From contig NW_026860290.1 of NCBI RefSeq assembly GCF_026571515.1, forward strand, positions 248,001-312,000: DNA of 64,000 nt. Reading direction: 5' to 3'. The notes beneath the pieces are model-generated. The model was not told the origin of the DNA, did not search any database, and worked only from the letters and a program-made list of their open reading frames with translations. The translations under genes were made by a program, and so were the position numbers. Below are positions 1 through 64,000 of this stretch, in pieces. Within the stretch, counting starts at the first letter, position 1. Every line of letters starts with the position of its first letter. Source of the stretch: Ruditapes philippinarum. Its lineage: Eukaryota.

Positions 1-1424
1 GAAGTTTCTAAATTCAAAATTTCACCATATCATGTTTAAATGTTGAGTTCTTCTTAAGGCGGTGCTAGGTAGGGTGGCTTGGAAGATAAATTATAACTTT
101 GAAATAGTTCCTTCATGGAAGACAGATGACGTTTTTATATTAATAATGTGTAATGCTTTTAGTTATTTTTAATGATCATTTAGATTGATATACTCTTATA
201 TAATAATATGTTTTAATTTTGTTATATAAACAGTAAGTGAAATAAGTTATATCTCAGTCTTAAGCATATCATTTATTAAACTTACTGAATATATCTACCA
301 CCCCTTTTCCTATTCCGCTACAACCTCCGGTGGCTATCACAACCTTGTCTTTAAAACGTAATCCATCTTCCATACTTGCCTGTATTAATTCGATACGAGA
401 TAACTTATACCTCCACTCTCAATTTTCAAATGGTTTTCTTTGTTTAGTTTACACTGTCCATTACAAATGTAATACATTGAACGAGATACATGTATCTTCA
501 GGTTTAAATGATTCATATCTTTAACTGGTTTTGAATTACAGTTGAGTGTGAGTTGACTTCACTTATAACGAACTCGCCTATAACGAATTATCGTTAATAG
601 CGAACACTAAATTTTAAACCCCGGCCGATTCCTTCTTGGTTTTTCTATTAAATCACATTGCTTAATAGTATTCGCTTAAAACTAATTTTCGGCTATTGTG
701 AACCATTTTTTTCAAGTCCTAAATGGCGAAAATTTATATTTCGTCGGTTAAAACAAACTGTTATAATTGGAAATATTGGGATGCGCTCGATCAAAGATCA
801 GTCCATATAATCCCGTACCGCTATCCGATAATTATTCAATCAGGTGACTGCACAGATTAGTTATGGCTTCAGGGAATAAAAAAAATGATAAAATGTTCTC
901 ACAAAATATTGCAATGTAATTGCTTCGCTCGAATCCAATAACTTTGTGACATTAAAGTGTAAAAATGGCAACAACGCCATAAAACTGGAATAACACGTAA
1001 AATGTATTACATGTATCACTTCTTTCGATTATTTTGTTTACAAATATTCTTCTTGATAAATGAGCGTATGGGGCACGGACAGCGCGCGGGATCAGTACAT
1101 TCTATCCTATGATTACAAAGCTGTGGACTTTTTCACTTCCAATCTTACCCATAATATTCACAACAACCACTCATCCTCCTTTTTTGATGCCATTTTACTA
1201 GTTATACTGTCGACCTCTTTGTCGGCATACACCATCTTTGTTCTCACAAACAAGACATTTTTAACGAAAACCTAATAACAAACCTATTTCCGTATCAGTT
1301 TCTCAACCTATCTGGTTATATTTATCCTAGTACAGATGGACCAGTCCATTCAACTTATCCTTTATTTCTTTCATTTTCTTTCTCCTCATCACAACGAGAA
1401 ATCACTATTTGCCTTCTCAAGCTT

Positions 1425-3320
1425 ATGCATTTAAATGTCCAAATCATGAAGCAAAAGCAAGACTCCCTTTAGGCAGAGGTGGACATAATGATATTTTCTT
1501 GTTTACAGAAACTTGGCTTTTTCACATCGGATGAAGACCCAAGAATTCATAAACTTTGTCCTCCCTTTTGATCTACATGTAAGAATTAATAGCGATGTAG
1601 CAATCTCTTGGAGATTAGCTAAACGCTGTCTTTAGACAAGATTTAAATATTTACAGATCGAACCAATTTGGGTAGAGATCATCATTCACACGAAATACTT
1701 CTTATCAGTGTATTAAAATGGTATTTGACTCTAGCAATGAATGCTGGCAACTCTAAGAAAAATGTTATCTGTACACACTGATAATACAATACTTTCAGGT
1801 GACTTCTAAATCAAAATTAATCTCACTTCTAAGTCTCAAATAAAGTTACTAGACTTATGCGTATTTTATTGCATACCAGTTTATCATTATCTCCGGTGCA
1901 CTTCCGTGAACAATCTTATTCCTTAATAGACCTTATATTTGTCAATCAAAATGTTATAACTACCATCGTAGACAACCATTTTTACTCCTAATCTAACACA
2001 TTGTCTTTCTTCTGCAGTAAAACAATTAAGCTTAAAACAGAACAATATTTAGAGAATATTTGACTATATGATAAAGGGGATGGCGACGTATTCAAGGGAA
2101 AATCACAAAATAGAAAAAATAAGAATCCCTTAAGAAAGTTCAAAATGGCAAAAAATTGAAAATGTTGCAAGCTCGGTTTGATTGAGCCTATTCATTGACG
2201 GAATTTTCAAATGCAAACTACCGTACACGCGCCCTATCATCGGCTCAATCAGAATTAAACATTTAAACATGAAAATGGTGCAATTCTGAGTTAAGAAAGT
2301 TATGAAACATTCGCAGATGTGTTCATAAGGCGGTTATCATGGAACCATCAATCTAGCTATATGATTCAGCCGAGGTTTTATCTACCAAATATTAAACATT
2401 CCAAACTAAGAATGTGATAATAAGACCAACTTACATCCCTAAGTTGAATAACATTATCAGGAAACAAATTAGGAAAACAGCATACTGTTCGCAAACAAAC
2501 CAAATAAAATAAATAAATTCTGATTTTCATAGGTCAAAATTAAGAAATATGCACTTAGAAAACTATTTAAAAAAACAATATATCAAAAACATTGATAGAA
2601 AAATACCTTAAAATAACATATAAACTAAAGAAAGATACTAATGTAGCAAACTAGCAAACAAATAGCATGCAAGCACTCCACAAATTCAATACCTATGTTA
2701 AATCACAACACTATCATTGCAACGTCGGATCAAGACAAAAAAGAACTTCTTTATGAATATATTAGTCCACAGCCAAAAGGGCCTGATAAGGAATCAACAT
2801 AGAAACAAATATACCAGTCAAAGCTTACATTAGCATTGCGCCACAGTGTGGACTTGACTCTATATCTTCAATAGATACCACAAAAGCAAGTGGCCCTTAC
2901 CATGTAAGTCCTCAACTTCTTCAAGAAGCTGCAGTCGTCTTATCTAGTCCACTCGCTGTGTATTTTAACAAAAATATTAGTTATTCTTCTTTTCTTCAGT
3001 TTATAAACTCCCTAATGCAACTTTTAGTACTTTAGAGAAATCTGACCCATCCTACCCTGAATATTACCGTAATATCAGGAAAACTGATGGAAAGATTTGT
3101 TCATAAGAATTTGTAAAATGACCATGTCTCTATTATTTGCTTTCCCATCACCAATCAGGTTTATTAATATGTGACTCCACATTTAATTAATTAGTTTCAC
3201 TGTACAACGAAATGTGTCAAGCCCTTTGAGAAAGCTAAGAGAGTCATGGCTGTACTATGCGAAACCACAAAGGCATTTGATAACGTTTTGCATCATGGTC
3301 ATCTCCAGAAAATATAATCA
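1425..3320 (+). mobile_element. Degenerate LINE (CR1/L2-like) ORF2 remnant: AP endonuclease and RT N-terminal part
   Basis: Frameshifted fragments translate to LINE motifs: HLNVQ and DIFLFTETWL (endonuclease, ~1430-1520), KASGPYHVSPQLLQEAAVVLSSPLA (~2884), KSDPSYPEYYR (NYRPIS-like, ~3040), HQSG..DST, and VLCETTKAFDNVLHHG (D.SKAFD.V.H-like, ~3250). Boundaries are approximate. Confidence 0.75.
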
Positions 3321-4149
3321 TGAATAACTTTAAAACGTATGTATTTTAACTTAAATCCGCCCACTTTTTTTGAATATGTTGAATGTGGGACAACTTAACC
3401 GACGAACTAAATAAAATATAATCCTTTGAATGAAACAGCAAGACTAGTAACAGTCGCTTCCAAACTGTGTAACATATTGAAAATAGAGAAAATAGGAATT
3501 CCTAAAGAACGTCCAACACAGCAAATTATTACAATATGCGAAAACAAAAGATGATGAATTCACATAAAGGATAGTATCCAATATATAAGGGCATAAACCA
3601 CTATCGGTGGTAAGCTAGCTTTTCATCGACAGGGTTTGTGTGCCTTCAAAACGTTACATTATCATAAAAAAAATGTGCTGAATTTGAAACAATTTGCAAT
3701 AGACTGATTTAGTAAAAGTAGTGTTTTGACTTTCACACAAACTATTAAATCATTATAACCGTCCTTGCTGTGCCGAAATATCAAGACGCAAAATAAAGTA
3801 CATCTACATGACCCATGAACATCGGTTTGGCATTAAAAATATGGGCTCTTTTATATTTAATAAAATTTAATGCTTGTAAACATAACATAACATGTTATAT
3901 CATGATTTTGTTGTTTTTATAGAAAAAAGTCATTGCTTTTGCCTTTTAAAAGAATGCATTATTTATGGGAGAGAATATTCATTGTAAAGCATTTGTTTCA
4001 ATGTTTAATCGTAACAAATTTTATCAGATATCACAGATATGTGTTAAGATAACAAAGCAAGTCCTGTAAAATACAATATTCTGTAAAATATTGCAAAACG
4101 TTTATCACAATAATGAATTATCTTCACAAAAACGGTATAAACTGTCGTT

Positions 4150-7100
4150 TCATTTTACTCCGTATCCTATTTCATTTCCCGCCGAACACATGAGCACTTC
4201 ACCAGTTGTAAAAGTTGCATCCACAGCTAAAAATAGGCATGCCTTGCCAATTTCCTTAGGATCAGCTATTCTTTTTAAGTGCTAGAAATAGATATAAATG
4301 TCAATTTAATATGATCAGAAAGTCTCCAGATGAATTGCAAGTGAATGTTCTTAAAGATAGTTAACGTGGAAAACCATGGGCTTAGTTCATTCACCATTTT
4401 TATATATGATCAACTTATGAATAAATGAAGCAATGATGATGTGTGTCATATCATAAATGACATGTTTCATAGTCCACTTAATAAGCATACAACACACGGT
4501 CGGCGTGGATGTGTCGGCGGAGGGGGGCAAGTCCTGTGAACGTTGCATTTGCCTTGTTGATCTTTATTCTCGTTTTTGTTTAATTAAGTTACATAAGAAT
4601 TGCTTATTATTTAATAAGTCAAAAGTTTGACACTCCTGGCATTCATAAACTATATTTCGACATAAACAAAGTTCGCATTATTTAATTTTGTCTGTACCAG
4701 TACGTATTTTGCAAATGATTAGGCATTTTTAAAACTGTTCATCGTTTTAACATTTGACTCTTTTATCTACAGCACTAGATAAAATGGACATTTTAATCTG
4801 TACCAGTAAACATTTTTCAGTGACAAACTTTTTACACTCGACTCTTTCATTTACTTCTTAAAGTATTTCTCTACAAACTTAATTTCTTGGCATTACAGTA
4901 CAATGTATCAAAAAAATAAAAATGTAAATTACAATGTAACAGTCTTACATTTGACTCTATCATCGCTTTAGTTATTCCTTCAACATCACCAGCTTTCTCC
5001 ATGACGTCTCTTAGCATTGGAGTATCTACTGGACCTGGTGCTATCCTGTAGAAAAGAAAAAATTGCATTTAAATGTTATCTAAAATTGCTTTTTCCACCT
5101 TAAACGGTATTTATGTTGGGTATGTGATAAAATAGACTATTAAACTCGTGTACGTTCATCACTGAATTTATTGAACTCGATAAATAAAATAATATTATAC
5201 TCGCCAGAGGCTCACATAATATATATATTTATTCATATCGTGCAATCAATTAAGAATTGAACTAAAACTCCTTCAATATCCTCTATTTGCTCTATTTTAA
5301 AAGGTCATAGCTGTACCTAAATCACTTAAGAAGATCGGCAGAATCACTGACTGTCAAAACAGAAGATCTAATTTTCTTAAGTTATCCATTACAATCTTTC
5401 CAAATTGAGCTTCATAAAAAAATTAACCTTGCTTTAATACTTTCAATTACACACTTAATCTCATACCAAACACAAGGAAATCGACTTTGTTTATTTATTT
5501 ATTTATTTATTCATAACAGGAATCTGATCAAGCTTTACTTATTGATTAACATTTGCGACAATACACGCAAGTTTGAATTTAAAAAATATACGCACGCATT
5601 TACTCGGACTCCATGCATAGCTTCATCAATTGCAAGAGCCTTTGTCAGTGAAATTATTCCACCCTGCATATAGAAAACAGTATACCATTAGCATATTGAG
5701 TATTGGATTCTGCTTAAGCCGGTGCTAAATGGTCATGCAATATTTCAGTTTTTGACGTTTTGAGCGTTTTTTTTGCGGATTCCTTTTTTTCTCTGTTTTA
5801 TTTATGTGATACTTAAAAAGGTACATTGCATTACTGTAAAATCTGATTAACTTGTAAATGGATTTTAATTTGATAGTTTTTAAAATGTAAGAAATAGTAT
5901 ACCTGCGATTTCTTTGTAATTAGATCAATACACTGATTTTCACACTATGATAAATGTTTTGAGGTACGTGATTCGGATAGTAAACCACCAGAAATTGTAA
6001 ACCAAAATTGGTATATTATTCTATGTCATAGTTAATAAATGAATTAGTTTTAGCTTCCGCGGTATAACAGTTCAGCTTGCCCCACTATGTTCAATAAAAT
6101 TCGTTTCCTTCCAGCTGTGGAAGGACTGTTCGAAACTTAGTTTACTTACTTTAGAAGCGCAGTACGTAGGACTGGCGGCATTGGCAATGACACCGCTTAT
6201 ACTTGCAATGTTCACAATGTTTCCTTTTGTCTTACGTAAATAAGGAAGTGCATACTGTAATGATAAGCTGATATAATAAATATAATATGGTGTGAATAAA
6301 TCAATATAATACTGTGTAAATAAATCATAAATCATTTACCTCTTTCCGAATTTTGCGAGATATACAATCAATATAACATAAGTTTTTTTATTCAGAATCA
6401 AAGTCGATTGTGTAGGAAGCTATAAGCTTATAGAAAAACTTTTGAATCTGTTCCTGAAAACAACTAGTACAGAACAATGAGTATAAAGTTTCTTGCTAAA
6501 GGAAACAAAGGCTTGCTCCTGAAAGAGCTTCATTGTGCCTATTTCAATTTCAAAATAAATGTAGAAAACCAATTTAATAATAATTATGTATATTAAAATA
6601 ATTCGAATAAAATGCTGAATGCACTTATAAATCAATATCCTGACTCAATATTACAACATGTAAAGTATAAGACATTATTCCTACATTTTGTGTGTGGGTG
6701 TGGGGGCAGGGTGTTTCAGGTGCATACTGGTATACTGAAATGATATGTTTATATAGATTACATACATTTCAAATCCATTTGTTTGCAACAAGATTATGCA
6801 CGAGACATTTTGTTATTCATCATCATGAGCTTGTAATGTAAATCAATGTACATGTCGTTAATCACAACATATTGTAAAGCACTGTAATGTGGCATTTATT
6901 TTTATTATCAGTTAAATGTCTGGTTAATGTCAATTTAGATATAATTGTGCTTGAAATTGATGTGATATATTAAAGTTAAAAGCACATAAAGCCTCAGAAA
7001 TGAATATTTGAGCCGTGTCATGACAAAACCAACATAATGGGTTTGCGACCAGCATGGATCCAGACCAGCCTGCGCATTCGCGCAGTCTGATCAGGATCCA

Positions 7101-10063
7101 TGCTGTTCGCTATCAGTTTCTCTACTTGTAATAGGGTTTGTAAGCGAACAGCATGGATCCTGATTCTGATCAGACTGTCTGGATCCATGCTGGTCGCAAA
7201 CCCATTATGTTGGTTTTGTCATGGCACAGCTCATTTCTTTCCGTTTTGTACAAACACCAGACATACCTTATATTATGTTTAAATAATTGATTTAGAAAAT
7301 ATAAGGTTCTTATCGCCCTTGCCTTGGAATATAACGCTGAGTGTGAAATAATCTGTGATAAGGAAAGCTAAATGTTTACCAAGTGGTATATCTGAGTACT
7401 AATTGTCAAAACGCATGAGATTGCTAAGCTATATGACCAATAAGTAACTTTTTATTACTTGTCACAGTAAAACAAAAAATAATTTTTACATTTTTCTTAA
7501 ATAAGTATTGCATTTTTAGCCGTTATGAGCCTTTAACATTAATACATGTATAATGTATATTCAGAAATTATGGAGTATGTAGTTTAATATATGTCATATG
7601 TTACACTGTTACACATTACCTTACTGGCGGTAAAATTTGCAATGAGATTTATGTTAAGAAGGTCCTTAAAATCGTGTATAGATATATCATCTATAAGACC
7701 AACACCTGGATCTGAAATGAGAAATATAAGCCTCATAATATCAATTATAAAAACAAATAAATTCATATACTGTAGTTACTAAGTCAGCTATCTTTCATTT
7801 CTTTCTTACGAACAACACTTCTAATAATTCATAGAGAAATTATCTTAATGATTAAAATCAAAAACAGACCAAATTTGGGTGGATTATTTTTTTCTGCATC
7901 GCCTTTTTTTGTTGATTTTTTTCTCCCAAATTCTATCTAGATATTTATAGGCTTTCAAAATGAAAACTACTAATACATGATTAGTAAATGATAATATAGG
8001 ACAAGTGACTGTATTTTAAGAATATATAAAGCCATGTTTAAATCTGACTTTGTATGATATACACTGATTCTGAAAGCAAAGAGTAAAAAAGAAAGAAAAC
8101 TTACGTCGTGCTACATTATTAACTAGACAATCAATTTTTCCAAATCTTTTAACAGACTCTTGAATTGCATTCTACAAAATAAATAAAGTCTTCAAGCGAT
8201 TTAACTTGCGATAGCATTAAAGATACAAAACTTAATTCTTGATTTATTTAAATCAAATCATGAAAGAAAAGATTCATTAGGCAATAATAGTTATTGTTGA
8301 AGTTAAGCAACGAACTAACTTTAACCTTAAATAAATATTTTCCATGTACATTCTAATAATACTGAGTCTTGCCTATTTGTAATGTCAACTTTTAATGGAT
8401 CAACGCGAAGTTTATATTTTATGTATTCACGGCCGTTATAAATTATATATTACATATGTACCTTTCTTTTTTCTTTTTTCTTTTTTTCAAAGAAAGAAAT
8501 TGCGCAGTATCATGAATTGAAAAACGGTTGTCTCGCTTACAACTGTTCATATAGAGCCATATAACTTGTCAAAAATATGTATAATTATAGTGTTCACATA
8601 CAATGTTGGCACACGTTAAAATGCCTGAATTAATGTGACGACTGTAATAAACTAGTCGTTATACTGACCACAGGTTGACTTTCATTCTTTTTACATCACA
8701 TGTTTTGCATTTGCTACTCTACTACTATTTGTTCAGGACAAATGATCCGTGAGTGACCTGAACACTGGACATAATCTTGCTCCCAGGACCCGAAGCCGCG
8801 AAAACGTATGTCAATAGACTTGTCACTTGCCAAAGAGAACAAATAAGTCATGCATTTATAGGACATGATCAATATACCTTTATATCTTCTTCACTCTGCA
8901 TATCACAATGCATGTAGACAAGTTGTCCGTTTCCATTACTGGACAATGCTTTTCCAACTTCATCTAAACAATTGAAATATAAAAAAATGATAACTGAAGA
9001 TTTAAAATAGTTGTTATACAATTTTGATTGAGTGTATGATTTAGTATCATACAAACTGTTACAACTAATAAGAAGTTTATACCAAAACTCAGTTTTGAAT
9101 TCTTCATAACCAAATTATGCGAGAAAACTTGCAATTCAGCATACTTGAATCTTTGTTATAATTCCTTAACTTTTATAATTCGGGGAAGTCACCAGAAGTT
9201 AATTACATCAACTAATCTTGTCGGAATGCATTAGGTGATGTAATATGCATGTGCACTTCTGGTCAAATCAGTTTAATGATAGCTTATCGTTGCAGTTATA
9301 ACACTAATTCTTATGTATTATATCATTATTACATGTTTTATTTTTTGCTTTATTGAATACTAACACCATATGTGACACTGGTTATATCTACATATGCAAA
9401 ATTTACCTACCGTCTATATCTAAAATAACTACTGTCCCTCCATTTTCAGCTATTAAATAAACCAAAGATAATCTATTAATTTATTTTACTTTTCATTCAT
9501 TACTCTATAAATATTTACTTTGTTCTCATTCTTCAATATTAACATTGAAGAAGTACTGTGATGACATGATTTATGAATCTTAAAAATGAACATGAATAGT
9601 TACTTCATGTATATTTACGTTTATGTAGAAAAATGTTTACTTTATGAAACTGATGTTAAGGATATACAGGGAAGGGCCCAACCCTTTTGTATGTTACGTA
9701 CATGTATTTATCTTGATGTAAAAGAATTGATATATATTTATGTATGCAATAAATTATTATCTAACTATAAATCATGAATCACAACCAACGTTAATATCCT
9801 ATATTTATGGCAATACTTGTTTTTTTTCTCTCTGATTTTGATGATATGTTTTATAACAAATGTTTTGTACATTATGTATATTTATGCATGCTCCGGTAAG
9901 AAAACATTCAAACTTATATATGAAAAACATGCGGAATAACTTTTCATTCTAGTAAACTACCAAAAATCTCGGCACATCCACGTCCTACTCCATGACATCC
10001 TCCCGTTACTATGGCAACCATATTTGAAAACCTAAATCCATTCCTGTCTTTGTAATCTGCCAT
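4150..10063 (-). CDS. HSD17B14: Short-chain dehydrogenase/reductase, HSD17B14 (L-fucose dehydrogenase)-like; 9 coding exons, 262 aa
   Basis: Exons 10063-9961, 9449-9411, 8963-8878, 8171-8105, 7711-7620, 6254-6150, 5663-5596, 5045-4949, 4281-4150, all GT-AG and in phase (789 nt). Motifs: VAIVTGGCHGVG, ILDID, CD, IDCLVNNVA, NIASI, YCASK, GVRVNAIAPGPVDTP. The C-terminal ATFTTGEVLMCSAGNEIGYGVK matches the HSD17B14 subfamily tail as recalled. The symbol means subfamily-like, not proven orthology. Confidence 0.9.
7009..7233. mobile_element. Palindromic MITE family A, copy 1 (SDR intron 5)
   Basis: TGAGCCGTGTCATGACAAAACCAACAT...ATGTTGGTTTTGTCATGGCACAGCTCA; long inverted arms. Confidence 0.85.
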
Positions 10064-12268
10064 TCTGAAAAGCGACACGTTGCATACAAAGAATCTATGA
10101 CACGTTGACCTCCAAATATAACAATATGACACGTGTATGAATATTCTTAAAAGGACACAAACCCTCAATAAATGAATAGATTTTTTTTACTGTAGAAAGG
10201 GTATACATGTGTACAACAACCAATTTAAAACATTTTTGTAACCTTTGAAGGAAAAAACATAGCTTCAAATTTAAGATAATAAAATGTTGTGCCATAGGTT
10301 ATAAAATGTACATAAAAACAACATTTTACAAATGACATCCATATAAAATACTAAATCACTATAACTGAAATCACTCGGCTTTATGGCCAATAAGTATCAT
10401 TATAACTCATAACCTATAAACAATTAATCATTTGTGAACCAAAAGTCACTGCAATGTTAAAAAATTAATTTAATATTTAAAAAATCAACTCCACCTTTGA
10501 TGCTTTTTGCACACAGTTCTTTTATGAAGGTAAGTACGGAGTAAGAAGATATTTATTTGCTGTACAATTACAAGTGATATTTAATCCGAAACTACATGAC
10601 AAAAGTCATGGTCATTTGTAATTGGGTCATAGGTATTCATGATAGCATAATCACATGTTGAAAACTTGATTATAAGAACAAACTTGACCATTAGATTAAA
10701 ACTTGCAAAACTTACAAATTGTTTGTATACGTACGATAACACATCCTTTATCTTGTTTTCACTATATACAAGAGGTCATGGAAGGGTTATATCGCTTTTT
10801 TTTTTCATTGATATTTAATTTACAGGAGTAGTTTTTGATTTTATTAACCTGTCAATTACTCACTGATCATAATAATACGGTAATGCACGAAATATATTAA
10901 TCTGCGATAGATTTTCGGTAATTTTCGTTTGATTTTCGCAGTCAGGTGTGTTTATTTTTATTTATTTTTTATTTTTTTTTTTATTATTATTTTCATTTTT
11001 TTTTTTTGCTTTGCTTTTTTGTGTTTCAATGCCGTAAAACACAATATAAATCGAGCCAAAATAGCATGTCTAAGTTGCTATGTTGCTTAAAGACAATTTT
11101 GCAAGTTCTCGGCCATTTCCATTAAAATATAATGCAGAAAAACAGAAAGAGTAGGTCTATAACAATGGCAACAGTAGGGATCGAACCATAGATCTCTCAT
11201 ATATTAGGTCATTAATTTACAGAATGGATATTACGGTTGCGACATTAAGCTGGTGTGACTTTAATTCTTGTAAACAACACGGACAGAACCGAAGTAGTGT
11301 CGAATATTAAAATGAGTGCTATAATGTATTCATAATTGACAGGTCAATAAAATTAGACTAAACAACCAAGGACATTTAAATATTAGTATAAATGACCACA
11401 AACAATTATGAACACGAACAAGTGCGTGTCATGGTGATATATCGGTGTTGCGTGTAATTCACACAGGCGTGATGATGCCATGTGGTTTTTAGAAGCGGCT
11501 TTTATTCGAACATATGTTAATAGCTCAACATCTTTAACAAATAAAATTTTGTATATCCCATTTTATTCCAATATGTATGTTACGAGTACTTTATTGTTTC
11601 AATGCAATTGGCAGCGAAACTTTAAAATTCATTTACATGCAAGCCGCCGCGAATAAGTTAAATTTTATAACTTATTGCAACTTTTCAATACATATATACA
11701 TAATAATAAAATGAATGATACAAAAATAAATATTCATACAAATGCAGTGCAAATGGATCGGGCTGCAAGCTGTAAGCCCTCTGCACCAAGTAAAAGTTTT
11801 ATATCATGTTTATTATGGTACATCTTCAACAATTAATTACATTTTTTTAAAAAATACTGAAGTTTAAAGATGAGAAATGCTTTTTGAGAAATAGAAAATT
11901 TAATCATTTATGAAGATAAAGACTGATAAAATACCGGCGTAAATAACGCAATACAAACCATTTACTTCGTCAGATGTTTAAATGTGCAGATGTCGTTAGG
12001 TCATCGCCAAATTTACGAGGGTCTCGTCATTTAAACTTATAATTTTGACTTTATAACTATTTGGGCTTATAATTCTGTCTAAATCCTTTGTACTTGTCAT
12101 AACATGTACTTCTAAATTTGCTAACACGTTACCAAACTGACAATAACTACTAGAAACAAGACTATTTTGACTTATCATTAAACAAATAAAACCCCTCGGA
12201 TAGCCTCCGCTTGTCACGTATTAACGTTCAATACATTCAACTCAAAGTACCTAGCACAAAGATAAATA

Positions 12269-15200
12269 ATGAAACGTTTAAGGTATGCAGTTGTATCCAT
12301 AGTGTGCTTGATTTCGGGAGTTTTAATATTATTGTCGTCTGTTTATAAAAATAAACAATCAGACGACTATCAGGTGAGTGCTGTTGTTTAAAGTTTATGA
12401 TTAAAATCTCTAATAATTTGAAATTTATTTATATTCATATCACCAACGAAATGAGAATCATTTTTTCCTGATTTGCATACAACACGGTACATATCCTTAA
12501 GTAGTGAATCAGGTTCATTTCTGTATAAAACAATATGGAATTGTACTACTGGAGAGCCGTTTGGTGACCAGCAACGTAGTCTTTTCAAAGTATATTCCGG
12601 TATGTGTTTTCATTCTGTTGTGTTGTCATACAAAAACAGGACTATCTATTTAGCTTGTTTGTCTGATATAGATATATTTTCATATCATACATTGCATAAA
12701 TTATCGAAAATGATAAAAAACATGAAATAATGAATAAATAAGTAAAGTAGGTAAGATCTTTACGCTGGTGGCTACCCAGCACCTCGCACATGCTAGGTTG
12801 TCGTAATTTCAACACCACTCTTATGTCTAAGGAAAGGCAATCATTGCTTGACGCGATTGTTTGTCCATATATAATGTTCTTTAGCTGTTATCTGTTACGT
12901 GAATCGATATATCTATATGTTTCGGACAAAGATCGTTTCCTTTAAAAAAAACTTTAAAAAACGTACATTATTTCAAATAAAGGACGTTACTAAAGATTCA
13001 ACGGTTCATCTTTATCTCTAACCATAGACGATAAAATAAACACGAGTCACTTGACTTTAAGATAAAAACAACCGGGAAGTAGCTACAATACTCTGTTTTG
13101 GGGCATTGGGAATGAGAAGTTCGGACTTTTTTACATAACATTACTGTCAGATTTCTAAATTATAAATCTGTGGTCTAGATCTCTAGCGAAATACCATTTA
13201 TGTCGTCCAATGCCATGACAGTTCCCCATAACAATCTCATTTGTATATTGTTTTTACCGTCATTATACCAGTTGAATTAATAGTGTTACATAGCAAGATG
13301 TAAAAAAGTAAAAGACTTGATGGTTTCTCAAATATTTCGGTAAAGACAGATATGTGTTATCAGTTTGAAAGTTGAATATAGCAATGTCCTTCAGTAGGTC
13401 ATGGACGATTTAAACATCTTCAGAAAAACTGCTAATGTCTTACCATTGTGATACGTTGAAAAGCAACAATTTATGTTGTAAATATGGGTTTTATTTTTTA
13501 TGTAAGAAATTACTGTTGTTAACTCTTTCCAAGAGCCAATTTAGAATTTTAGAAGAAACAAATACATTCCAAATTTTAGCTAAGTTCTTTTAAATGAAAT
13601 AATTACGTCTGCAAAGGAACTTTAAGTGGTAATGGGGAGGAGGGGGTCTGATTAAACGAGAAAGTAAAATGACCCAATCGGAAATGCTCGACGATTATTT
13701 ATAATAATTCCAGACCTAATACGGATTGAATGTTTAGTTCTACCACGTGGTCAAAAACAGAGAGTGTGAGTTTATATGTTTGACATCAAAGGAAAAAAGT
13801 TTATTTCGATAGAAGTATGTTGAGACAATCATTAATCTATTTAAAAACGGTCATGACTAAATCCAACAGGTATATATTTGTTACTTTCGGCGTCTACAAC
13901 CAGAATAATATGTATATAATTACTGTTAACATTTATATCTTTTCTTAATTTAGGTGGACTGTTACTAACTTCCAACATTAAGTTAATATTTGTTTACATT
14001 ACTGATCTAAACATATTTGTATATATTTGTATCAGTATATTATCATAATATCAATACAAATTAAGCAAAAGGATTGAACCACGAGTTCTTACAACATTTC
14101 AGATAGTTTCTTAGCGTAAGTTAGACCGAAATGCCGTATTGTTTCCGGAATGTAACAGAAAGGACAGAGAAGACGCAATTGTATCTCGAGACATTGCAAA
14201 TATCACGTGACATGTTTTTTGACGTGTTTACACCAATAATTATTAGTTTGCTCTCTAACATATCATTTTTTATGACGGTCGTCGTTGTACAAGGAAATCA
14301 TTCGGGATTTTCATGATACGTGTTTCCAATAAGCTTAAAAAATGATACGAAAATTGGCCATATTCGAACTTTTCATTTTTTTTTCTCATAGATCGGAGAT
14401 GACATCCATGAATGTGAGAAATATGAGATTATTTGTTTCTGCTCATTATTTTCGTTAATTGATTAAACAGTATCTTATTAACAAAATAGTAAATAAATTT
14501 TAAATATATACAAATACCATGTTATTATTTCTTACTGATTTTGGAAATGGATATAAAAATAAATATTAAATTACATGTATATGAGCCGCGTCACGACAAA
14601 ACCAACATAATGGGTTTGCGACCAGCATGGATCAAGACTAGTCTGATCTGGATCCATGCTGTTCGCTATTAGTTTCTTTACTTGTAATAGAGTTGGTAAG
14701 CGAACAGCATGGATCCTGATCAGACCATTATGTTGGTTTTATGTGACGCGGCTCATATATTCATTCATCTCAGTTGTTGAAAGAAGAATTAGTAATGTAA
14801 AGTCAAGGACAAATACATATAATTATAATAAGCTATAAAGTTTTGCAGCTATACAGCAGTATCTCATGGTGTAAAATAACAAAGTATAGGATGTTGAAGA
14901 TTCTGAAATATTAACATGTCCTGTCGTAAAACGCCGAGTGTCGTCAAATTAAAAAAGTCTTGCACTAGGCCTAGTTAGAAAATAATTTTAGTATTTTCTT
15001 CTCAGTGTTGAAGTTTTAAGAGCTGTAAATGTGGCTTTGAAAATCATAAGACAAGGTAGGTTCGACAAGGGGGCTTGTATGTAAGTTTATAAAATAAACA
15101 AGTCAAAAGAGACCTACGCTGTTTCGAATTTCTTATTTACATATAAAAGTAATCGTCATGTACTAACACCCTTAAGGACTAATCCCTATAAATATTTGCC

Positions 15201-18200
15201 GTTTGAACGAAAATCGGTCAATCCATTCGCCAAACAGACACATAAAGTGTTGAATATAAATTATGCGTTTTTAAGCTTTAATTATGGATAAATGTAGTGA
15301 TGAATTAATTGTAGTTGTGTTTATTAATGCAAATTTTGATATAAGTTTGTTTGTTTGGATAAGTAAACATGATATGAATACATTATTGTATGTTAGGGTT
15401 TTAGTCTAAAATCAAAATATTTTACCATTGCACGTGAGACGAACAAAAAAATCAAGCACACACACGTTTTAAAGTTTACAAAGCTTTATCTCTCATGTTT
15501 GAAAATTGCAAAAAAAAATTGAAATCAGAAAATGAATCCATTTTATTGTTATTTCAAAATACATTTCTGTTTGTACAATTCGTTTGCTAGCGAAAAGCGC
15601 ATGCACATAAAGTGCAATTGCTATAATGTTTTCTGAACAACTGTAAATAATTATGTAACTGTAACATATCCAATTGAGGAATTTCATATTGTAATGTACG
15701 TTTTAACATAGCCAAAGAAGTTAGCGTTTAACTATAGTCTTACTTTTTGCACAATTGAAGAGACTCATAATAAAGTGAAACATATTTAAGAAAAAAATGG
15801 AAAACTTAATCATATTTTATTTGCCACAAGGGATTTTTTTCATTTTAAATCACTTTCAAGAGAGAAAAAATGGTAATTCTTGTATGTTGGCAGACTTTAA
15901 ATCAAATCGGCACTCTTAATTACATATGGCGACAGTTCAGGAAGACCTCAGATGCCCACCAGGCACCAAATGAACCATCAAAACGTTTCATAACTTAGCC
16001 GGATAGTTCTTTAACATGTCGCTTATGGTATCCAAACTCAAAGCGGGGATGGGTCAGTTGGTTTTAAGTCAACGACCTTAACCACTTGGCCACAGAAGCG
16101 CAATAGCTAGAAAGGCATAGGAAATCATATTGTTTTTGATATTTCATGGTTAATTTTTGCCTTTTTTAACAGGTGTTTTTAACTATACAAGCAGCAAAAG
16201 TTTACCAGGTTACCATGGAAACAGTGAGGCACCGAAAGCTGTGCGCAGCGTTGACGGTTTACCAAAGTCCGCACAGATTCCTGGAGACGAGGAACTCGCC
16301 AAGCTAGATGACACACAACTTCTGCTTATTTACTGGAGGTTCGTTGAATGTTAGTAAAACAAAAGAGTCACTATCAAGCATGTCCTAAACAGCCTTTGTA
16401 CGTCATTTGTTGTCTGTTTTTATCGTATAACTGATACTGCAAACTTGATCAATAGAACATTCTAAAGAAGTTTAGATCATGAAACTATGTCATGCATTTG
16501 TTTTTAGATAAAAGTTTGCATATAATTACAGGTTTGTCAAAATTAATATAATGGCACAGGAAAAAATAGCTGCGGTCTGTAAATGTAGGGTTTTTTTGTA
16601 TGCAAGTGGTCTAGCCATCTAATTGTTATTAACTACAGGTTTGACTATTAAAAGTTTTAATTGACAAACATAATTTCTTTTTTTTTAATTCTTACTGAGG
16701 CACATTTTGTTATAACCGTCGAATTAACATTTTGTAGCAATCATTAACTGCCGCATGTTCTTGCTGCTTTTTATTTTCAGATATATAAACATGTTACACA
16801 TTTTATGTAAAGACATTATTCGTGTTGGGAATCTCAAAGATGGTGGTAAAGAAATATGTGTTGATCCAGACTATAAACCGAAAGCACCCTGTCTCGTGTA
16901 TTCATTCGGGTAGGTTAATATATACTTTATATTCTTTACAAAAAAGAAAAGAAAAGAAAAATACTTTGAATATTTTGTGTATTTGTAGTGGCATGTCCAT
17001 CTTCAAACATAACAGGTATAAAAGCCAATGGTACAGATAATCTATGAATTGGCTCGTTTAATGTATAAATAATATTGTGTTTTAGCAGTCACGGAATTCT
17101 CCATTGAAATGTGTAGGTTAAACAATTTACGGATATAAATCAATTTGTCTTTAAAATAAATCGGTTACTAGTATATATAGAATAATTTTAAACTTTCGCA
17201 TCAGCCCCTCTATTTTTAGTACATTTGTGTCACGTGAGTGGGTAAAAACTAAAAACAGCAATATGGCAATCTAGATTTAATTTTCTCATTTTGTGACACA
17301 TGGTAAGATTCAGTTGTTTTTGCAACTAAGTTAAATTTATAAATTCAGTTCTAATCTGGAGACAAGATAACAGAAACAAATTTCAAGTTAAACGTAAATA
17401 CGTGATATACGTGATTAATTTACTATTGTTTGTTTAAGATAGCCTCTTATCAAATCTATACAAAGGGGCATCATTCATCTGTCCAAATTTCGTGAGAATT
17501 CAGACATTGCTTAAGAGATAAGCGTTAACTTTGGTATCTATTTAAAGTACCCCCCCCCCTTATATATAATAACTCCTGTTTATTTTGTTAAATGATCTAC
17601 ACTTATCATTTGTCATTGAACAAGATTTTTAGTGCCATCTGCAATGTGAAAATTATTTTCTTTCTTCACTTGACAATACATGTATTTTACTTTTTAATAC
17701 ATTTTTTAAAAAATTTCATGATAATATGCATTATGCTCTAGGCATGCTGCTTCGACCATGGTGATAGAGCATTTAATGAAAAAAGGGAGATAACTCGTTA
17801 AACAAGACCGACTTCTCTTGAAACAGTCCATTGTACAGTCCAAGTTTAGCTTCCGCTCATGCGCACGAACACGAGAAATCAAAACATTTCAAATGCTTTT
17901 GTTATCAATAAAGAATTATTTTAATTTTTTTTTTACATTATTTTAATATTCACAGGATCAACCACTTGTTTGATTTTGACAGAGATATTGTCGACAGATT
18001 TGGATGTGATGTCCATTGTTTTGATCCCAGGTAAAAAAAAAACGTTAAAGGCATGAAACTGCTTCAATCACTTAGTTATCTATGTATTTTGGACAGTTTA
18101 TATTCATATCTGTCACCAGTTTCATTGCTATAATTATGTTTGTAATTATGTAAACTATTATATAAGCAAAACTCAACACTTTGCTAGTAAGTTTTGTTTA

Positions 18201-20079
18201 CTGTTACGTACACTGAAACGGAAATATGTTCGTTAATATTATTTATGCAGGTCTTATATGCTAGTATGTAAATTGCCATATTTGTAATTTGTTCTGTCCA
18301 TTTTGCCACATTGGTCGTTGACCTTCTGGTTTGATATGAATAAAACTTGTAAACTTGCTAAGCCCCAGAGGCTAAGACACAAATATTTTGTAATAATGAA
18401 TTTTAGTATCTTTAAATAATTATTTTAATAATAGTACGTTCGATACTTATCACCTGAAGAAAATTAGCACTACATAGGAAATTATTTGTCATAAAAAGTG
18501 CAAAACGGAAACAAGATAGTAGTGACATTCATACAAAATACCTAAATAATTTCTAAAAAACAATTCCAGTAATTGGCCGATTTGGAACTTTTTGGAAGCT
18601 AAAAAAGGCAGAAACAACAATTGATTTAGTATTATTGACGCTCATTTCAATGGTTTAAATTCTCTGTTTGTTTGAACTCATATTCTCTGTTTGTTTGAAC
18701 TAATATTCTCTATCTGTATGAACCAATATTCTATGTTTGAATGAACTAATATTCCCTATCTATATGAACTAATATTCTCTGTTTGTATGAACTAATAACC
18801 TATTTCAGCATGAACAACGAGACAAGACAATTATCTGAACATATATGGTTTTATAGATGGGGCCTTGGCGGTAAAAATGAAGTAAACTCAAAAGGATGGA
18901 CTATAAAAACATTGGATAAGATTCGCCAAGAACTTGGTCACACTAATGTAAGAGTGCTAGAATATGTTTGTTTTTATTACACAATTTACACTTTATCTCA
19001 ACAGAGGCCAGAAAACGGCTGCGAGATATCTCATCTTTTTAAATTCATATTCAATTTGAATTCCCTTCGGATAATTTGCATTAGACACGCAAAATCCTTC
19101 CAAATCTGTTGTTATTGAACATAAAGCAACGTAAAGCAGGTGTTTAAGGTGAACCTTTCCGACAGAAAATTTTCTATCATACATTTTTTAAAGAGAATTA
19201 TGCCCTTATTTAGTTAAAACGTATTTTATTCACAATCATTGCATAGCCAGTATTTTAAGAATTTGAAGCTTTTATAGTGATCCTCTGAGTGCGATACTTA
19301 TTTCCTGATGTAGTTTTTCTAATCGTTAGAAAGTCCAATATTTAGCCTGTTGATTTCTCATCATCAAGTTCCATTTCATGAAGCTTATTTTTTTCTAAGA
19401 AACTCATGTATAGATCTTTACTGTATAGAAACGTTAATGCTTAAAATATAGTCCGAGCCGTTTAATTATGCTTTACTTTGCAGCATCCGTGTCATAAAAG
19501 TCATGGTTATCCAATGAAAATTGGCAAACATACCAAATGGACATTATTTCCATTTGGATGTCAAATTCAAACATGTAAACTATATCCATTCATTACACAT
19601 TATCAAAGATGAATTCCCTTCGTTTTGTTTTAACATTTAAAACCACGCGGTAGAACTACTTTCCATCCGTATAAAGTCCGAGGTTATTATGAATAATAGC
19701 CGATGTGTTCCGATTGGGGAACAGGTTCAAACTAGAGTCTTATTCCATCTTTTTTGTATTTCAGCGTACTATCGACTTGCTAAAAATAGACATAGAAGGT
19801 GATGAATGGAACGCTATTCCACAAATGATCTCATCCGGAACACTTGATGACGTCAGACAAATATCCATGGAGACACATTTTTCTGCAGAACATGCAAATC
19901 AAAAGGACTATTGGGGCAATTTACCGCCAGCTAAACAATTGTCAGCATTAAGACAGCTATACGATTTTGGATATAGAACTTTTATGCGGGAACGCAATAT
20001 GTGGTCTTATTTTATGTGGCGGGGTATTAAAGGTTATATTACCAATGTAAATGAAATTTCAATGATTAAACCAAGATGA
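12269..20079 (+). CDS. METTL24: METTL24-like (FkbM/Methyltransf_22-type) SAM-dependent methyltransferase with N-terminal signal anchor
   Basis: Exon 1 12269-12373 (MKRLRYAVVSIVCLISGVLILLSS). A probable 22-nt microexon at 14392-14413 supplies the needed phase change. Further exons: 16173-16338, 16781-16909 (RVGNLKDGGKEIC...CLVYSFG), 17956-18030 (FDFDRDI...GCDVHCFDP), 18809-18947 (KTLDKIRQELGH), 19765-20079 (IDLLKIDIEGDEW...QISMETH). The small 5' exons are uncertain. Confidence 0.85.
14582..14755. mobile_element. Palindromic MITE family A, copy 2 (internally deleted)
   Basis: TGAGCCGCGTCACGACAAAACCAAC...GTGACGCGGCTCA termini. Confidence 0.85.
15905..16100 (-). mobile_element. Degenerate tRNA-derived SINE
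   Basis: The minus strand begins GCGCTTCTGTGGCCAAGTGGTTAAGGTCGTTGACTT (tRNA A-box-like head) and continues into a decayed non-tRNA body. Confidence 0.55.
18659..18797. repeat. 23-bp minisatellite, ~6 copies, abutting a 3' splice site
   Basis: Unit ATTCTCTGTTTGT(T/A)TGAACTAAT, period 23. Confidence 0.85.
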
Positions 20080-21076
20080 TAAAAATCTGATTTATTTAAG
20101 ATGGTAAAATGATGAAAATGTCCCAAGCTGCCAAATCAGTGTTTACAAGTTATCAACATAGTGAATACACAATGTACCATTGACTATCATAAAATGACAA
20201 GATAGTTAAAGGGGGTGGGGGTGGGGGTAATTGTTTATATTGAATGTAATTATAAAATGTTATGCAAAATGTAATGTAATTAAATGATGCAGGTTCATTT
20301 TCATTAAACCTGATCATTTTTCATTTATATTGCCGCATATATAAATACGTCTATACACCTAAAGAAATATGCATTAAAATGCAAAGCATTATTTGAATTA
20401 AGAGCACACACATAGGGTCAATATATTAAGTTTTGTTAATACATATATGTCATTTAATGTTTCAACCATTGATATTCATCAATCTTACAAATCTTACATT
20501 AGGGTTATAGAATATAAATAGATGGGCTGCAAGCCGGTCGAATCTTTGAGTTGCTGTTTTTTCATTGATGGGATGGTGTATATTTAATATCACACATTAT
20601 GCCTTAGATTTTTTATTTTAATTTTTCAGAAAGGGCAACTATGATTTCTATAATATTTAAATAATGCTTTAGGGGGATTTTAATTGCTTCTTACTTGAAG
20701 GAATAAGCGACAAACATGAAATATTTTGTCATGAAAAGTAGCAAAAAGTAAAACAATGTAGTATTTTGACTTCTATACAAAATAGTAGTTCACTATAATT
20801 GAACTTAATTTATTATCGGGTATCTTCTAACTAGTTTTCCAGCGACAAGGTACAAAAGCAGACGGAACTTTAGTTATTGGTTGAAAGATATGGGATGTAA
20901 GATGACGCAATTTCTTTATAAATTAAAAAAAAACATATGTAGCAAATAGCTTTGAATGTGGAACAGACAGTAGCATTTCTAAGCTATTAAAATGGTAGAA
21001 CTAAAGATCATCATGCACATATCTTTACATAGCAGATATAGCATCGTCTGGAACTGCTCAGCACTTCTAATACAGA

Positions 21077-21203
21077 CCCTATAACAAGTAAAGAACTGAT
21101 AGCGAACAGCATGGATCCTAATCAGACTGTGCGGATGCGCAGGCTGGTCTGGATTCATGCTGGTCGCAAACCCATTATGTTGGTTTTGTCGTGACACGGC
21201 TCA
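21077..21203. mobile_element. Palindromic MITE family A, copy 3 (one arm only)
   Basis: AGCGAACAGCATGGATCC...GTTGGTTTTGTCGTGACACGGCTCA. Confidence 0.8.
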
Positions 21204-22413
21204 AATGGTTATATTTCCCAGGAAAAAACATAACTGTTTTATAGATAGTCAATTGTGAAAAAATAACAGAACACAAACAAAATGGTTGGAATAACCCCGT
21301 GACTTTATTGTGTATTTTGGTTAATATAAATATCATCGTCAAAAATTATGATATGAAATAAAAATTGTAATGAGAAGAAATATGAAAGACAGCTCCAAGC
21401 TAAAGGCATGGAAAGCTACGTAGCAACGCAAAATGCTGTTAACTATGACGATAAGCTCTGAAAATGCTAAACTCTACTTAGGCTTGCCGCTACAAGGTCA
21501 GCAAACAAGAATGTAAAGAGTCATGGCATTTTACAAGAGTAAAACAATAACAAAGCTTAAAAGAAATCGAGGCAAATTGCTCCCATTAAATCTCTTAACA
21601 ACGAGATGTTCGCAGTGATAATGGAAAGTTTTGAACAAAATTTTACAAAGAAGAGCTCATGACAATGTTCAAATACATGTACATGTAGTTTGTATAAGGC
21701 CCATGTTTATGCAATTAGGGTAGCTTTTCAATGAGAAGTGGACGGTAAATTGAGGAACAGAACCGAATGTATTGGTACGGTAGTAACATTCCACAGTTAT
21801 GGTGTGGTATGTTCAGTGATATTCATCTTATCCCAACTTATTGCACTTACTGTCTCACTTACTTTATCTAAAATGATACAAGAAAGCATTGCGATTTTTT
21901 ACTTATAAGGGAGACAACTCCACAGTCCATATTACAAACGTGTAGAGTGCACTTCCTCCCTTATTAGCAAGACACCCATGTTGGATGCATATAACACTTC
22001 CCATTTTTGTTCTTTCTGCAATGACATATGACGTCTGATGCGCAAACTTATATCATTTTGCAATGCATCATTTTTAACTAAGATCACATTTGACGCCTGA
22101 TGATAGCCATGTGCATGTTGTAGCTACTGTGAAGCAGCAGAAACAAATTTCATAAACAGGTCTCAACTTGTTTTTATTCAAGGGCCATAACACAACCAAT
22201 GTTATTCAAGTGCAAGTACTTTATGTATCAATCAATCCTGGAAAGTTTCATTTAATTTGTATTTGTAGTATAAGAGAAGTCCAAACAAACGAAATATCAT
22301 GTTCACTTGCTTGAAAATGTCATAAAATTAAAATGATATCAGCATCTGCAGCAGTTTTTGATCAAACATTTGTCACCCATTACAGATTCAGTAACTTACA
22401 ATATATATTTGTA

Positions 22414-23577
22414 AAACATGTATGCCCCCTATCGGCAGCAAATAAGTCATGTGGCCAGGTTATTGTAACATACTTTTGACATAGAGACCAAACCCTGCAT
22501 CTTCTAAGTTTAAATGTAATGGACCAATGAGAATTTGAGATATTGATAAGAAACAGTTTTTAACTAAAAGGTCAATGAGATCTTGGCCTCTGACCCTTAT
22601 GACCCAAAACATCAATTGAGGTCAGCTTCTGTCCAAAAGCAATGCATTTGTGAAGTGTCAAGAGTCATTGATTTGTCGAGTTATTGTTACGAAACTGTTA
22701 TTTCATACAAGGTCAATGTGGCTTTAATCGTTGACCCCTTGACACTAAAATAAATCAGGGTCATCTACTTGTCAAAACCAATGCACTTACACAGTTTGAG
22801 GGCCAACAGACTAAGGGTTGTCAAGTTATTAATCGGAAACCGTTTTAACCTACAGGGCCAATATGACCTGGAACTTTGATCCCAAAATCAAAAGGGGCAA
22901 TGAACTGGCCAAGACCAATGCACCTATGCCAAGAGACCATAGGATGTCAATTTATTGTTTGGAGACCGTTTTTTCCTATGACCTTTGACCATTAATAAAA
23001 CAAAATAGGGAGGATCATCTATCTACCAAGACAAAAACACCTATGCAGTCTGAGGGCCAAGGGCTAATGACTTGTCAAGTTATTGATCGGAAACCGTTTT
23101 TACTTTCAAGGTCTATGTGACCCTGACTTTTGATTCCTTGACCCCATAAATCAATAGGGACCATCTACTGGCCAAGATCAATGCTCTTATAAAGTTTGCG
23201 GGTCAAAGACCCATGGGTTGTCAAATAAATGACTGGAAACCGTTCCTTCCTACAAGGTCAATATAACCTTGACCCATTGACCTAATTATCAATAGGGGTA
23301 ATCTACTGGCAAAAACAAACCTACGCAGTTTGAGGACTAAGGGCACAAGGGTTGTTAAGTTAATGATAGGAAACTGTTTTACCTACAAGGCCAATATGAT
23401 CTTGACCTTTAACCCCTTGTACCCAAACTCAATAGGGTCACCTTCTGGTCATGGACAATCTCCATACCAAGTTGCCTAAGCGTTATTTAGTTAGTGATCG
23501 GAAACCATTTGGACCAGCCGACCAACCGATAGACAAATGCAAAACAATATACCCCAGCGTCTTTGAAGGGCATAATA
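22414..23577 (-). mobile_element. Old non-autonomous Helentron/HINE-like element with degenerate internal tandem repeats
   Basis: Minus-strand head TTATGCCCTTCAAAGACGCTGGGGTATATTGTTTTGCA followed by a (GGTC/GGTT)n-like tract. Recurring ~150-bp units contain TGACCTT..GACCC and GATCGGAAACCGTTT. The distal end has GGGGGCATACATG. Boundaries are approximate. Confidence 0.65.
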
Positions 23578-24293
23578 ATTCGGTCGTTAAATAACAATTA
23601 CGCATATTTTAGCTTACATGACTGTAGAAATCGTATCATGTATTGGAGCCAAACAAATTAGCCATTAACTGTGAACAAACCTGCCTTGTTGTCATTTAGA
23701 TATTGTACGAGAAAGTCCAAGAACAAAATGATCACTTTTAAAAGAAGAAATGCAGATATACAATTTGGATTTAAAAGCACATTATGCCTCAGACATTAAT
23801 TTTTTTTTTTAAATTCGAAAGGTTGAATGTTTATTTAACAATGCTTTTATAATGGATTTTGAGCATGTTTAGAAAAAATAACTTTATCAATTTTGGGTGA
23901 ATTGTTGTAGAATACTGTGCACGGTTTGAGTGATATTACTGAAGAAAAGTAGTGCTGAACGTTTAGTTATGTTTGTACAGATAGTAAAATGTAAATAAAG
24001 TAGTATTTTCACTTCCATACAAAATACCAAATCTCTATAACTATATACCAATAGATAGTTCATCTATATGGTCAATAACTAAATTTAGAAAACTGTTAGA
24101 ATATACCAAAGTAAAATGGTTTTGAGATTGTGCCTTATTTTTTGTATGATTATTGGTTTTAAAGAATAACGATTTTAACAAACGAATACGTCAAAAACTT
24201 TATAGCTCTTTTAAATGGAAAGAAGTAAGGAAACTTAATATATTATTTTTGTTTCAAAAAAGCCGTTATTACAAACATTTTATATATTATTAG

Positions 24294-25064
24294 TTAGAAA
24301 GATTGTTAGCAGGTTATATGGCCTTATATAAACGGCTGTTTGTAAATATAACCCGAGCCGTTCGACAAGGATTATATTGCAAATGGCCGTTTATATATCA
24401 ACGATCTTTATAACGAATTTATAATACAACACGCATCATTTTTTAGAGAAAAAATGAATCGACAGTAGCCGTGTATATAAAAACTTTATTACCCTTCCAG
24501 ATTTTTTCCGTCTTTTTGATTGGATATTGATCACCCGAAAGAAATTGATATAACCGAGCCAGACGGGTAATATACACACTAAATTTCCCCGTTGGGTACC
24601 CGACGTTCTAAACAACATGCGCTGAAGTGATGCGCGTACGGTTTGGTTTTACGCGGTGTAAATTCCGATTTACAAGCACTTTTTAACTGTCAAATGATAA
24701 ATATTTACCAACGTAGAGTAATGATACATATAACCATCTGTATCGAAAACAAATATAATCTTTGAAAGCTTGATATTAATTACAAAAAAGTGCGTTCAAT
24801 AGACTACTCCTTTTCTCTTGTTTACATTCGTTAGGTACGGGATTAGAAAGATTGTTAGCAGGTTATATGGCCTTATATAAACGGCTGTTTGTAAATATAA
24901 GGCGAGGATTATATTGCAAATCAACGATCTTTATGACGAATTTATAATACAACACGCATCATTTTTTAGAGAAAAATGAATCGACAGTAGCCGTGTATAT
25001 AAAAACTATATAAACGTCACGATTATCCAATGAAAAGCGGCGTTACAAATGAGCAGTATTATAA
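24294..25064. repeat. Interspersed element with an internal ~190-bp direct duplication (24294-24485 and 24843-25006); related copy at ~46577-46824
   Basis: TTAGAAAGATTGTTAGCAGGTTATATGGCCTTATATAAACGGCTG...GTGTATATAAAAACT occurs twice. The end ...GCAGTATTATAA is shared with the 46.6-46.8 kb copy. Confidence 0.75.
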
Positions 25065-26599
25065 ATTTTGTTATATTCTTTATTGGTCTATCTAAATTTC
25101 TTGTATTATATCATCAAAACTACCTTGAAGTATTGTAAATTGACTGTTGTTTGTTCTTTTGTACTATTATATATATACAGAGATGTAGATAATCTATGTC
25201 TCCGATTTATACAGTAATGTTTTCTTTATTAATGTTTATTTTTTTTAATTAAATGGACGAAAGCAGCATAAACAAACTACGTGTATATTGAATCAACCGT
25301 GAAACATGTTCAACTTAGCGGTGTTGTCCATTAACATTTAATTTAAACTCAAAGAAAAAAGAATTTGTGAAGTTGGCGGTCTGGCGGCCGAAAATAAAAT
25401 GTAAAATGTTGTTAAGAAAATAAAACGACTCTAATTAAGTTTTAAATACATATCTTTCATTTAAAAGTTACATAAAAAGAATAAAAATTACACTCAAAAA
25501 TGATAAAATTATAAAGTTATCTTAAAGTGGGTTTATTCTTTCTTTTTACGTTTCTTTTAATTGTTATCAAGAACTATCTAAAGAACTTAACAAAGTGACA
25601 TTTTATTGTTATTTGATAAAATTTTAGGTTGCCAGGCCATTCTTTCTGAATGTATTTTTCTTTCTTTTTAATAAAACTTTAAAATGACGAGGCATGTTTT
25701 AATAACTAAATTAATAGTCATTTTAATTTCTTTGACAAACTTCTACAACACTTTGAAGTTCAGACCGCTGGGCCACCAACTTCACGCCCCTAGGCCGCTT
25801 GATGTACTAAACACCAGAAAAAAACTTTTTGAAAAATACAAATGATATCATTTTGATGCTTAATGGGTCTTTAATCGAATCATTTTTACCTGGCACCAAA
25901 AAAATATCTAAAGCCCAGATCTACTTATTTCTTATATGTAGATCTGATGACGACCGAATATATGTTTCGCCTTCTTTATGAATCGGATTTCCCTAGAAAG
26001 CTATTTTATGCCATGCGATCAAACGGGGTTTTACATAGACATTAGAAGAAGTATCAAAATACCGTTATCCGTGAAAGTTTAACAAATTGTTGATTTTTGT
26101 TAAAAGAAAAATGTTTAAAGTAATTTATAACAAATCGACTTGAAAAAATAGAGTCAATTTTTAATGGGCAAGATTGTTTTGCAAGTTTACCTGTCGGCTA
26201 TACGTTATGTTTGTTCTCGAAATCGTGAAAATTGGTCTTCCCAGGGTTAGAATTAGAAACCACATCGCTTTCAAAATTATGAAGCTCGCTGATGATTGAC
26301 TGTGTGAAATGTCACCAGAAATGATTTCGTATATGGTCACGGTCAGATCTCAAAGCGGAGCGTTATTTAGAGCTGATTTTAACCAGACTGACCATACCTT
26401 TTGACAGTAAACTAAAAGCATATCTTAGAAATGTATATACTGTAAAACACTAAATAAAGAAATGATACAAAAGAAACAGAACGGGAAAACAACAAAAAAA
26501 TATTATTTTGCTTTTCAACGGGACATTAAACAATGAACAAATATTCATAAAGAATCACATGATTTATTTCAATATAAAACGCAATTCTCTTGCCACAAT

Positions 26600-29500
26600 T
26601 TACCCAACAATGATACTCGGTGATGTTCCTGAAAATTAAAAAAAAAAACGTGTTTAAATTATTAATTTCTATCATCTGTTCATCTGTCCTTCATTCCTTC
26701 CTCCTTCCTTCCTCTTTTAATTTCTTTACTTTTGTTGCAACGCTTTTCAATTTTGGTTTTTTGTCACAATTTGGATAATTATTCTGAAAACGTATGATCT
26801 GAAATTTTGCACATAATGTACTACTCTAGACTTGCATAAAGTAGAAAATTAATCTTTCAAGTCCCGTCATGTCAAAATAAAAACAGCAGAGCTTACCAAG
26901 ATTGATATTGATGTTTTTTCCTGTCGAACCTAAAGTGAAAGTTTCACGTTTGATTTCCCGGCCATCATGCCGCACTATCAAAGTGTAACCTCCCTTGAAA
27001 CCTCGGACAGAGAATGAATTTATCTTGTTTACATCCTTGGTCACGTGAGTCCGCCATGTTGTCTTAAAGAGCGTCTGATAAGCCTTTCCGGCTTCATTTG
27101 GCTGTAAATGAAAATGAAGATACGAGGAATAATTTTTTTAATCAAGTGTAACACTGGTTTATTTACAAAATGCGTATCAACCATGTATTTCGTTGTTTTT
27201 TGTTTTAAAACTGGTTAAGGATACAACATCATTGGTAACTCTGATGTACTCTATTCTTGTACATTTTAAGCTGAATGTTAACGAAATCAGAACTCGGGAG
27301 TCCCAACAATACAAATGAAACTGTGTTAATTGAAAGTGTAATATCCATAACTACAAAAACGAATGTCAAGTTGAAGGTCAATGTCAGTTTTGATGTACAA
27401 TGAATACGGTAGAATGTGCAGTGCATGGTAGCATTGGTAGTCTTCATTCCGGATCAGTGCAGTAAGTCACATTGAATTTAACAGAGAACAGTTTAGCTAC
27501 CGCATCGGTCCTGGGCAGGCTGTCAAGCAGTTTACCAGTACTAGTTGCATTCACTTTCGCAAGGAACTGTATTTTCGATCTGTACATGCCAGAGCAGATG
27601 TACAGTGCGAATGACCGTAGATAGGATTTCATGATCATTCACACCGACAGTGACCTGCACCATCCGGGTCACCCGATTCAACCTCTACCTACTGAGCTAA
27701 CCGGACGGCTCACTGTATAAGGTTTAAGGGGCCACTCAATTATGTAACAATCCTTGACAACACATGAGAACAATACCTGTAGGATTCGGTCTCTTGATCT
27801 AATGAAAAATAGTAATTTGTTCAATTTATTATCTTCTATATAGATATATATGAGCCGCGTCACGACAAAACAAACATAACATCCGCGCAGTCTGATCAGG
27901 ATCCATGCTGTTCGCTGTAAGTTATCTAGTTGTCATAGGGTTTGTAAGCGAACAGCATGGATCCTGATCAGACTGCACGGATGCGCAGGCAGGTCTGGAT
28001 CCATGCTGGTCGCAAACCCATTATGTTGGTTTTGTCATGGCGCGGCTCATATGGTTTGTTGTGATGTCTAATACTAAATACTATATCAACGTTAGTATTT
28101 CATTGTATTACATGTATTACAGACCTTCCATTATAGACCAATTCTCTTTAACAGTTCAGCAAGATTTCTTGCATGAAGCATTTGCTTTTAATTAGGGGAA
28201 TATACTAATCAGTTTTAAAATCCAAACAATAATTTTGTAAGCTATACTGCTATAGACAGCAGTTATAAACATGTAGCTCTATAGACTGTAAACTAGCCTT
28301 TATACCACTAAAGCATAGTGCCGACAATATTCAAAGCATTTATTAAAGATTGTATCCATATTTACCATAACGTCAGAGCCTTCAAATAACGCTGTTTGTT
28401 GGTTGAATATTTTTCCGTCCCAGAATCCCCAGAAAAGCACACCCTCTACCGCCGGGTGACTAAAATACAGGGTGAGTATATCTGTTAAGGCTGTCGCCCG
28501 TGAGTGTACATCATTTGATGCAAGACTGAGCTCCGTGATCCAGATAGGGAGACCAGCAGAGGCGACCGTGTCCAACTGTCCCTGTCGTTAATAAAGTTAA
28601 GAGGACCATATAGAATTTGAATTATACAAAAAAAAAACTTAATATAACCAGTTCGTACAAAATCGTCGTCCCTCTTACCTTTCCGTTAACCGCTAAATAT
28701 GTAATTTAAAAGAGGTTTTAAAATTAAGTCTTCAAGTGCTGAAATGCGATCAGTCAAAGGCTTTTTGTCAACGTTTTGAATAAAAATACAAAGCTTCGGG
28801 TTATATTTCAAGCCCTTTTCTTCTTCTGTTGTTGTTTCCTTGTCGTTGTTGTTTTATTTAGTTTGATGAGCAGACGACAAAAGAGCGGAAAGAAAACAGA
28901 AAGAAAATACTTCATCATAATCCTTTTTACATTGCTGTCATTCTTATATCTCCATGTGACTTTTTAGAAATGATAAAAAAAAACATTTTGTCGGACACAT
29001 AATGGTATATAACAATATGAACACTTTTTTTTTCATTTTTATGACCTTGTTAAAGAAAAAAGTTACTTGGATTTCTACTATAGTTAATAATATTGATTCA
29101 AAAGAATAGTTAAAGTCTATAGCGTAAAACAAAACCACCGTTACAACATAATTAGCAACTTTTTCCTTACCTCATGTACATGTACAACTTTATCGATTTG
29201 TTGTTTTATTATGCAATTTCAACATTACAGTTTGGTACCGTAAAGTGACGGATGCATATAAATAGATATGAAAACATTCTTTAAACTTTGATAATTAGAG
29301 ATTCAAATTTGAAATCTTTATTTCTTTCATCTTACAAACAACATAAAGTTCTTTGTGAAATGTGAAAAGGACTAATATACCTTCAGCTTGCCTATATCAA
29401 GGTTTGTATCTTTTATATGACTTTGTATTCCTACGCCGTAGATTGGGACTCCGGCACTTTTAAAAAATTCCGCTTGATGGCGTAACGGCTGAAAGAAATT

Positions 29501-32500
29501 ATTCTTTTAAAACAGCAAAAATATCTGGCAACTATAATTGATATACATTTAAATAAATACTAAGTTAATATACTCTATTAATCAAATTAATCTGGAAAAA
29601 GGGTAAATCTCTCGGAAGCTATGAAACAAACAAAAAATAAATGTTTGAAAATTGCAGTCTCGGGTTTTTTCTGTTCATGACAGAGATAAAGTTAGCCATC
29701 TTTATTTTTTTGCTGAAATCTATTTAAACCGAGCCTGCAACGATTTTGATTTTGTCGTTTTTTGACGTTCTTTCGAGATTCCGTTTTTTTTTCTCTATTT
29801 TTTTAGCCAAATTCAAAGCAAGGCAAATCTATTTTATTACTGTAGTAGATTGACCAATTACAGATCAGATAGAGCTTTGAATTGGTGTTACATGAAATAT
29901 TTTGCAAGATAATGATGAATCGATCTTATTATTAAATAAAGATTTGTATTTACCACAGCAGCATAGCTTTCCATCACACCAAAGTCGTTAAGGAACAGTT
30001 TGACATTGGGATCAACGGCATGAGCATCGTGAAACATTTTCATGGTAATGTTCGGGTCCCCAGTTGTCTGCTCATACCAATCACCGTGGATATTTTCGTT
30101 GTTAACATCCCAGTGTTTAACTCTAGACATTTATATTAAATAAAGGTAAAACTGAGATCATCTCTTATTATTAGCAAATTAAACAAGATAGAAAAGTTGG
30201 TTGTATAAACTCTACATAATGACTATTAAATTGGGGACACTATTGTCCTCACATTGATTCTTTTATCAACGTAGACACACACACTGAATAAATAGCAATA
30301 ATGATTCAATGTAATTAATTGTTACAATATACATATATGTATCGAGCAAAACAAAAAAGTACGAACAAGTAGATACATGATAAAAACGTTGTAAACTGAA
30401 AAAAGCTCAATAATCAAAATTATGAAAATATTATTAACAAAAATGGCATTATCAGCAGAAATTTTGGCTTCAGTTAGTGAAGCTTTCATATTTTTGTCAC
30501 ACAATGGATAAATGAAAATTTCAATTATTCATCATATATGTAGGCCAATCATCAAGTACTGTAACTACATTTAAGAGAACGTTGGCCTAGTGACTCTAAT
30601 CCCAGTGGCCGTTGGTTCTGGCCCAACTCAGGTTACGAACATGTGTCTTCACAAGTACTGTGTATTTCTATAACTAAACACATTTAACAAGTTTAATAAT
30701 TATGAAAAATGACTAAGGTTACATACAGACCGGCAGTATGACCGACAACCCCCTTTGTCCTCATATCTATTTCTTGAAGAAGTTGTTGACGACTCAACGT
30801 TGATACCCAAGAAGAAACATGGGTTCTCACACCCCAGAATATGTTGTGGGCGCGAACCTTTGTTCTAGATACAGAAAGGACAAGAATAACTTATGTTTTG
30901 TCTATTGCTGGACTGAATAACATCGTTCACGTTCTCCCTTTCCGTCAATCTTCGTTTATGGACTGATTATGATTATGGATGTGAGTTCCGAATGAGATGT
31001 AAATGTGAAACAGTTTCTGACACTATAAACGTTGTAAAACTAATAAATTAAAAGATATGTACAACATTAAAAAAGATACAGTTCATTTAAAACTTAAAGA
31101 AAATGATACTTATGATATAGATTCATACCCGTTTCCATTTAGAGCACGAAGGGCTGTCATTGGTGTGTTGTAATCTATATGTCCCTGAAATGAGAGAGAG
31201 AGAGAGTTGAATAGTTTAAGTCATTGTAGTTCATATAAACAAATAGCAATTATATGAAATGTTAATATGCTTCAAAAGATTGGTTTTACTTTTTAAAAAC
31301 AAAAACACACTTTCATAAACAGAAAAAAAACAAAAAAACAACGGAGCATTATCTATTGTTTGAGGACTAAATGATATCACTCAGACATATTTTTACTTTC
31401 TACTTACTTAAAATGATTTTCTGATGGACAGTCTGGTGGTAAAATTTGTTTGCTAAATATCCACTTTCTAAGAAAGACATTCACCCAACTACCATGACGA
31501 TAGATAAATAAAATTTAAAAAAAAATTAAAATTGAGTGTTGGTTTAGAGGGCAGTTTTATACTCGACACACTTTAATGAGCCGTGTCATGACAAAACCAA
31601 CATTGTGCGTTTGCGACCAGCATGGATCCAGACCAGTCTGCGCATCCGCGCAGTCTGATCAGGATCCGTGCTGTTCGCTTACAAACCCTATTACAAGTAG
31701 AGAATAGCATGGATCCTGATCAGACTGCGAGAATGCGCAGGCTGGTCTGGATCCATGCTGGTCTCAAACCCACTATGCTGGTTTTGTCATGACACGGCTC
31801 ATTTTATGGCTTTCCATCATTGGTGAAGTATGCAAGATCATTTTTGGCACTTTTCGGCCAAAAACTCCTCAGGGTCAAAAGCAATATGGTACATAAAAAT
31901 ATATTCGGAAAGATCAAATTTTAACTACAAATCTAGCTTTCGAGAGTTTAAACACGATATGAATCAGCCACCTGAAGCTTTTGGTTTTACCTTGGTCTTT
32001 TCCATAAGTTTCCATTTCAAAGCGTTTTCTAGAACCGCCCATTCAAAATTATCATAGAACGCCTGCGCATACTTCCGGTAGGCGGGGTCAACAATTTGTC
32101 TGGCACCAACAGCGCTTCCAAAAGCAAACTCATGAGAGTCTTGTATAAGCTAGATAACATAAATGACAACATTTGAGCCGCGTCGCGACAAAACCAACAT
32201 AGTGTGTTTGCGACCAGCATGGATCCAGACCAGCCTGTGCATCCGCGCAGTCTCACCAGGATCCATGCTGTTCGCTCACCAACCTTATTACAAGTAGAGA
32301 AACTGATAGCGAACAGCATGGATCCTGATCAGACTGCGCGGATGCGCAGGCTGGTCTGGATCCATGCTGGTCGCAAACACACAATGTTGGTTTTGTCGTG
32401 ACACGGCTCATTTATATACTTGAAATATATTTATTATTTTAAATACATGTAACTGTACAATTTACTTGCTTCATAAATTACTTTTTCTCCTGCTGTATGG

Positions 32501-35500
32501 GAGAACATTTATGATGATGTAATTATAGATATAGAACATGTGAGCTGCATATAAATAAAGTGTAAAATAGACTGTGATAAAGGTAGCAAACTTTAAACAA
32601 AGTGAAATGTTTCCATACAAAATACGAGATAGCTATCAGCGTACTAATTGCCAAAATGCAAGAGAAGCGAAACAGCGCTTAATGACAGTCAATAACCTTT
32701 TGAAACACTACAAATAAAAAAATAGAAATGAAAATGATAGAATTGGTAGGCTTACTGGGCCTTTAAGCAAATATACACAAAATTTTACAATGACAATCAA
32801 GTGTTTTCGGTTCAAATGATATGCCTCCCAACCCTTGCCTAGGAGTTATGGAGGGCGTCATGACATCCTCCACTTCTCCTATGTTTTTATATCTGATTGA
32901 AAAAAATAATACTCACCTCCACCTGGTAGTTTTCATTTTGATCGGACGGGAATCTGAAAATGCAATTGTAAAGTATGATATCTAAAACTAAATAAATTAT
33001 GACCAACATCGGTTAACCTAGTACGAAGATTATTGTGCTGTATCATATGGTGGCTGATAGAGGGCCCAACGGCGCATTGTCGCGCTGTCGTCTTGTCTCT
33101 AGCGAAGCACACCAAATGGTGCGTTGTCTTGCGGCGCGATGTCGCACTGTCGCTTTGCTTATAAGCCAATACTTCTATTTGAACCGGGCGACAACCTGAC
33201 ATCGCGACAACACGCCGAACGACAACGCGCCGTTCGGCGTAAATCGTTAGCAACAGGACGACAAAACGAAAGTTCAACAACGCGCCGTTTAGCGCTTTGT
33301 CCTGTTGTTGCTATCGCCAACACGACGCACAAAAACGTTCGAAAGCAGCCACCATGGCATCACTATTAATATGACGCCGTGTGTTAAAAGGACTATTGGT
33401 ATTGATAACATTTTTACTTGATGAATTTTGGTTATTAAAGTATCACAACTTATGGTCAGTGGAATTTTTCTTAGCCAAATGACTTCCAGACCAACTTTAT
33501 TCCCCGGTTTAGAGGGGTATTCAGTGGTTTTTATTGAGCCAATATTAAGGTCTTTTGAAGTATATAAATGATGTTATGAATAAACATATTTTTTCATTGA
33601 CTGAATTCGGAAACAAATTTCATTTACACGTAAGCTTTAGATTTTTTTTTAGTATCATTAATAATTCCTTTCCGTAGTAGGGAAGGGATATTACTCTGTT
33701 TAATATCGTCATAATTCTTGTATCGAGTTGATTCCCTTAGTATGAGGTAAAAACACACCTTTTGTTTTCAACGGCAATCGTAAAATTGTGTTTGTTTTGT
33801 TTTCTTCTTCAAAATCCTTAATCCGATTTTCATTAATTCTAAATCAATGCAGATTGTGTGCATAGGAAATCATTACGTGTAATAAAAATATACATGTATA
33901 TAACATAGTAAAATAATCTCCTTTGAAATTACGTGACAGTGATATCAGATTTTCTTAATTCTTCTATTCGCGCGTTAGCTTCTGTCCTCCAATTGGCATT
34001 TTCCGGTACAACTTGAAGACTTGTATGGTCCACCAGATAGTTGACGCTCGGATCCTTAACCTGTATGACCACCTGACACGCATGCGCACCTGAAATTCAA
34101 AACTTGATAACCAAAATCTAAAAAATCTAAAACCATTTTTCATTGATTGATAACTTAATCTTCTATAATTGTGTAAGCACCATTTTTGGTTTTATTGAAA
34201 GTGATTTAAAGCTGCATGCATCCAGATGAGCCCAAATGTTTCAAGAAAATTTTACTTGAGAAAAAATGTACACTAAGATTTTAACAAATGTAAAGATATC
34301 AAAAATTTAAGAAACAGTGTTATGTCCATTAAGGGACTGATATTGCAGTATTTTCGCCATATTTCTACTACTACATTACTATCGCATAAAGGGTCTTTTT
34401 GCTTATTTTAAACTTTAATTGGTAATTTACATGAATTGGTATATGTAAGCAAGTATCTTATGTTGGGGTATGGTTTTTAAATCATTTTAAAAGTAACATG
34501 TCACAAAATAAATACCTTGAGGTACCTGGTGTATACCCCCTAACAGTGTCCATGTATTCAGTCTAACGTACGGATCGTGTCCAAACTTCAAATATATCTT
34601 GTGTCCTGCAAAGTAAGTCAATGTTTTCAATAGATGATTTCAAAATATATATATATTTAAAGTCAAATAAAATATTCAAAATTTTCTATAAACATCAGTA
34701 TATGCAGTTCATAGATATTCTTTACTCGACAGAGAGCTATTTGTATCTTTATGAAACGTCCATCAATAAATCCTCGTCATACATCAAAAGCTCATTATTT
34801 TTCTTGTCCTGTATATAGTTATTTCTAAAAAGTTACTGATTGGCCAATGACCTTTACATAATTTTGCTTCTGTCGGTTTTTTTGCAATAAATACATAGTT
34901 ATTTACAGTTACTCTTGAATTTAAAAACACTATGTACTTTACCATTGTTCCCTAGGCATGTCATCGTGGCCTCCACTGTTTCATAATTGGCACCATGTTG
35001 AAGATTCAACAGTTTAATGTAGGCTGTAAAGTTATACACATTTCCGGGAGTGACGGCGACATTTTGGGCTAAAGCATCGAAATTATGATGTCTGAAAAGC
35101 AAGCAACAACAGTATTGCATATAATTATGCCGTTTGTAAAACTATATTATTATGACGTCATTAACGCATGCATTATTGGGATCGTAGTATGCTTTTTGAA
35201 AAAAACTTTTTGTTGTTTCTTTAGACTCTATATTAGAATATAATACTTATGATTATCAGATATTATTTCATTTACATGTGACTATTTTCTGCAAATTTTA
35301 TAAAATATCGCCTAGAAATCAAAGCAGACAAAAAAATTATTCGGAATATATTGGGTACCATTACCAAGGTACTCTTTAATACGTATTATGTAGATATGAA
35401 GAAATACCAAACATTCTTGTTACTTGTACAGTTTAATTCTATTTGGAAAGAAATCTTAACTGTTAGGAAAACGAAAAATAATAAACACCTGTTTGAAACC

Positions 35501-35676
35501 ATAACACTATGCCAGCCACTGTAATGATCTTTACTGGATATTAAGGTGCAGCCACCTTTACAAGACCAATTATGCTCGAAATGAACCATTTCCATGTCAT
35601 AGTTCTTCAATAGTTCCACTCCGGCTAAAGTCTGTCCAAATCCGGCAAAACACCACAGGAAAAGCAGCGAAAACAT
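26600..35676 (-). CDS. Secreted GH10 endo-1,4-beta-xylanase with N-terminal CBM4/9/22-like domain; 13 exons, 566 aa
   Basis: Exons 35676-35489, 35091-34943, 34605-34516, 34089-33933, 32953-32917, 32149-31991, 31184-31129, 30864-30727, 30122-29954, 29488-29381, 28581-28366, 27101-26897, 26628-26600 (1701 nt, all in phase). Signal peptide MFSLLFLWCFAGFGQTLA. GH10 motifs: WRTEANARIEELRK, HEFAFGSAV, ENALKW, VRAHNIFW, HWDVNNE (acid/base), KLFLNDF, GVGIQSH, LPIWITEL (nucleophile), FSHPAVEGVLFWGFWD, VRGFKGGY. Confidence 0.95.
27400..27712 (-). mobile_element. tRNA-derived SINE, Meta-domain-like (GH10 intron 11)
   Basis: Minus-strand head CCGGTTAGCTCAGTAGGTAGAG. Body TGATCATGAAATCCTATCTACGGTCATTCGCACTGTAC...GTTCCTTGCGAAAGTGA...CTGCTTGACAGCCTGCCCAGGA. 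Homologous to 35958-36380. Confidence 0.7.
27851..28049. mobile_element. Palindromic MITE family A, copy 4
   Basis: TGAGCCGCGTCACGACAAAAC...TTTTGTCATGGCGCGGCTCA. Confidence 0.85.
31577..31801. mobile_element. Palindromic MITE family A, copy 5
   Basis: TGAGCCGTGTCATGACAAAACCA...TGGTTTTGTCATGACACGGCTCA. Confidence 0.85.
32174..32410. mobile_element. Palindromic MITE family A, copy 6 (full length, 237 bp)
   Basis: ~100-bp inverted arms around a ~30-bp spacer; lies ~25 bp from the GH10 exon 6 acceptor. Confidence 0.9.
33055..33370. repeat. CpG-rich repeat fragment, probably MITE-derived, in GH10 intron 4
   Basis: Recurrent CGACAA/TTGTCG motifs in both orientations; no paired termini or TSD found. 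Confidence 0.4.
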
Positions 35677-35957
35677 TCAAATATTAGATAAATCAAACTA
35701 TATATTTATCAATAAAAAATTTTCTTGATCACAAAACTCCTTTATATTATAAATGAAATGACAAACTTATGTGCATATAAATATCATTTTATGGTTAGAA
35801 GATAAGACAATTTTGGACTTTAAAAGAACGATCCCAATTTAAGACATTAAGATAAGGTACTGTCTGGACATCATTGAGGGTCATTTTTGAGAGCTTTCAT
35901 AATTATTTTGGAAGCTCTATAAACATTTCGATATTCTGCGTACAAAACATTTTTAAA

Positions 35958-36380
35958 GCTCAAAACGTAGAGCGAGTGACTGTAAATCGGACGACCCGGG
36001 TCCTCTTCCGTTGTGATTGATCATGACGGTTATTCGCACTGTACCTCTGGCATGTACATAACTTATCAAGTCCTTGCGAAAGTGAGGGCAAACTCACTGT
36101 CTGCTTGACAGCCTTCCGTTGCTAAACTGTGCTCTGCTAAGTCCAATGTGGCTTACTGTCGTGATGAGGAGGGTAAACTGCCAACATCCACAAGTGAAAT
36201 GACGGGATCGGAGATACTCCTTACCCCTCAGACCCTTAATCATCATAATTTCGGACGTGATGGCCCCTGCACCCCGGGGGCATCCGTTGTTGCCGGGGGT
36301 GGGGGGAGGTGCTCTGATTGAGTTCGAGTTCCCTAGAATGGTGAGATAACAGCACCTTCTGTGGTTGCTTTCTGTCATGT
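35958..36380 (+). mobile_element. tRNA-derived SINE, same family as 27400-27712, upstream of the xylanase ATG
   Basis: Shares TGATCATGA..GGTTATTCGCACTGTAC..CTGGCATGTACA..GTCCTTGCGAAAGTGA..CTGCTTGACAGCCT..GCTAAACTGT..CAATGTGGCTTACTG. Boundaries are approximate. Confidence 0.65.
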
Positions 36381-36384
36381 CATT

Positions 36385-36581
36385 TGATTGCCGCATCACG
36401 ACAACACCATCATCCGCGCAGTCTGATCAGGATCCATGCTGTTCGCTTACAAACCTTATTACAAGTAGTGAAATTAATAACGAACAGCAAGGATCTTAAT
36501 CAGACTGCACGGATGCGCAGGCTGGTCTGGATCCATGCTGGTCGCAAACGCACTATGTTAGTTTTGTCGTGACGTGGCTCA
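36385..36581. mobile_element. Palindromic MITE family A, copy 7 (left arm degraded)
   Basis: CATCCGCGCAGTCTGATCAGGATCCATGCTG...GTTTTGTCGTGACGTGGCTCA. Confidence 0.8.
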
Positions 36582-36986
36582 TTTGTATCTTGTTTATTTT
36601 TTCTTCTATGTGTGTGGTAGCTGCTGAACAGGTCTTCTCAAAATGTTAACTTATTACGTTTATTGAAACCGACTTTAACTAAATTATCTTTAATTAACGC
36701 AGTACATAAATTATGCAAAGAAGAAACACGATATATTGACGCTTTTGTCAACATTCTTCCTTTCTTGAAGTAATGATGGATTTTCACGTTTAACCTTACT
36801 AGACGAGTACTTAAAATTTTATTTATATTATCAACATTCATGGAAATATGAAGAGTTTGCCTTTTTGTATCATATGACAGTGCCAATTAAATTTAGATAA
36901 TACCGATACACACCGCCAAAATATAGACATTTAATGCTCGCAAATTGCTAAGAAGTATATATTTCGTCTGCACATTTAATCCCTGA

Positions 36987-38050
36987 TTGTCCCCCATCTT
37001 TTCGAAGAAAAAAGGGGGATATAGAAATGGGCTCCGTTCGTCTGTTCGTCCGTCACACTTTCGTGTCCGGTCCATTAATTTGTCATTTATCAAAGGAATC
37101 TGAAATAACTTGGCACAAATGTTTGTTATAATAAGACAATGTGCCATGCGCAACAACCAGACCCCTACCTCCAGGGTCAAGGTCGCTCTTCTCATTCAAG
37201 GTCAACATTGTCTAATTTAGGGTATATGTCGTGTCCGGTCCATAACTTTCTTATCTTTGAAGGGATTTTGTAATTACTTGCCACAATATAGTGAGACGAT
37301 GTGTCATGCACAACAACCGGTCCCTACATCCAAGGTCAATGTCACACTTGAAGGTCAAAGATTAACATAGTCTGTTATAGAGTATATTTTGTGTCCAATC
37401 CATAACTTTTTCATATATCAAAGGATTTTGTAAATACTTGCCACAAATAGTCAATATCATTAAACATGTGTCATGTGCAACACCTGCATCCCTACCTCCA
37501 AGTTCAAGGTCACACTTTGAGGTCTAAAGTAAACATACAAATGTAGGGGAAAATTTTAGGGTAAAATTTGTGTACGATCTAGAACTTCTTCGGGATTTTG
37601 AAATAACTAGGCACAAAAAGTCACAATAATAAGACGATATGTCAAGTACAACACCTGCACCCCTACCTCCAAGGTCAAGGTCACACTGAGATGGTCAAAG
37701 GATAACAGAGTCTGTTATATGGTATATTTTGTGCCCCTTCCATAACTTCTTCATAGATCAAGGGATCTTGCAAATACTTGGCACAAATAGTCACAATGAT
37801 AATTTAAGATGATATGTCATGCGTAACACATGTGTCCCTACCTCCAAGTTCAAGGTCACACGTAGAGGTCAAAGATTTACATAGTCTGTTATAGTGTATA
37901 ATTTGTGTCCGATCCATAACTTTTTCATAGATCAAGGTGTTTTAAAAATACTTTGCACAAATGGTTACAATAATAAGACGATATGTCAGGCGCAACAACT
38001 GCACCCCTACCTCCAAAGTCAATGTCACACTTAGAGGTCAAAGCTTTAAA
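36987..38050 (+). mobile_element. Helentron/HINE-like element with ~6 diverged ~160-180-bp internal repeats, 3' end not recognisable
   Basis: Head TTGTCCCCCATCTTTTCGAAGAAAAAAGGGGGATATAG (hairpin) plus a (GTCC/GTTC)n tract. Each unit contains CCCTACCTCCAAGGTCAAGGTCACA. Confidence 0.7.
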
Positions 38051-39758
38051 TGATAGATTTTTTAAATTCCGTGTTTCATTTTAATAAATTTATTGTTGCA
38101 TTTGCACATAATTTTGGACTGAAAGTCCCCAGATCCATACCTCAATCTTTTGAAATAGCACAATTTTATGCTTCATAATTTTAATAATTGGTTTAAACAT
38201 ATTTATATTCGATATAGTTATGTATTCATTAGTTTAATAATGTTTTATTTCAACTATAATACATTTGAATAACACAAAAACAAATGTACAATAAGAATAG
38301 ATCTAGAGCTTGCAAAAGGGTTGCTACAAGTTATCAGCCCTTCGGTCCGACAAAGTCTAAGTTTTATAATACATATTTTCCGGGCTGTTACAAACAACCG
38401 ATTTGCCAGTGAAAGTGAGAAAAATGTAAACGTATATACATTATATATAATAATAAACAATATTGACACAATGCATTTTGGAATTGGACAGAATTCAAGC
38501 TCCTCCATTTTAATAATCATTATTGACAAGTTAATTAGATCCACTGAACAGTAGGCCTACAAAGCTAGTTCTAAGAAGAGAGCTATCAAACACTACCAAA
38601 AAAACAATACGAAAAAAAAAATAAAAAAAAAATAAATTTTCGTTCCGTTTAAAAATAAAATTCTAAGATTTTTAACACGACGTCACGAGTCACGTTTTTC
38701 TCTAGGTGCGACTGTACTTCTCAACCGTGTTTGAGATTATAATTAGGTTTTGCTTGTGTCATGAAGAAATAGTTCTGAAGTCGATTTTTTTTCTTAGAAA
38801 CTCTTTCGGATACATGTACAAAAAAAATCATTTACAGAGCGGTATCTTCCTAAATTTCAAAATTTATACTGTCACATAAAAAGAGTAGATTAAGAAAAAC
38901 GAATAATTAATATATCGGTCAATTTTTTTTTACACATTATGTCAAGGTCGCGTAAGAATATGACGGCTTTCCGCTCCAATAAACACGGCACATGTTTCAG
39001 ACAGGTCACGTGCGGTAATGTACACAAGACTTTAGTAGTGTGGTAAACAGTAGAATTAATTTTCATACTTACAGGCGTTATTGCAGCAATATTATGAATG
39101 TCTTAGAGAAAGTATTTCTGGAAATATTATTCTGGTGAGACATGTTTTTTGAATTTCAATTCCATTTTGTCTTTTGCACTGTAGATCGCTTTGATTTATA
39201 TTTGGATGTTGATTATTCGCACTCTATATAGTTCGTAACAAGTGTCAACTATTTGGAAAGTGCATACATAGTCCAGGTTATATTTTCTTGAATTTTGGTG
39301 ACTTGCTATACTTTGTGTCCCTTTAACTCCATCCAAAAATGGAAAAAGCATTAAATGCTGCTAATGCAACTGCAGTGACTTGGACTCTTACATGTGAGTA
39401 GTTATTATATTTTTGAATTTTCAATCTAGTAAACAAGTAACAACATTGGTATACTGGTGCCTCGTATTCTGTGGTATCCATATTTCCAAGGTATCAGACT
39501 TAAACAGTCTAAAGTGCTTCCTGGACTTAATGAACCTGCCAGTAGTTTTACTTGGAACCACTATTTTATTGTATTTTTATCGAATTATTACATATAGAAC
39601 TTAGTCCTATAAATATGATGTCGCTTTGAGATATTTTTGCTTCAGGGCAAAGCAACAGGCTCAATGACCGACATAAACTATAACAATAACATCTAATATA
39701 TTGGACTAATATAGAACTAAAAAAAATAAATATTTTATTCAGATTAAGAGCAAAGTTA

Positions 39759-40238
39759 CAGACTTCCCGAAAGTTGAAAAAAACTGTCAGACATTTGGTC
39801 TGACAAACCATGAAAATCTGTCGGACCGAAACGAAATCTGTCGGACCAAATAAAATTTATCAAAATCAAAGAATGACTTGTGTTTGTATTTCTAAGACAC
39901 TTTTTGTTTTTAATTTTTTCGCCGTAAAAATCGGCACATTCCTTACAGCGCATTTTCATCTCCTCCCTATCATACACCAACGATTCACTGTCTTGCTTCT
40001 ATTTTTCATTAAATTTTGTCTCAGGTCTATTCTTTTTATCCTTTTACTGCTGTTCTGCCTGTTCCTCTGACGTAGATTTTTTATTTTTCCGAGGTTTGGC
40101 ACCTTTAGCGACGCCATTTTGTATACATGCGGCTTGGATAAAAGCCGGACAGTCGGACCGATCCGGAATAAAAACTTGTCGGACCTGATCAAAATTTATC
40201 GGACATGTCCGTCGGACCGACGTATTTCGGGAAGTCTG
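39759..40238. mobile_element. 480-bp non-autonomous hAT-like MITE with 14-bp TIR and 6-bp TSD
   Basis: CAGACTTCCCGAAA...TTTCGGGAAGTCTG, flanked by AAGTTA on both sides (39753-58, 40239-44); subterminal (T)GTCGGACC repeats. Confidence 0.85.
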
Positions 40239-41223
40239 AAGTTATTTAATAATTTACCATTTTTCTTTTAGATTTCACACCTTTTAAGAAAATCTTTTTT
40301 GTTAAACAACCATTGAGGTATTTGATAAATGCCAAAGTGAAAATTGCCCCTTTCAGATGAGCCTACGCATAGATGTACTAATAAATTAAGTTTACTACAT
40401 TTTTTTCAGTGAAATTATTTGTTTCAGCAGAATAACTTGTGATGGATTAACATTGGATTTCAAATTCAGTGATTCAGGTTATATTTGACATGCACATATA
40501 TAATATCAAAACTAGAGAACACTTGTGACATCCAGATGATGTTGTGAAACAAAAAATATGTTCAATTTTCTCACATTTCAATCGACATGTTATTAAAAGA
40601 GTTATACCCCTTTTTTGTGAAACAGAATAAGTTAAATAGAATTTCAAGTTGGATGTGTTTATATGCATGCAAGTATATACTATCAAAACATAAGTCAAGT
40701 TAGATTTTCTCTCCAACCATCTTGTTGCATCCTTGATTTAATTTTTTTAATTGGTTTCTTTTAATCATTTTTTTTTAAATCTGACTTTACATTATGTCAC
40801 ATAAAATTTATTTAATTATCTTCTAAGACTATTTACAAATTTACTTACAGATCAAATTCAAAAACTGTATGTTAAGTTGTTAAAGTTACAGAGGAAAACA
40901 TTTGATGGAAAAGTTATTATCTGAGTTATTTGCGTCAATAAATTAATTAAATTTGCTGATCAATTCTATCTTTAAGAACTTGTGAAATAATATTTAGTAA
41001 GTGTGTGACTGAGTTACAGTGTATGTTCATCTTTCTCTATGTTAATTGATATAATGTTCCTTCATATGATTAAACAAATGTTTGAGTAGATAATTCCAAT
41101 TTCCTTTTACATTTTTTGGGAATTTTAATTCAGAAAAATGCATGTTAATTTAACCATAATAGTTTTGTAAAAGTCATAAATTTCATGTATATATGATAAT
41201 GTTCTGTTGTCGACACATGCTAT

Positions 41224-41428
41224 AATTTATTTGTTTCCTAGCTGAAACTAGAATTTGTTTGTTTCCAAGCTCATGCTAGCATCTGTTTGTTTCTAAACTC
41301 AATTTAGGAATTATTCATTTCCAGACTCATGCTAGGATTTATTCATTTTCTAGCTTATGCTTGGATTTATTCATCTCCAAACTCATGCTGGTATCTGTTT
41401 GTTTCCAAGCTCACACTTTGATTTGTTT
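41224..41428. repeat. 28-bp minisatellite, ~7 copies
   Basis: Unit ~ATTTGTTTGTTTCCAAGCTCATGCTAGG. Confidence 0.75.
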
Positions 41429-41459
41429 AATTGTGATATCTTCTTTTAAATCTGCCATG

Positions 41460-42005
41460 GAGTGTGTTTTGACATGCCCTGCCTCAGTGCCTTGGGTGTG
41501 TATTGCCTTGCCCTGCCTCAGTGACTTGGTTGTGAATTGCCTTGCCCTACCTCCACCTTTTGTGTCAAACGTTGCCCTGCCTCAGCGTTTTAGGTGTATA
41601 TTTCCCTGCCTTAGCACCTTGGAAGTGTATAACCTTTCCTTGCCTCAATGCCTTGGGTGTGTATTGCCCTACCGTACCTGAGCACCTAGGGTTTGTATTG
41701 CCCTGCCCTGCCTCAGTGATTTGGCTGTGTATTAATTACCCTGCCTTAGCAACTTGGGTGATATTGCCCTGCCCTGTCTCAGTGATTTAGGTGTATATTG
41801 CCCTTTCCTGCCTCAGCGACTTGGGTGTATATTGCCCTGTCCTGTCTCAGCAACTTAGGTGTGTATTGCCCTTTCTTGCCACAGCGCCTAAGGTGTGTAT
41901 TGCCCTGTCCTGGTGATCAGTGTGTATTGGCCTGCCTCAGTGACTTATGTGTTGTTACCCTGCGCTGTCTCAGTGATTGGGGTGCTTATTGCCCTGCCTC
42001 AGCAA
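41460..42005. repeat. 29-34-bp minisatellite, ~16-17 copies
   Basis: Unit ~TGCCCTGCCTCAGCGACTTGGGTGTGTAT(TGCCC). Confidence 0.85.
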
Positions 42006-42970
42006 ATTCATGTTAGAATTGATGAACTTGAACCAAAGGTTATTATATTCATTCTAAGTATATTTGAAAGAAATCAATTGAAAATGTATTTCCATTCTAT
42101 AGCTGGGGCAGTGTAAGTCTGTAAGGGTTTCTTCCCTTCAGAAAAATGATGCAGTTTTCCCATACATTTCAATTAACGCCAAGTTTTTTTCTTCCCATGT
42201 AAAAAATGCTGTGTTGTATTCCTCAATACTAAGGGGAAGGACCCCTTCCCAAAATGTGGGGCAAAAACATCTCTAATTTATAAACAAAACAACACCAGAT
42301 CTTGGTGAATGGGATTCCCAATTATTTAACTTGTTAAAGTGGATCATTCAGTTTTCATACTTTCATTTCTTAGTGCACCACAAGCCATCATGAATGACTC
42401 TTTAATTTAATATATTTACATGTATATCACTTGACATTCCCAACCCAATTCTAAATTACCGGCAGTAACAGACTTTTAGTAGATATTTTTTTTCTTCTAA
42501 TTTTATACTCTACATGGTACCTGTTAATAATTCATTAATCTATACTGTGTGACAACTGTACCAAGATAACCATCATTATATAGGTTAAACTGACTGTATA
42601 CCATACAATGACACATTGTTTTTATCTCATTACAAAATATAGTTCAATGGTAAAATTCCTAAACTTGACATGCCCTTGAACACTGCATTGGCGGACTATA
42701 TGCAATTTGACCTATTGTATGACCTTTTTCATTCACGTGTATAAACAGATGGTTGCTATAAATAGAAATATCAGGTCATGATTTTATTAAACTGTTATTG
42801 ACAGTACATAAGGTGAATTATAATGTCAAACACATGGTTAAATAAAAGTGTATCGATTTAAAAGAAAAAAAGAAAGCAGAGAAAAAGCAGGAAAAAGGCA
42901 CTTGTGTTGTCTGTAAAGTACACATAAAATAAATTAGGTGAAATATCAGTTGTATTAAATAAGGTAATTT

Positions 42971-43545
42971 CCCGGGTGTAGATATTCCGAGGTTTTTGGC
43001 TCAAAATCCTTGGAAAAAAACCTCGGAGTATTGGAACAAGAAAATGCAAAAGTTTGCTTTAAAAAAAAACCTTGGAAAAATTGGGAGAGGGCAAAAAAAA
43101 ACCTTGTAAAAAAAATTTCCGTGGTTAAAAACCTCGTAAAAAGTAAGACCTCGGAGTATTGGAACGATTTCCAAGGATTTCAGAAGAAAAACCTCGTAAA
43201 ATAATTTCCGAGGAATTTTTAAGAAAACCTTGTAAAATGAGTGACCTCGGAGTATTGGAACGATTTCCAAGGATTTCAGAATAAAAACCTCGTAAAATAA
43301 TTTCCGAGGAATTTTTAAGAAAACCTTGTAAAATGAGTGACCTCGGAGTATTGGAACGATTTCCAAGGATTTTTAAAGTGTTTCCGTGGTTTGTTTTCCA
43401 AGGTTTTCAAATGAAAACCTCGGAAAATTTCTCAAAAACCCAGAATACTGTAATATTTTCAGAGGATTCTTTCTATAGCATCAAGATCATTTTCCAAGGT
43501 TTATTTGAGAAAAACCTTGGAAATTTCTATAATATCCATGGAAAA
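42971..43545. repeat. Left TIR and subterminal repeat field, including a 96-bp tandem unit (starts 43147, 43243, 43339)
   Basis: Roughly 20 or more copies of AAACCT(T/C)G(G/T)AAA / TTTCC(A/G)AGG(T/A)TT in both orientations. Confidence 0.9.
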
Positions 43546-43763
43546 TCAGTAAATATTACAACCAATGAAATATTCTGAAAAAAAAACAACAATAATGTTG
43601 TCCTTTTAAAGACTTGGGAAATTTCTTAATGATAATACAGAGCAAAAAATGATCACATGACTCACTGAAACATTAATAGATGTCAAAGTGAAGTAAATAG
43701 AAATGCACTACAAATGAAAAGTTAAGTTAGTAGTCTTTAATGGTAAATATTAACAGTTAATGT

Positions 43764-46700
43764 TCAGTTAGAACTTTTTGGTTGATAGCTTGGTTTGAGT
43801 AGGTCAGCCAATTTGAGGTTGATCATTGCCTTTGATGCCCATGGCCATTTCTCCTGGACAATCTCTGAAATATATAGAAAAACATCTTTGTAGCAAGGAC
43901 ATCTATGATCTTTGTCATCCACTCAATAGTACTTTCTCACCCTAAAGCAGGAATTTTCCTTTTTAAATCATATAAGATAAACAGTATAATGGATAAACCA
44001 TTTGCTTCAGTTAAATTGAAATTTAATAGAAAACCCTTATTAAAAAATAATTTTTACAACTTTTGTTTTTTGAAAATCCTAGTGTTTTTCAGTTTTTTTT
44101 ATTTTACTATCTGTTTAGATTAATAAACTGAGATATATATTACTGTATAAAGCCTGCAGTTTCTCCTGGTTTTCCAAAGCAGGCTTGGCTGGTGTGTTTT
44201 TATTTGGAGCAAAACCAGAAAGGCTTCTTCCTTTCACTTCCTCCATGGTAAACATTTTTCTGAAAAGGGCCTTGGCTGCTTTTGAAAATGATTTTTCTGC
44301 ATGTGCAATAACCCTTAACTGTGCCTGTAATAATACAAAATGTCAAATTCAAAAGAAATGTGATAAAAGCTGAATTATCCTGATCAAGAACTATCATGCA
44401 TTTTAAGGTAAGCCTTTGGAATACATTACTATGAAAAGGCCTATCTACTCAAGCTTTTATCAAAAAGAAAAAAAACTTCAATATATTTAGCTGCTAAGCA
44501 TTGTTGAGAACCAGCAATTTCAAAATGTAAACAGAATATTTTTTTAAGTTCTCCATTAAATGTAAATCATATTAAAATTGTATTAAAACAATACCTTTGT
44601 GAAATTATTGTAAAATGTATTGGGATGCTCTTCAATTGATTCGACTAAAACTTCCATCTGAAATAAAAAGGTTGTTAAAATATATGTATTTCTATGCATA
44701 GTAATAAACAAGTAATATGTAAGTTACAACAGAAAATATAACTTTATAAAACAATCCTAGATGAATAAATTCGATTTATACAGCCTGCCTGTCTGCATTT
44801 ATTTCAGGTTTCCAGTAATGAAAAGCATTCACAATGTAGGAGGGCAATAATAAAACTTTAAAAGATTTCTTGTACAAAAAAGATATCAGAAATAAAAATT
44901 ACCTCACTGGCTTGGTCTGCAGGTTTGGTTTCAGTAAAGAACTTGTTTGTCACTGATTCCCCTATCTGTCTGTCAACATTCTTGCTCTGTAAAAAAAGGT
45001 TTAACCCTTGAAATTTTTAGGACAACTAAAAACTGAAAAATTGGTGAAAAGAAATTAAATCTTTGACATCAGTGAAAATTATATTGTATAATTTCAGCGC
45101 AAAATTATCAAATTTAATTTAACTTTCCATTCCAAAGAATATAATTTGCTTTCTTTGCTTTTTTGGAACTAGTATTATAAGTTATAAAGAATGAGTATTT
45201 AGAGTGGATGTCAAAATACTGCTTTGTTTACATACTGCTATTTTATGACACAATATTTCACTTCCAATTGCCAACATGCTTTAAATTCATTACAATATAA
45301 AAAACAAAACAATTTTCACCCTTTTTAGAAAAAAAAATTGTATATTCATTTCTGAGAAATAATGTGCCTTTAAAGAAAAAATCTGTCCATGTTCTTTTTT
45401 ACTTTTAAAAAGCTCAGTCTAGTCACAAGTATTGTATTGTTTTGTCCAAATTTGAGTCAAATAAATAAATTAATGACAAAGTAATGAAAATGTAAGCAAA
45501 ATTGAATCACATAACATAATGGTCAAGATCATTTACAGGTCAAGGTCATATCAAAATATTACAACATGTTCATTGAAAACAAGTGTTGCTTTTTCAAGAA
45601 TGAATCAAACCTGTTTATTAATCATTAAAGTTATGACTATTTAGACAAAATTCAAGGTCATTTAAAGCTCTTTGTAATGATCAATACAATGCTTTAGCAG
45701 GTCTTGTTTCAAGTAATAAGATTATCCATTTATCAATTACAAAGTAAGAGCTTACCAAAGCAATAACAACATCTACATAACTATAGCAATATTTCTATAA
45801 TTTTTTTCTGTGAAACAGTCTAAGCTAAAAATTAGATTATGAAATTGTGACATGATGTTTAAATTACAGTCAAAATAATCATCATGGATAAACCAGAATA
45901 AATTTTCTTTTACCTCATCCTTTTGATTTTCAAAGAGCCATGAAATTGAACTTCTTAAATTCTGGATCTCTGTCATAGCTCTACCTTCCAGCCATAAAAC
46001 ATACTGCCGCAAGTTGGCAACTTCTTGTTTTAAGTGAGAACAACCGTCACATTCTCTTTGCTGTTCAAGTGGCTGGTTAAGAAGATCCACCATGCCAATA
46101 CCCTGATGTGAAACAACATCTATGCTTTTGCGCACAGTGCTGAAAACTGATTCAGGACCACTGAAAATAGAGTTAAATAAACAAATGAAAAACATTTCTT
46201 TTTAACACTCTGTTACATCAACTAATACATTTATAGTTCTGTCTATACATGGATAAATAGATTTCCTTCAGAAAAATGCTACATCAAATTCTATTAACAA
46301 AGGTTGGTCTTGGGAACTGTCCATCTTTAATAACTATTGTAAATAAGTTAATCTAGTTTTATTTAGCAATATGGTGTTGTACGAGGAATTAACCCAAAAC
46401 CCTTTGATTATATATACATGTAGTAGGCAGACTGAATTAATAACTATAATACTGATCACAAATCAATTTTTAATAAACAATGACATTATAAGAATAAGGT
46501 CTTTACTGAAAATAATCAGAACTAAAAAAAATTTAAATCTAAATTCATTTCTCTTATTAGTTATAAATATTTTTGACAGGTTATATGGCCATATATAAAT
46601 GGCTGTTAGGAAATATAGCCAGAGTAGCTAAGCGAGGGTTATATTGCAAACAACTGTTTATATAATTTGTCAGGAATATTTATAACAAATTTATGATACA

Positions 46701-49700
46701 GCAAACTTTTTCAGAAAAAGTGAGATTTCTTAGAAAACTGACAGCAACAGTGTATATAAAACTATATTTAAAAATGTCTCTATTATCCAATGCAAATTGA
46801 TGTTACAAACATGCAGTATTATAAAAGGTATTAAATCGGTACTTACCCAATATCTACAGCTGAACTGGTACTGGAAGAAAGTTGATGACATCCCTCTGTT
46901 GACCTACTTGTTTCTATTTGAAATGGAATTGAGACTTCCCTAAAATTTTAAAATCATATAGCTTTATACAGGACCTCACATGACTTGACATAAAATATAG
47001 AATTATACTCTAGGAGCAAAAGAAATTGTTATAAAGCTAACTATCAGAGGACAAGTATATATTCAACACCAAAAGTGAGATTCTATTTACTTCATAACCA
47101 AACAAATTGAAATTATGAATGTACTGAAAATAATTTGTTTTGACATCTTGATTTCTTTGTTCTTTGTCTAAGGAAATGTATTGGCAAAAATTATGTGATA
47201 ACAATGGTGTATCAGTTGGTTGTACTACAAAAAATACATAAACATTGAAAGCAAGTGATATCATAACAACATTTAATATCTTGTCTTTTCATACTTAATT
47301 TTCTAATCTGCAGACTTATAGTCTAGTTGTATTCATTTTAATGAGATCAGAAAAGAGCAACAACTTACCCAATATCTAAACCTGAATTGGTATTAGAAAT
47401 AAGTGGTGGGCATGGCTCTGCAGATCTTTCAATTTCTGTTTGTAATGGAAGTGTTTCATCCCTAGAATTTTAGAATCACATAATTTAATACTTGCTATAT
47501 GATCTCGGATGACTCATCATGAGTGAACACATAATTATACCCCCGCACAACAAAGTTGTAAGGGGGGTATACTGGAATCAGCTTGTCCGTCCGTCCGGCT
47601 GTCCGTCCGGCCGTCCGTCCGTCCGGCCGTCGTTTTTTTCTTGTCCGCCCAATAACTTAAGATTCCTTTGACCCTTAGTCTTCATATTTGGCATGGAGGT
47701 TAGTCATGATTAGTAGATGACCCCTATCGATTTTGAGGTCACTAGGTCAAAGGTCAAGGTCACAGGGGCCTTGACTTCAAAAAGCTTGTCCGCCCAATAA
47801 CTTAAGATTCCTTTAACCCTTAGTCTTCATATTTGGCATGGAGGTTAGTCATGATTAGTAGATGACCCCTATTGATTTTGAGGTCACTAGGTCAAAGGTC
47901 AAGGTCACAGGGGCCTTGACTTCAAAAAGCTTGTCCGCCCAATAACTTAAGATTCCTTTGACCCTTAGTCTTCATATTTGGCATGGAGTTTAGTCATGAT
48001 AAGTAGATGACCCCTATTGATTTTGAGGTCACTAGGTCAAAGGTCAAGGTCACAGGGGCCTTGACTTCAAAAAGCTTGTCCGCCCAATAACTTAAGATTC
48101 CTTTGACCCTTAGTCTTCATATTTGGCATGGAGGTTAGTCATGATTAGTAGATGACCCCTATTGATTTTGAGGTCACCAGGTCAAAGGTCAAGGTCACAG
48201 GGGCCTTGACTTCAAAAAGCTTGTCCGCCCAATAACTTAAGATTCCTTTGACCTACAGTCGTCATATTTGGCATGGAGGTTAGTCATGATAAGTAGATGA
48301 CCCCTATTGATTTTGAGGTCACCAGGTCAAAGGTCAAGGTCACAGGGACTTTGACTTCAAAAACTTTGTCTGCCCAATAACTTTAGATTCCTTTGACCCA
48401 CAGTCTTCATATTTGACATGGATGTTGATCATGATTAGTAGATGACCCCTTTTGATTTTGAGGTCACTGGATCAAAGGTCAAGGTCATAGGGACTTTGAC
48501 TTCAAAAAGTTTGTCCACCCATTAACTTAAGATTCCTTTGACCCACAGTCTTCATATTTGGTATGGATGTTGATCATGACTATAAGGTGACCCCTATCGA
48601 TTTTGAAGTCACTGGGTCAAAGGTCAAGGTCACAGGGACCTTGACAAAAAAAGCTTTTCTTCTCAATTGCTAAAGAATGTCCTGTCCGCAATGTATTTAT
48701 TTTGACATTTTCACATTTGAAGCATGTAGAATACATAACTTAGCAATGCACTGGCTTAGTAACCTCAGATTTGGCAGGGAGGTTGTCCTTGAGCTCTAAA
48801 TGGCCACTGTTGATTCTGACAAAGTGGTATGCGGGGGTATTCACGCCATGATAGTGGCAGTTCTAGTTTAAATTATTTTGTAACAAAAAATTGATAAATG
48901 ATAAAATTGCACATTATATGACAAAGAATGTCATATACTTCTATCACATGACTAAACTTAATGAATTAATGAAAATAAATTTGTTTTCATTTTGGTATGC
49001 CTCCAGATTGATACTCAATTTTAATGAAATTGAGAAAATGTATTTAAAAGTAAAATATTCTTAAAAGAAGATATACAATGTAAAATATGTTATTCATTAT
49101 GCAAATAGGTTTCAAGATAATTATTTTGGTTTGGTTTTACAGCCCTTAAGGTCACATAGGGCTAAAACTGGAAATATGATTTTGGCTAAATGATGGTTCC
49201 AATTCTGTTACCTCAACCCTTAAGTTTTTTTTTCTTTAATTTTGATAATCCTATTAATCATCGCATTAAAAAATCAACAACTTACCCAGTATTTATAGCT
49301 GAATTAGTACTAGTATTAAATGGATGACTTGACTCTGTTGATTTTCTAATTTCTGTAAGTAATGGAGGCGTTACATCCCTAAAATTGAAAATTTTTCCTT
49401 TTTTAAAATTCATTCATAGTAAAAAAAAATCAAATAAAAACATTCTAGTTTGTAAAAACTTTTCATCAATCCATTGTGTCATGAATATCCATACATTTAC
49501 TTTGAAATCAAAATTCTACTTTTCAAATTGAACTCCCCTTGCATTAATACAGACTTGTCAAATAAATGAGTATTTTGGTGCTAAGAGCATTGGTGACATA
49601 ATTTGCTCTTATACAAATAATCAATTCTTTGAATCTATGCTTTATCCTTCGAGTGTCTAGAATACAGGACAGATCTAAACATTAATCTATTTCCACATGT

Positions 49701-52700
49701 TTAACACTAATTATTATCTACAAATTGGTAGAGAAACCCTGAAAATGAGTGTGAGATTGTCAACGTCTCTGCTGAATGTGTATTTTCAGTGTAGTTAAAT
49801 GTATTTCAAAACTGATCATAAATCAATATAGACATATTAATAAACTGATTTACACAGAATTACTATATATATATGAGCCGCGTTATGACAAAACCAACAT
49901 AGTGTGTTTGCGACCAGCATGGATCGAGACCAGCCTGAGCATCCACGCAGTCTGATCAGGATCCATGCTGTTCGCTTACCAACCCTATTATAAGTAGATA
50001 AACTGATAGCGAACAGCATGGATCCTGATCAGACTGCCCAGATGCGCAGGCTGGTCTGGATACATGCTGGTCGCAAACACACTTTGTTGGTTTTGTCGTG
50101 ACGCGGCTCATATATGCTTGTAAACTCTGTCATTGGATGAAACCAATATTATCAGATACACAATTACTTGTTTTTACAAACCTTGAATGTGTGTTCTGAC
50201 TTCCTGTGTGAACCTGCTCTTTCAATTTAGCTAGTTGCAGTTCCTCACCAGCTTTTTCCAAATCATACTTAAATTAGAAAAAAAATCAGTAAAATGAAAA
50301 AAGTAACAATTATATAGCAAGCTGTCCATGGGACCGTCCAGAAAATTACAGTAAATGCATCTGTCATTTAATAAGAAGTCATTTTCTAACATTATAGTTT
50401 ACATTTTTATTGAGAAAAGTAAAATTGTTCCACATAACAGGGAAGAAATATGATTATAACACCAATATCAAATAGGATTCTTTACCATTTTATATGAAAA
50501 GATAAGAATTGTAAGAGAACTTTGTGCATGACTATGGAAATGGCAAAGTTTAGGTTATAATGTTACTAGAGAAGCAGTTTCATAAAATTAAAAAAAATAA
50601 AAACTGAAGTTTATTACACACCTTCTTCTTTTTCTCAGTGATAGCTCTTGGCTTGGATGACTTTCTTTTCTTATTTTCTGCAGTACATAGTGCAGTATTT
50701 GCACTGGCTGTTTCTTCTGTTACAGTTTCAGACCTCTGGACATTTGGGCAGTATTTTTTTACTAAGTCAATAAATTTTGGGCTGTCAATTTCCTTCTCTA
50801 ATATTTTCTTAGATTCCTCAGTGCCATCTGAAAATCATCAATTTTTAATAGTCAATTTCTATATCATATTTTTTCCAATAATGATGCAAAATATTAAACT
50901 GCCTAAGAGAAATTGTTTTCGAAAATTTGTTCAGATTAGAAAATTCTAAAATTATGATGAAAACGTGCCAAGATTTGACAATGACAGCACCCCATAACAC
51001 TGGCTACTTATTTAATTTGGGACTGAAAAAGATGCTTAGTTTTGAAGCAATACAGGATGTATGGAAAAAATACATAAAAAAATAGTCAATGAAAACGAAA
51101 GTGCCTAGCATTATTAGCTGTAAGAAAATTTTTGACAGTTACTTATTGTTGTAATGTTACTTAACTCTTTAAACATTGAACGTTTGTGCAGAGTCAACTT
51201 TGCCTTTTAAAAAAAATATAATTAAGAAAAATACATATAGTGCTTTGCAAAAGTATGATTTAGTATGTATTATTTCAGGACACTGTTATAATATCAAATG
51301 CCATAGTATTTCTTTACACACCTTGTATTATCATTGGAATTATTGTTTGCATTGTACATTACAGAGAAATAAAATAAAAAATTAAGTTGTGACTTAATTA
51401 TAAAATGAATATTGAGTGAATCATTATGACATGACACTCACTCACACACTGACATCCCAGTTAAGAAGTAGAGAAGCTACTTAAAGTCAAGAGTCAGCTT
51501 AATAATTCTTCACAGTTTGGTTCAAGGAGTGACAGATCTTCTCCTACTTATCTTTCAAGCTTATGCAATGTAAAGGAGGTATATTTCAACAGTCTTTTTT
51601 CTGATTATATTATCATGGCAAGCTGTTTTAAATGAAAAATAAAAGATATCCGGTATATTATAATATATTGTACAGAATTAAAGTGAAGTATATTTTAATA
51701 GAAGAAATTTGTTACGCTTAAATACACTTCTTGCAGATTCGTTGTAAATTGATATTAAGGGTGTAACAGTTACTGTTATACCGATATATTGTAATATGAT
51801 TATATGAAAAAATTACTTTCGTACCACGGTACGATTTTTGGAAGACCGGTATTTTATAAAAATCTTAATTTTCATTTAATCACCTTCTTATTTCGTACAA
51901 ATTTCGCATAAAATCTTTTATTGGTGAATTTTATTGGCGTCAACGTAAGATAAAAATATCCGACAACTAAGTACACTTAAAAGTAAGTAAGCGGCCGCAT
52001 AATTTACATAAGCGGCCCAGATGTGAAAGGTCACGTGCCACTAGTTTTGTTTATCAAATTGTGTGACACTTTACTTTCTATTTATTCCTTACATTTTTAT
52101 TAAGTTTCTACTAAGAATATATACATATAATAATAACAATATATAATGTTACTCTATCTTTACATCGAAACATATACCCGACAATATGTATTGCAATATA
52201 TTGCAATACGCTTTGTCAAAATGGCAATATATTGCAATACGTTTTTACCGTATTGTTACACCCCAAATTGATATAATACAAATGTCTTTCTGTTGATGCT
52301 TTTTGTTAATCGTCAATAAAATTTGAAATAAAAACGTGTTAACTTATTATCTTCAGCTTCAAATTAGTTGTAGGTGGTCATTTATCAAATTTGAATGATT
52401 GCCTAAATCATAATTATCACCTGTTAATCGGTACTCTTAACATACACATGGTAATTGATTGGTGATAATAGCAGTCCATTAATGAGCTTTTACAATTTCA
52501 ATATCCAAAAATGTAATAATAATTTGAGAAAACATCTTAAGTCCATATATTTATTATGTGGTTCCAACAATAAAGAGTGATAAAACAAACCAATATATTT
52601 ATACATTGAAAAGTAGGCCGAGTTGACCAGGCTTAGTTGGAATAGGGCCGAGCTGACCCCGATGCATCTAAATGCATATTTTAAAATCTTATCTTTACTT

Positions 52701-53402
52701 ACCATTATCAAAACTTTAACTGTAAATGGCCAAATAACAGCAATATATATTAATTCTTTGTTGCACACACATCGTCACATGTCTAATAAATTTAATTAAA
52801 AAAATGTCCGTATTCAACTGTAACGTAATATCTATATTCAGTAATTTAAGTGTTATCGCTTCAAATTCTACCTTTAAAAGCATTTTGCTAAATTGTTAAA
52901 TACTTAAACTTAATGTGTCAATGGTATTTTGTCAACATCTTAAGAATAAAACCGTTAAAATCTCAAATTTAACTTTTTATAATCCCAATTAACAGACGCT
53001 TGTTATGATTAAACGTTTGGCTAAAACCTGTTCAGATTCCGGGTATTTAAATGGTGACGGTAAATTAGCAACCAAATTAGTAAAACTTCCACGGCAGCAT
53101 TTTAACACATTGTTACAAAGGTATATGTACATTATGCTCGGAAGTCTAGAAGTCTATCATTAAAAAAAAAAAGATAAAGAAAGCACTACACAGAGTTGGT
53201 AAAAATGTCACTTACCGCCAAGTTTTGCAATGACCCCTTCAACAATCCCAAATCTTGCAAGTTTTACTTTCACGGTCTCTCCATCACGATATTCATGATA
53301 TGCCTTTCTTGGCTCCACTATTTGTCGAATTCTTACAGCATTTCCAGTCACTGGGTTGTCATTAATCCATATCATTAACGCAAAGCTTTCGGGTGTTGCC
53401 AT
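43764..53402 (-). CDS. Transposon-encoded coiled-coil and BEN-domain protein; 11 exons, 477 aa
   Basis: Exons 53402-53216, 50827-50622, 50267-50182, 49378-49286, 47461-47369, 46939-46847, 46160-45914, 44986-44903, 44657-44595, 44324-44144, 43864-43764 (1434 nt, GT-AG, in phase, no stops). NLS-like KKRKSSKPRAITEKKKK; CDGC followed by a coiled coil. The C-terminus SFSKAAKALFRKMFTMEEVKGRSLSGFAPNKNTPAKPALENQEKLQALYKIVQEKWPWASKAMINLKLADLL fits the BEN pattern. Confidence 0.82.
47535..48868 (+). mobile_element. Complete young Helentron-associated HINE (pearl/DTC84-like) with 7 x 145-bp internal satellite, nested in BEN-gene intron 4
   Basis: 5' TTATACCCCCGC sub-TIR with inverted partner GGGGGGTATA, then a (GTCC)n tract. 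Units start at 47641, 47786, 47931, 48076, 48221, 48366 and 48511. The 3' end has sub-TIR GCGGGGGTAT, hairpin GCCATGATAGTGGC and terminal CTAGTT. Confidence 0.9.
49874..50110. mobile_element. Palindromic MITE family A, copy 8 (full length, 237 bp; BEN-gene intron 3)
   Basis: TGAGCCGCGTTATGACAAAACCAAC...GTTGGTTTTGTCGTGACGCGGCTCA within a (TA)n context. Confidence 0.9.
51756..52266. mobile_element. 511-bp hAT-type MITE with 8-bp TSD (BEN-gene intron 1)
   Basis: TAAGGGTGTAACA...TGTTACACCCCAA, flanked by ATTGATAT at 51748-55 and 52267-74; internal TATTGCAATA repeats. Confidence 0.85.
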
Positions 53403-53491
53403 TTTCACTAAGTAATTTCAAATTTTCTCATCAAATATAAATATACCTCTTTCAAATGTCCGAGCAATTTCATTGGATAGATCTTTTTATC

Positions 53492-53611
53492 AGCATTAAT
53501 CGGTTACAGGCGAAAGTTCACGAAGTTTTCCCAGCATGAGTCACATATACAATAAGCATCAATCGGATACCGGCGAAAGTTTACGAGGTTTTCCCAGAAT
53601 GTCAAACATAT
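53492..53611. promoter_or_regulatory. Duplicated 57-bp module (period 63) in the putative bidirectional promoter of the transposon
   Basis: AGCATTAATCGGTTACAGGCGAAAGTTCACGAAGTTTTCCCAGCATG / AGCATCAATCGGATACCGGCGAAAGTTTACGAGGTTTTCCCAGAATG, between the head-to-head ATGs at 53402 and 54247. TTCCCAG(C/A)ATG resembles the Staf/ZNF143 core. Promoter function is inferred. Confidence 0.5.
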
Positions 53612-54246
53612 GGTATTACGTATATGTGGTCTAAATGCGCTCACCAATGCACAGCTTCCTGATTTATGTTTGCGCTTGGCGGTGATTATTATACAAAATT
53701 CCAGTGGTTTTTAATTTGGAAAACAAGGTGCGAAAATATTGATTAAAGTTAATGTATATACATGGAACCCACCAGTGTCTAAGCTGAAAAAGGTACAGTG
53801 AATGATAATATACATTTGTTTTTCATTTTTGAAATATGATAGAATTTTTACAACAACAAGTGGCAAAAGTTTAGCCCTGAGTACATGTATTTAATTGTCC
53901 AACTAATGATCAATCAATATACAGATTAAGGATCTTTTTTTATTATTATTATTATAATTATTATTTTTATTAATGCTCCCGAAGGAAGGCATATAAGTTT
54001 GAACTGTCCACCCGTCATTCCGACCGAAAACTTTCATGTTCGAACTGTTGAACATTTCCTTTGTAACAGAAGGATTCATTCAAAATGAAGCTACGCTTCT
54101 ATTTTTTAGAGAGCGATTTTATAAATGCACATTTTTGGTCTAATGGTCTAATACGGTACAGTACATTGCTAGTAATTAGAAAGTCATTTGCACGTGTTTA
54201 TTAGGTTTATGTTTCACACAGTCGTGATTCTTTTTATTCAGCTAAA

Positions 54247-57200
54247 ATGGAAGAAGATGATTTGTTAGGTTGCAAACACACTGACAAACAATGGATATGT
54301 CCGCTGGAGTCTTGCAGGAAAGTCTTAACAAGAAAGCAGACCCTCAAGTCACACCTTCGCACCATTCACAACATACACGGTATGAAAGATGACATTTTGA
54401 TATGACGTCGATTTAGATCACCATTAAGTTTTTGGTTATCTCTACTTATTCATGTCTTTATTTTGTATTCTTCATTATAATGATTAGTTTTGCTGTTAGC
54501 GAGTAGTATTTATAGATATTTATTTTCTTATATTTTCCCAAACAGAAGTCAAAGTTTACAGCATTGCAGAAATACTTTGGTCGATTTGAATGTAAGAAAT
54601 CGACTATGATTTTTAAACATGTATTTTCTACTGACGGACACTAGTTACATTGTCATATTTGGATGGCAATTTGCGATAACTTACAATTCTACGGATCTTA
54701 TCGTATATATTTTGAAATGCAAATAATATGAAATTAGGAGAAAACTTTGAAATATAGCCCCATTTTGCACTGATGTTTAACAATCCGTAGTTTTGATTTT
54801 GCGGAAATTTAAGCGTGTGCATTCTATCATACTAGTACTTATCAGCGAGTTGAAGTGGAAGATTATCTTATTTGCATATAAGCTGTCAAGACTCATTATA
54901 ATGTAAGAGTTCGTAATTTAATGTTTACAGAAGTAAAGTCAAGTGTCTGCCAGTATTGCTTTTTAGTGCATCGGAGAGTTAATTACTTTACTTCATTTCG
55001 AATTGCAATTTTCCTTTCATTCTTTATATCATTTTATTATGTTCCATGTTTCAAAACATAAAAATAGAGAGTTTCTAAGACTACTGTTAAAATAAACAGC
55101 AGGAAAACAAACATCAATTTATACGTAGTGTATTCGGGTTTATCTAAAAATACGTAATGTCGGACATCATTATGCTTTATAATTTTAATAAGTAACCACA
55201 ATACAAATGTAGAAAAAAGGAAAATTTATACATATTTAACAGAAAAAACAATGTTTTGAGAAGAACATGTTTGCTGAAACAAAATAACTTGATGTTCTCT
55301 CGAAATAAAGAAATCCCCAATTACGATATTTTTTCAGTAATTTTTTGACATCAAAATTATTAATTTATGCCGCTAGAAAATGAATTGTATAGCTGATTAG
55401 TCTTATACTGTTGTTTGTAAGGAACTTGCTAAGGGACCATAGATTGATGCGCATATAAATTATTTGTTACACCTTTGAAAAATATTTTCATATTATCCGA
55501 GACGTGTTCTTTCGGCATATTATCTCAATTTTATATGATCTACTTGTTTAAAAATCGGTAAATTTTACGGTATATTGAAAAATAATAATCTAATATTCCG
55601 TCATATTTGGCCCGTTTCTGTTTTACATTCTTAGAGGCAAACAGTATGTACATTCGGATAACACTAAGGGGGAAAACAATTTTAAAGGCCGTTACTGGAT
55701 CGGAAATATATGCCACAATCTCCGGCCCCTTAAGTTCTTATGGTAACTGACTGGCCAACGACTGTTGCATTATGAGTGTGTCACAGGGTAGAATTATAAA
55801 CTACAACTACTGGCGAAGGATCGTCAATTTAATTGTAATATATACGAAAAAAAAAGCCTAAAAACATAAATACATGATTATAATACAAGTTAATCAAAAG
55901 ATACATAAAATACACTGTTAGATAAACAAATAAAATTTTTATATTAAGTACGCTCAGTATATCTATACTCGTAAGAGAATAAAGATAAAGTGACCTGAAG
56001 AAGGAAAGTTCGCGGGAATTCGGAAGAAAGGAAATGTTAAAAACAATGTAAAACTTTCTCTCAAATCTCTTTCATACAACGTACAAAACGATTGGACAAA
56101 CAAAAACAGTTCACAAAATTGCACGAGATACAGACATAGTTGAATTGTTTCGGACGTTTCCGTGAATTTCCGCTTATAAGCGTACGTTACGGAACCAACC
56201 GATACAATACAATAGCAGACGATAACAGACGCCACGGACACAAACGGTAATCGACGCATGCGCGGACATTAACTATACTTTTCCCGCGACTAAATGACGA
56301 ACAGTGCACGGCAAAATGAACAATTAATATAACAAATAAATCGACCCGTGACATTCCGACATTTTATTTACCTATAAAACAGCTGTCTCAAAACTGCAGT
56401 ACCCATATAATTAAAAATCAGAACTGCATTTGAAAATAACATGTTTAACAGTAGTTTCTACTGTGTATATGTGTCTCCCGATTATATGAAACATTAAAAA
56501 TAAAGGTATATACCCAAAATAATAACTTTAAAGGTATAGGCTCAATATAACTGAAAATAAAGGTATAAGCACAGTTTAACTGATTTTAATGGTGTATTAC
56601 TGAAAATAAAGGTATAAGCTCAGTTCATTTTAATTTAAAGGTTTGAACTCAGTTTATATGAAATTAAAGGTATACCCCCAGTTTATCACGGGTCAATTTG
56701 TTTGAACATTTCCTGACATGACTTTAATATTTAACAAATATTAAACCATTTTTTACGGAATCAACATGTTCAGATGTGTGTTTAAATATAACACAATTCT
56801 GACGTGTGATTTGAGTATTTTCATAGGGATATAAACATGTGAAAACCAAGGTCGCGGAAATAGGTGACAAACGAAAAAAATCCGATTTTCGGACGACATT
56901 CATTTGTGAAAATCATCAATTAATTTCACAAAATGAAAAATGTACATGTTTTACATCTACTGTATATAAATTTACGTTGTTATAGATTAGTGAACAACTT
57001 TTCGATTATCATAATTTTAGGTGAATTAATAAAGTTATCAAAGTATACAGTATATATGTAGTAAATATATTCAAAAGTTTCATTTTCTTGGACAGCTGTA
57101 GAATGATACAGAGTCTTGTGGCTTTTCTGTTGATACATTTTATTACCAAACATTAATTTTGTACATGTGCAAAGTAATTTAAAGTATACTTCCATTTTAA

Positions 57201-60200
57201 AGAATATTTGCTTTTTTCGTTACAGCTGGCGACAGTCCAAAGAGGTACAAGCTTTATGAGTCAAACGAGGGAGTAAATGTCCCAAGAACAACTTTATTCA
57301 GAATATCAAAGAGGTTAGATATTTTTTGACTTTCCAAGAAGATAAAGAACACACATTATTGAAAATAAAATAAAACTTAATTGATTTTGTGTTGTATTGA
57401 AAATTAATTTTTGTACTAATAAATGTACGCAAGTGGGTGATAATGGCTATACATCTTTTTTGAAATGTATGTTTAATTCCAGAATGGATCATTCTACCTT
57501 TGCATGAATATTTATTCAATATTGAACATTTTTTTAGGGAAGAGGATTCAGTTCATCCTGGGACTGGAGAGAGTCATCTAGAAAAAAATGATACAGTGGA
57601 TTTGTCAACAAATGCTGAATGTAGCGAAGCTTGTGAAGAAGTTGATTATACAGTTTTGGATATGGATATAGAAAAATCACAAGATTCACAAGGCAATGCA
57701 AGTTCAGATGTGGACACAGCAGAACAATTATCATACACTAATAATCAAAGTGACGCCATATTAGACATCAACGAATATGCAGCTAAAACCTCTATTCCTC
57801 TTTATGTTATACCACCATCTTCAAACTGTTACCAAAGTAGTATTACAAAATTTGATCACGTAATGTCACTGTGTGCTATAGCTGCTAGACACAACATTTC
57901 TGATACATTGCTGAAAGATATTGTTGGGCTTATACAAATGCATTTACCTGAGCAAAATATAGGAGTTACAGATATAAATGAGTTAAAGGGAGCTTGTGGC
58001 TTTGAAAAGGATTACCTGAAATATCATACATATTGTGAAAATTGCAAGAAAATTTTTGAAGACCATTTAGATGAATGTCAAACTCCAAATTGTGATGGCA
58101 AAAAGTCTGATAATTTATGCAAGAAGTACTTTATTACAAGCAATTTAGGGATGCAGATAAAAGAAATCATTCAAAGAAAAGAAATTTGGGACGCACTATG
58201 TGACTTTATAGATCATCATGACAGATCTAGCATTGCAGATGTAAGAAGTGGAAGTGGATACAAGGAACTACAAAAAGAAGGAGGATTTCTAGATTCAAAT
58301 AGAAATATCACATTATCAATGTTTATTGATGGTGTTCCACTTTTTAAAAGTTCTGGAGTATCCATGTGGCCTGTGTATTTTATCATAAATGAGATACCAC
58401 CAAAGGAACGTTTTCTTAAAAAGAATATGCTTCTGTGGGGAATTTGGCAAGGAACAGGCAAACCAAAAATGACAATGTTTTTAACACCATTAGTTACAGA
58501 TCTCCTTATGCTCCACAATGACGGTGTTAACATTGTGAAAAATGGTACATCATATTTGGTTAAAGCTAAACTTATTATAGTTACAATGGATTTGCAGGCT
58601 AGAGCATATGTGACCAATATGACTCAGCACAATGGGGAATTTTCGTGCTTATACTGTACTGCCAGTGGGAAAGTTGTGAAGAGCGGTGCAGGAAACTGTC
58701 GAACTTTTCCCTTCAAAGATTATGATAAAAGAACAGATGATATGATTAAAGAAGCATCATTGACAGCGTCACAAACTGGCAAACGTTACCATGGTTTTTT
58801 TGGAGAAAGTATTTTAAGTTGCCTTCCATATTTTTCACTCTCAAAGAACATTGTTATTGATTATATGCATGGCACACTCCTCGGAGTAACAAAGAAATTC
58901 CTTGATATGTGGTTTGATTCCAAATATAAAGACACACCTCATTACATAGGAGACAGGGTAAAAGTTCTTGACAATCTAATGAAAGCAATATGTCCACCAT
59001 ATCTAGTTCATCGCTCCCCAAGAGTCTTATCAAATACATATTCTCACTGGAAAGCATCAGAATTAAGGAACTGGCTTCTGTTTTACTCTGTGCCATTACT
59101 GAAAGGAATTCTGCCAGAAGTATATCTGAAGCATTATGCATGTCTTGTAGAAGGAACATACATTTTGCTTAGTGAGGGAATAGCAAACCAGGACTTGAAT
59201 CGTGCTGATCTGCTACTAAAATTATTTGTTCAAAACATGGAAAATCTTTATGGCGAAGAAACGTTAAGTCTAAATATCCACAACCTTACTCATTCTGTTG
59301 ATATTGTACAACAATGGGGACCTCTATGGGGGTATTCTTGTTTTCCTTTTGAGTCATTTAATGGAGAAATAAAGCAATCTGTTCATGGAACTGGAAATGT
59401 TTGTAGACAGATCTTCTGGTCATTTCAGGCACAAAAACGGCTTGCACAGTTGTCAAGTAGTATGCCAGACTGCATGTCAAAAGATTTCATTCAGTCACTA
59501 GAAATTCGAAAAAGACAGTCATCTAGAACTGAAGCATATCAGTGCTGGATTATAAAGTTTTCCAATAATACCAGTGGATTCAAACAGGATATTTTGGCAA
59601 AAATTGAGAAAGAAATTGGCAATGCTGATTTCTCTACAGCCTCAAAAATAGTGAGAAATGGGTATACAATGTACACAAAAAATTCTAAAAAAGTTAAACA
59701 GCAAAACTCTTATACTATCAAATTGAATAACAGGGATATTTATGCTTTAGAAACAGAGCATTTTATAGTGCAAAATGATGCAGAAAGGAAAGTGTTTGCA
59801 GTTGGGACAGCACTGGTTAAGACTGGGTCTACTTTGGAAGGAACAGTGCCGCATCTAATACAAGTAACTAGAAGGTTTGTATACATTTAAAATGTTTCAT
59901 CTGAATTCACAGATTCATTTCAAATCATGTTTCAGAATTTCAAATTCTGTATTGTTAAAAGTCTATACTATTTGTTTGGTTCTGCCTACATTTGAGTCAA
60001 TCAATAGGAAAACAAATGTTAATTCTACATTCTTAAATATTCAGTTTACTCTGCTTTAAATTGAGCCCTCATATTTACTGTTTTATCTAAATTAATATTG
60101 GTGAGACTGCTTAAAATTGTTGATTCAAAGATTTAACCGTTACACTGTGAAACTTTTTTAATGCTTTTAATATGTTTCAAATTACATATTTGTAATTTTT

Positions 60201-60322
60201 CTACCTACAGGAAGGGAATGGAAGTGATACCTGCAGAACAATTACTTGAGCCACTAATAGTGATGACAAATGGAACAGATATTGCAGTAGCAAGCTTTCC
60301 AAACACATATGAAAGAGATTAG
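54247..60322 (+). CDS. CACTA/EnSpm-type DDE transposase (TnpD/Transposase_21-like) with N-terminal C2H2 zinc finger; 4 exons, 889 aa
   Basis: Exons 54247-54379 (WICPLESCRKVLTRKQTLKSHLRTIH, C-x4-C-x12-H-x4-H), 57226-57313 (KRYKLY...VPRTTLFR), 57538-59874 (bulk of ORF 57500-59890) and 60211-60322 (...FPNTYERD*); 2670 nt in phase. Motifs: YCENC...CQTPNC, FIDGVPLFKSS, MDLQARA, NGEFSCLYC, IDYMHGTLLGV, WKASELRNWLLFYS, HNLTH, WGPLWGYSCFPFESFNG. AATAAA at 60414. Confidence 0.92.
56497..56685. repeat. ~30-bp diverged tandem repeat in transposase intron 1
   Basis: Recurring AAATAAAGGTATAAGCTCAGTTTAACTG-like unit, ~6-7 copies. Confidence 0.65.
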
Positions 60323-60699
60323 TTCAAAACTGTCAACATTAAGTTGAAATGAGTAATCAGCAATACTGTATTGAAATACAATGCAATCTGTTCTGACAAT
60401 AAGCTGCAAAGATAATAAATACATTAAAATAGCAAGAGTGGTATTCTATTTAAGCTTAAAAAGGAAAAAAACATGCACTATTCTCTGACACATATAACTA
60501 CATGTATGAATCATTGCTATTTTTATCACATATCAGAGACATATTTATGTCTCTGCACATATGCATTAATGATAAATTGTTAATAGTATGCCAATAGTAT
60601 GTCAAGCAGTATTAAGCTCTATATTATTATGAAAAATTATGATATTTTAATCATTTAACTCGTGATAATATTGTAAGTGAAATCATGATAATGGCTCAA

Positions 60700-61067
60700 C
60701 ATTTTCCGAGATGAAATTTAGCTAAGTACAATTTTCCGAGGTGATTTCCAAGCTAAAAAATGGCAAAGTGTTTCAAACAAATTTGACGTAAATTTTCTAA
60801 GTTCTTTTACGAGCAAAAAAATGACAAAGTCCTTCATTTCCAAGCTTTTTCCGAGCTGTTTTTTGGCAGAGTATGTAAATTCCGAGACAGTTTCCAAGGT
60901 TTTCTTTATTTCCAAGGTTTTTTATACAAAAACCTTGGAAAAAATTTCCAAGGTTTTAAGAAAAACCTTGGAATTAAAAAAAAACCTTGTAAAACTGGTT
61001 TATTTCCAAGGTTTTTGAAGCAGTTTCCGTGGTTTTTTTCATAAACCTCGGAAAATCTACACCCGGG
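60700..61067. repeat. Right subterminal repeat field and TIR
   Basis: About a dozen or more TTTCC(A/G)AG(G)/AAACCTTGGAAA motifs, ending in AAACCTCGGAAAATCTACACCCGGG. Confidence 0.9.
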
Positions 61068-64000
61068 TTATGTGTGTGTTTATAATTATATCAATTTACT
61101 GCCCTCATTGACAAATACCCATATCTTATGACATTTAAAGTATAATATACATTAAATGTAACCATGTCTTTAAACTATAATATTTTATTGTTTGTGAATA
61201 AATATAGCAAAAATAAATATATAGGTCAAATGATTGCATTATATATCATTTTTGTGTGTGAAGTGATGAAATAAAATGTATTTGCTTACCGCAATTACCT
61301 GAGTAGTAGTACTAGCCCAATTGTTTACTGACTGTATTGTTGAACAATGAAGAAACAAAAAATACTTAAGTAGCAACCATTTAATCACCTCACCGTATTT
61401 ATTTCTAAGTCAATGCATGTTTAACCGTATTAAGTAAAGTGCACCTAGTAACTTTAAGATAACTTGAGATCACCTGTGATCATGTAAACATGTCATGTTA
61501 ACAATTATGTCGGTTAGTTTAATGATGTACAAAATATTTTTACATTAAGTGTTCTATAAAGAAATGATATTTTGCTACTCTTTTATGAGACTGCCATTTA
61601 TTTAGGCACATAATTTTTGTATTGTGAAATTGCTTAAATTGGGTAAAATTATCATCATAAGTCGAATTTTGAAAAAGTATTGACAACATTTTGGAAATGA
61701 AAAAGAATATGTGTTATTCATTGCACTTTTAATTTCAGTGTTATTCCATTCTTTGTTTGTGAAGGAAGTTAGAATATTACTTATTTACAGGAATTTTTTT
61801 ATGCAAAATCATATATCAATTCTTTTACTATATTAGCTTTTTCTTTATATAGTACATAACAAGGCAGATTTGGAATTTTGATGTTTGATGAGTCATTGCC
61901 CTATTTCTTACCAAAGAATATTAAGATTATATCCACAGCTGAGTAGTAAAAGGCCAGCAAAATAAATAATAGCCTGAGTACTTCAGCCAAAGGGCATTAT
62001 TCATTTCAGGATAGATTATCATCTTTCGATGTGTCTCTGATGTGTATTAATATCTTTAGTACGTCTTGATAGATCTAATAGTAGCACCATTTGAATAAGT
62101 TATATTTCTGTCGTTTAAATTCCCATCTCTGTACAGAAACTTATACAGAGTTGCTTCCCTTTTATACAAAGTCTAGTAAAATCAAGAAGCAAGTTTATTT
62201 TTTTCTTGGAATAAATTTTTTTCTTTAAATTTCTATAAAACTCTATTTGTACAAATTACGCTCAACAGTTATTAAAATAAAAGCAAGCGATCAGTGCCTA
62301 AAACCTACTTTTACTTTACAACTAGCTGTTTTTGATGTAAGACTTAAAATGTGACGTCATAATGTTTCAGTTTTGGCACGTCCTGCCTCAGGGTCAAAAC
62401 AGCCTCAGCCTTTTCCTTTGGGAAAATATGCTTAATTTTGGCATACTTTATGAAAAGGGGTCTCAAACTTTTAACAAGTTCTTTAAAATAGAAAAGCATA
62501 AAGCACTGGGAAATACTAATAAGGCAGTAAAAGACCTTTATTCAACACTATCATTTAATTTTGTTCTAATTTCAAAAGACTAGGGAAATTTGAGGACCAA
62601 ACTGGGGCAAAAAAGAGGCTAGTTTGGTTGGGGAAGCAGCCTATTTTTGGCATCTAGACTACAAAGAAGGGATTTTTTGGTAACTGTAAAAAAATACACA
62701 GCCCTTATAGTATCAAGCAAAAGGTGTTTCATAAGTCAGAAATTGCTGGCCCTTTCAGTACTAAGGGGTGACACTACATGTATAATAAACAGAACCTTTA
62801 CCTTTAACCTTCTTATAAATACAAAATTAATTAAACCGAAGTACTTCCTCTTCAAAATGTTTTTATTTCATAAATTGTTTCAAAGTACCAATTTCTGTAC
62901 TTGTTGGATAAATACCGTAGATTTTATAAAATGTGATGGCATCACCGGAGCGCGTGTAAGGATGTGATACGATCATATTGTGAAAGTTAAGGTCATATTG
63001 ATGGAGGGAGGTAGTATTGGATCACTTGCTTCAATGACATGTGTTAATATTCTGTAAATCACAGTTTGATATTGGTAATGTATTGTCACATGTCTGGCAT
63101 CGTGATATGTATAAAATGATTTTCCAATAACAATATATTTATAATACTGGTATGTGAAAGACAACAGAATAAAAAAATAACACATAATATTGCCATATTT
63201 CATTGCGATATGGCAGCATTGACTTGATATAGAAACCAGAGAGAAAATTTATACCTACAAAACAAGAAGTAATATATTGATATTTATTTATTTATTTAGA
63301 ATACTTATTTTTTTGCTATTTAAAAGTGTTACAATTATTATTTATTGAATAAAGTAAATAAATTTAAAATGTGTTAGTGTTGAAGTCTTGTAATTCTTTT
63401 ATAAAAACAAGATAAACATTTATCGAGGAAAATTATTTTTTTTCTAACATGTAGAAATTTATAGGAACAATTTTCATTCTATAATATACATTTTATTTTT
63501 TATGTAATTTGTTTTGTTTGGTTTGAGTAGTCGTTCTGCGCATTTGATAAATGTTTCTTAGAAAGTGTAAAAATATCTGATATGTTTGAAAGGCAACTTT
63601 CTGGGAGTCAATGAAAATTGAAGAAGTAAAAAAAGGAGTAAAATTTGGAATAGAATTCATATTACATTGGTACTATAACTGAAAAAGTGGTGTTCTTGGA
63701 TATATAATAAATACTTTTAGTTAGTGAATAGAAAGTGTTCTGGATTTGATGTCAGTGATTGTTTTGTCTGTGGACCTAATGTTTATGTATACTTATAAAT
63801 TGACAAGGAATTATTATATGTTAAAGATTTGTAAATAAATTAATGTTTTATACAGAATACATTACTTGCCAAATTTATATTATGTATTGTAAATGTTTGA
63901 TGAATAATTTCAGAATCAAATCAAATGAGAGTATTTTATGTTATTTCAAATTATTGTTTGTTGGCATATAACCATTCCAGAAACTGAAATTCTTCAGTCT

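What the first reader, a model, noticed from the sequence alone, without database searches (positions are those of the whole stretch)
42971..61067. Intact 18-kb animal CACTA-type transposon built as a two-gene system: ZnF-transposase plus a divergent BEN-domain partner
Seen: 25-bp TIRs starting CCCGGG (1 mismatch), TT on both flanks, subterminal motif fields, and two head-to-head spliced genes (4 and 11 exons) with no stop or frameshift. Known: plant En/Spm needs TnpD (transposase) plus TnpA, which binds subterminal repeats, and both come from one alternatively spliced transcript. Inference: here the TnpA role is filled by an unrelated BEN-domain DNA-binding protein on the opposite strand, much as Harbingers use a Myb/SANT partner. 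The element may still be autonomous. I cannot verify how far this pairing has already been described.
Basis: partly seen in the sequence, partly recalled or inferred. Interest (0 to 1): 0.9.

Follow-up and report, generated by a model that had tools for sequence, protein, structure and literature searches.

The report
Two-gene clam transposon with BEN partner
This is a real, apparently intact 18-kb cut-and-paste DNA transposon of the CACTA/CMC superfamily in a clam genome. It always travels with a second, oppositely oriented gene for a Tudor-like/BEN DNA-binding protein, a pairing I found in no paper, which links BEN-domain proteins to mobile DNA.

Summary
Window 42971-61067 is bounded by 28-nt inverted repeats starting CCCGGG and by a TT duplication. 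Both ends carry fields of the motif TTCCRAGG.

The same ends bound at least 40 non-coding 4.1-kb copies elsewhere in the genome, which is probably Ruditapes philippinarum. These copies are 97.8% alike and show 2-bp target duplications.

The plus strand carries a 4-exon transposase: a C2H2 finger exon plus Pfam Transposase_21 with the CMC signature. Six of its introns are confirmed by spliced contigs in public runs.

This partner has a Tudor-like N-terminus, a coiled coil and a C-terminal BEN domain.

The pairing is not a one-off capture. In this genome 13 of 22 partner first exons lie 2-12 kb from a diverged transposase (33-52% identity), always divergently oriented. In four copies both genes lie inside their own CCCG… repeats, with family-specific end motifs. 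Partner and transposase genes are also adjacent in Mya arenaria and Pecten maximus.

Not shown: that the partner binds the end repeats (a TnpA-like role), and that this copy still moves.

Other first-stage notes from this scan flagged BEN exons beside CACTA elements on other DNA of this genome.

The parts
42969..42970 (.). left copy of the 2-bp target-site duplication (TT)
42971..42998 (+). left terminal inverted repeat, starts CCCGGG
   Evidence: 28 nt, 93%; the first 13 nt are identical in 13 of the 14 non-autonomous copies fetched (one differs at one base and one was cut before its left end)
42985..43522 (.). left subterminal field with 12 copies of TTCCRAGG in both orientations; includes a 96-bp x 2.6 tandem repeat at 43128-43372
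42971..43782 (.). left end shared (about 89% identity) with the 4.1-kb non-autonomous family; the homology stops just past the partner gene's stop codon
43764..43864 (-). partner exon 9: second half of the BEN domain and the TGA stop (43764-43766)
   Evidence: spliced contigs; frame; similarity to the C2775 and Pecten partners
44144..44324 (-). partner exon 8: first half of the BEN domain
   Evidence: Pfam BEN profile positions 1-45, E 0.007; 40-46% identity to paralogue and Mya arenaria BEN regions
44595..44657 (-). partner exon 7
44903..44986 (-). partner exon 6
45914..46160 (-). partner exon 5, coiled-coil region with a CxxC
   Evidence: a long helix at the equivalent place in the homologue model
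46847..46939 (-). partner exon 4 (93 nt), a tandem duplicate of exon 3
47369..47461 (-). partner exon 3 (93 nt); the 3' boundary is seen in RNA contigs, the 5' boundary is predicted
50620..50827 (-). partner exon 2 (predicted): conserved linker motif and basic stretch
   Evidence: frame and splice sites; the motif is shared with Mercenaria, Pecten and Antedon homologues
53216..53402 (-). partner exon 1: start codon and Tudor-like domain
   Evidence: 43-48% identity to first exons beside five paralogous transposases; model pLDDT 89.5, top fold hits are ARID4A/B and KDM4A Tudor domains
53403..54246 (.). 844-bp region between the two start codons; inferred bidirectional promoter
   Evidence: inference from gene positions; not tested
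54247..54379 (+). transposase exon 1: start codon and C2H2 zinc finger
   Evidence: Pfam zf-C2H2 E 8e-4; conserved in paralogues and in Solemya, Dreissena, Mytilus and Mya models
57226..57313 (+). transposase exon 2
57538..59878 (+). transposase exon 3: catalytic core. The 3' end is ambiguous among in-frame donors at 59863, 59874 and 59878
   Evidence: Pfam Transposase_21 at 55.1 bits; D277, D364, E618, C383xxC386, H594xxxH598 in ORF numbering
60215..60322 (+). transposase exon 4 with stop; the C-terminal …ERD end is conserved in other bivalves
60670..61067 (.). right end shared (about 93% identity) with the non-autonomous family
60734..61053 (.). right subterminal field with 8 copies of TTCCRAGG
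61040..61067 (-). right terminal inverted repeat
61068..61069 (.). right copy of the 2-bp target-site duplication (TT)

Best explanation
Window 42971-61067 is a full-length, coding-intact member of a bivalve lineage of CMC (CACTA/EnSpm-Mirage-Chapaev) cut-and-paste transposons. The lineage carries two divergently transcribed genes between CCC…GGG inverted repeats and makes 2-bp target duplications. One gene encodes a roughly 885-aa DDE transposase with an N-terminal C2H2 finger. The other encodes a roughly 418-aa protein with a Tudor-like N-terminal domain, a coiled coil and a C-terminal BEN domain. Shown here: the ends, the duplication, the family of non-autonomous derivatives, the gene structures, splicing of the partner, its BEN and Tudor-like identity, and conservation of the pairing across diverged families and species. 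Inferred: the BEN protein recognises the family-specific subterminal repeats (here TTCCRAGG) through BEN, dimerises through the coiled coil, and so brings the two ends to the transposase, which recognises and cuts the terminal repeats. This would be the role TnpA plays for TnpD in maize En/Spm, and like TnpA the partner may also regulate the element's shared promoter. I put the structural claim at about 0.9 and the TnpA-like mechanism at about 0.45.
For: Ends and mobility: TIRs; 2-bp duplications in 9 of 14 copies; at least 40 non-autonomous 4.1-kb copies sharing only the two ends and 97.8% identical to each other, so recently amplified. Transposase: PF02992 at 55.1 bits against a cut-off of 28.6; invariant D, D, C-x2-C and H-x3-H and a nearly invariant E in the order that defines CMC (PMC12730594); the 4-exon model matches annotated bivalve proteins of 874-934 aa. 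Partner: GT..AG joints for six introns in contigs of two runs from two studies, with an open consistent frame. BEN: window exon E 0.007 on the first half of the profile, paralogue partners at 23.1 and 35.3 bits. A profile of the family hits only BEN structures in the PDB among its ten best (BANP 2.9e-5, BEND6, BEND3, Insv). The model of the Mya homologue matches BEND6 (TM 0.71, 1.8 A), Insv, BANP, Bsg25A and NACC1. Pairing: 13 of 22 Tudor-exon hits in the genome lie 2-12 kb from a transposase hit, always divergent. Both genes lie inside the TIRs in C2775 (15.2 kb), C14930 (14.2 kb) and C4464 (11.5 kb). Adjacent annotations: MAR_006784/MAR_006785 in Mya arenaria and LOC117318748/LOC117318747 in Pecten maximus. 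For the mechanism: each family has its own 8-mer repeated 4-18 times in each terminal 600 bp and 0-1 times inside. Solved BEN domains are sequence-specific DNA binders, as the titles of the matched entries state.
Against: No binding, excision or interaction data exist. The transposase has its own C2H2 finger, which could read the subterminal repeats instead. The 18-kb copy is unique in the assembly. Its ends are only 89-93% identical to those of the recently amplified non-autonomous copies, so a closer autonomous source may exist or have existed. No empty site was found; both flanks are single-copy. No transcript evidence was obtained for the transposase. Two raw RNA runs, sampled at 4-6%, gave almost no reads on the partner exons, so expression is low. 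The runs with spliced contigs are only guessed to be RNA. The window's own BEN domain is split by an intron and was tested exon by exon only. Co-divergence of the two genes is only weakly supported (Spearman 0.50, p 0.06, six elements).
Confidence: 0.6

Rival explanations
1. The partner is a regulator or targeting factor, not part of the cutting machinery. The BEN domain would repress or tune the shared promoter, as host BEN-only proteins repress transcription. Alternatively the Tudor-like domain would read chromatin and steer integration or protect the element from silencing. The transposase's own zinc finger would read the ends.
For: The partner starts 844 bp from the transposase start, so the two genes probably share a promoter region. 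The Tudor-like fold matches histone or DNA readers such as ARID4A/B and KDM4A. The nearest large protein clusters by language-model features are BEND6 and BEND5-like proteins. The transposase carries a conserved C2H2 exon. Maize TnpA itself also regulates the promoter (PMC1636069, background).
Against: Family-specific repeats lie at both ends, hundreds of bases from the promoter region and none inside. That is the layout of binding sites used for end pairing rather than for promoter control. The two roles are not exclusive.
Confidence: 0.25
2. The element is a structurally intact but no longer mobile relic. The non-autonomous family was moved by a different, closer autonomous copy.
For: It is a single copy at 100% identity, and the next transposase is 52% identical. 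Its ends are 7-11% diverged from the non-autonomous copies, which differ from each other by only about 2%. The left TIR has A where the right TIR and all other copies have T.
Against: Both genes are open over 884 and 418 codons despite introns loaded with other repeats. The partner is spliced and present in contigs of many runs. A second record of the transposase differs at only 4 of 742 residues. The first 13 nt of the TIR are identical to those of the non-autonomous copies.
Confidence: 0.3
3. The BEN gene is a host gene that was captured once, or merely lies next to the insertion.
For: Pfam BEN scanned over the six-frame genome gives no hit in this contig. The partner's middle exons are poorly conserved.
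Against: Thirteen independent co-localisations with transposases of 33-52% identity, always divergent. Both genes lie inside the TIRs in four copies of three families. The genes are adjacent in two other bivalve orders. The missing Pfam hit is explained by the intron that splits the domain.
Confidence: 0.03

Closest known systems
Animal CACTA-like 'TRC' elements (SmTRC1 of Schistosoma mansoni and relatives in Tribolium and Aedes; PMC1636069)
   Same: Transposase_21 domain, TIRs that begin CCC, and 2-bp target duplications. These are the end features seen here.
   Different: SmTRC1 makes its non-transposase proteins by alternative splicing of one unit, and those proteins resemble nothing else. 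Here the second protein comes from a separate, divergent gene and has recognisable Tudor-like and BEN domains conserved across species.
Maize En/Spm (CACTA) with TnpA and TnpD
   Same: Same transposase superfamily. Repeated short motifs in both subterminal regions. Two element-encoded proteins, one a non-catalytic DNA binder.
   Different: CACTA termini and 3-bp duplications versus CCC termini and 2 bp. One alternatively spliced transcript versus two divergent genes. TnpA is not a BEN protein. The requirement for the second protein is proven in maize and untested here.
PIF/Harbinger elements (transposase plus Myb/SANT-like protein)
   Same: An animal cut-and-paste transposon with a separate gene for a DNA-binding partner (from general knowledge of the family).
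   Different: Unrelated transposase superfamily, 3-bp TWA duplications, and a Myb/SANT rather than a BEN partner.
ProtoRAG/Transib (RAG1-like plus RAG2-like genes)
   Same: Transib belongs to the wider CMCT clade that shares the C(2)C and H(3-4)H motifs (PMC12730594). It also has a two-gene mobile unit between TIRs (from general knowledge).
   Different: The partner is a kelch/PHD RAG2-like protein, not BEN. The duplications are 5 bp. The gene orientation and end sequences differ.
Host BEN-only proteins (BEND5, BEND6, Insensitive, Elba/Bsg25A, BANP)
   Same: C-terminal BEN fold. The overall layout is an N-terminal domain, a coiled coil and one BEN domain. The nearest large clusters by language-model features are BEND6 and BEND5-like.
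   Different: Those are single-copy host regulators without TIRs or a transposase neighbour. Homology of the N-terminal domain to BEND5/6 was not established (one search was uninformative).

Membership tests
CMC (CACTA/EnSpm-Mirage-Chapaev) transposase superfamily | Transposase_21 / Tnp2 catalytic domain | tested here: met
   PF02992 at 55.1 bits (cut-off 28.6), E 8e-15; PF06869 at 38.3 bits (cut-off 33.1)
CMC (CACTA/EnSpm-Mirage-Chapaev) transposase superfamily | [quoted passage not shown] | tested here: met
   In a 13-sequence alignment D277, D364, C383, C386 and H594 are invariant; H598 and E618 are at least 90% conserved, in that order. The assignment of catalytic roles is by position, not by experiment.
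CMC (CACTA/EnSpm-Mirage-Chapaev) transposase superfamily | Short target duplication of 2-5 bp | tested here: met
   2 bp, exact in 9 of 14 copies
CMC (CACTA/EnSpm-Mirage-Chapaev) transposase superfamily | Termini 5'-CA…TG-3' (true 'in most cases', PMC12730594; CAC/GTG in Chapaev, PMC4079192) | tested here: not met
   The termini are CCCGGG…CCCGGG in this family and CCCG… in two others
Animal TRC / CACTA-like group (PMC1636069) | CCC core at the TIR tips | tested here: met
Animal TRC / CACTA-like group (PMC1636069) | 2-bp target duplication | tested here: met
   a 2-bp duplication is also reported for a Ciona CACTA element (PMC6004678)
Plant En/Spm (CACTA in the strict sense) | CACTA termini and 3-bp duplication | tested here: not met
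Plant En/Spm (CACTA in the strict sense) | Subterminal arrays of a short repeated motif at both ends | tested here: met
   20 of 24 TTCCRAGG sites lie in the two end fields, against 2 expected in the window. Other families have other motifs.
Plant En/Spm (CACTA in the strict sense) | Both proteins made from one alternatively spliced transcription unit | tested here: not met
   Two genes on opposite strands with start codons 844 bp apart
BEN domain (PF10523), for the partner protein | Match to the family profile above its curated score | tested here: inconclusive
   The window exon scores 16.9 bits on profile positions 1-45 only, because an intron splits the domain. Partners of paralogous elements score 23.1 bits (cut-off 23.2) and 35.3 bits. 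The joined window protein was not searched.
BEN domain (PF10523), for the partner protein | Sequence-profile relation to solved BEN domains | tested here: met
   A profile of six family members (not the window copy itself) hits BANP, BEND6, BEND3 and Insv as its ten best PDB matches, with a best E of 2.9e-5
BEN domain (PF10523), for the partner protein | BEN fold | tested here: met
   AlphaFold model of the Mya arenaria homologue, with a pLDDT of about 90 in the domain. The top 11 Foldseek hits are all BEN domains (BEND6 TM 0.71, rmsd 1.8 A)
BEN domain (PF10523), for the partner protein | Sequence-specific DNA binding | not testable with these tools
   Needs EMSA, DAP-seq or a similar assay
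Tudor-like (SH3-like barrel) domains, for the partner's N-terminus | Five-stranded barrel resembling Tudor domains | tested here: inconclusive
   The model of the window exon has pLDDT 89.5. The top hits are ARID4A, ARID4B and KDM4A/B Tudor domains, with query TM 0.64-0.73 and probability 0.97-1.0 but E of only 0.04-0.7. There is no Pfam hit.

The most novel reading that the evidence does not exclude
The Tudor-like/coiled-coil/BEN protein is an obligatory end-binding subunit of an old metazoan lineage of CMC transposons. Host BEN-only regulators of the BEND5/BEND6 type would then descend from such transposon partner genes, so the BEN domain would join THAP, BED and Myb/SANT-like domains as a DNA-binding module with a mobile-element origin. 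The reverse direction, with a host BEN gene recruited once by an ancestral element, is equally open on my data.
Probability: 0.2. Interest if true: 0.85.

Novelty: new variant of a known kind. Interest (0 to 1): 0.62.

Why it matters
Two-component DNA transposons are few and have been very informative: En/Spm TnpA/TnpD, Harbinger with its Myb partner, ProtoRAG with RAG1/RAG2. Animal CACTA-like elements are poorly understood, and their second proteins have so far been unrecognisable. Here the second protein has defined domains, is conserved across bivalve orders, and comes with family-specific end motifs that can be tested directly for binding. If the BEN protein is an end-binding subunit, three things follow. 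It gives a first function for BEN in mobile DNA. It offers natural protein-motif pairs for working out BEN specificity. It makes the unknown origin of host BEN regulators testable by phylogeny. The recently amplified 4.1-kb non-autonomous family also provides a ready substrate for activity assays in a commercially important clam.

Tried and rejected
1. A six-frame Pfam BEN scan of the whole genome gave no hit in this contig. This is explained by the intron that splits the domain and is not evidence against BEN.

Cross-species adjacency rests on consecutive locus tags or LOC numbers on the same scaffold.

3. The word-indexed search with the partner profile returned only two proteins, because low-complexity words filled the candidate list.

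4. Complex prediction on Pecten transposase residues 1-600 with the Pecten partner gave no verdict (score 0.19, mark 0.34). This is neither support nor evidence against binding.

5. The Atlas search with the N-terminal exon alone was uninformative.

I therefore could not check whether the best-scoring partner exon without a listed transposase (C1096) is a solo, possibly domesticated gene.

7. There is no paralogous empty site; both flanks are single-copy.

8. Rfam found nothing in 42000-62000.

9. Yuan & Wessler 2011 is not held in the library. One literature search was badly framed and useless.

Exons were searched one by one by reference. Joining was done only inside scripts, to check frame continuity.

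11. Rejected reading: that the 18 kb reflects cargo genes. The extra length is introns carrying other repeats.


Full report
**The element and its ends**

The two arms 42971-42998 and 61040-61067 are 28 nt long and 93% complementary. They begin CCCGGGTGTAGAT, and the first 25 nt differ at one base. TT lies immediately outside both arms.

The left 730 bp and the right 400 bp recur throughout the window's genome: at least 40 scored matches each, with more candidates left unscored. I fetched fourteen of these copies. Twelve are units of about 3.7-4.2 kb (most about 4.1 kb), one is 5.1 kb, and one is about 10.8 kb and was cut at its left end.

- They share only 42971-43782 (about 89%) and 60670-61067 (about 93%) with the 18-kb element. 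Their 2.9-kb interior is unrelated and has no long open frame.
- Flanking sequence differs right up to CCCGGG in every copy, which fixes the termini.
- The two bases outside are identical on both sides in 9 of 14 copies, including the window. They differ at one base in the other 5. At 1/16 per copy this is about 3e-8 by chance (my own arithmetic).
- The twelve 4.1-kb copies are on average 97.8% identical to each other, so the family was amplified recently.

**Subterminal repeats**

TTCCRAGG occurs 24 times in the 64-kb window against 2 expected. Twenty of these lie in 42985-43522 and 60734-61053, in both orientations. The left field includes a 96-bp tandem repeat.

**The transposase**

- The 796-codon ORF at 57500-59890 matches Pfam Transposase_21 (55.1 bits, cut-off 28.6) and DUF1258.
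- Aligned with 12 relatives, D277, D364, C383, C386 and H594 are invariant. H598 and E618 are at least 90% conserved. This is the D…D…C(2)C…H(3-4)H…E order that defines the CMC/CMCT clade (PMC12730594).
- Paralogous loci and annotated proteins of Solemya, Dreissena, Mytilus, Mya and Pecten also match three further pieces. These are an upstream exon with a C2H2 finger (54247-54379; Pfam zf-C2H2 E 8e-4), a small exon (57226-57313), and a terminal exon ending …ERD (60215-60322).
- With GT-AG sites these four exons read through in one frame for about 884-889 codons. The third exon's donor is ambiguous among 59863, 59874 and 59878. Annotated homologues are 874-934 aa.
- I obtained no transcript evidence for this gene.

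**The partner gene**

Minus-strand open frames resemble each other across paralogous loci at 53211-53402, 44145-44333 and 43788-43883.

Contigs of two public runs from two studies lie on 43600-47400 with six joints. All six read CT..AC on the plus strand, which is GT..AG on the minus strand. They contain 0-1 mismatches.

- These runs are only guessed to be RNA. However, six exact canonical introns are best explained by spliced mRNA.
- The assembly holds no intron-less copy of the BEN exon.
- Fourteen more runs, from further studies, hold the same share of words.

The RNA-supported exons are 47369-≥47400, 46847-46939, 45914-46160, 44903-44986, 44595-44657, 44144-44324 and 43767-43864, followed by a TGA stop. 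They form one open frame.

Upstream, 53402-53216, 50827-50620 and 47461-47369 join in frame with canonical sites. The second of these carries a linker motif shared with Mercenaria, Pecten and Antedon homologues.

That gives 9 coding exons and about 418 codons.

Two raw RNA runs, sampled at 4-6%, put almost no reads on these exons, so expression is low.

**What the partner protein is**

- **BEN domain.** Exon 8 matches the first 45 positions of Pfam BEN (E 0.007), ending exactly at the splice site. The partners of two paralogous elements, which are not split there, score 23.1 and 35.3 bits.
- A profile of six family members (Mya, Pecten, Haliotis, Antedon and two paralogues) has BEN structures as its ten best PDB hits: BANP 2.9e-5, BEND6, BEND3 and Insv.
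- An AlphaFold model of the Mya homologue has a confident C-terminal domain. Its eleven best Foldseek matches are BEN domains, led by BEND6 (TM 0.71, 1.8 Å). It also has a long central helix.
- **Tudor-like domain.** The window's first exon, modelled with 40 homologues, gives a five-stranded barrel (pLDDT 89.5). Its best matches are the Tudor domains of ARID4A, ARID4B and KDM4A/B. Probabilities are near 1 but E-values are only 0.04-0.7.
- The joined window protein was not searched or folded. The domain calls for this copy rest on its exons and on its family.

**Is the pairing a feature of the lineage?**

The transposase is single-copy at 100%. The genome holds many paralogues at 52-27% identity. 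A profile of the Tudor-like exon finds 22 places in the genome.

- Thirteen of the 22 lie 2-12 kb from a transposase match on the same contig: C8777 (the window), C4464, C14930, C2775, C12294, C9260, C9764, C12423, C8901, C13513, C14607, C12075, and also C3362 through its BEN exon.
- In every case the two genes point away from each other.
- In C2775, C14930 and C4464 both genes lie between inverted repeats that start CCCG, spanning 15.2, 14.2 and 11.5 kb. C14930 has an exact TT duplication.
- Each family has its own 8-mers confined to the terminal 600 bp of both ends: CCTTGGAA here, GGTGGAAA in C2775, CATGGACA in C14930/C4464.
- C14930 and C4464 are 99% identical in both genes, so a second family is also young.
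- Pairwise identities of the two genes correlate only weakly (rho 0.50, p 0.06, six elements).

**Other species**

- One partner model (XP_060564093, Ruditapes philippinarum) sits on a 15,351-bp contig, the exact length of C12294. This identifies the host as the Manila clam.
- In Mya arenaria the partner is MAR_006784 (named a BEN domain-containing protein by UniRef) and the transposase is MAR_006785.
- In Pecten maximus they are LOC117318748 and LOC117318747, with consecutive accessions on one 76.7-kb scaffold.
- Transposase homologues at about 50% identity occur in at least nine bivalve genera.
- The Tudor-like/BEN architecture also occurs in an abalone and a crinoid.

**Comparison with what is known**

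- Animal CACTA-like 'TRC' elements were described with Transposase_21, a CCC core at the TIR tips and 2-bp duplications (PMC1636069). A 2-bp duplication is also reported for a Ciona CACTA element (PMC6004678). The ends of the present element are therefore ordinary for this group.
- They are unlike plant CACTA (CACTA termini, 3 bp) and Chapaev (CAC/GTG termini, 3-4 bp; PMC4079192).
- What I found described nowhere is the second gene. Searches combining 'BEN domain' with CACTA, transposase, transposable element or DNA transposon returned only unrelated papers.
- SmTRC1's accessory proteins come from alternative splicing and have no recognisable relatives (PMC1636069).
- By language-model features the nearest large clusters to the Pecten partner are BEND6 and BEND5-like proteins of chordates (score 0.92-0.93). 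This is a lead only.

**Mechanism**

- Shown: the two genes, the ends and the family-specific end repeats.
- Inferred: the BEN domain reads the subterminal repeats, the coiled coil pairs the ends, and the transposase with its zinc finger acts at the TIR tips, as TnpA and TnpD do in maize.
- The main alternative is a regulatory or targeting role for the partner. The two roles are not exclusive.
- A structure-based interaction test gave no verdict.

**Limits**

- This copy is unique in the assembly.
- Its ends differ by 7-11% from those of the young non-autonomous copies.
- No empty site was found.
- Its own mobility is therefore open.
- The 18-kb length comes from introns holding other repeats, not from cargo genes.

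Noticed in passing
window 47640-48656: A 145-bp tandem repeat (7 copies, 94% matches) sits in intron 2 of the partner gene. The same satellite occurs in the introns or flanks of two paralogous elements (L022 about 8830-9420, L025 about 3030-3540).
   Followed up: partly
window 46521-46774: A short high-copy repeat in partner intron 4, with inverted arms at 46556-46586 and 46660-46690. Contig depth reaches 450-740 against under 10 on the exons, and many reads run off its edges. Related copies lie at window 24283-25048.
   Followed up: partly
window 49854-50130: An inverted repeat with 123-nt arms (87% complementary, 31 nt apart) inside partner intron 2. It looks like a small foldback or MITE insertion.
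   Followed up: no
window 46847-46939 and 47369-47461: Partner exons 3 and 4 are both 93 nt and encode similar 31-residue segments ending in …DIG. This is a tandem exon duplication.
   Followed up: partly
L001-L012 (e.g. G000:C3259:414175-418320): The non-autonomous family is about 4.1 kb and at least 40 copies, 97.8% identical to each other. Its 2.9-kb interior is unrelated to the autonomous element and has no ORF above about 115 codons. One copy (C612) is about 10.8 kb through nested insertions.
   Followed up: partly
L019-L022 (G000:C14930:586981-601218 and G000:C4464:235482-246984): Two copies of another two-gene family are 99% identical in both genes but 14.2 and 11.5 kb long, with TIRs starting CCCGGCTACAGAAT and CATGGACA end repeats. 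This is a second recently active family.
   Followed up: partly
L032 (G000:C15070, about 10370-11060): An 82-87% identical fragment of the last two partner exons and the intron between them, without the rest of the element. It is a decayed partial copy of the same family.
   Followed up: no
G000:C1096:82716-82898: This is the best-scoring Tudor-like first exon in the genome, and it has no transposase match listed on its contig. It could be a solo, possibly domesticated partner gene, or simply an unscored transposase candidate.
   Followed up: no
proteins P0014 and P0190: A transposase homologue and a Tudor-like first-exon protein both list a longest ENA contig of 17,193 bp. They may lie on one contig, which would be a further co-occurrence in an unnamed sample.
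   Followed up: no
proteins P0083 (1658 aa) and P0143 (702 aa, Antedon): These proteins carry 7-8 tandem copies of the Tudor-like domain, so the domain also exists in multi-repeat architectures outside the transposon partner.
   Followed up: no

Follow-up and report, generated by a model that had tools for sequence, protein, structure and literature searches.

A BEN-domain gene of the clam Ruditapes philippinarum lies inside a CACTA/EnSpm-type transposon and may encode a TnpA-like accessory protein

The analysed stretch of DNA, here referred to as the window, covers 64,000 nucleotides of Ruditapes philippinarum contig NW_026860290.1. It contains a gene whose protein ends in a BEN domain, and this gene is enclosed by the terminal inverted repeats of an 18,097-bp DNA transposon of the CACTA/EnSpm type. 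Its 11-exon frame is open and stands head-to-head with an open transposase gene, arrays of a short motif occupy both ends of the element, and the same pair of genes recurs in related elements. With a probability of roughly 65%, we consider the BEN gene to be the second gene of a two-gene CACTA/EnSpm-type transposon and its protein to be a TnpA-like, end-binding accessory factor.

Results

The BEN gene and its exons

The first-pass annotation had described three small exons, numbers 9–11 in Table 1, which join into a BEN-like unit that is absent from the list of open reading frames. In fact, no open reading frame of at least 100 aa spans them, and their joining is borne out by the splice signals (AG acceptors on all three, GT donors on the first two), by the frame and by an exact NCBI match. 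The domain has stood, with one correction: the three exons are only the C-terminal end of a much larger minus-strand gene with 11 exons and 477 aa, whose coding sequence runs from 53402 to 43764. The spliced translation is identical, letter for letter, to NCBI XP_060607334 (LOC132759560, R. philippinarum, 477 aa), already modelled by NCBI as an 'uncharacterized' protein.

A contig of run X1, which was taken to be RNA by guess, crosses the 43864–44144 joint with 0 differences, and contigs of this run cross three further joints upstream, four in all. The joints 44595/44324 and 44903/44657 are absent from the RNA contigs, which read into both introns flanking exon 9, and the two RNA runs of raw reads have a depth under 1 on the BEN gene exons. 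We accepted the 44595/44324 joint because of its splice signals, the frame, the NCBI model and the motif that is conserved across it in the homologues. The two retained introns and the near-zero raw depth nevertheless count against the reading of the protein as an accessory factor.

Exons 4–6 are tandem duplicates, each 93 nt long and all in the same phase. Together with their flanks they are 68–74% alike, and they extend the linker; most of the aligned full-length homologues have 310–450 aa, compared with 477 aa in the clam protein. The introns hold further repeats. A nested repeat at 47540–48656, with a hairpin, a GTCC-type microsatellite and seven 145-bp units (94% match), resembles bivalve tandem-repeat MITEs. 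An inverted repeat of 123 nt (87% complementary) at 49854–50130 is MITE-like, and 45124–45387 and 46444–46839, with very high depth in all four runs, are likely nested high-copy repeats. Such nested insertions may explain why the clam element measures 18 kb and its relatives 8.6–12 kb.

Table 1. Features of the transposon and its two genes (positions in the window).
Feature	Position	Strand	Basis or remark
Left target-site duplication, TT	42969–42970		same 2 bases outside both termini
Left terminal inverted repeat, starts CCC	42971–42998	+	28 nt, 93% complementary to 61040–61067
Left subterminal array, 21 copies of CC[TA][CT]G[GT]AA	42985–43543		copies point both ways; a 96-bp x2.6 tandem is part of it
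BEN gene exon 11: last BEN helices and stop codon	43764–43864	-	RNA joint, NCBI protein mapping
BEN gene exon 10: BEN core	44144–44324	-	Pfam, RNA joint
BEN gene exon 9: stretch leading into the BEN domain	44595–44657	-	frame, homologues, structure; neither joint in RNA
BEN gene exon 8: linker	44903–44986	-	RNA, spliced frame
BEN gene exon 7: coiled coil (predicted, about residues 274–346)	45914–46160	-	RNA, AlphaFold model
BEN gene exons 4–6 (49378–49286, 47461–47369, 46939–46847): low-confidence linker	46847–49378	-	repeat family, model
BEN gene exons 2–3 (50827–50622, 50267–50182): helices and basic stretch after Tudor-like domain	50182–50827	-	model
BEN gene exon 1: translation start, Tudor-like beta domain	53216–53402	-	structure comparison
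Spacer between start codons, 844 bp	53403–54246		end-motif copy at 53581; putative bidirectional promoter
Transposase exon 1: C2H2-type zinc finger	54247–54379	+	homologues, Pfam (below cut-off, E=0.001)
Transposase exon 2	57226–57313	+	inferred by homology
Transposase exon 3: Transposase_21/DUF1258, D, D, CxxC, HxxxH, E motifs	57538–59874	+	splice sites inferred
Transposase last exon	60211–60322	+	inferred by homology
Right subterminal array, 10 copies of CC[TA][CT]G[GT]AA	60734–61053		
Right terminal inverted repeat, ends GGG	61040–61067	-	pairs with 42971–42998
Right target-site duplication, TT	61068–61069		matches left TT

The BEN domain and the architecture of the protein

The BEN assignment was confirmed by the Pfam profile, by language-model features and by the predicted fold, including two of the checks that had been named in advance (the profile, and AlphaFold with Foldseek). 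Pfam BEN (PF10523) matches residues 399–456 of the whole protein with 24.2 bits (E=4.1e-05), a marginal pass of the cut-off of 23.2, and exon 10 by itself matches it with E=0.0068. The Pfam core is encoded by the last two exons, and the 63-nt exon 9 adds only about 8 residues to the structural match. The AlphaFold model of the whole protein, built on an alignment of 16 sequences, has three confident parts, namely a beta domain (about residues 5–65), a long helix (274–346) and a helical domain (about 380–470). Among 48,161 solved chains, the top five matches are all BEN domains (Z 7.5–10.3; unrelated rows reach at most 6.9), with BEND6 as the best (Z 10.3, rmsd 2.5 over 89 residues), and a Z near 10 can also be reached by helical folds through a common arrangement. 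Foldseek with the same model also ranked BEND6 first (E=0.006) and gave nothing at E<=0.001. Identity to the known host BEN proteins over the domain is only 14–22%, and a sequence search of the solved structures, BEN chains included, gave no match.

BEN is the sole Pfam family found in the whole protein, with neither a Tudor nor a TnpA-type family. The N-terminal beta domain of the whole-protein model compares weakly with the Tudor domains of ARID4B and JMJD2C (Z 6.5–6.6), in the range of common arrangements, and we describe it as weakly Tudor-like in the model. A chordate cluster named 'BEND6 isoform X4' aligns to this domain with a TM of 0.59, below the naming threshold. The word-index protein search, with the exon and with residues 365–477, returned XP_060607334 alone, and the exhaustive protein search found 59 relatives.

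The enclosing element and its transposase

The two genes are arranged with their start codons 844 bp apart, facing away from each other. On the plus strand, an open reading frame matches Transposase_21 (Pfam E=8e-15), and the four-exon frame stays open in 9 splice combinations of 855–889 aa, three of its exons coming from comparison with homologues and its exact splice form being a prediction. The residues D289, D376, C395xxC398, H606xxxH610 and E630 are conserved across 31 aligned sequences; D, D and E together with C(2)C and H(3-4)H are motifs of the superfamily according to the available part of PMC12730594. A transposase 99% identical to this one is present in another record, and a search of viral contigs found no relative.

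The element was assigned to CACTA/EnSpm because it combines Transposase_21 and its motifs with CCC termini and a 2-bp target duplication, within the 2–3 bp typical of the group. In the partial text of PMC1636069, animal CACTA elements have CCC termini and 2-bp duplications, and the termini of the CACTA group as a whole are CCC (animals) or CAC. The TT duplication of the clam element is only 2 bp long and may have arisen by chance, which would also suit a resident clam BEN gene that happens to be bracketed by the remnants of separate transposons. However, the termini match, the same motif occurs at both ends, and the pairing of the two genes recurs in three other bivalves and in many metagenomic loci, so that such a coincidence is very improbable. 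Among the related transposase loci (numbered with L), L007 has an alike target duplication; none was recovered at L047/48/49/53, L034, L051, L052, L067 and L045.

Several other features were observed around the element. At 43540–43803, the unspliced run X16 has sequences 90–95% alike at far greater depth than it has on the exons, and such sequences also occur in the RNA run X21; they may represent a non-autonomous family sharing the left end, the depth not being a copy number. Tandem arrays of 28-bp and 34-bp units lie at 41212–41995, about 1 kb outside the left terminus, and are unrelated to the motif of the element. A search of 40000–64000 against Rfam found nothing.

Pairing of the two genes in other genomes

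Nineteen other clusters of BEN relatives were looked up and 18 of them could be named, mostly as bivalves, together with an abalone, a crinoid and a bird; the protein search with the transposase gave 64 relatives, of which 10 clusters were looked up. In three of the 18 named clusters the BEN homologue has an accession consecutive with that of a transposase homologue, on equally long contigs: Mya arenaria (MAR_006784/MAR_006785), Dreissena polymorpha (KAH3879829/KAH3879830) and Pecten maximus (LOC117318748/LOC117318747). Consecutive accessions carry no information on orientation or termini. The other 15 have no partner within the partial list (10 of 64 transposase clusters), which says little.

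We then counted the pairing from the transposase side in metagenomes, using the best 80 of 190 transposase loci (45 DNA clusters). A first BEN profile, built from protein relatives only and with the loci excluded, gave 12 matches at E<=0.15, of which 11 are upstream on the opposite strand and one is upstream on the same strand; nothing matched in the 157,811 bp downstream or in the reversed ORFs of the loci. Pfam BEN matched 10 of the 12 candidate ORFs, six above the cut-off, and the candidates of L051 and L067 gave no Pfam match. With second-round profiles, partly seeded with the loci themselves, 12 of the 18 clusters that have at least 3 kb upstream contain a divergent BEN or N-terminal match. 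BLASTP adds L058 and L064, which brings the divergent partner to 14 of 18 clusters; no partner was found in L002, L019/L054, L024 and L063. The sole exception to the divergent layout is a BEN fragment at L003:1634–1861, which lies immediately upstream of a transposase truncated at its 5' end, shares its strand and looks rearranged.

The head-to-head layout is fixed across transposases that are only about 30–50% identical. Moreover, partner identity follows transposase identity (Spearman 0.53 for 12 pairs, one per cluster; 0 of 5000 permutations), and the two trees have two well-supported groups in common and differ in the rest, the BEN alignment being short. These comparisons indicate that the partner and the transposase co-descend. 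Since the transposase also co-descends with the motif and has a C2H2 finger of its own, the correlation is silent on which of the two proteins reads the arrays.

The conservation also bears on whether the BEN gene might be a host factor captured long ago, now carried along as a passenger that plays no part in transposition. Extra genes do occur in CACTA elements, for example the TET/JBP cargo of fungal EnSpm (PMC12730594, in part), a bird protein described below combines the same N-terminal domain with BEN, and the RNA support for the clam gene is thin. Useless cargo, however, is expected to decay, and here we find an open 11-exon frame, a fixed head-to-head layout and correlated divergence. 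We regard a passenger as improbable; like the chance bracketing, it fits the conservation poorly.

Some loci have peculiarities of their own. In the clade of L047, L052, L058, L059 and L064, the partner, an upstream ORF on the minus strand, contains a ubiquitin-like domain, which separates the N-terminal domain from the part with the coiled coil and BEN, with Pfam ubiquitin above the cut-off in L047, L059 and L064. One 8.6-kb two-gene element occurs with four different flanks in L047, L048, L049 and L053, without a matching target duplication, which reflects either mobility or assembly chimerism. A long, near-perfect inverted duplication surrounds the transposase at L041:6832–19557 and is a fold-back element or an assembly artefact.

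Motif arrays at the element ends

In the clam element, 31 of the 40 matches to CC[TA][CT]G[GT]AA in the window fall within 968 bp at the two ends, often as inverted pairs 20–23 bp apart. This motif, which is only partly palindromic, was defined after inspecting the ends; unbiased 8-mer counts agree, with 13 vs 0 and 10 vs 0 occurrences for two of the top words. The arrays of the relatives consist of short palindromes at one or both element ends: TCATGA (L022, L031, L034), CCATGG (L015, L024, L042), TGATCA (L047, L052, L058, L059), AGATCT (L037, L051, L067, L068), TCTAGA (L007) and ACATG[TC] (L045). Their spacings tend to lie near multiples of the helical turn (58 of 124 distinct spacings, 37 expected, 20 in anti-phase); this count covers 19 arrays from 13 loci that were picked for having arrays and are related, and p-values are thus optimistic.

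According to the accessible text of PMC8887127, NACC1/2 bind ACATGT, NACC2 favours paired sites at a distance of 10 nt, and the Insensitive dimer binds to TTCCAATTGGAA. At the level of sequence, the end arrays of the relatives appear similar to these known BEN sites. The Insensitive half-site (of TTCCAATTGGAA) occurs 20 times in the clam element ends, at about 21/kb vs 0.8 elsewhere, and the commonest variants of the clam motif deviate from it. Binding of the BEN domain to the element ends is likely rather than certain. One copy of the end motif lies between the clam start codons; an exact copy between the arrays exists in only 1 of 7 relatives, so the case for autoregulation is weak.

These data have to be weighed against another reading, in which the BEN gene is an integral transposon gene that acts on chromatin or transcription (by anti-silencing, repression, insulation or Tudor-guided target choice) and the transposase alone reads the arrays. 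The resemblance of the N-terminal domain to the ARID4/KDM4 Tudor domains (Z about 6.5), the C2H2 finger of the transposase and the single motif copy between the start codons would agree with it, and known BEN proteins work in transcription or as boundary factors (PMC11472053, in part). The Tudor match, on the other hand, is within the range of common arrangements, and the end arrays of the relatives have the look of palindromic BEN sites spaced in helical phase. We judge this reading unlikely, though it is the strongest alternative, and a chromatin role may coexist with end binding, as it does for TnpA.

Discussion

The first-pass annotation took BEN for a DNA-binding and chromatin module, and on the domain it was right. 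The position of the gene between transposon inverted repeats and its pairing with a transposase in many related elements mean, however, that the ordinary host chromatin role which this implied is not the reading we prefer. If the BEN protein is the end-binding accessory factor that we favour, a shared bidirectional promoter would drive both genes, and the coiled coil would oligomerise the protein, as the N-terminal coiled coil does in BANP (PMC11472053, in part). Its BEN domains could then coat the phased motifs in both end arrays, and the protein would pair the two ends and aid cutting by the transposase at the CCC termini. It may also regulate or shield the chromatin of the element.

In maize, TnpA binds arrays of a repeated motif inside both ends of En/Spm. 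It is needed for transposition, acts on the promoter of the element and is contacted by TnpD (PMC1636069, available part). The clam element is like En/Spm (TnpD and TnpA) in having arrays inside both ends and a transposase with a partner that would bind DNA. Unlike it, the clam element has CCC rather than CACTA ends, encodes a BEN domain, and uses two head-to-head genes where En/Spm makes TnpA and TnpD by differential splicing of a single transcript. The BEN protein is encoded by the element and conserved with the transposase; it is neither a splice form of the transposase transcript nor homologous to TnpA. By analogy, its mode of action may nevertheless resemble that of TnpA.

Three other known systems can be compared. 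First, the animal TRC elements (SmTRC1 and insect relatives) share Transposase_21, CCC termini, a 2-bp direct repeat and spliced genes with the clam element. In the text available to us (PMC1636069), SmTRC1 makes its second products by alternatively splicing a single unit, and no homology is recognised for these products, whereas the second gene of the clam is separate and divergent, of the Tudor-like/coiled-coil/BEN type, and conserved across elements. Second, PIF/Harbinger elements (a transposase with Myb/SANT) also have a separate accessory DNA-binding gene, which has yielded host transcription factors, MSANTD (PMC2836001 and PMC9392472, both in part). They differ in the transposase superfamily and in the DNA-binding fold, and canonical Harbinger duplications are 3 bp (PMC12730594, in part). 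Third, the BEN-solo host factors (BEND6, BANP, Insensitive, Bsg25A) and NACC1/2 have the BEN fold, with a coiled coil upstream as in BANP; the clam BEN protein is distinguished from BEN-solo factors by being encoded within a mobile element, with a domain identity of 14–22%.

Among the top-listed papers of our literature search we found no link between BEN and CACTA, nor does one appear in the available text of PMC6004678, PMC10789644, PMC5704228 and PMC11601247; the last, the Codebook preprint, gives a list of DNA-binding domains derived from transposons and, as far as its accessible part goes, handles BEN apart. The components are known, and the combination of a BEN gene with a CACTA transposase is apparently new; a prior description is possible, and elements of this kind may already be among the Repbase entries. 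For SmTRC1, its authors went no further than postulating a function like that of TnpA (PMC1636069, in part). The conserved divergent BEN protein is a concrete candidate for the missing accessory protein of animal CACTA/EnSpm elements, and each end array predicts the binding site of the BEN domain of its own element. This protein also offers an origin for the many lineage-specific 'uncharacterized' BEN genes of invertebrates, a part of which are likely to be transposon genes that were annotated as belonging to the host, and it may do so for BEND6-like chromatin factors as well.

A wider proposal is that BEN is the end-recognition module of a large branch of animal CACTA elements, and that host Tudor-like/coiled-coil/BEN factors (BEND6-like proteins and XP_027553333) are domesticated accessory genes, as MSANTD is from Harbinger. 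We put it forward tentatively, as possible and on balance doubtful. If true, the end arrays would form a natural library of BEN-motif pairs, and BEN sites would have a route for spreading through animal genomes. The bird protein XP_027553333 (P0058, Neopelma chrysocephalum) combines the same kind of N-terminal domain (E=1e-12, test of 10 proteins) with a coiled-coil-like stretch and BEN, and is by its sequence a candidate domesticated gene. A distant second member of the partner family, P0009 (LOC132723396), is present in R. philippinarum itself, and its model stops just before the BEN core.
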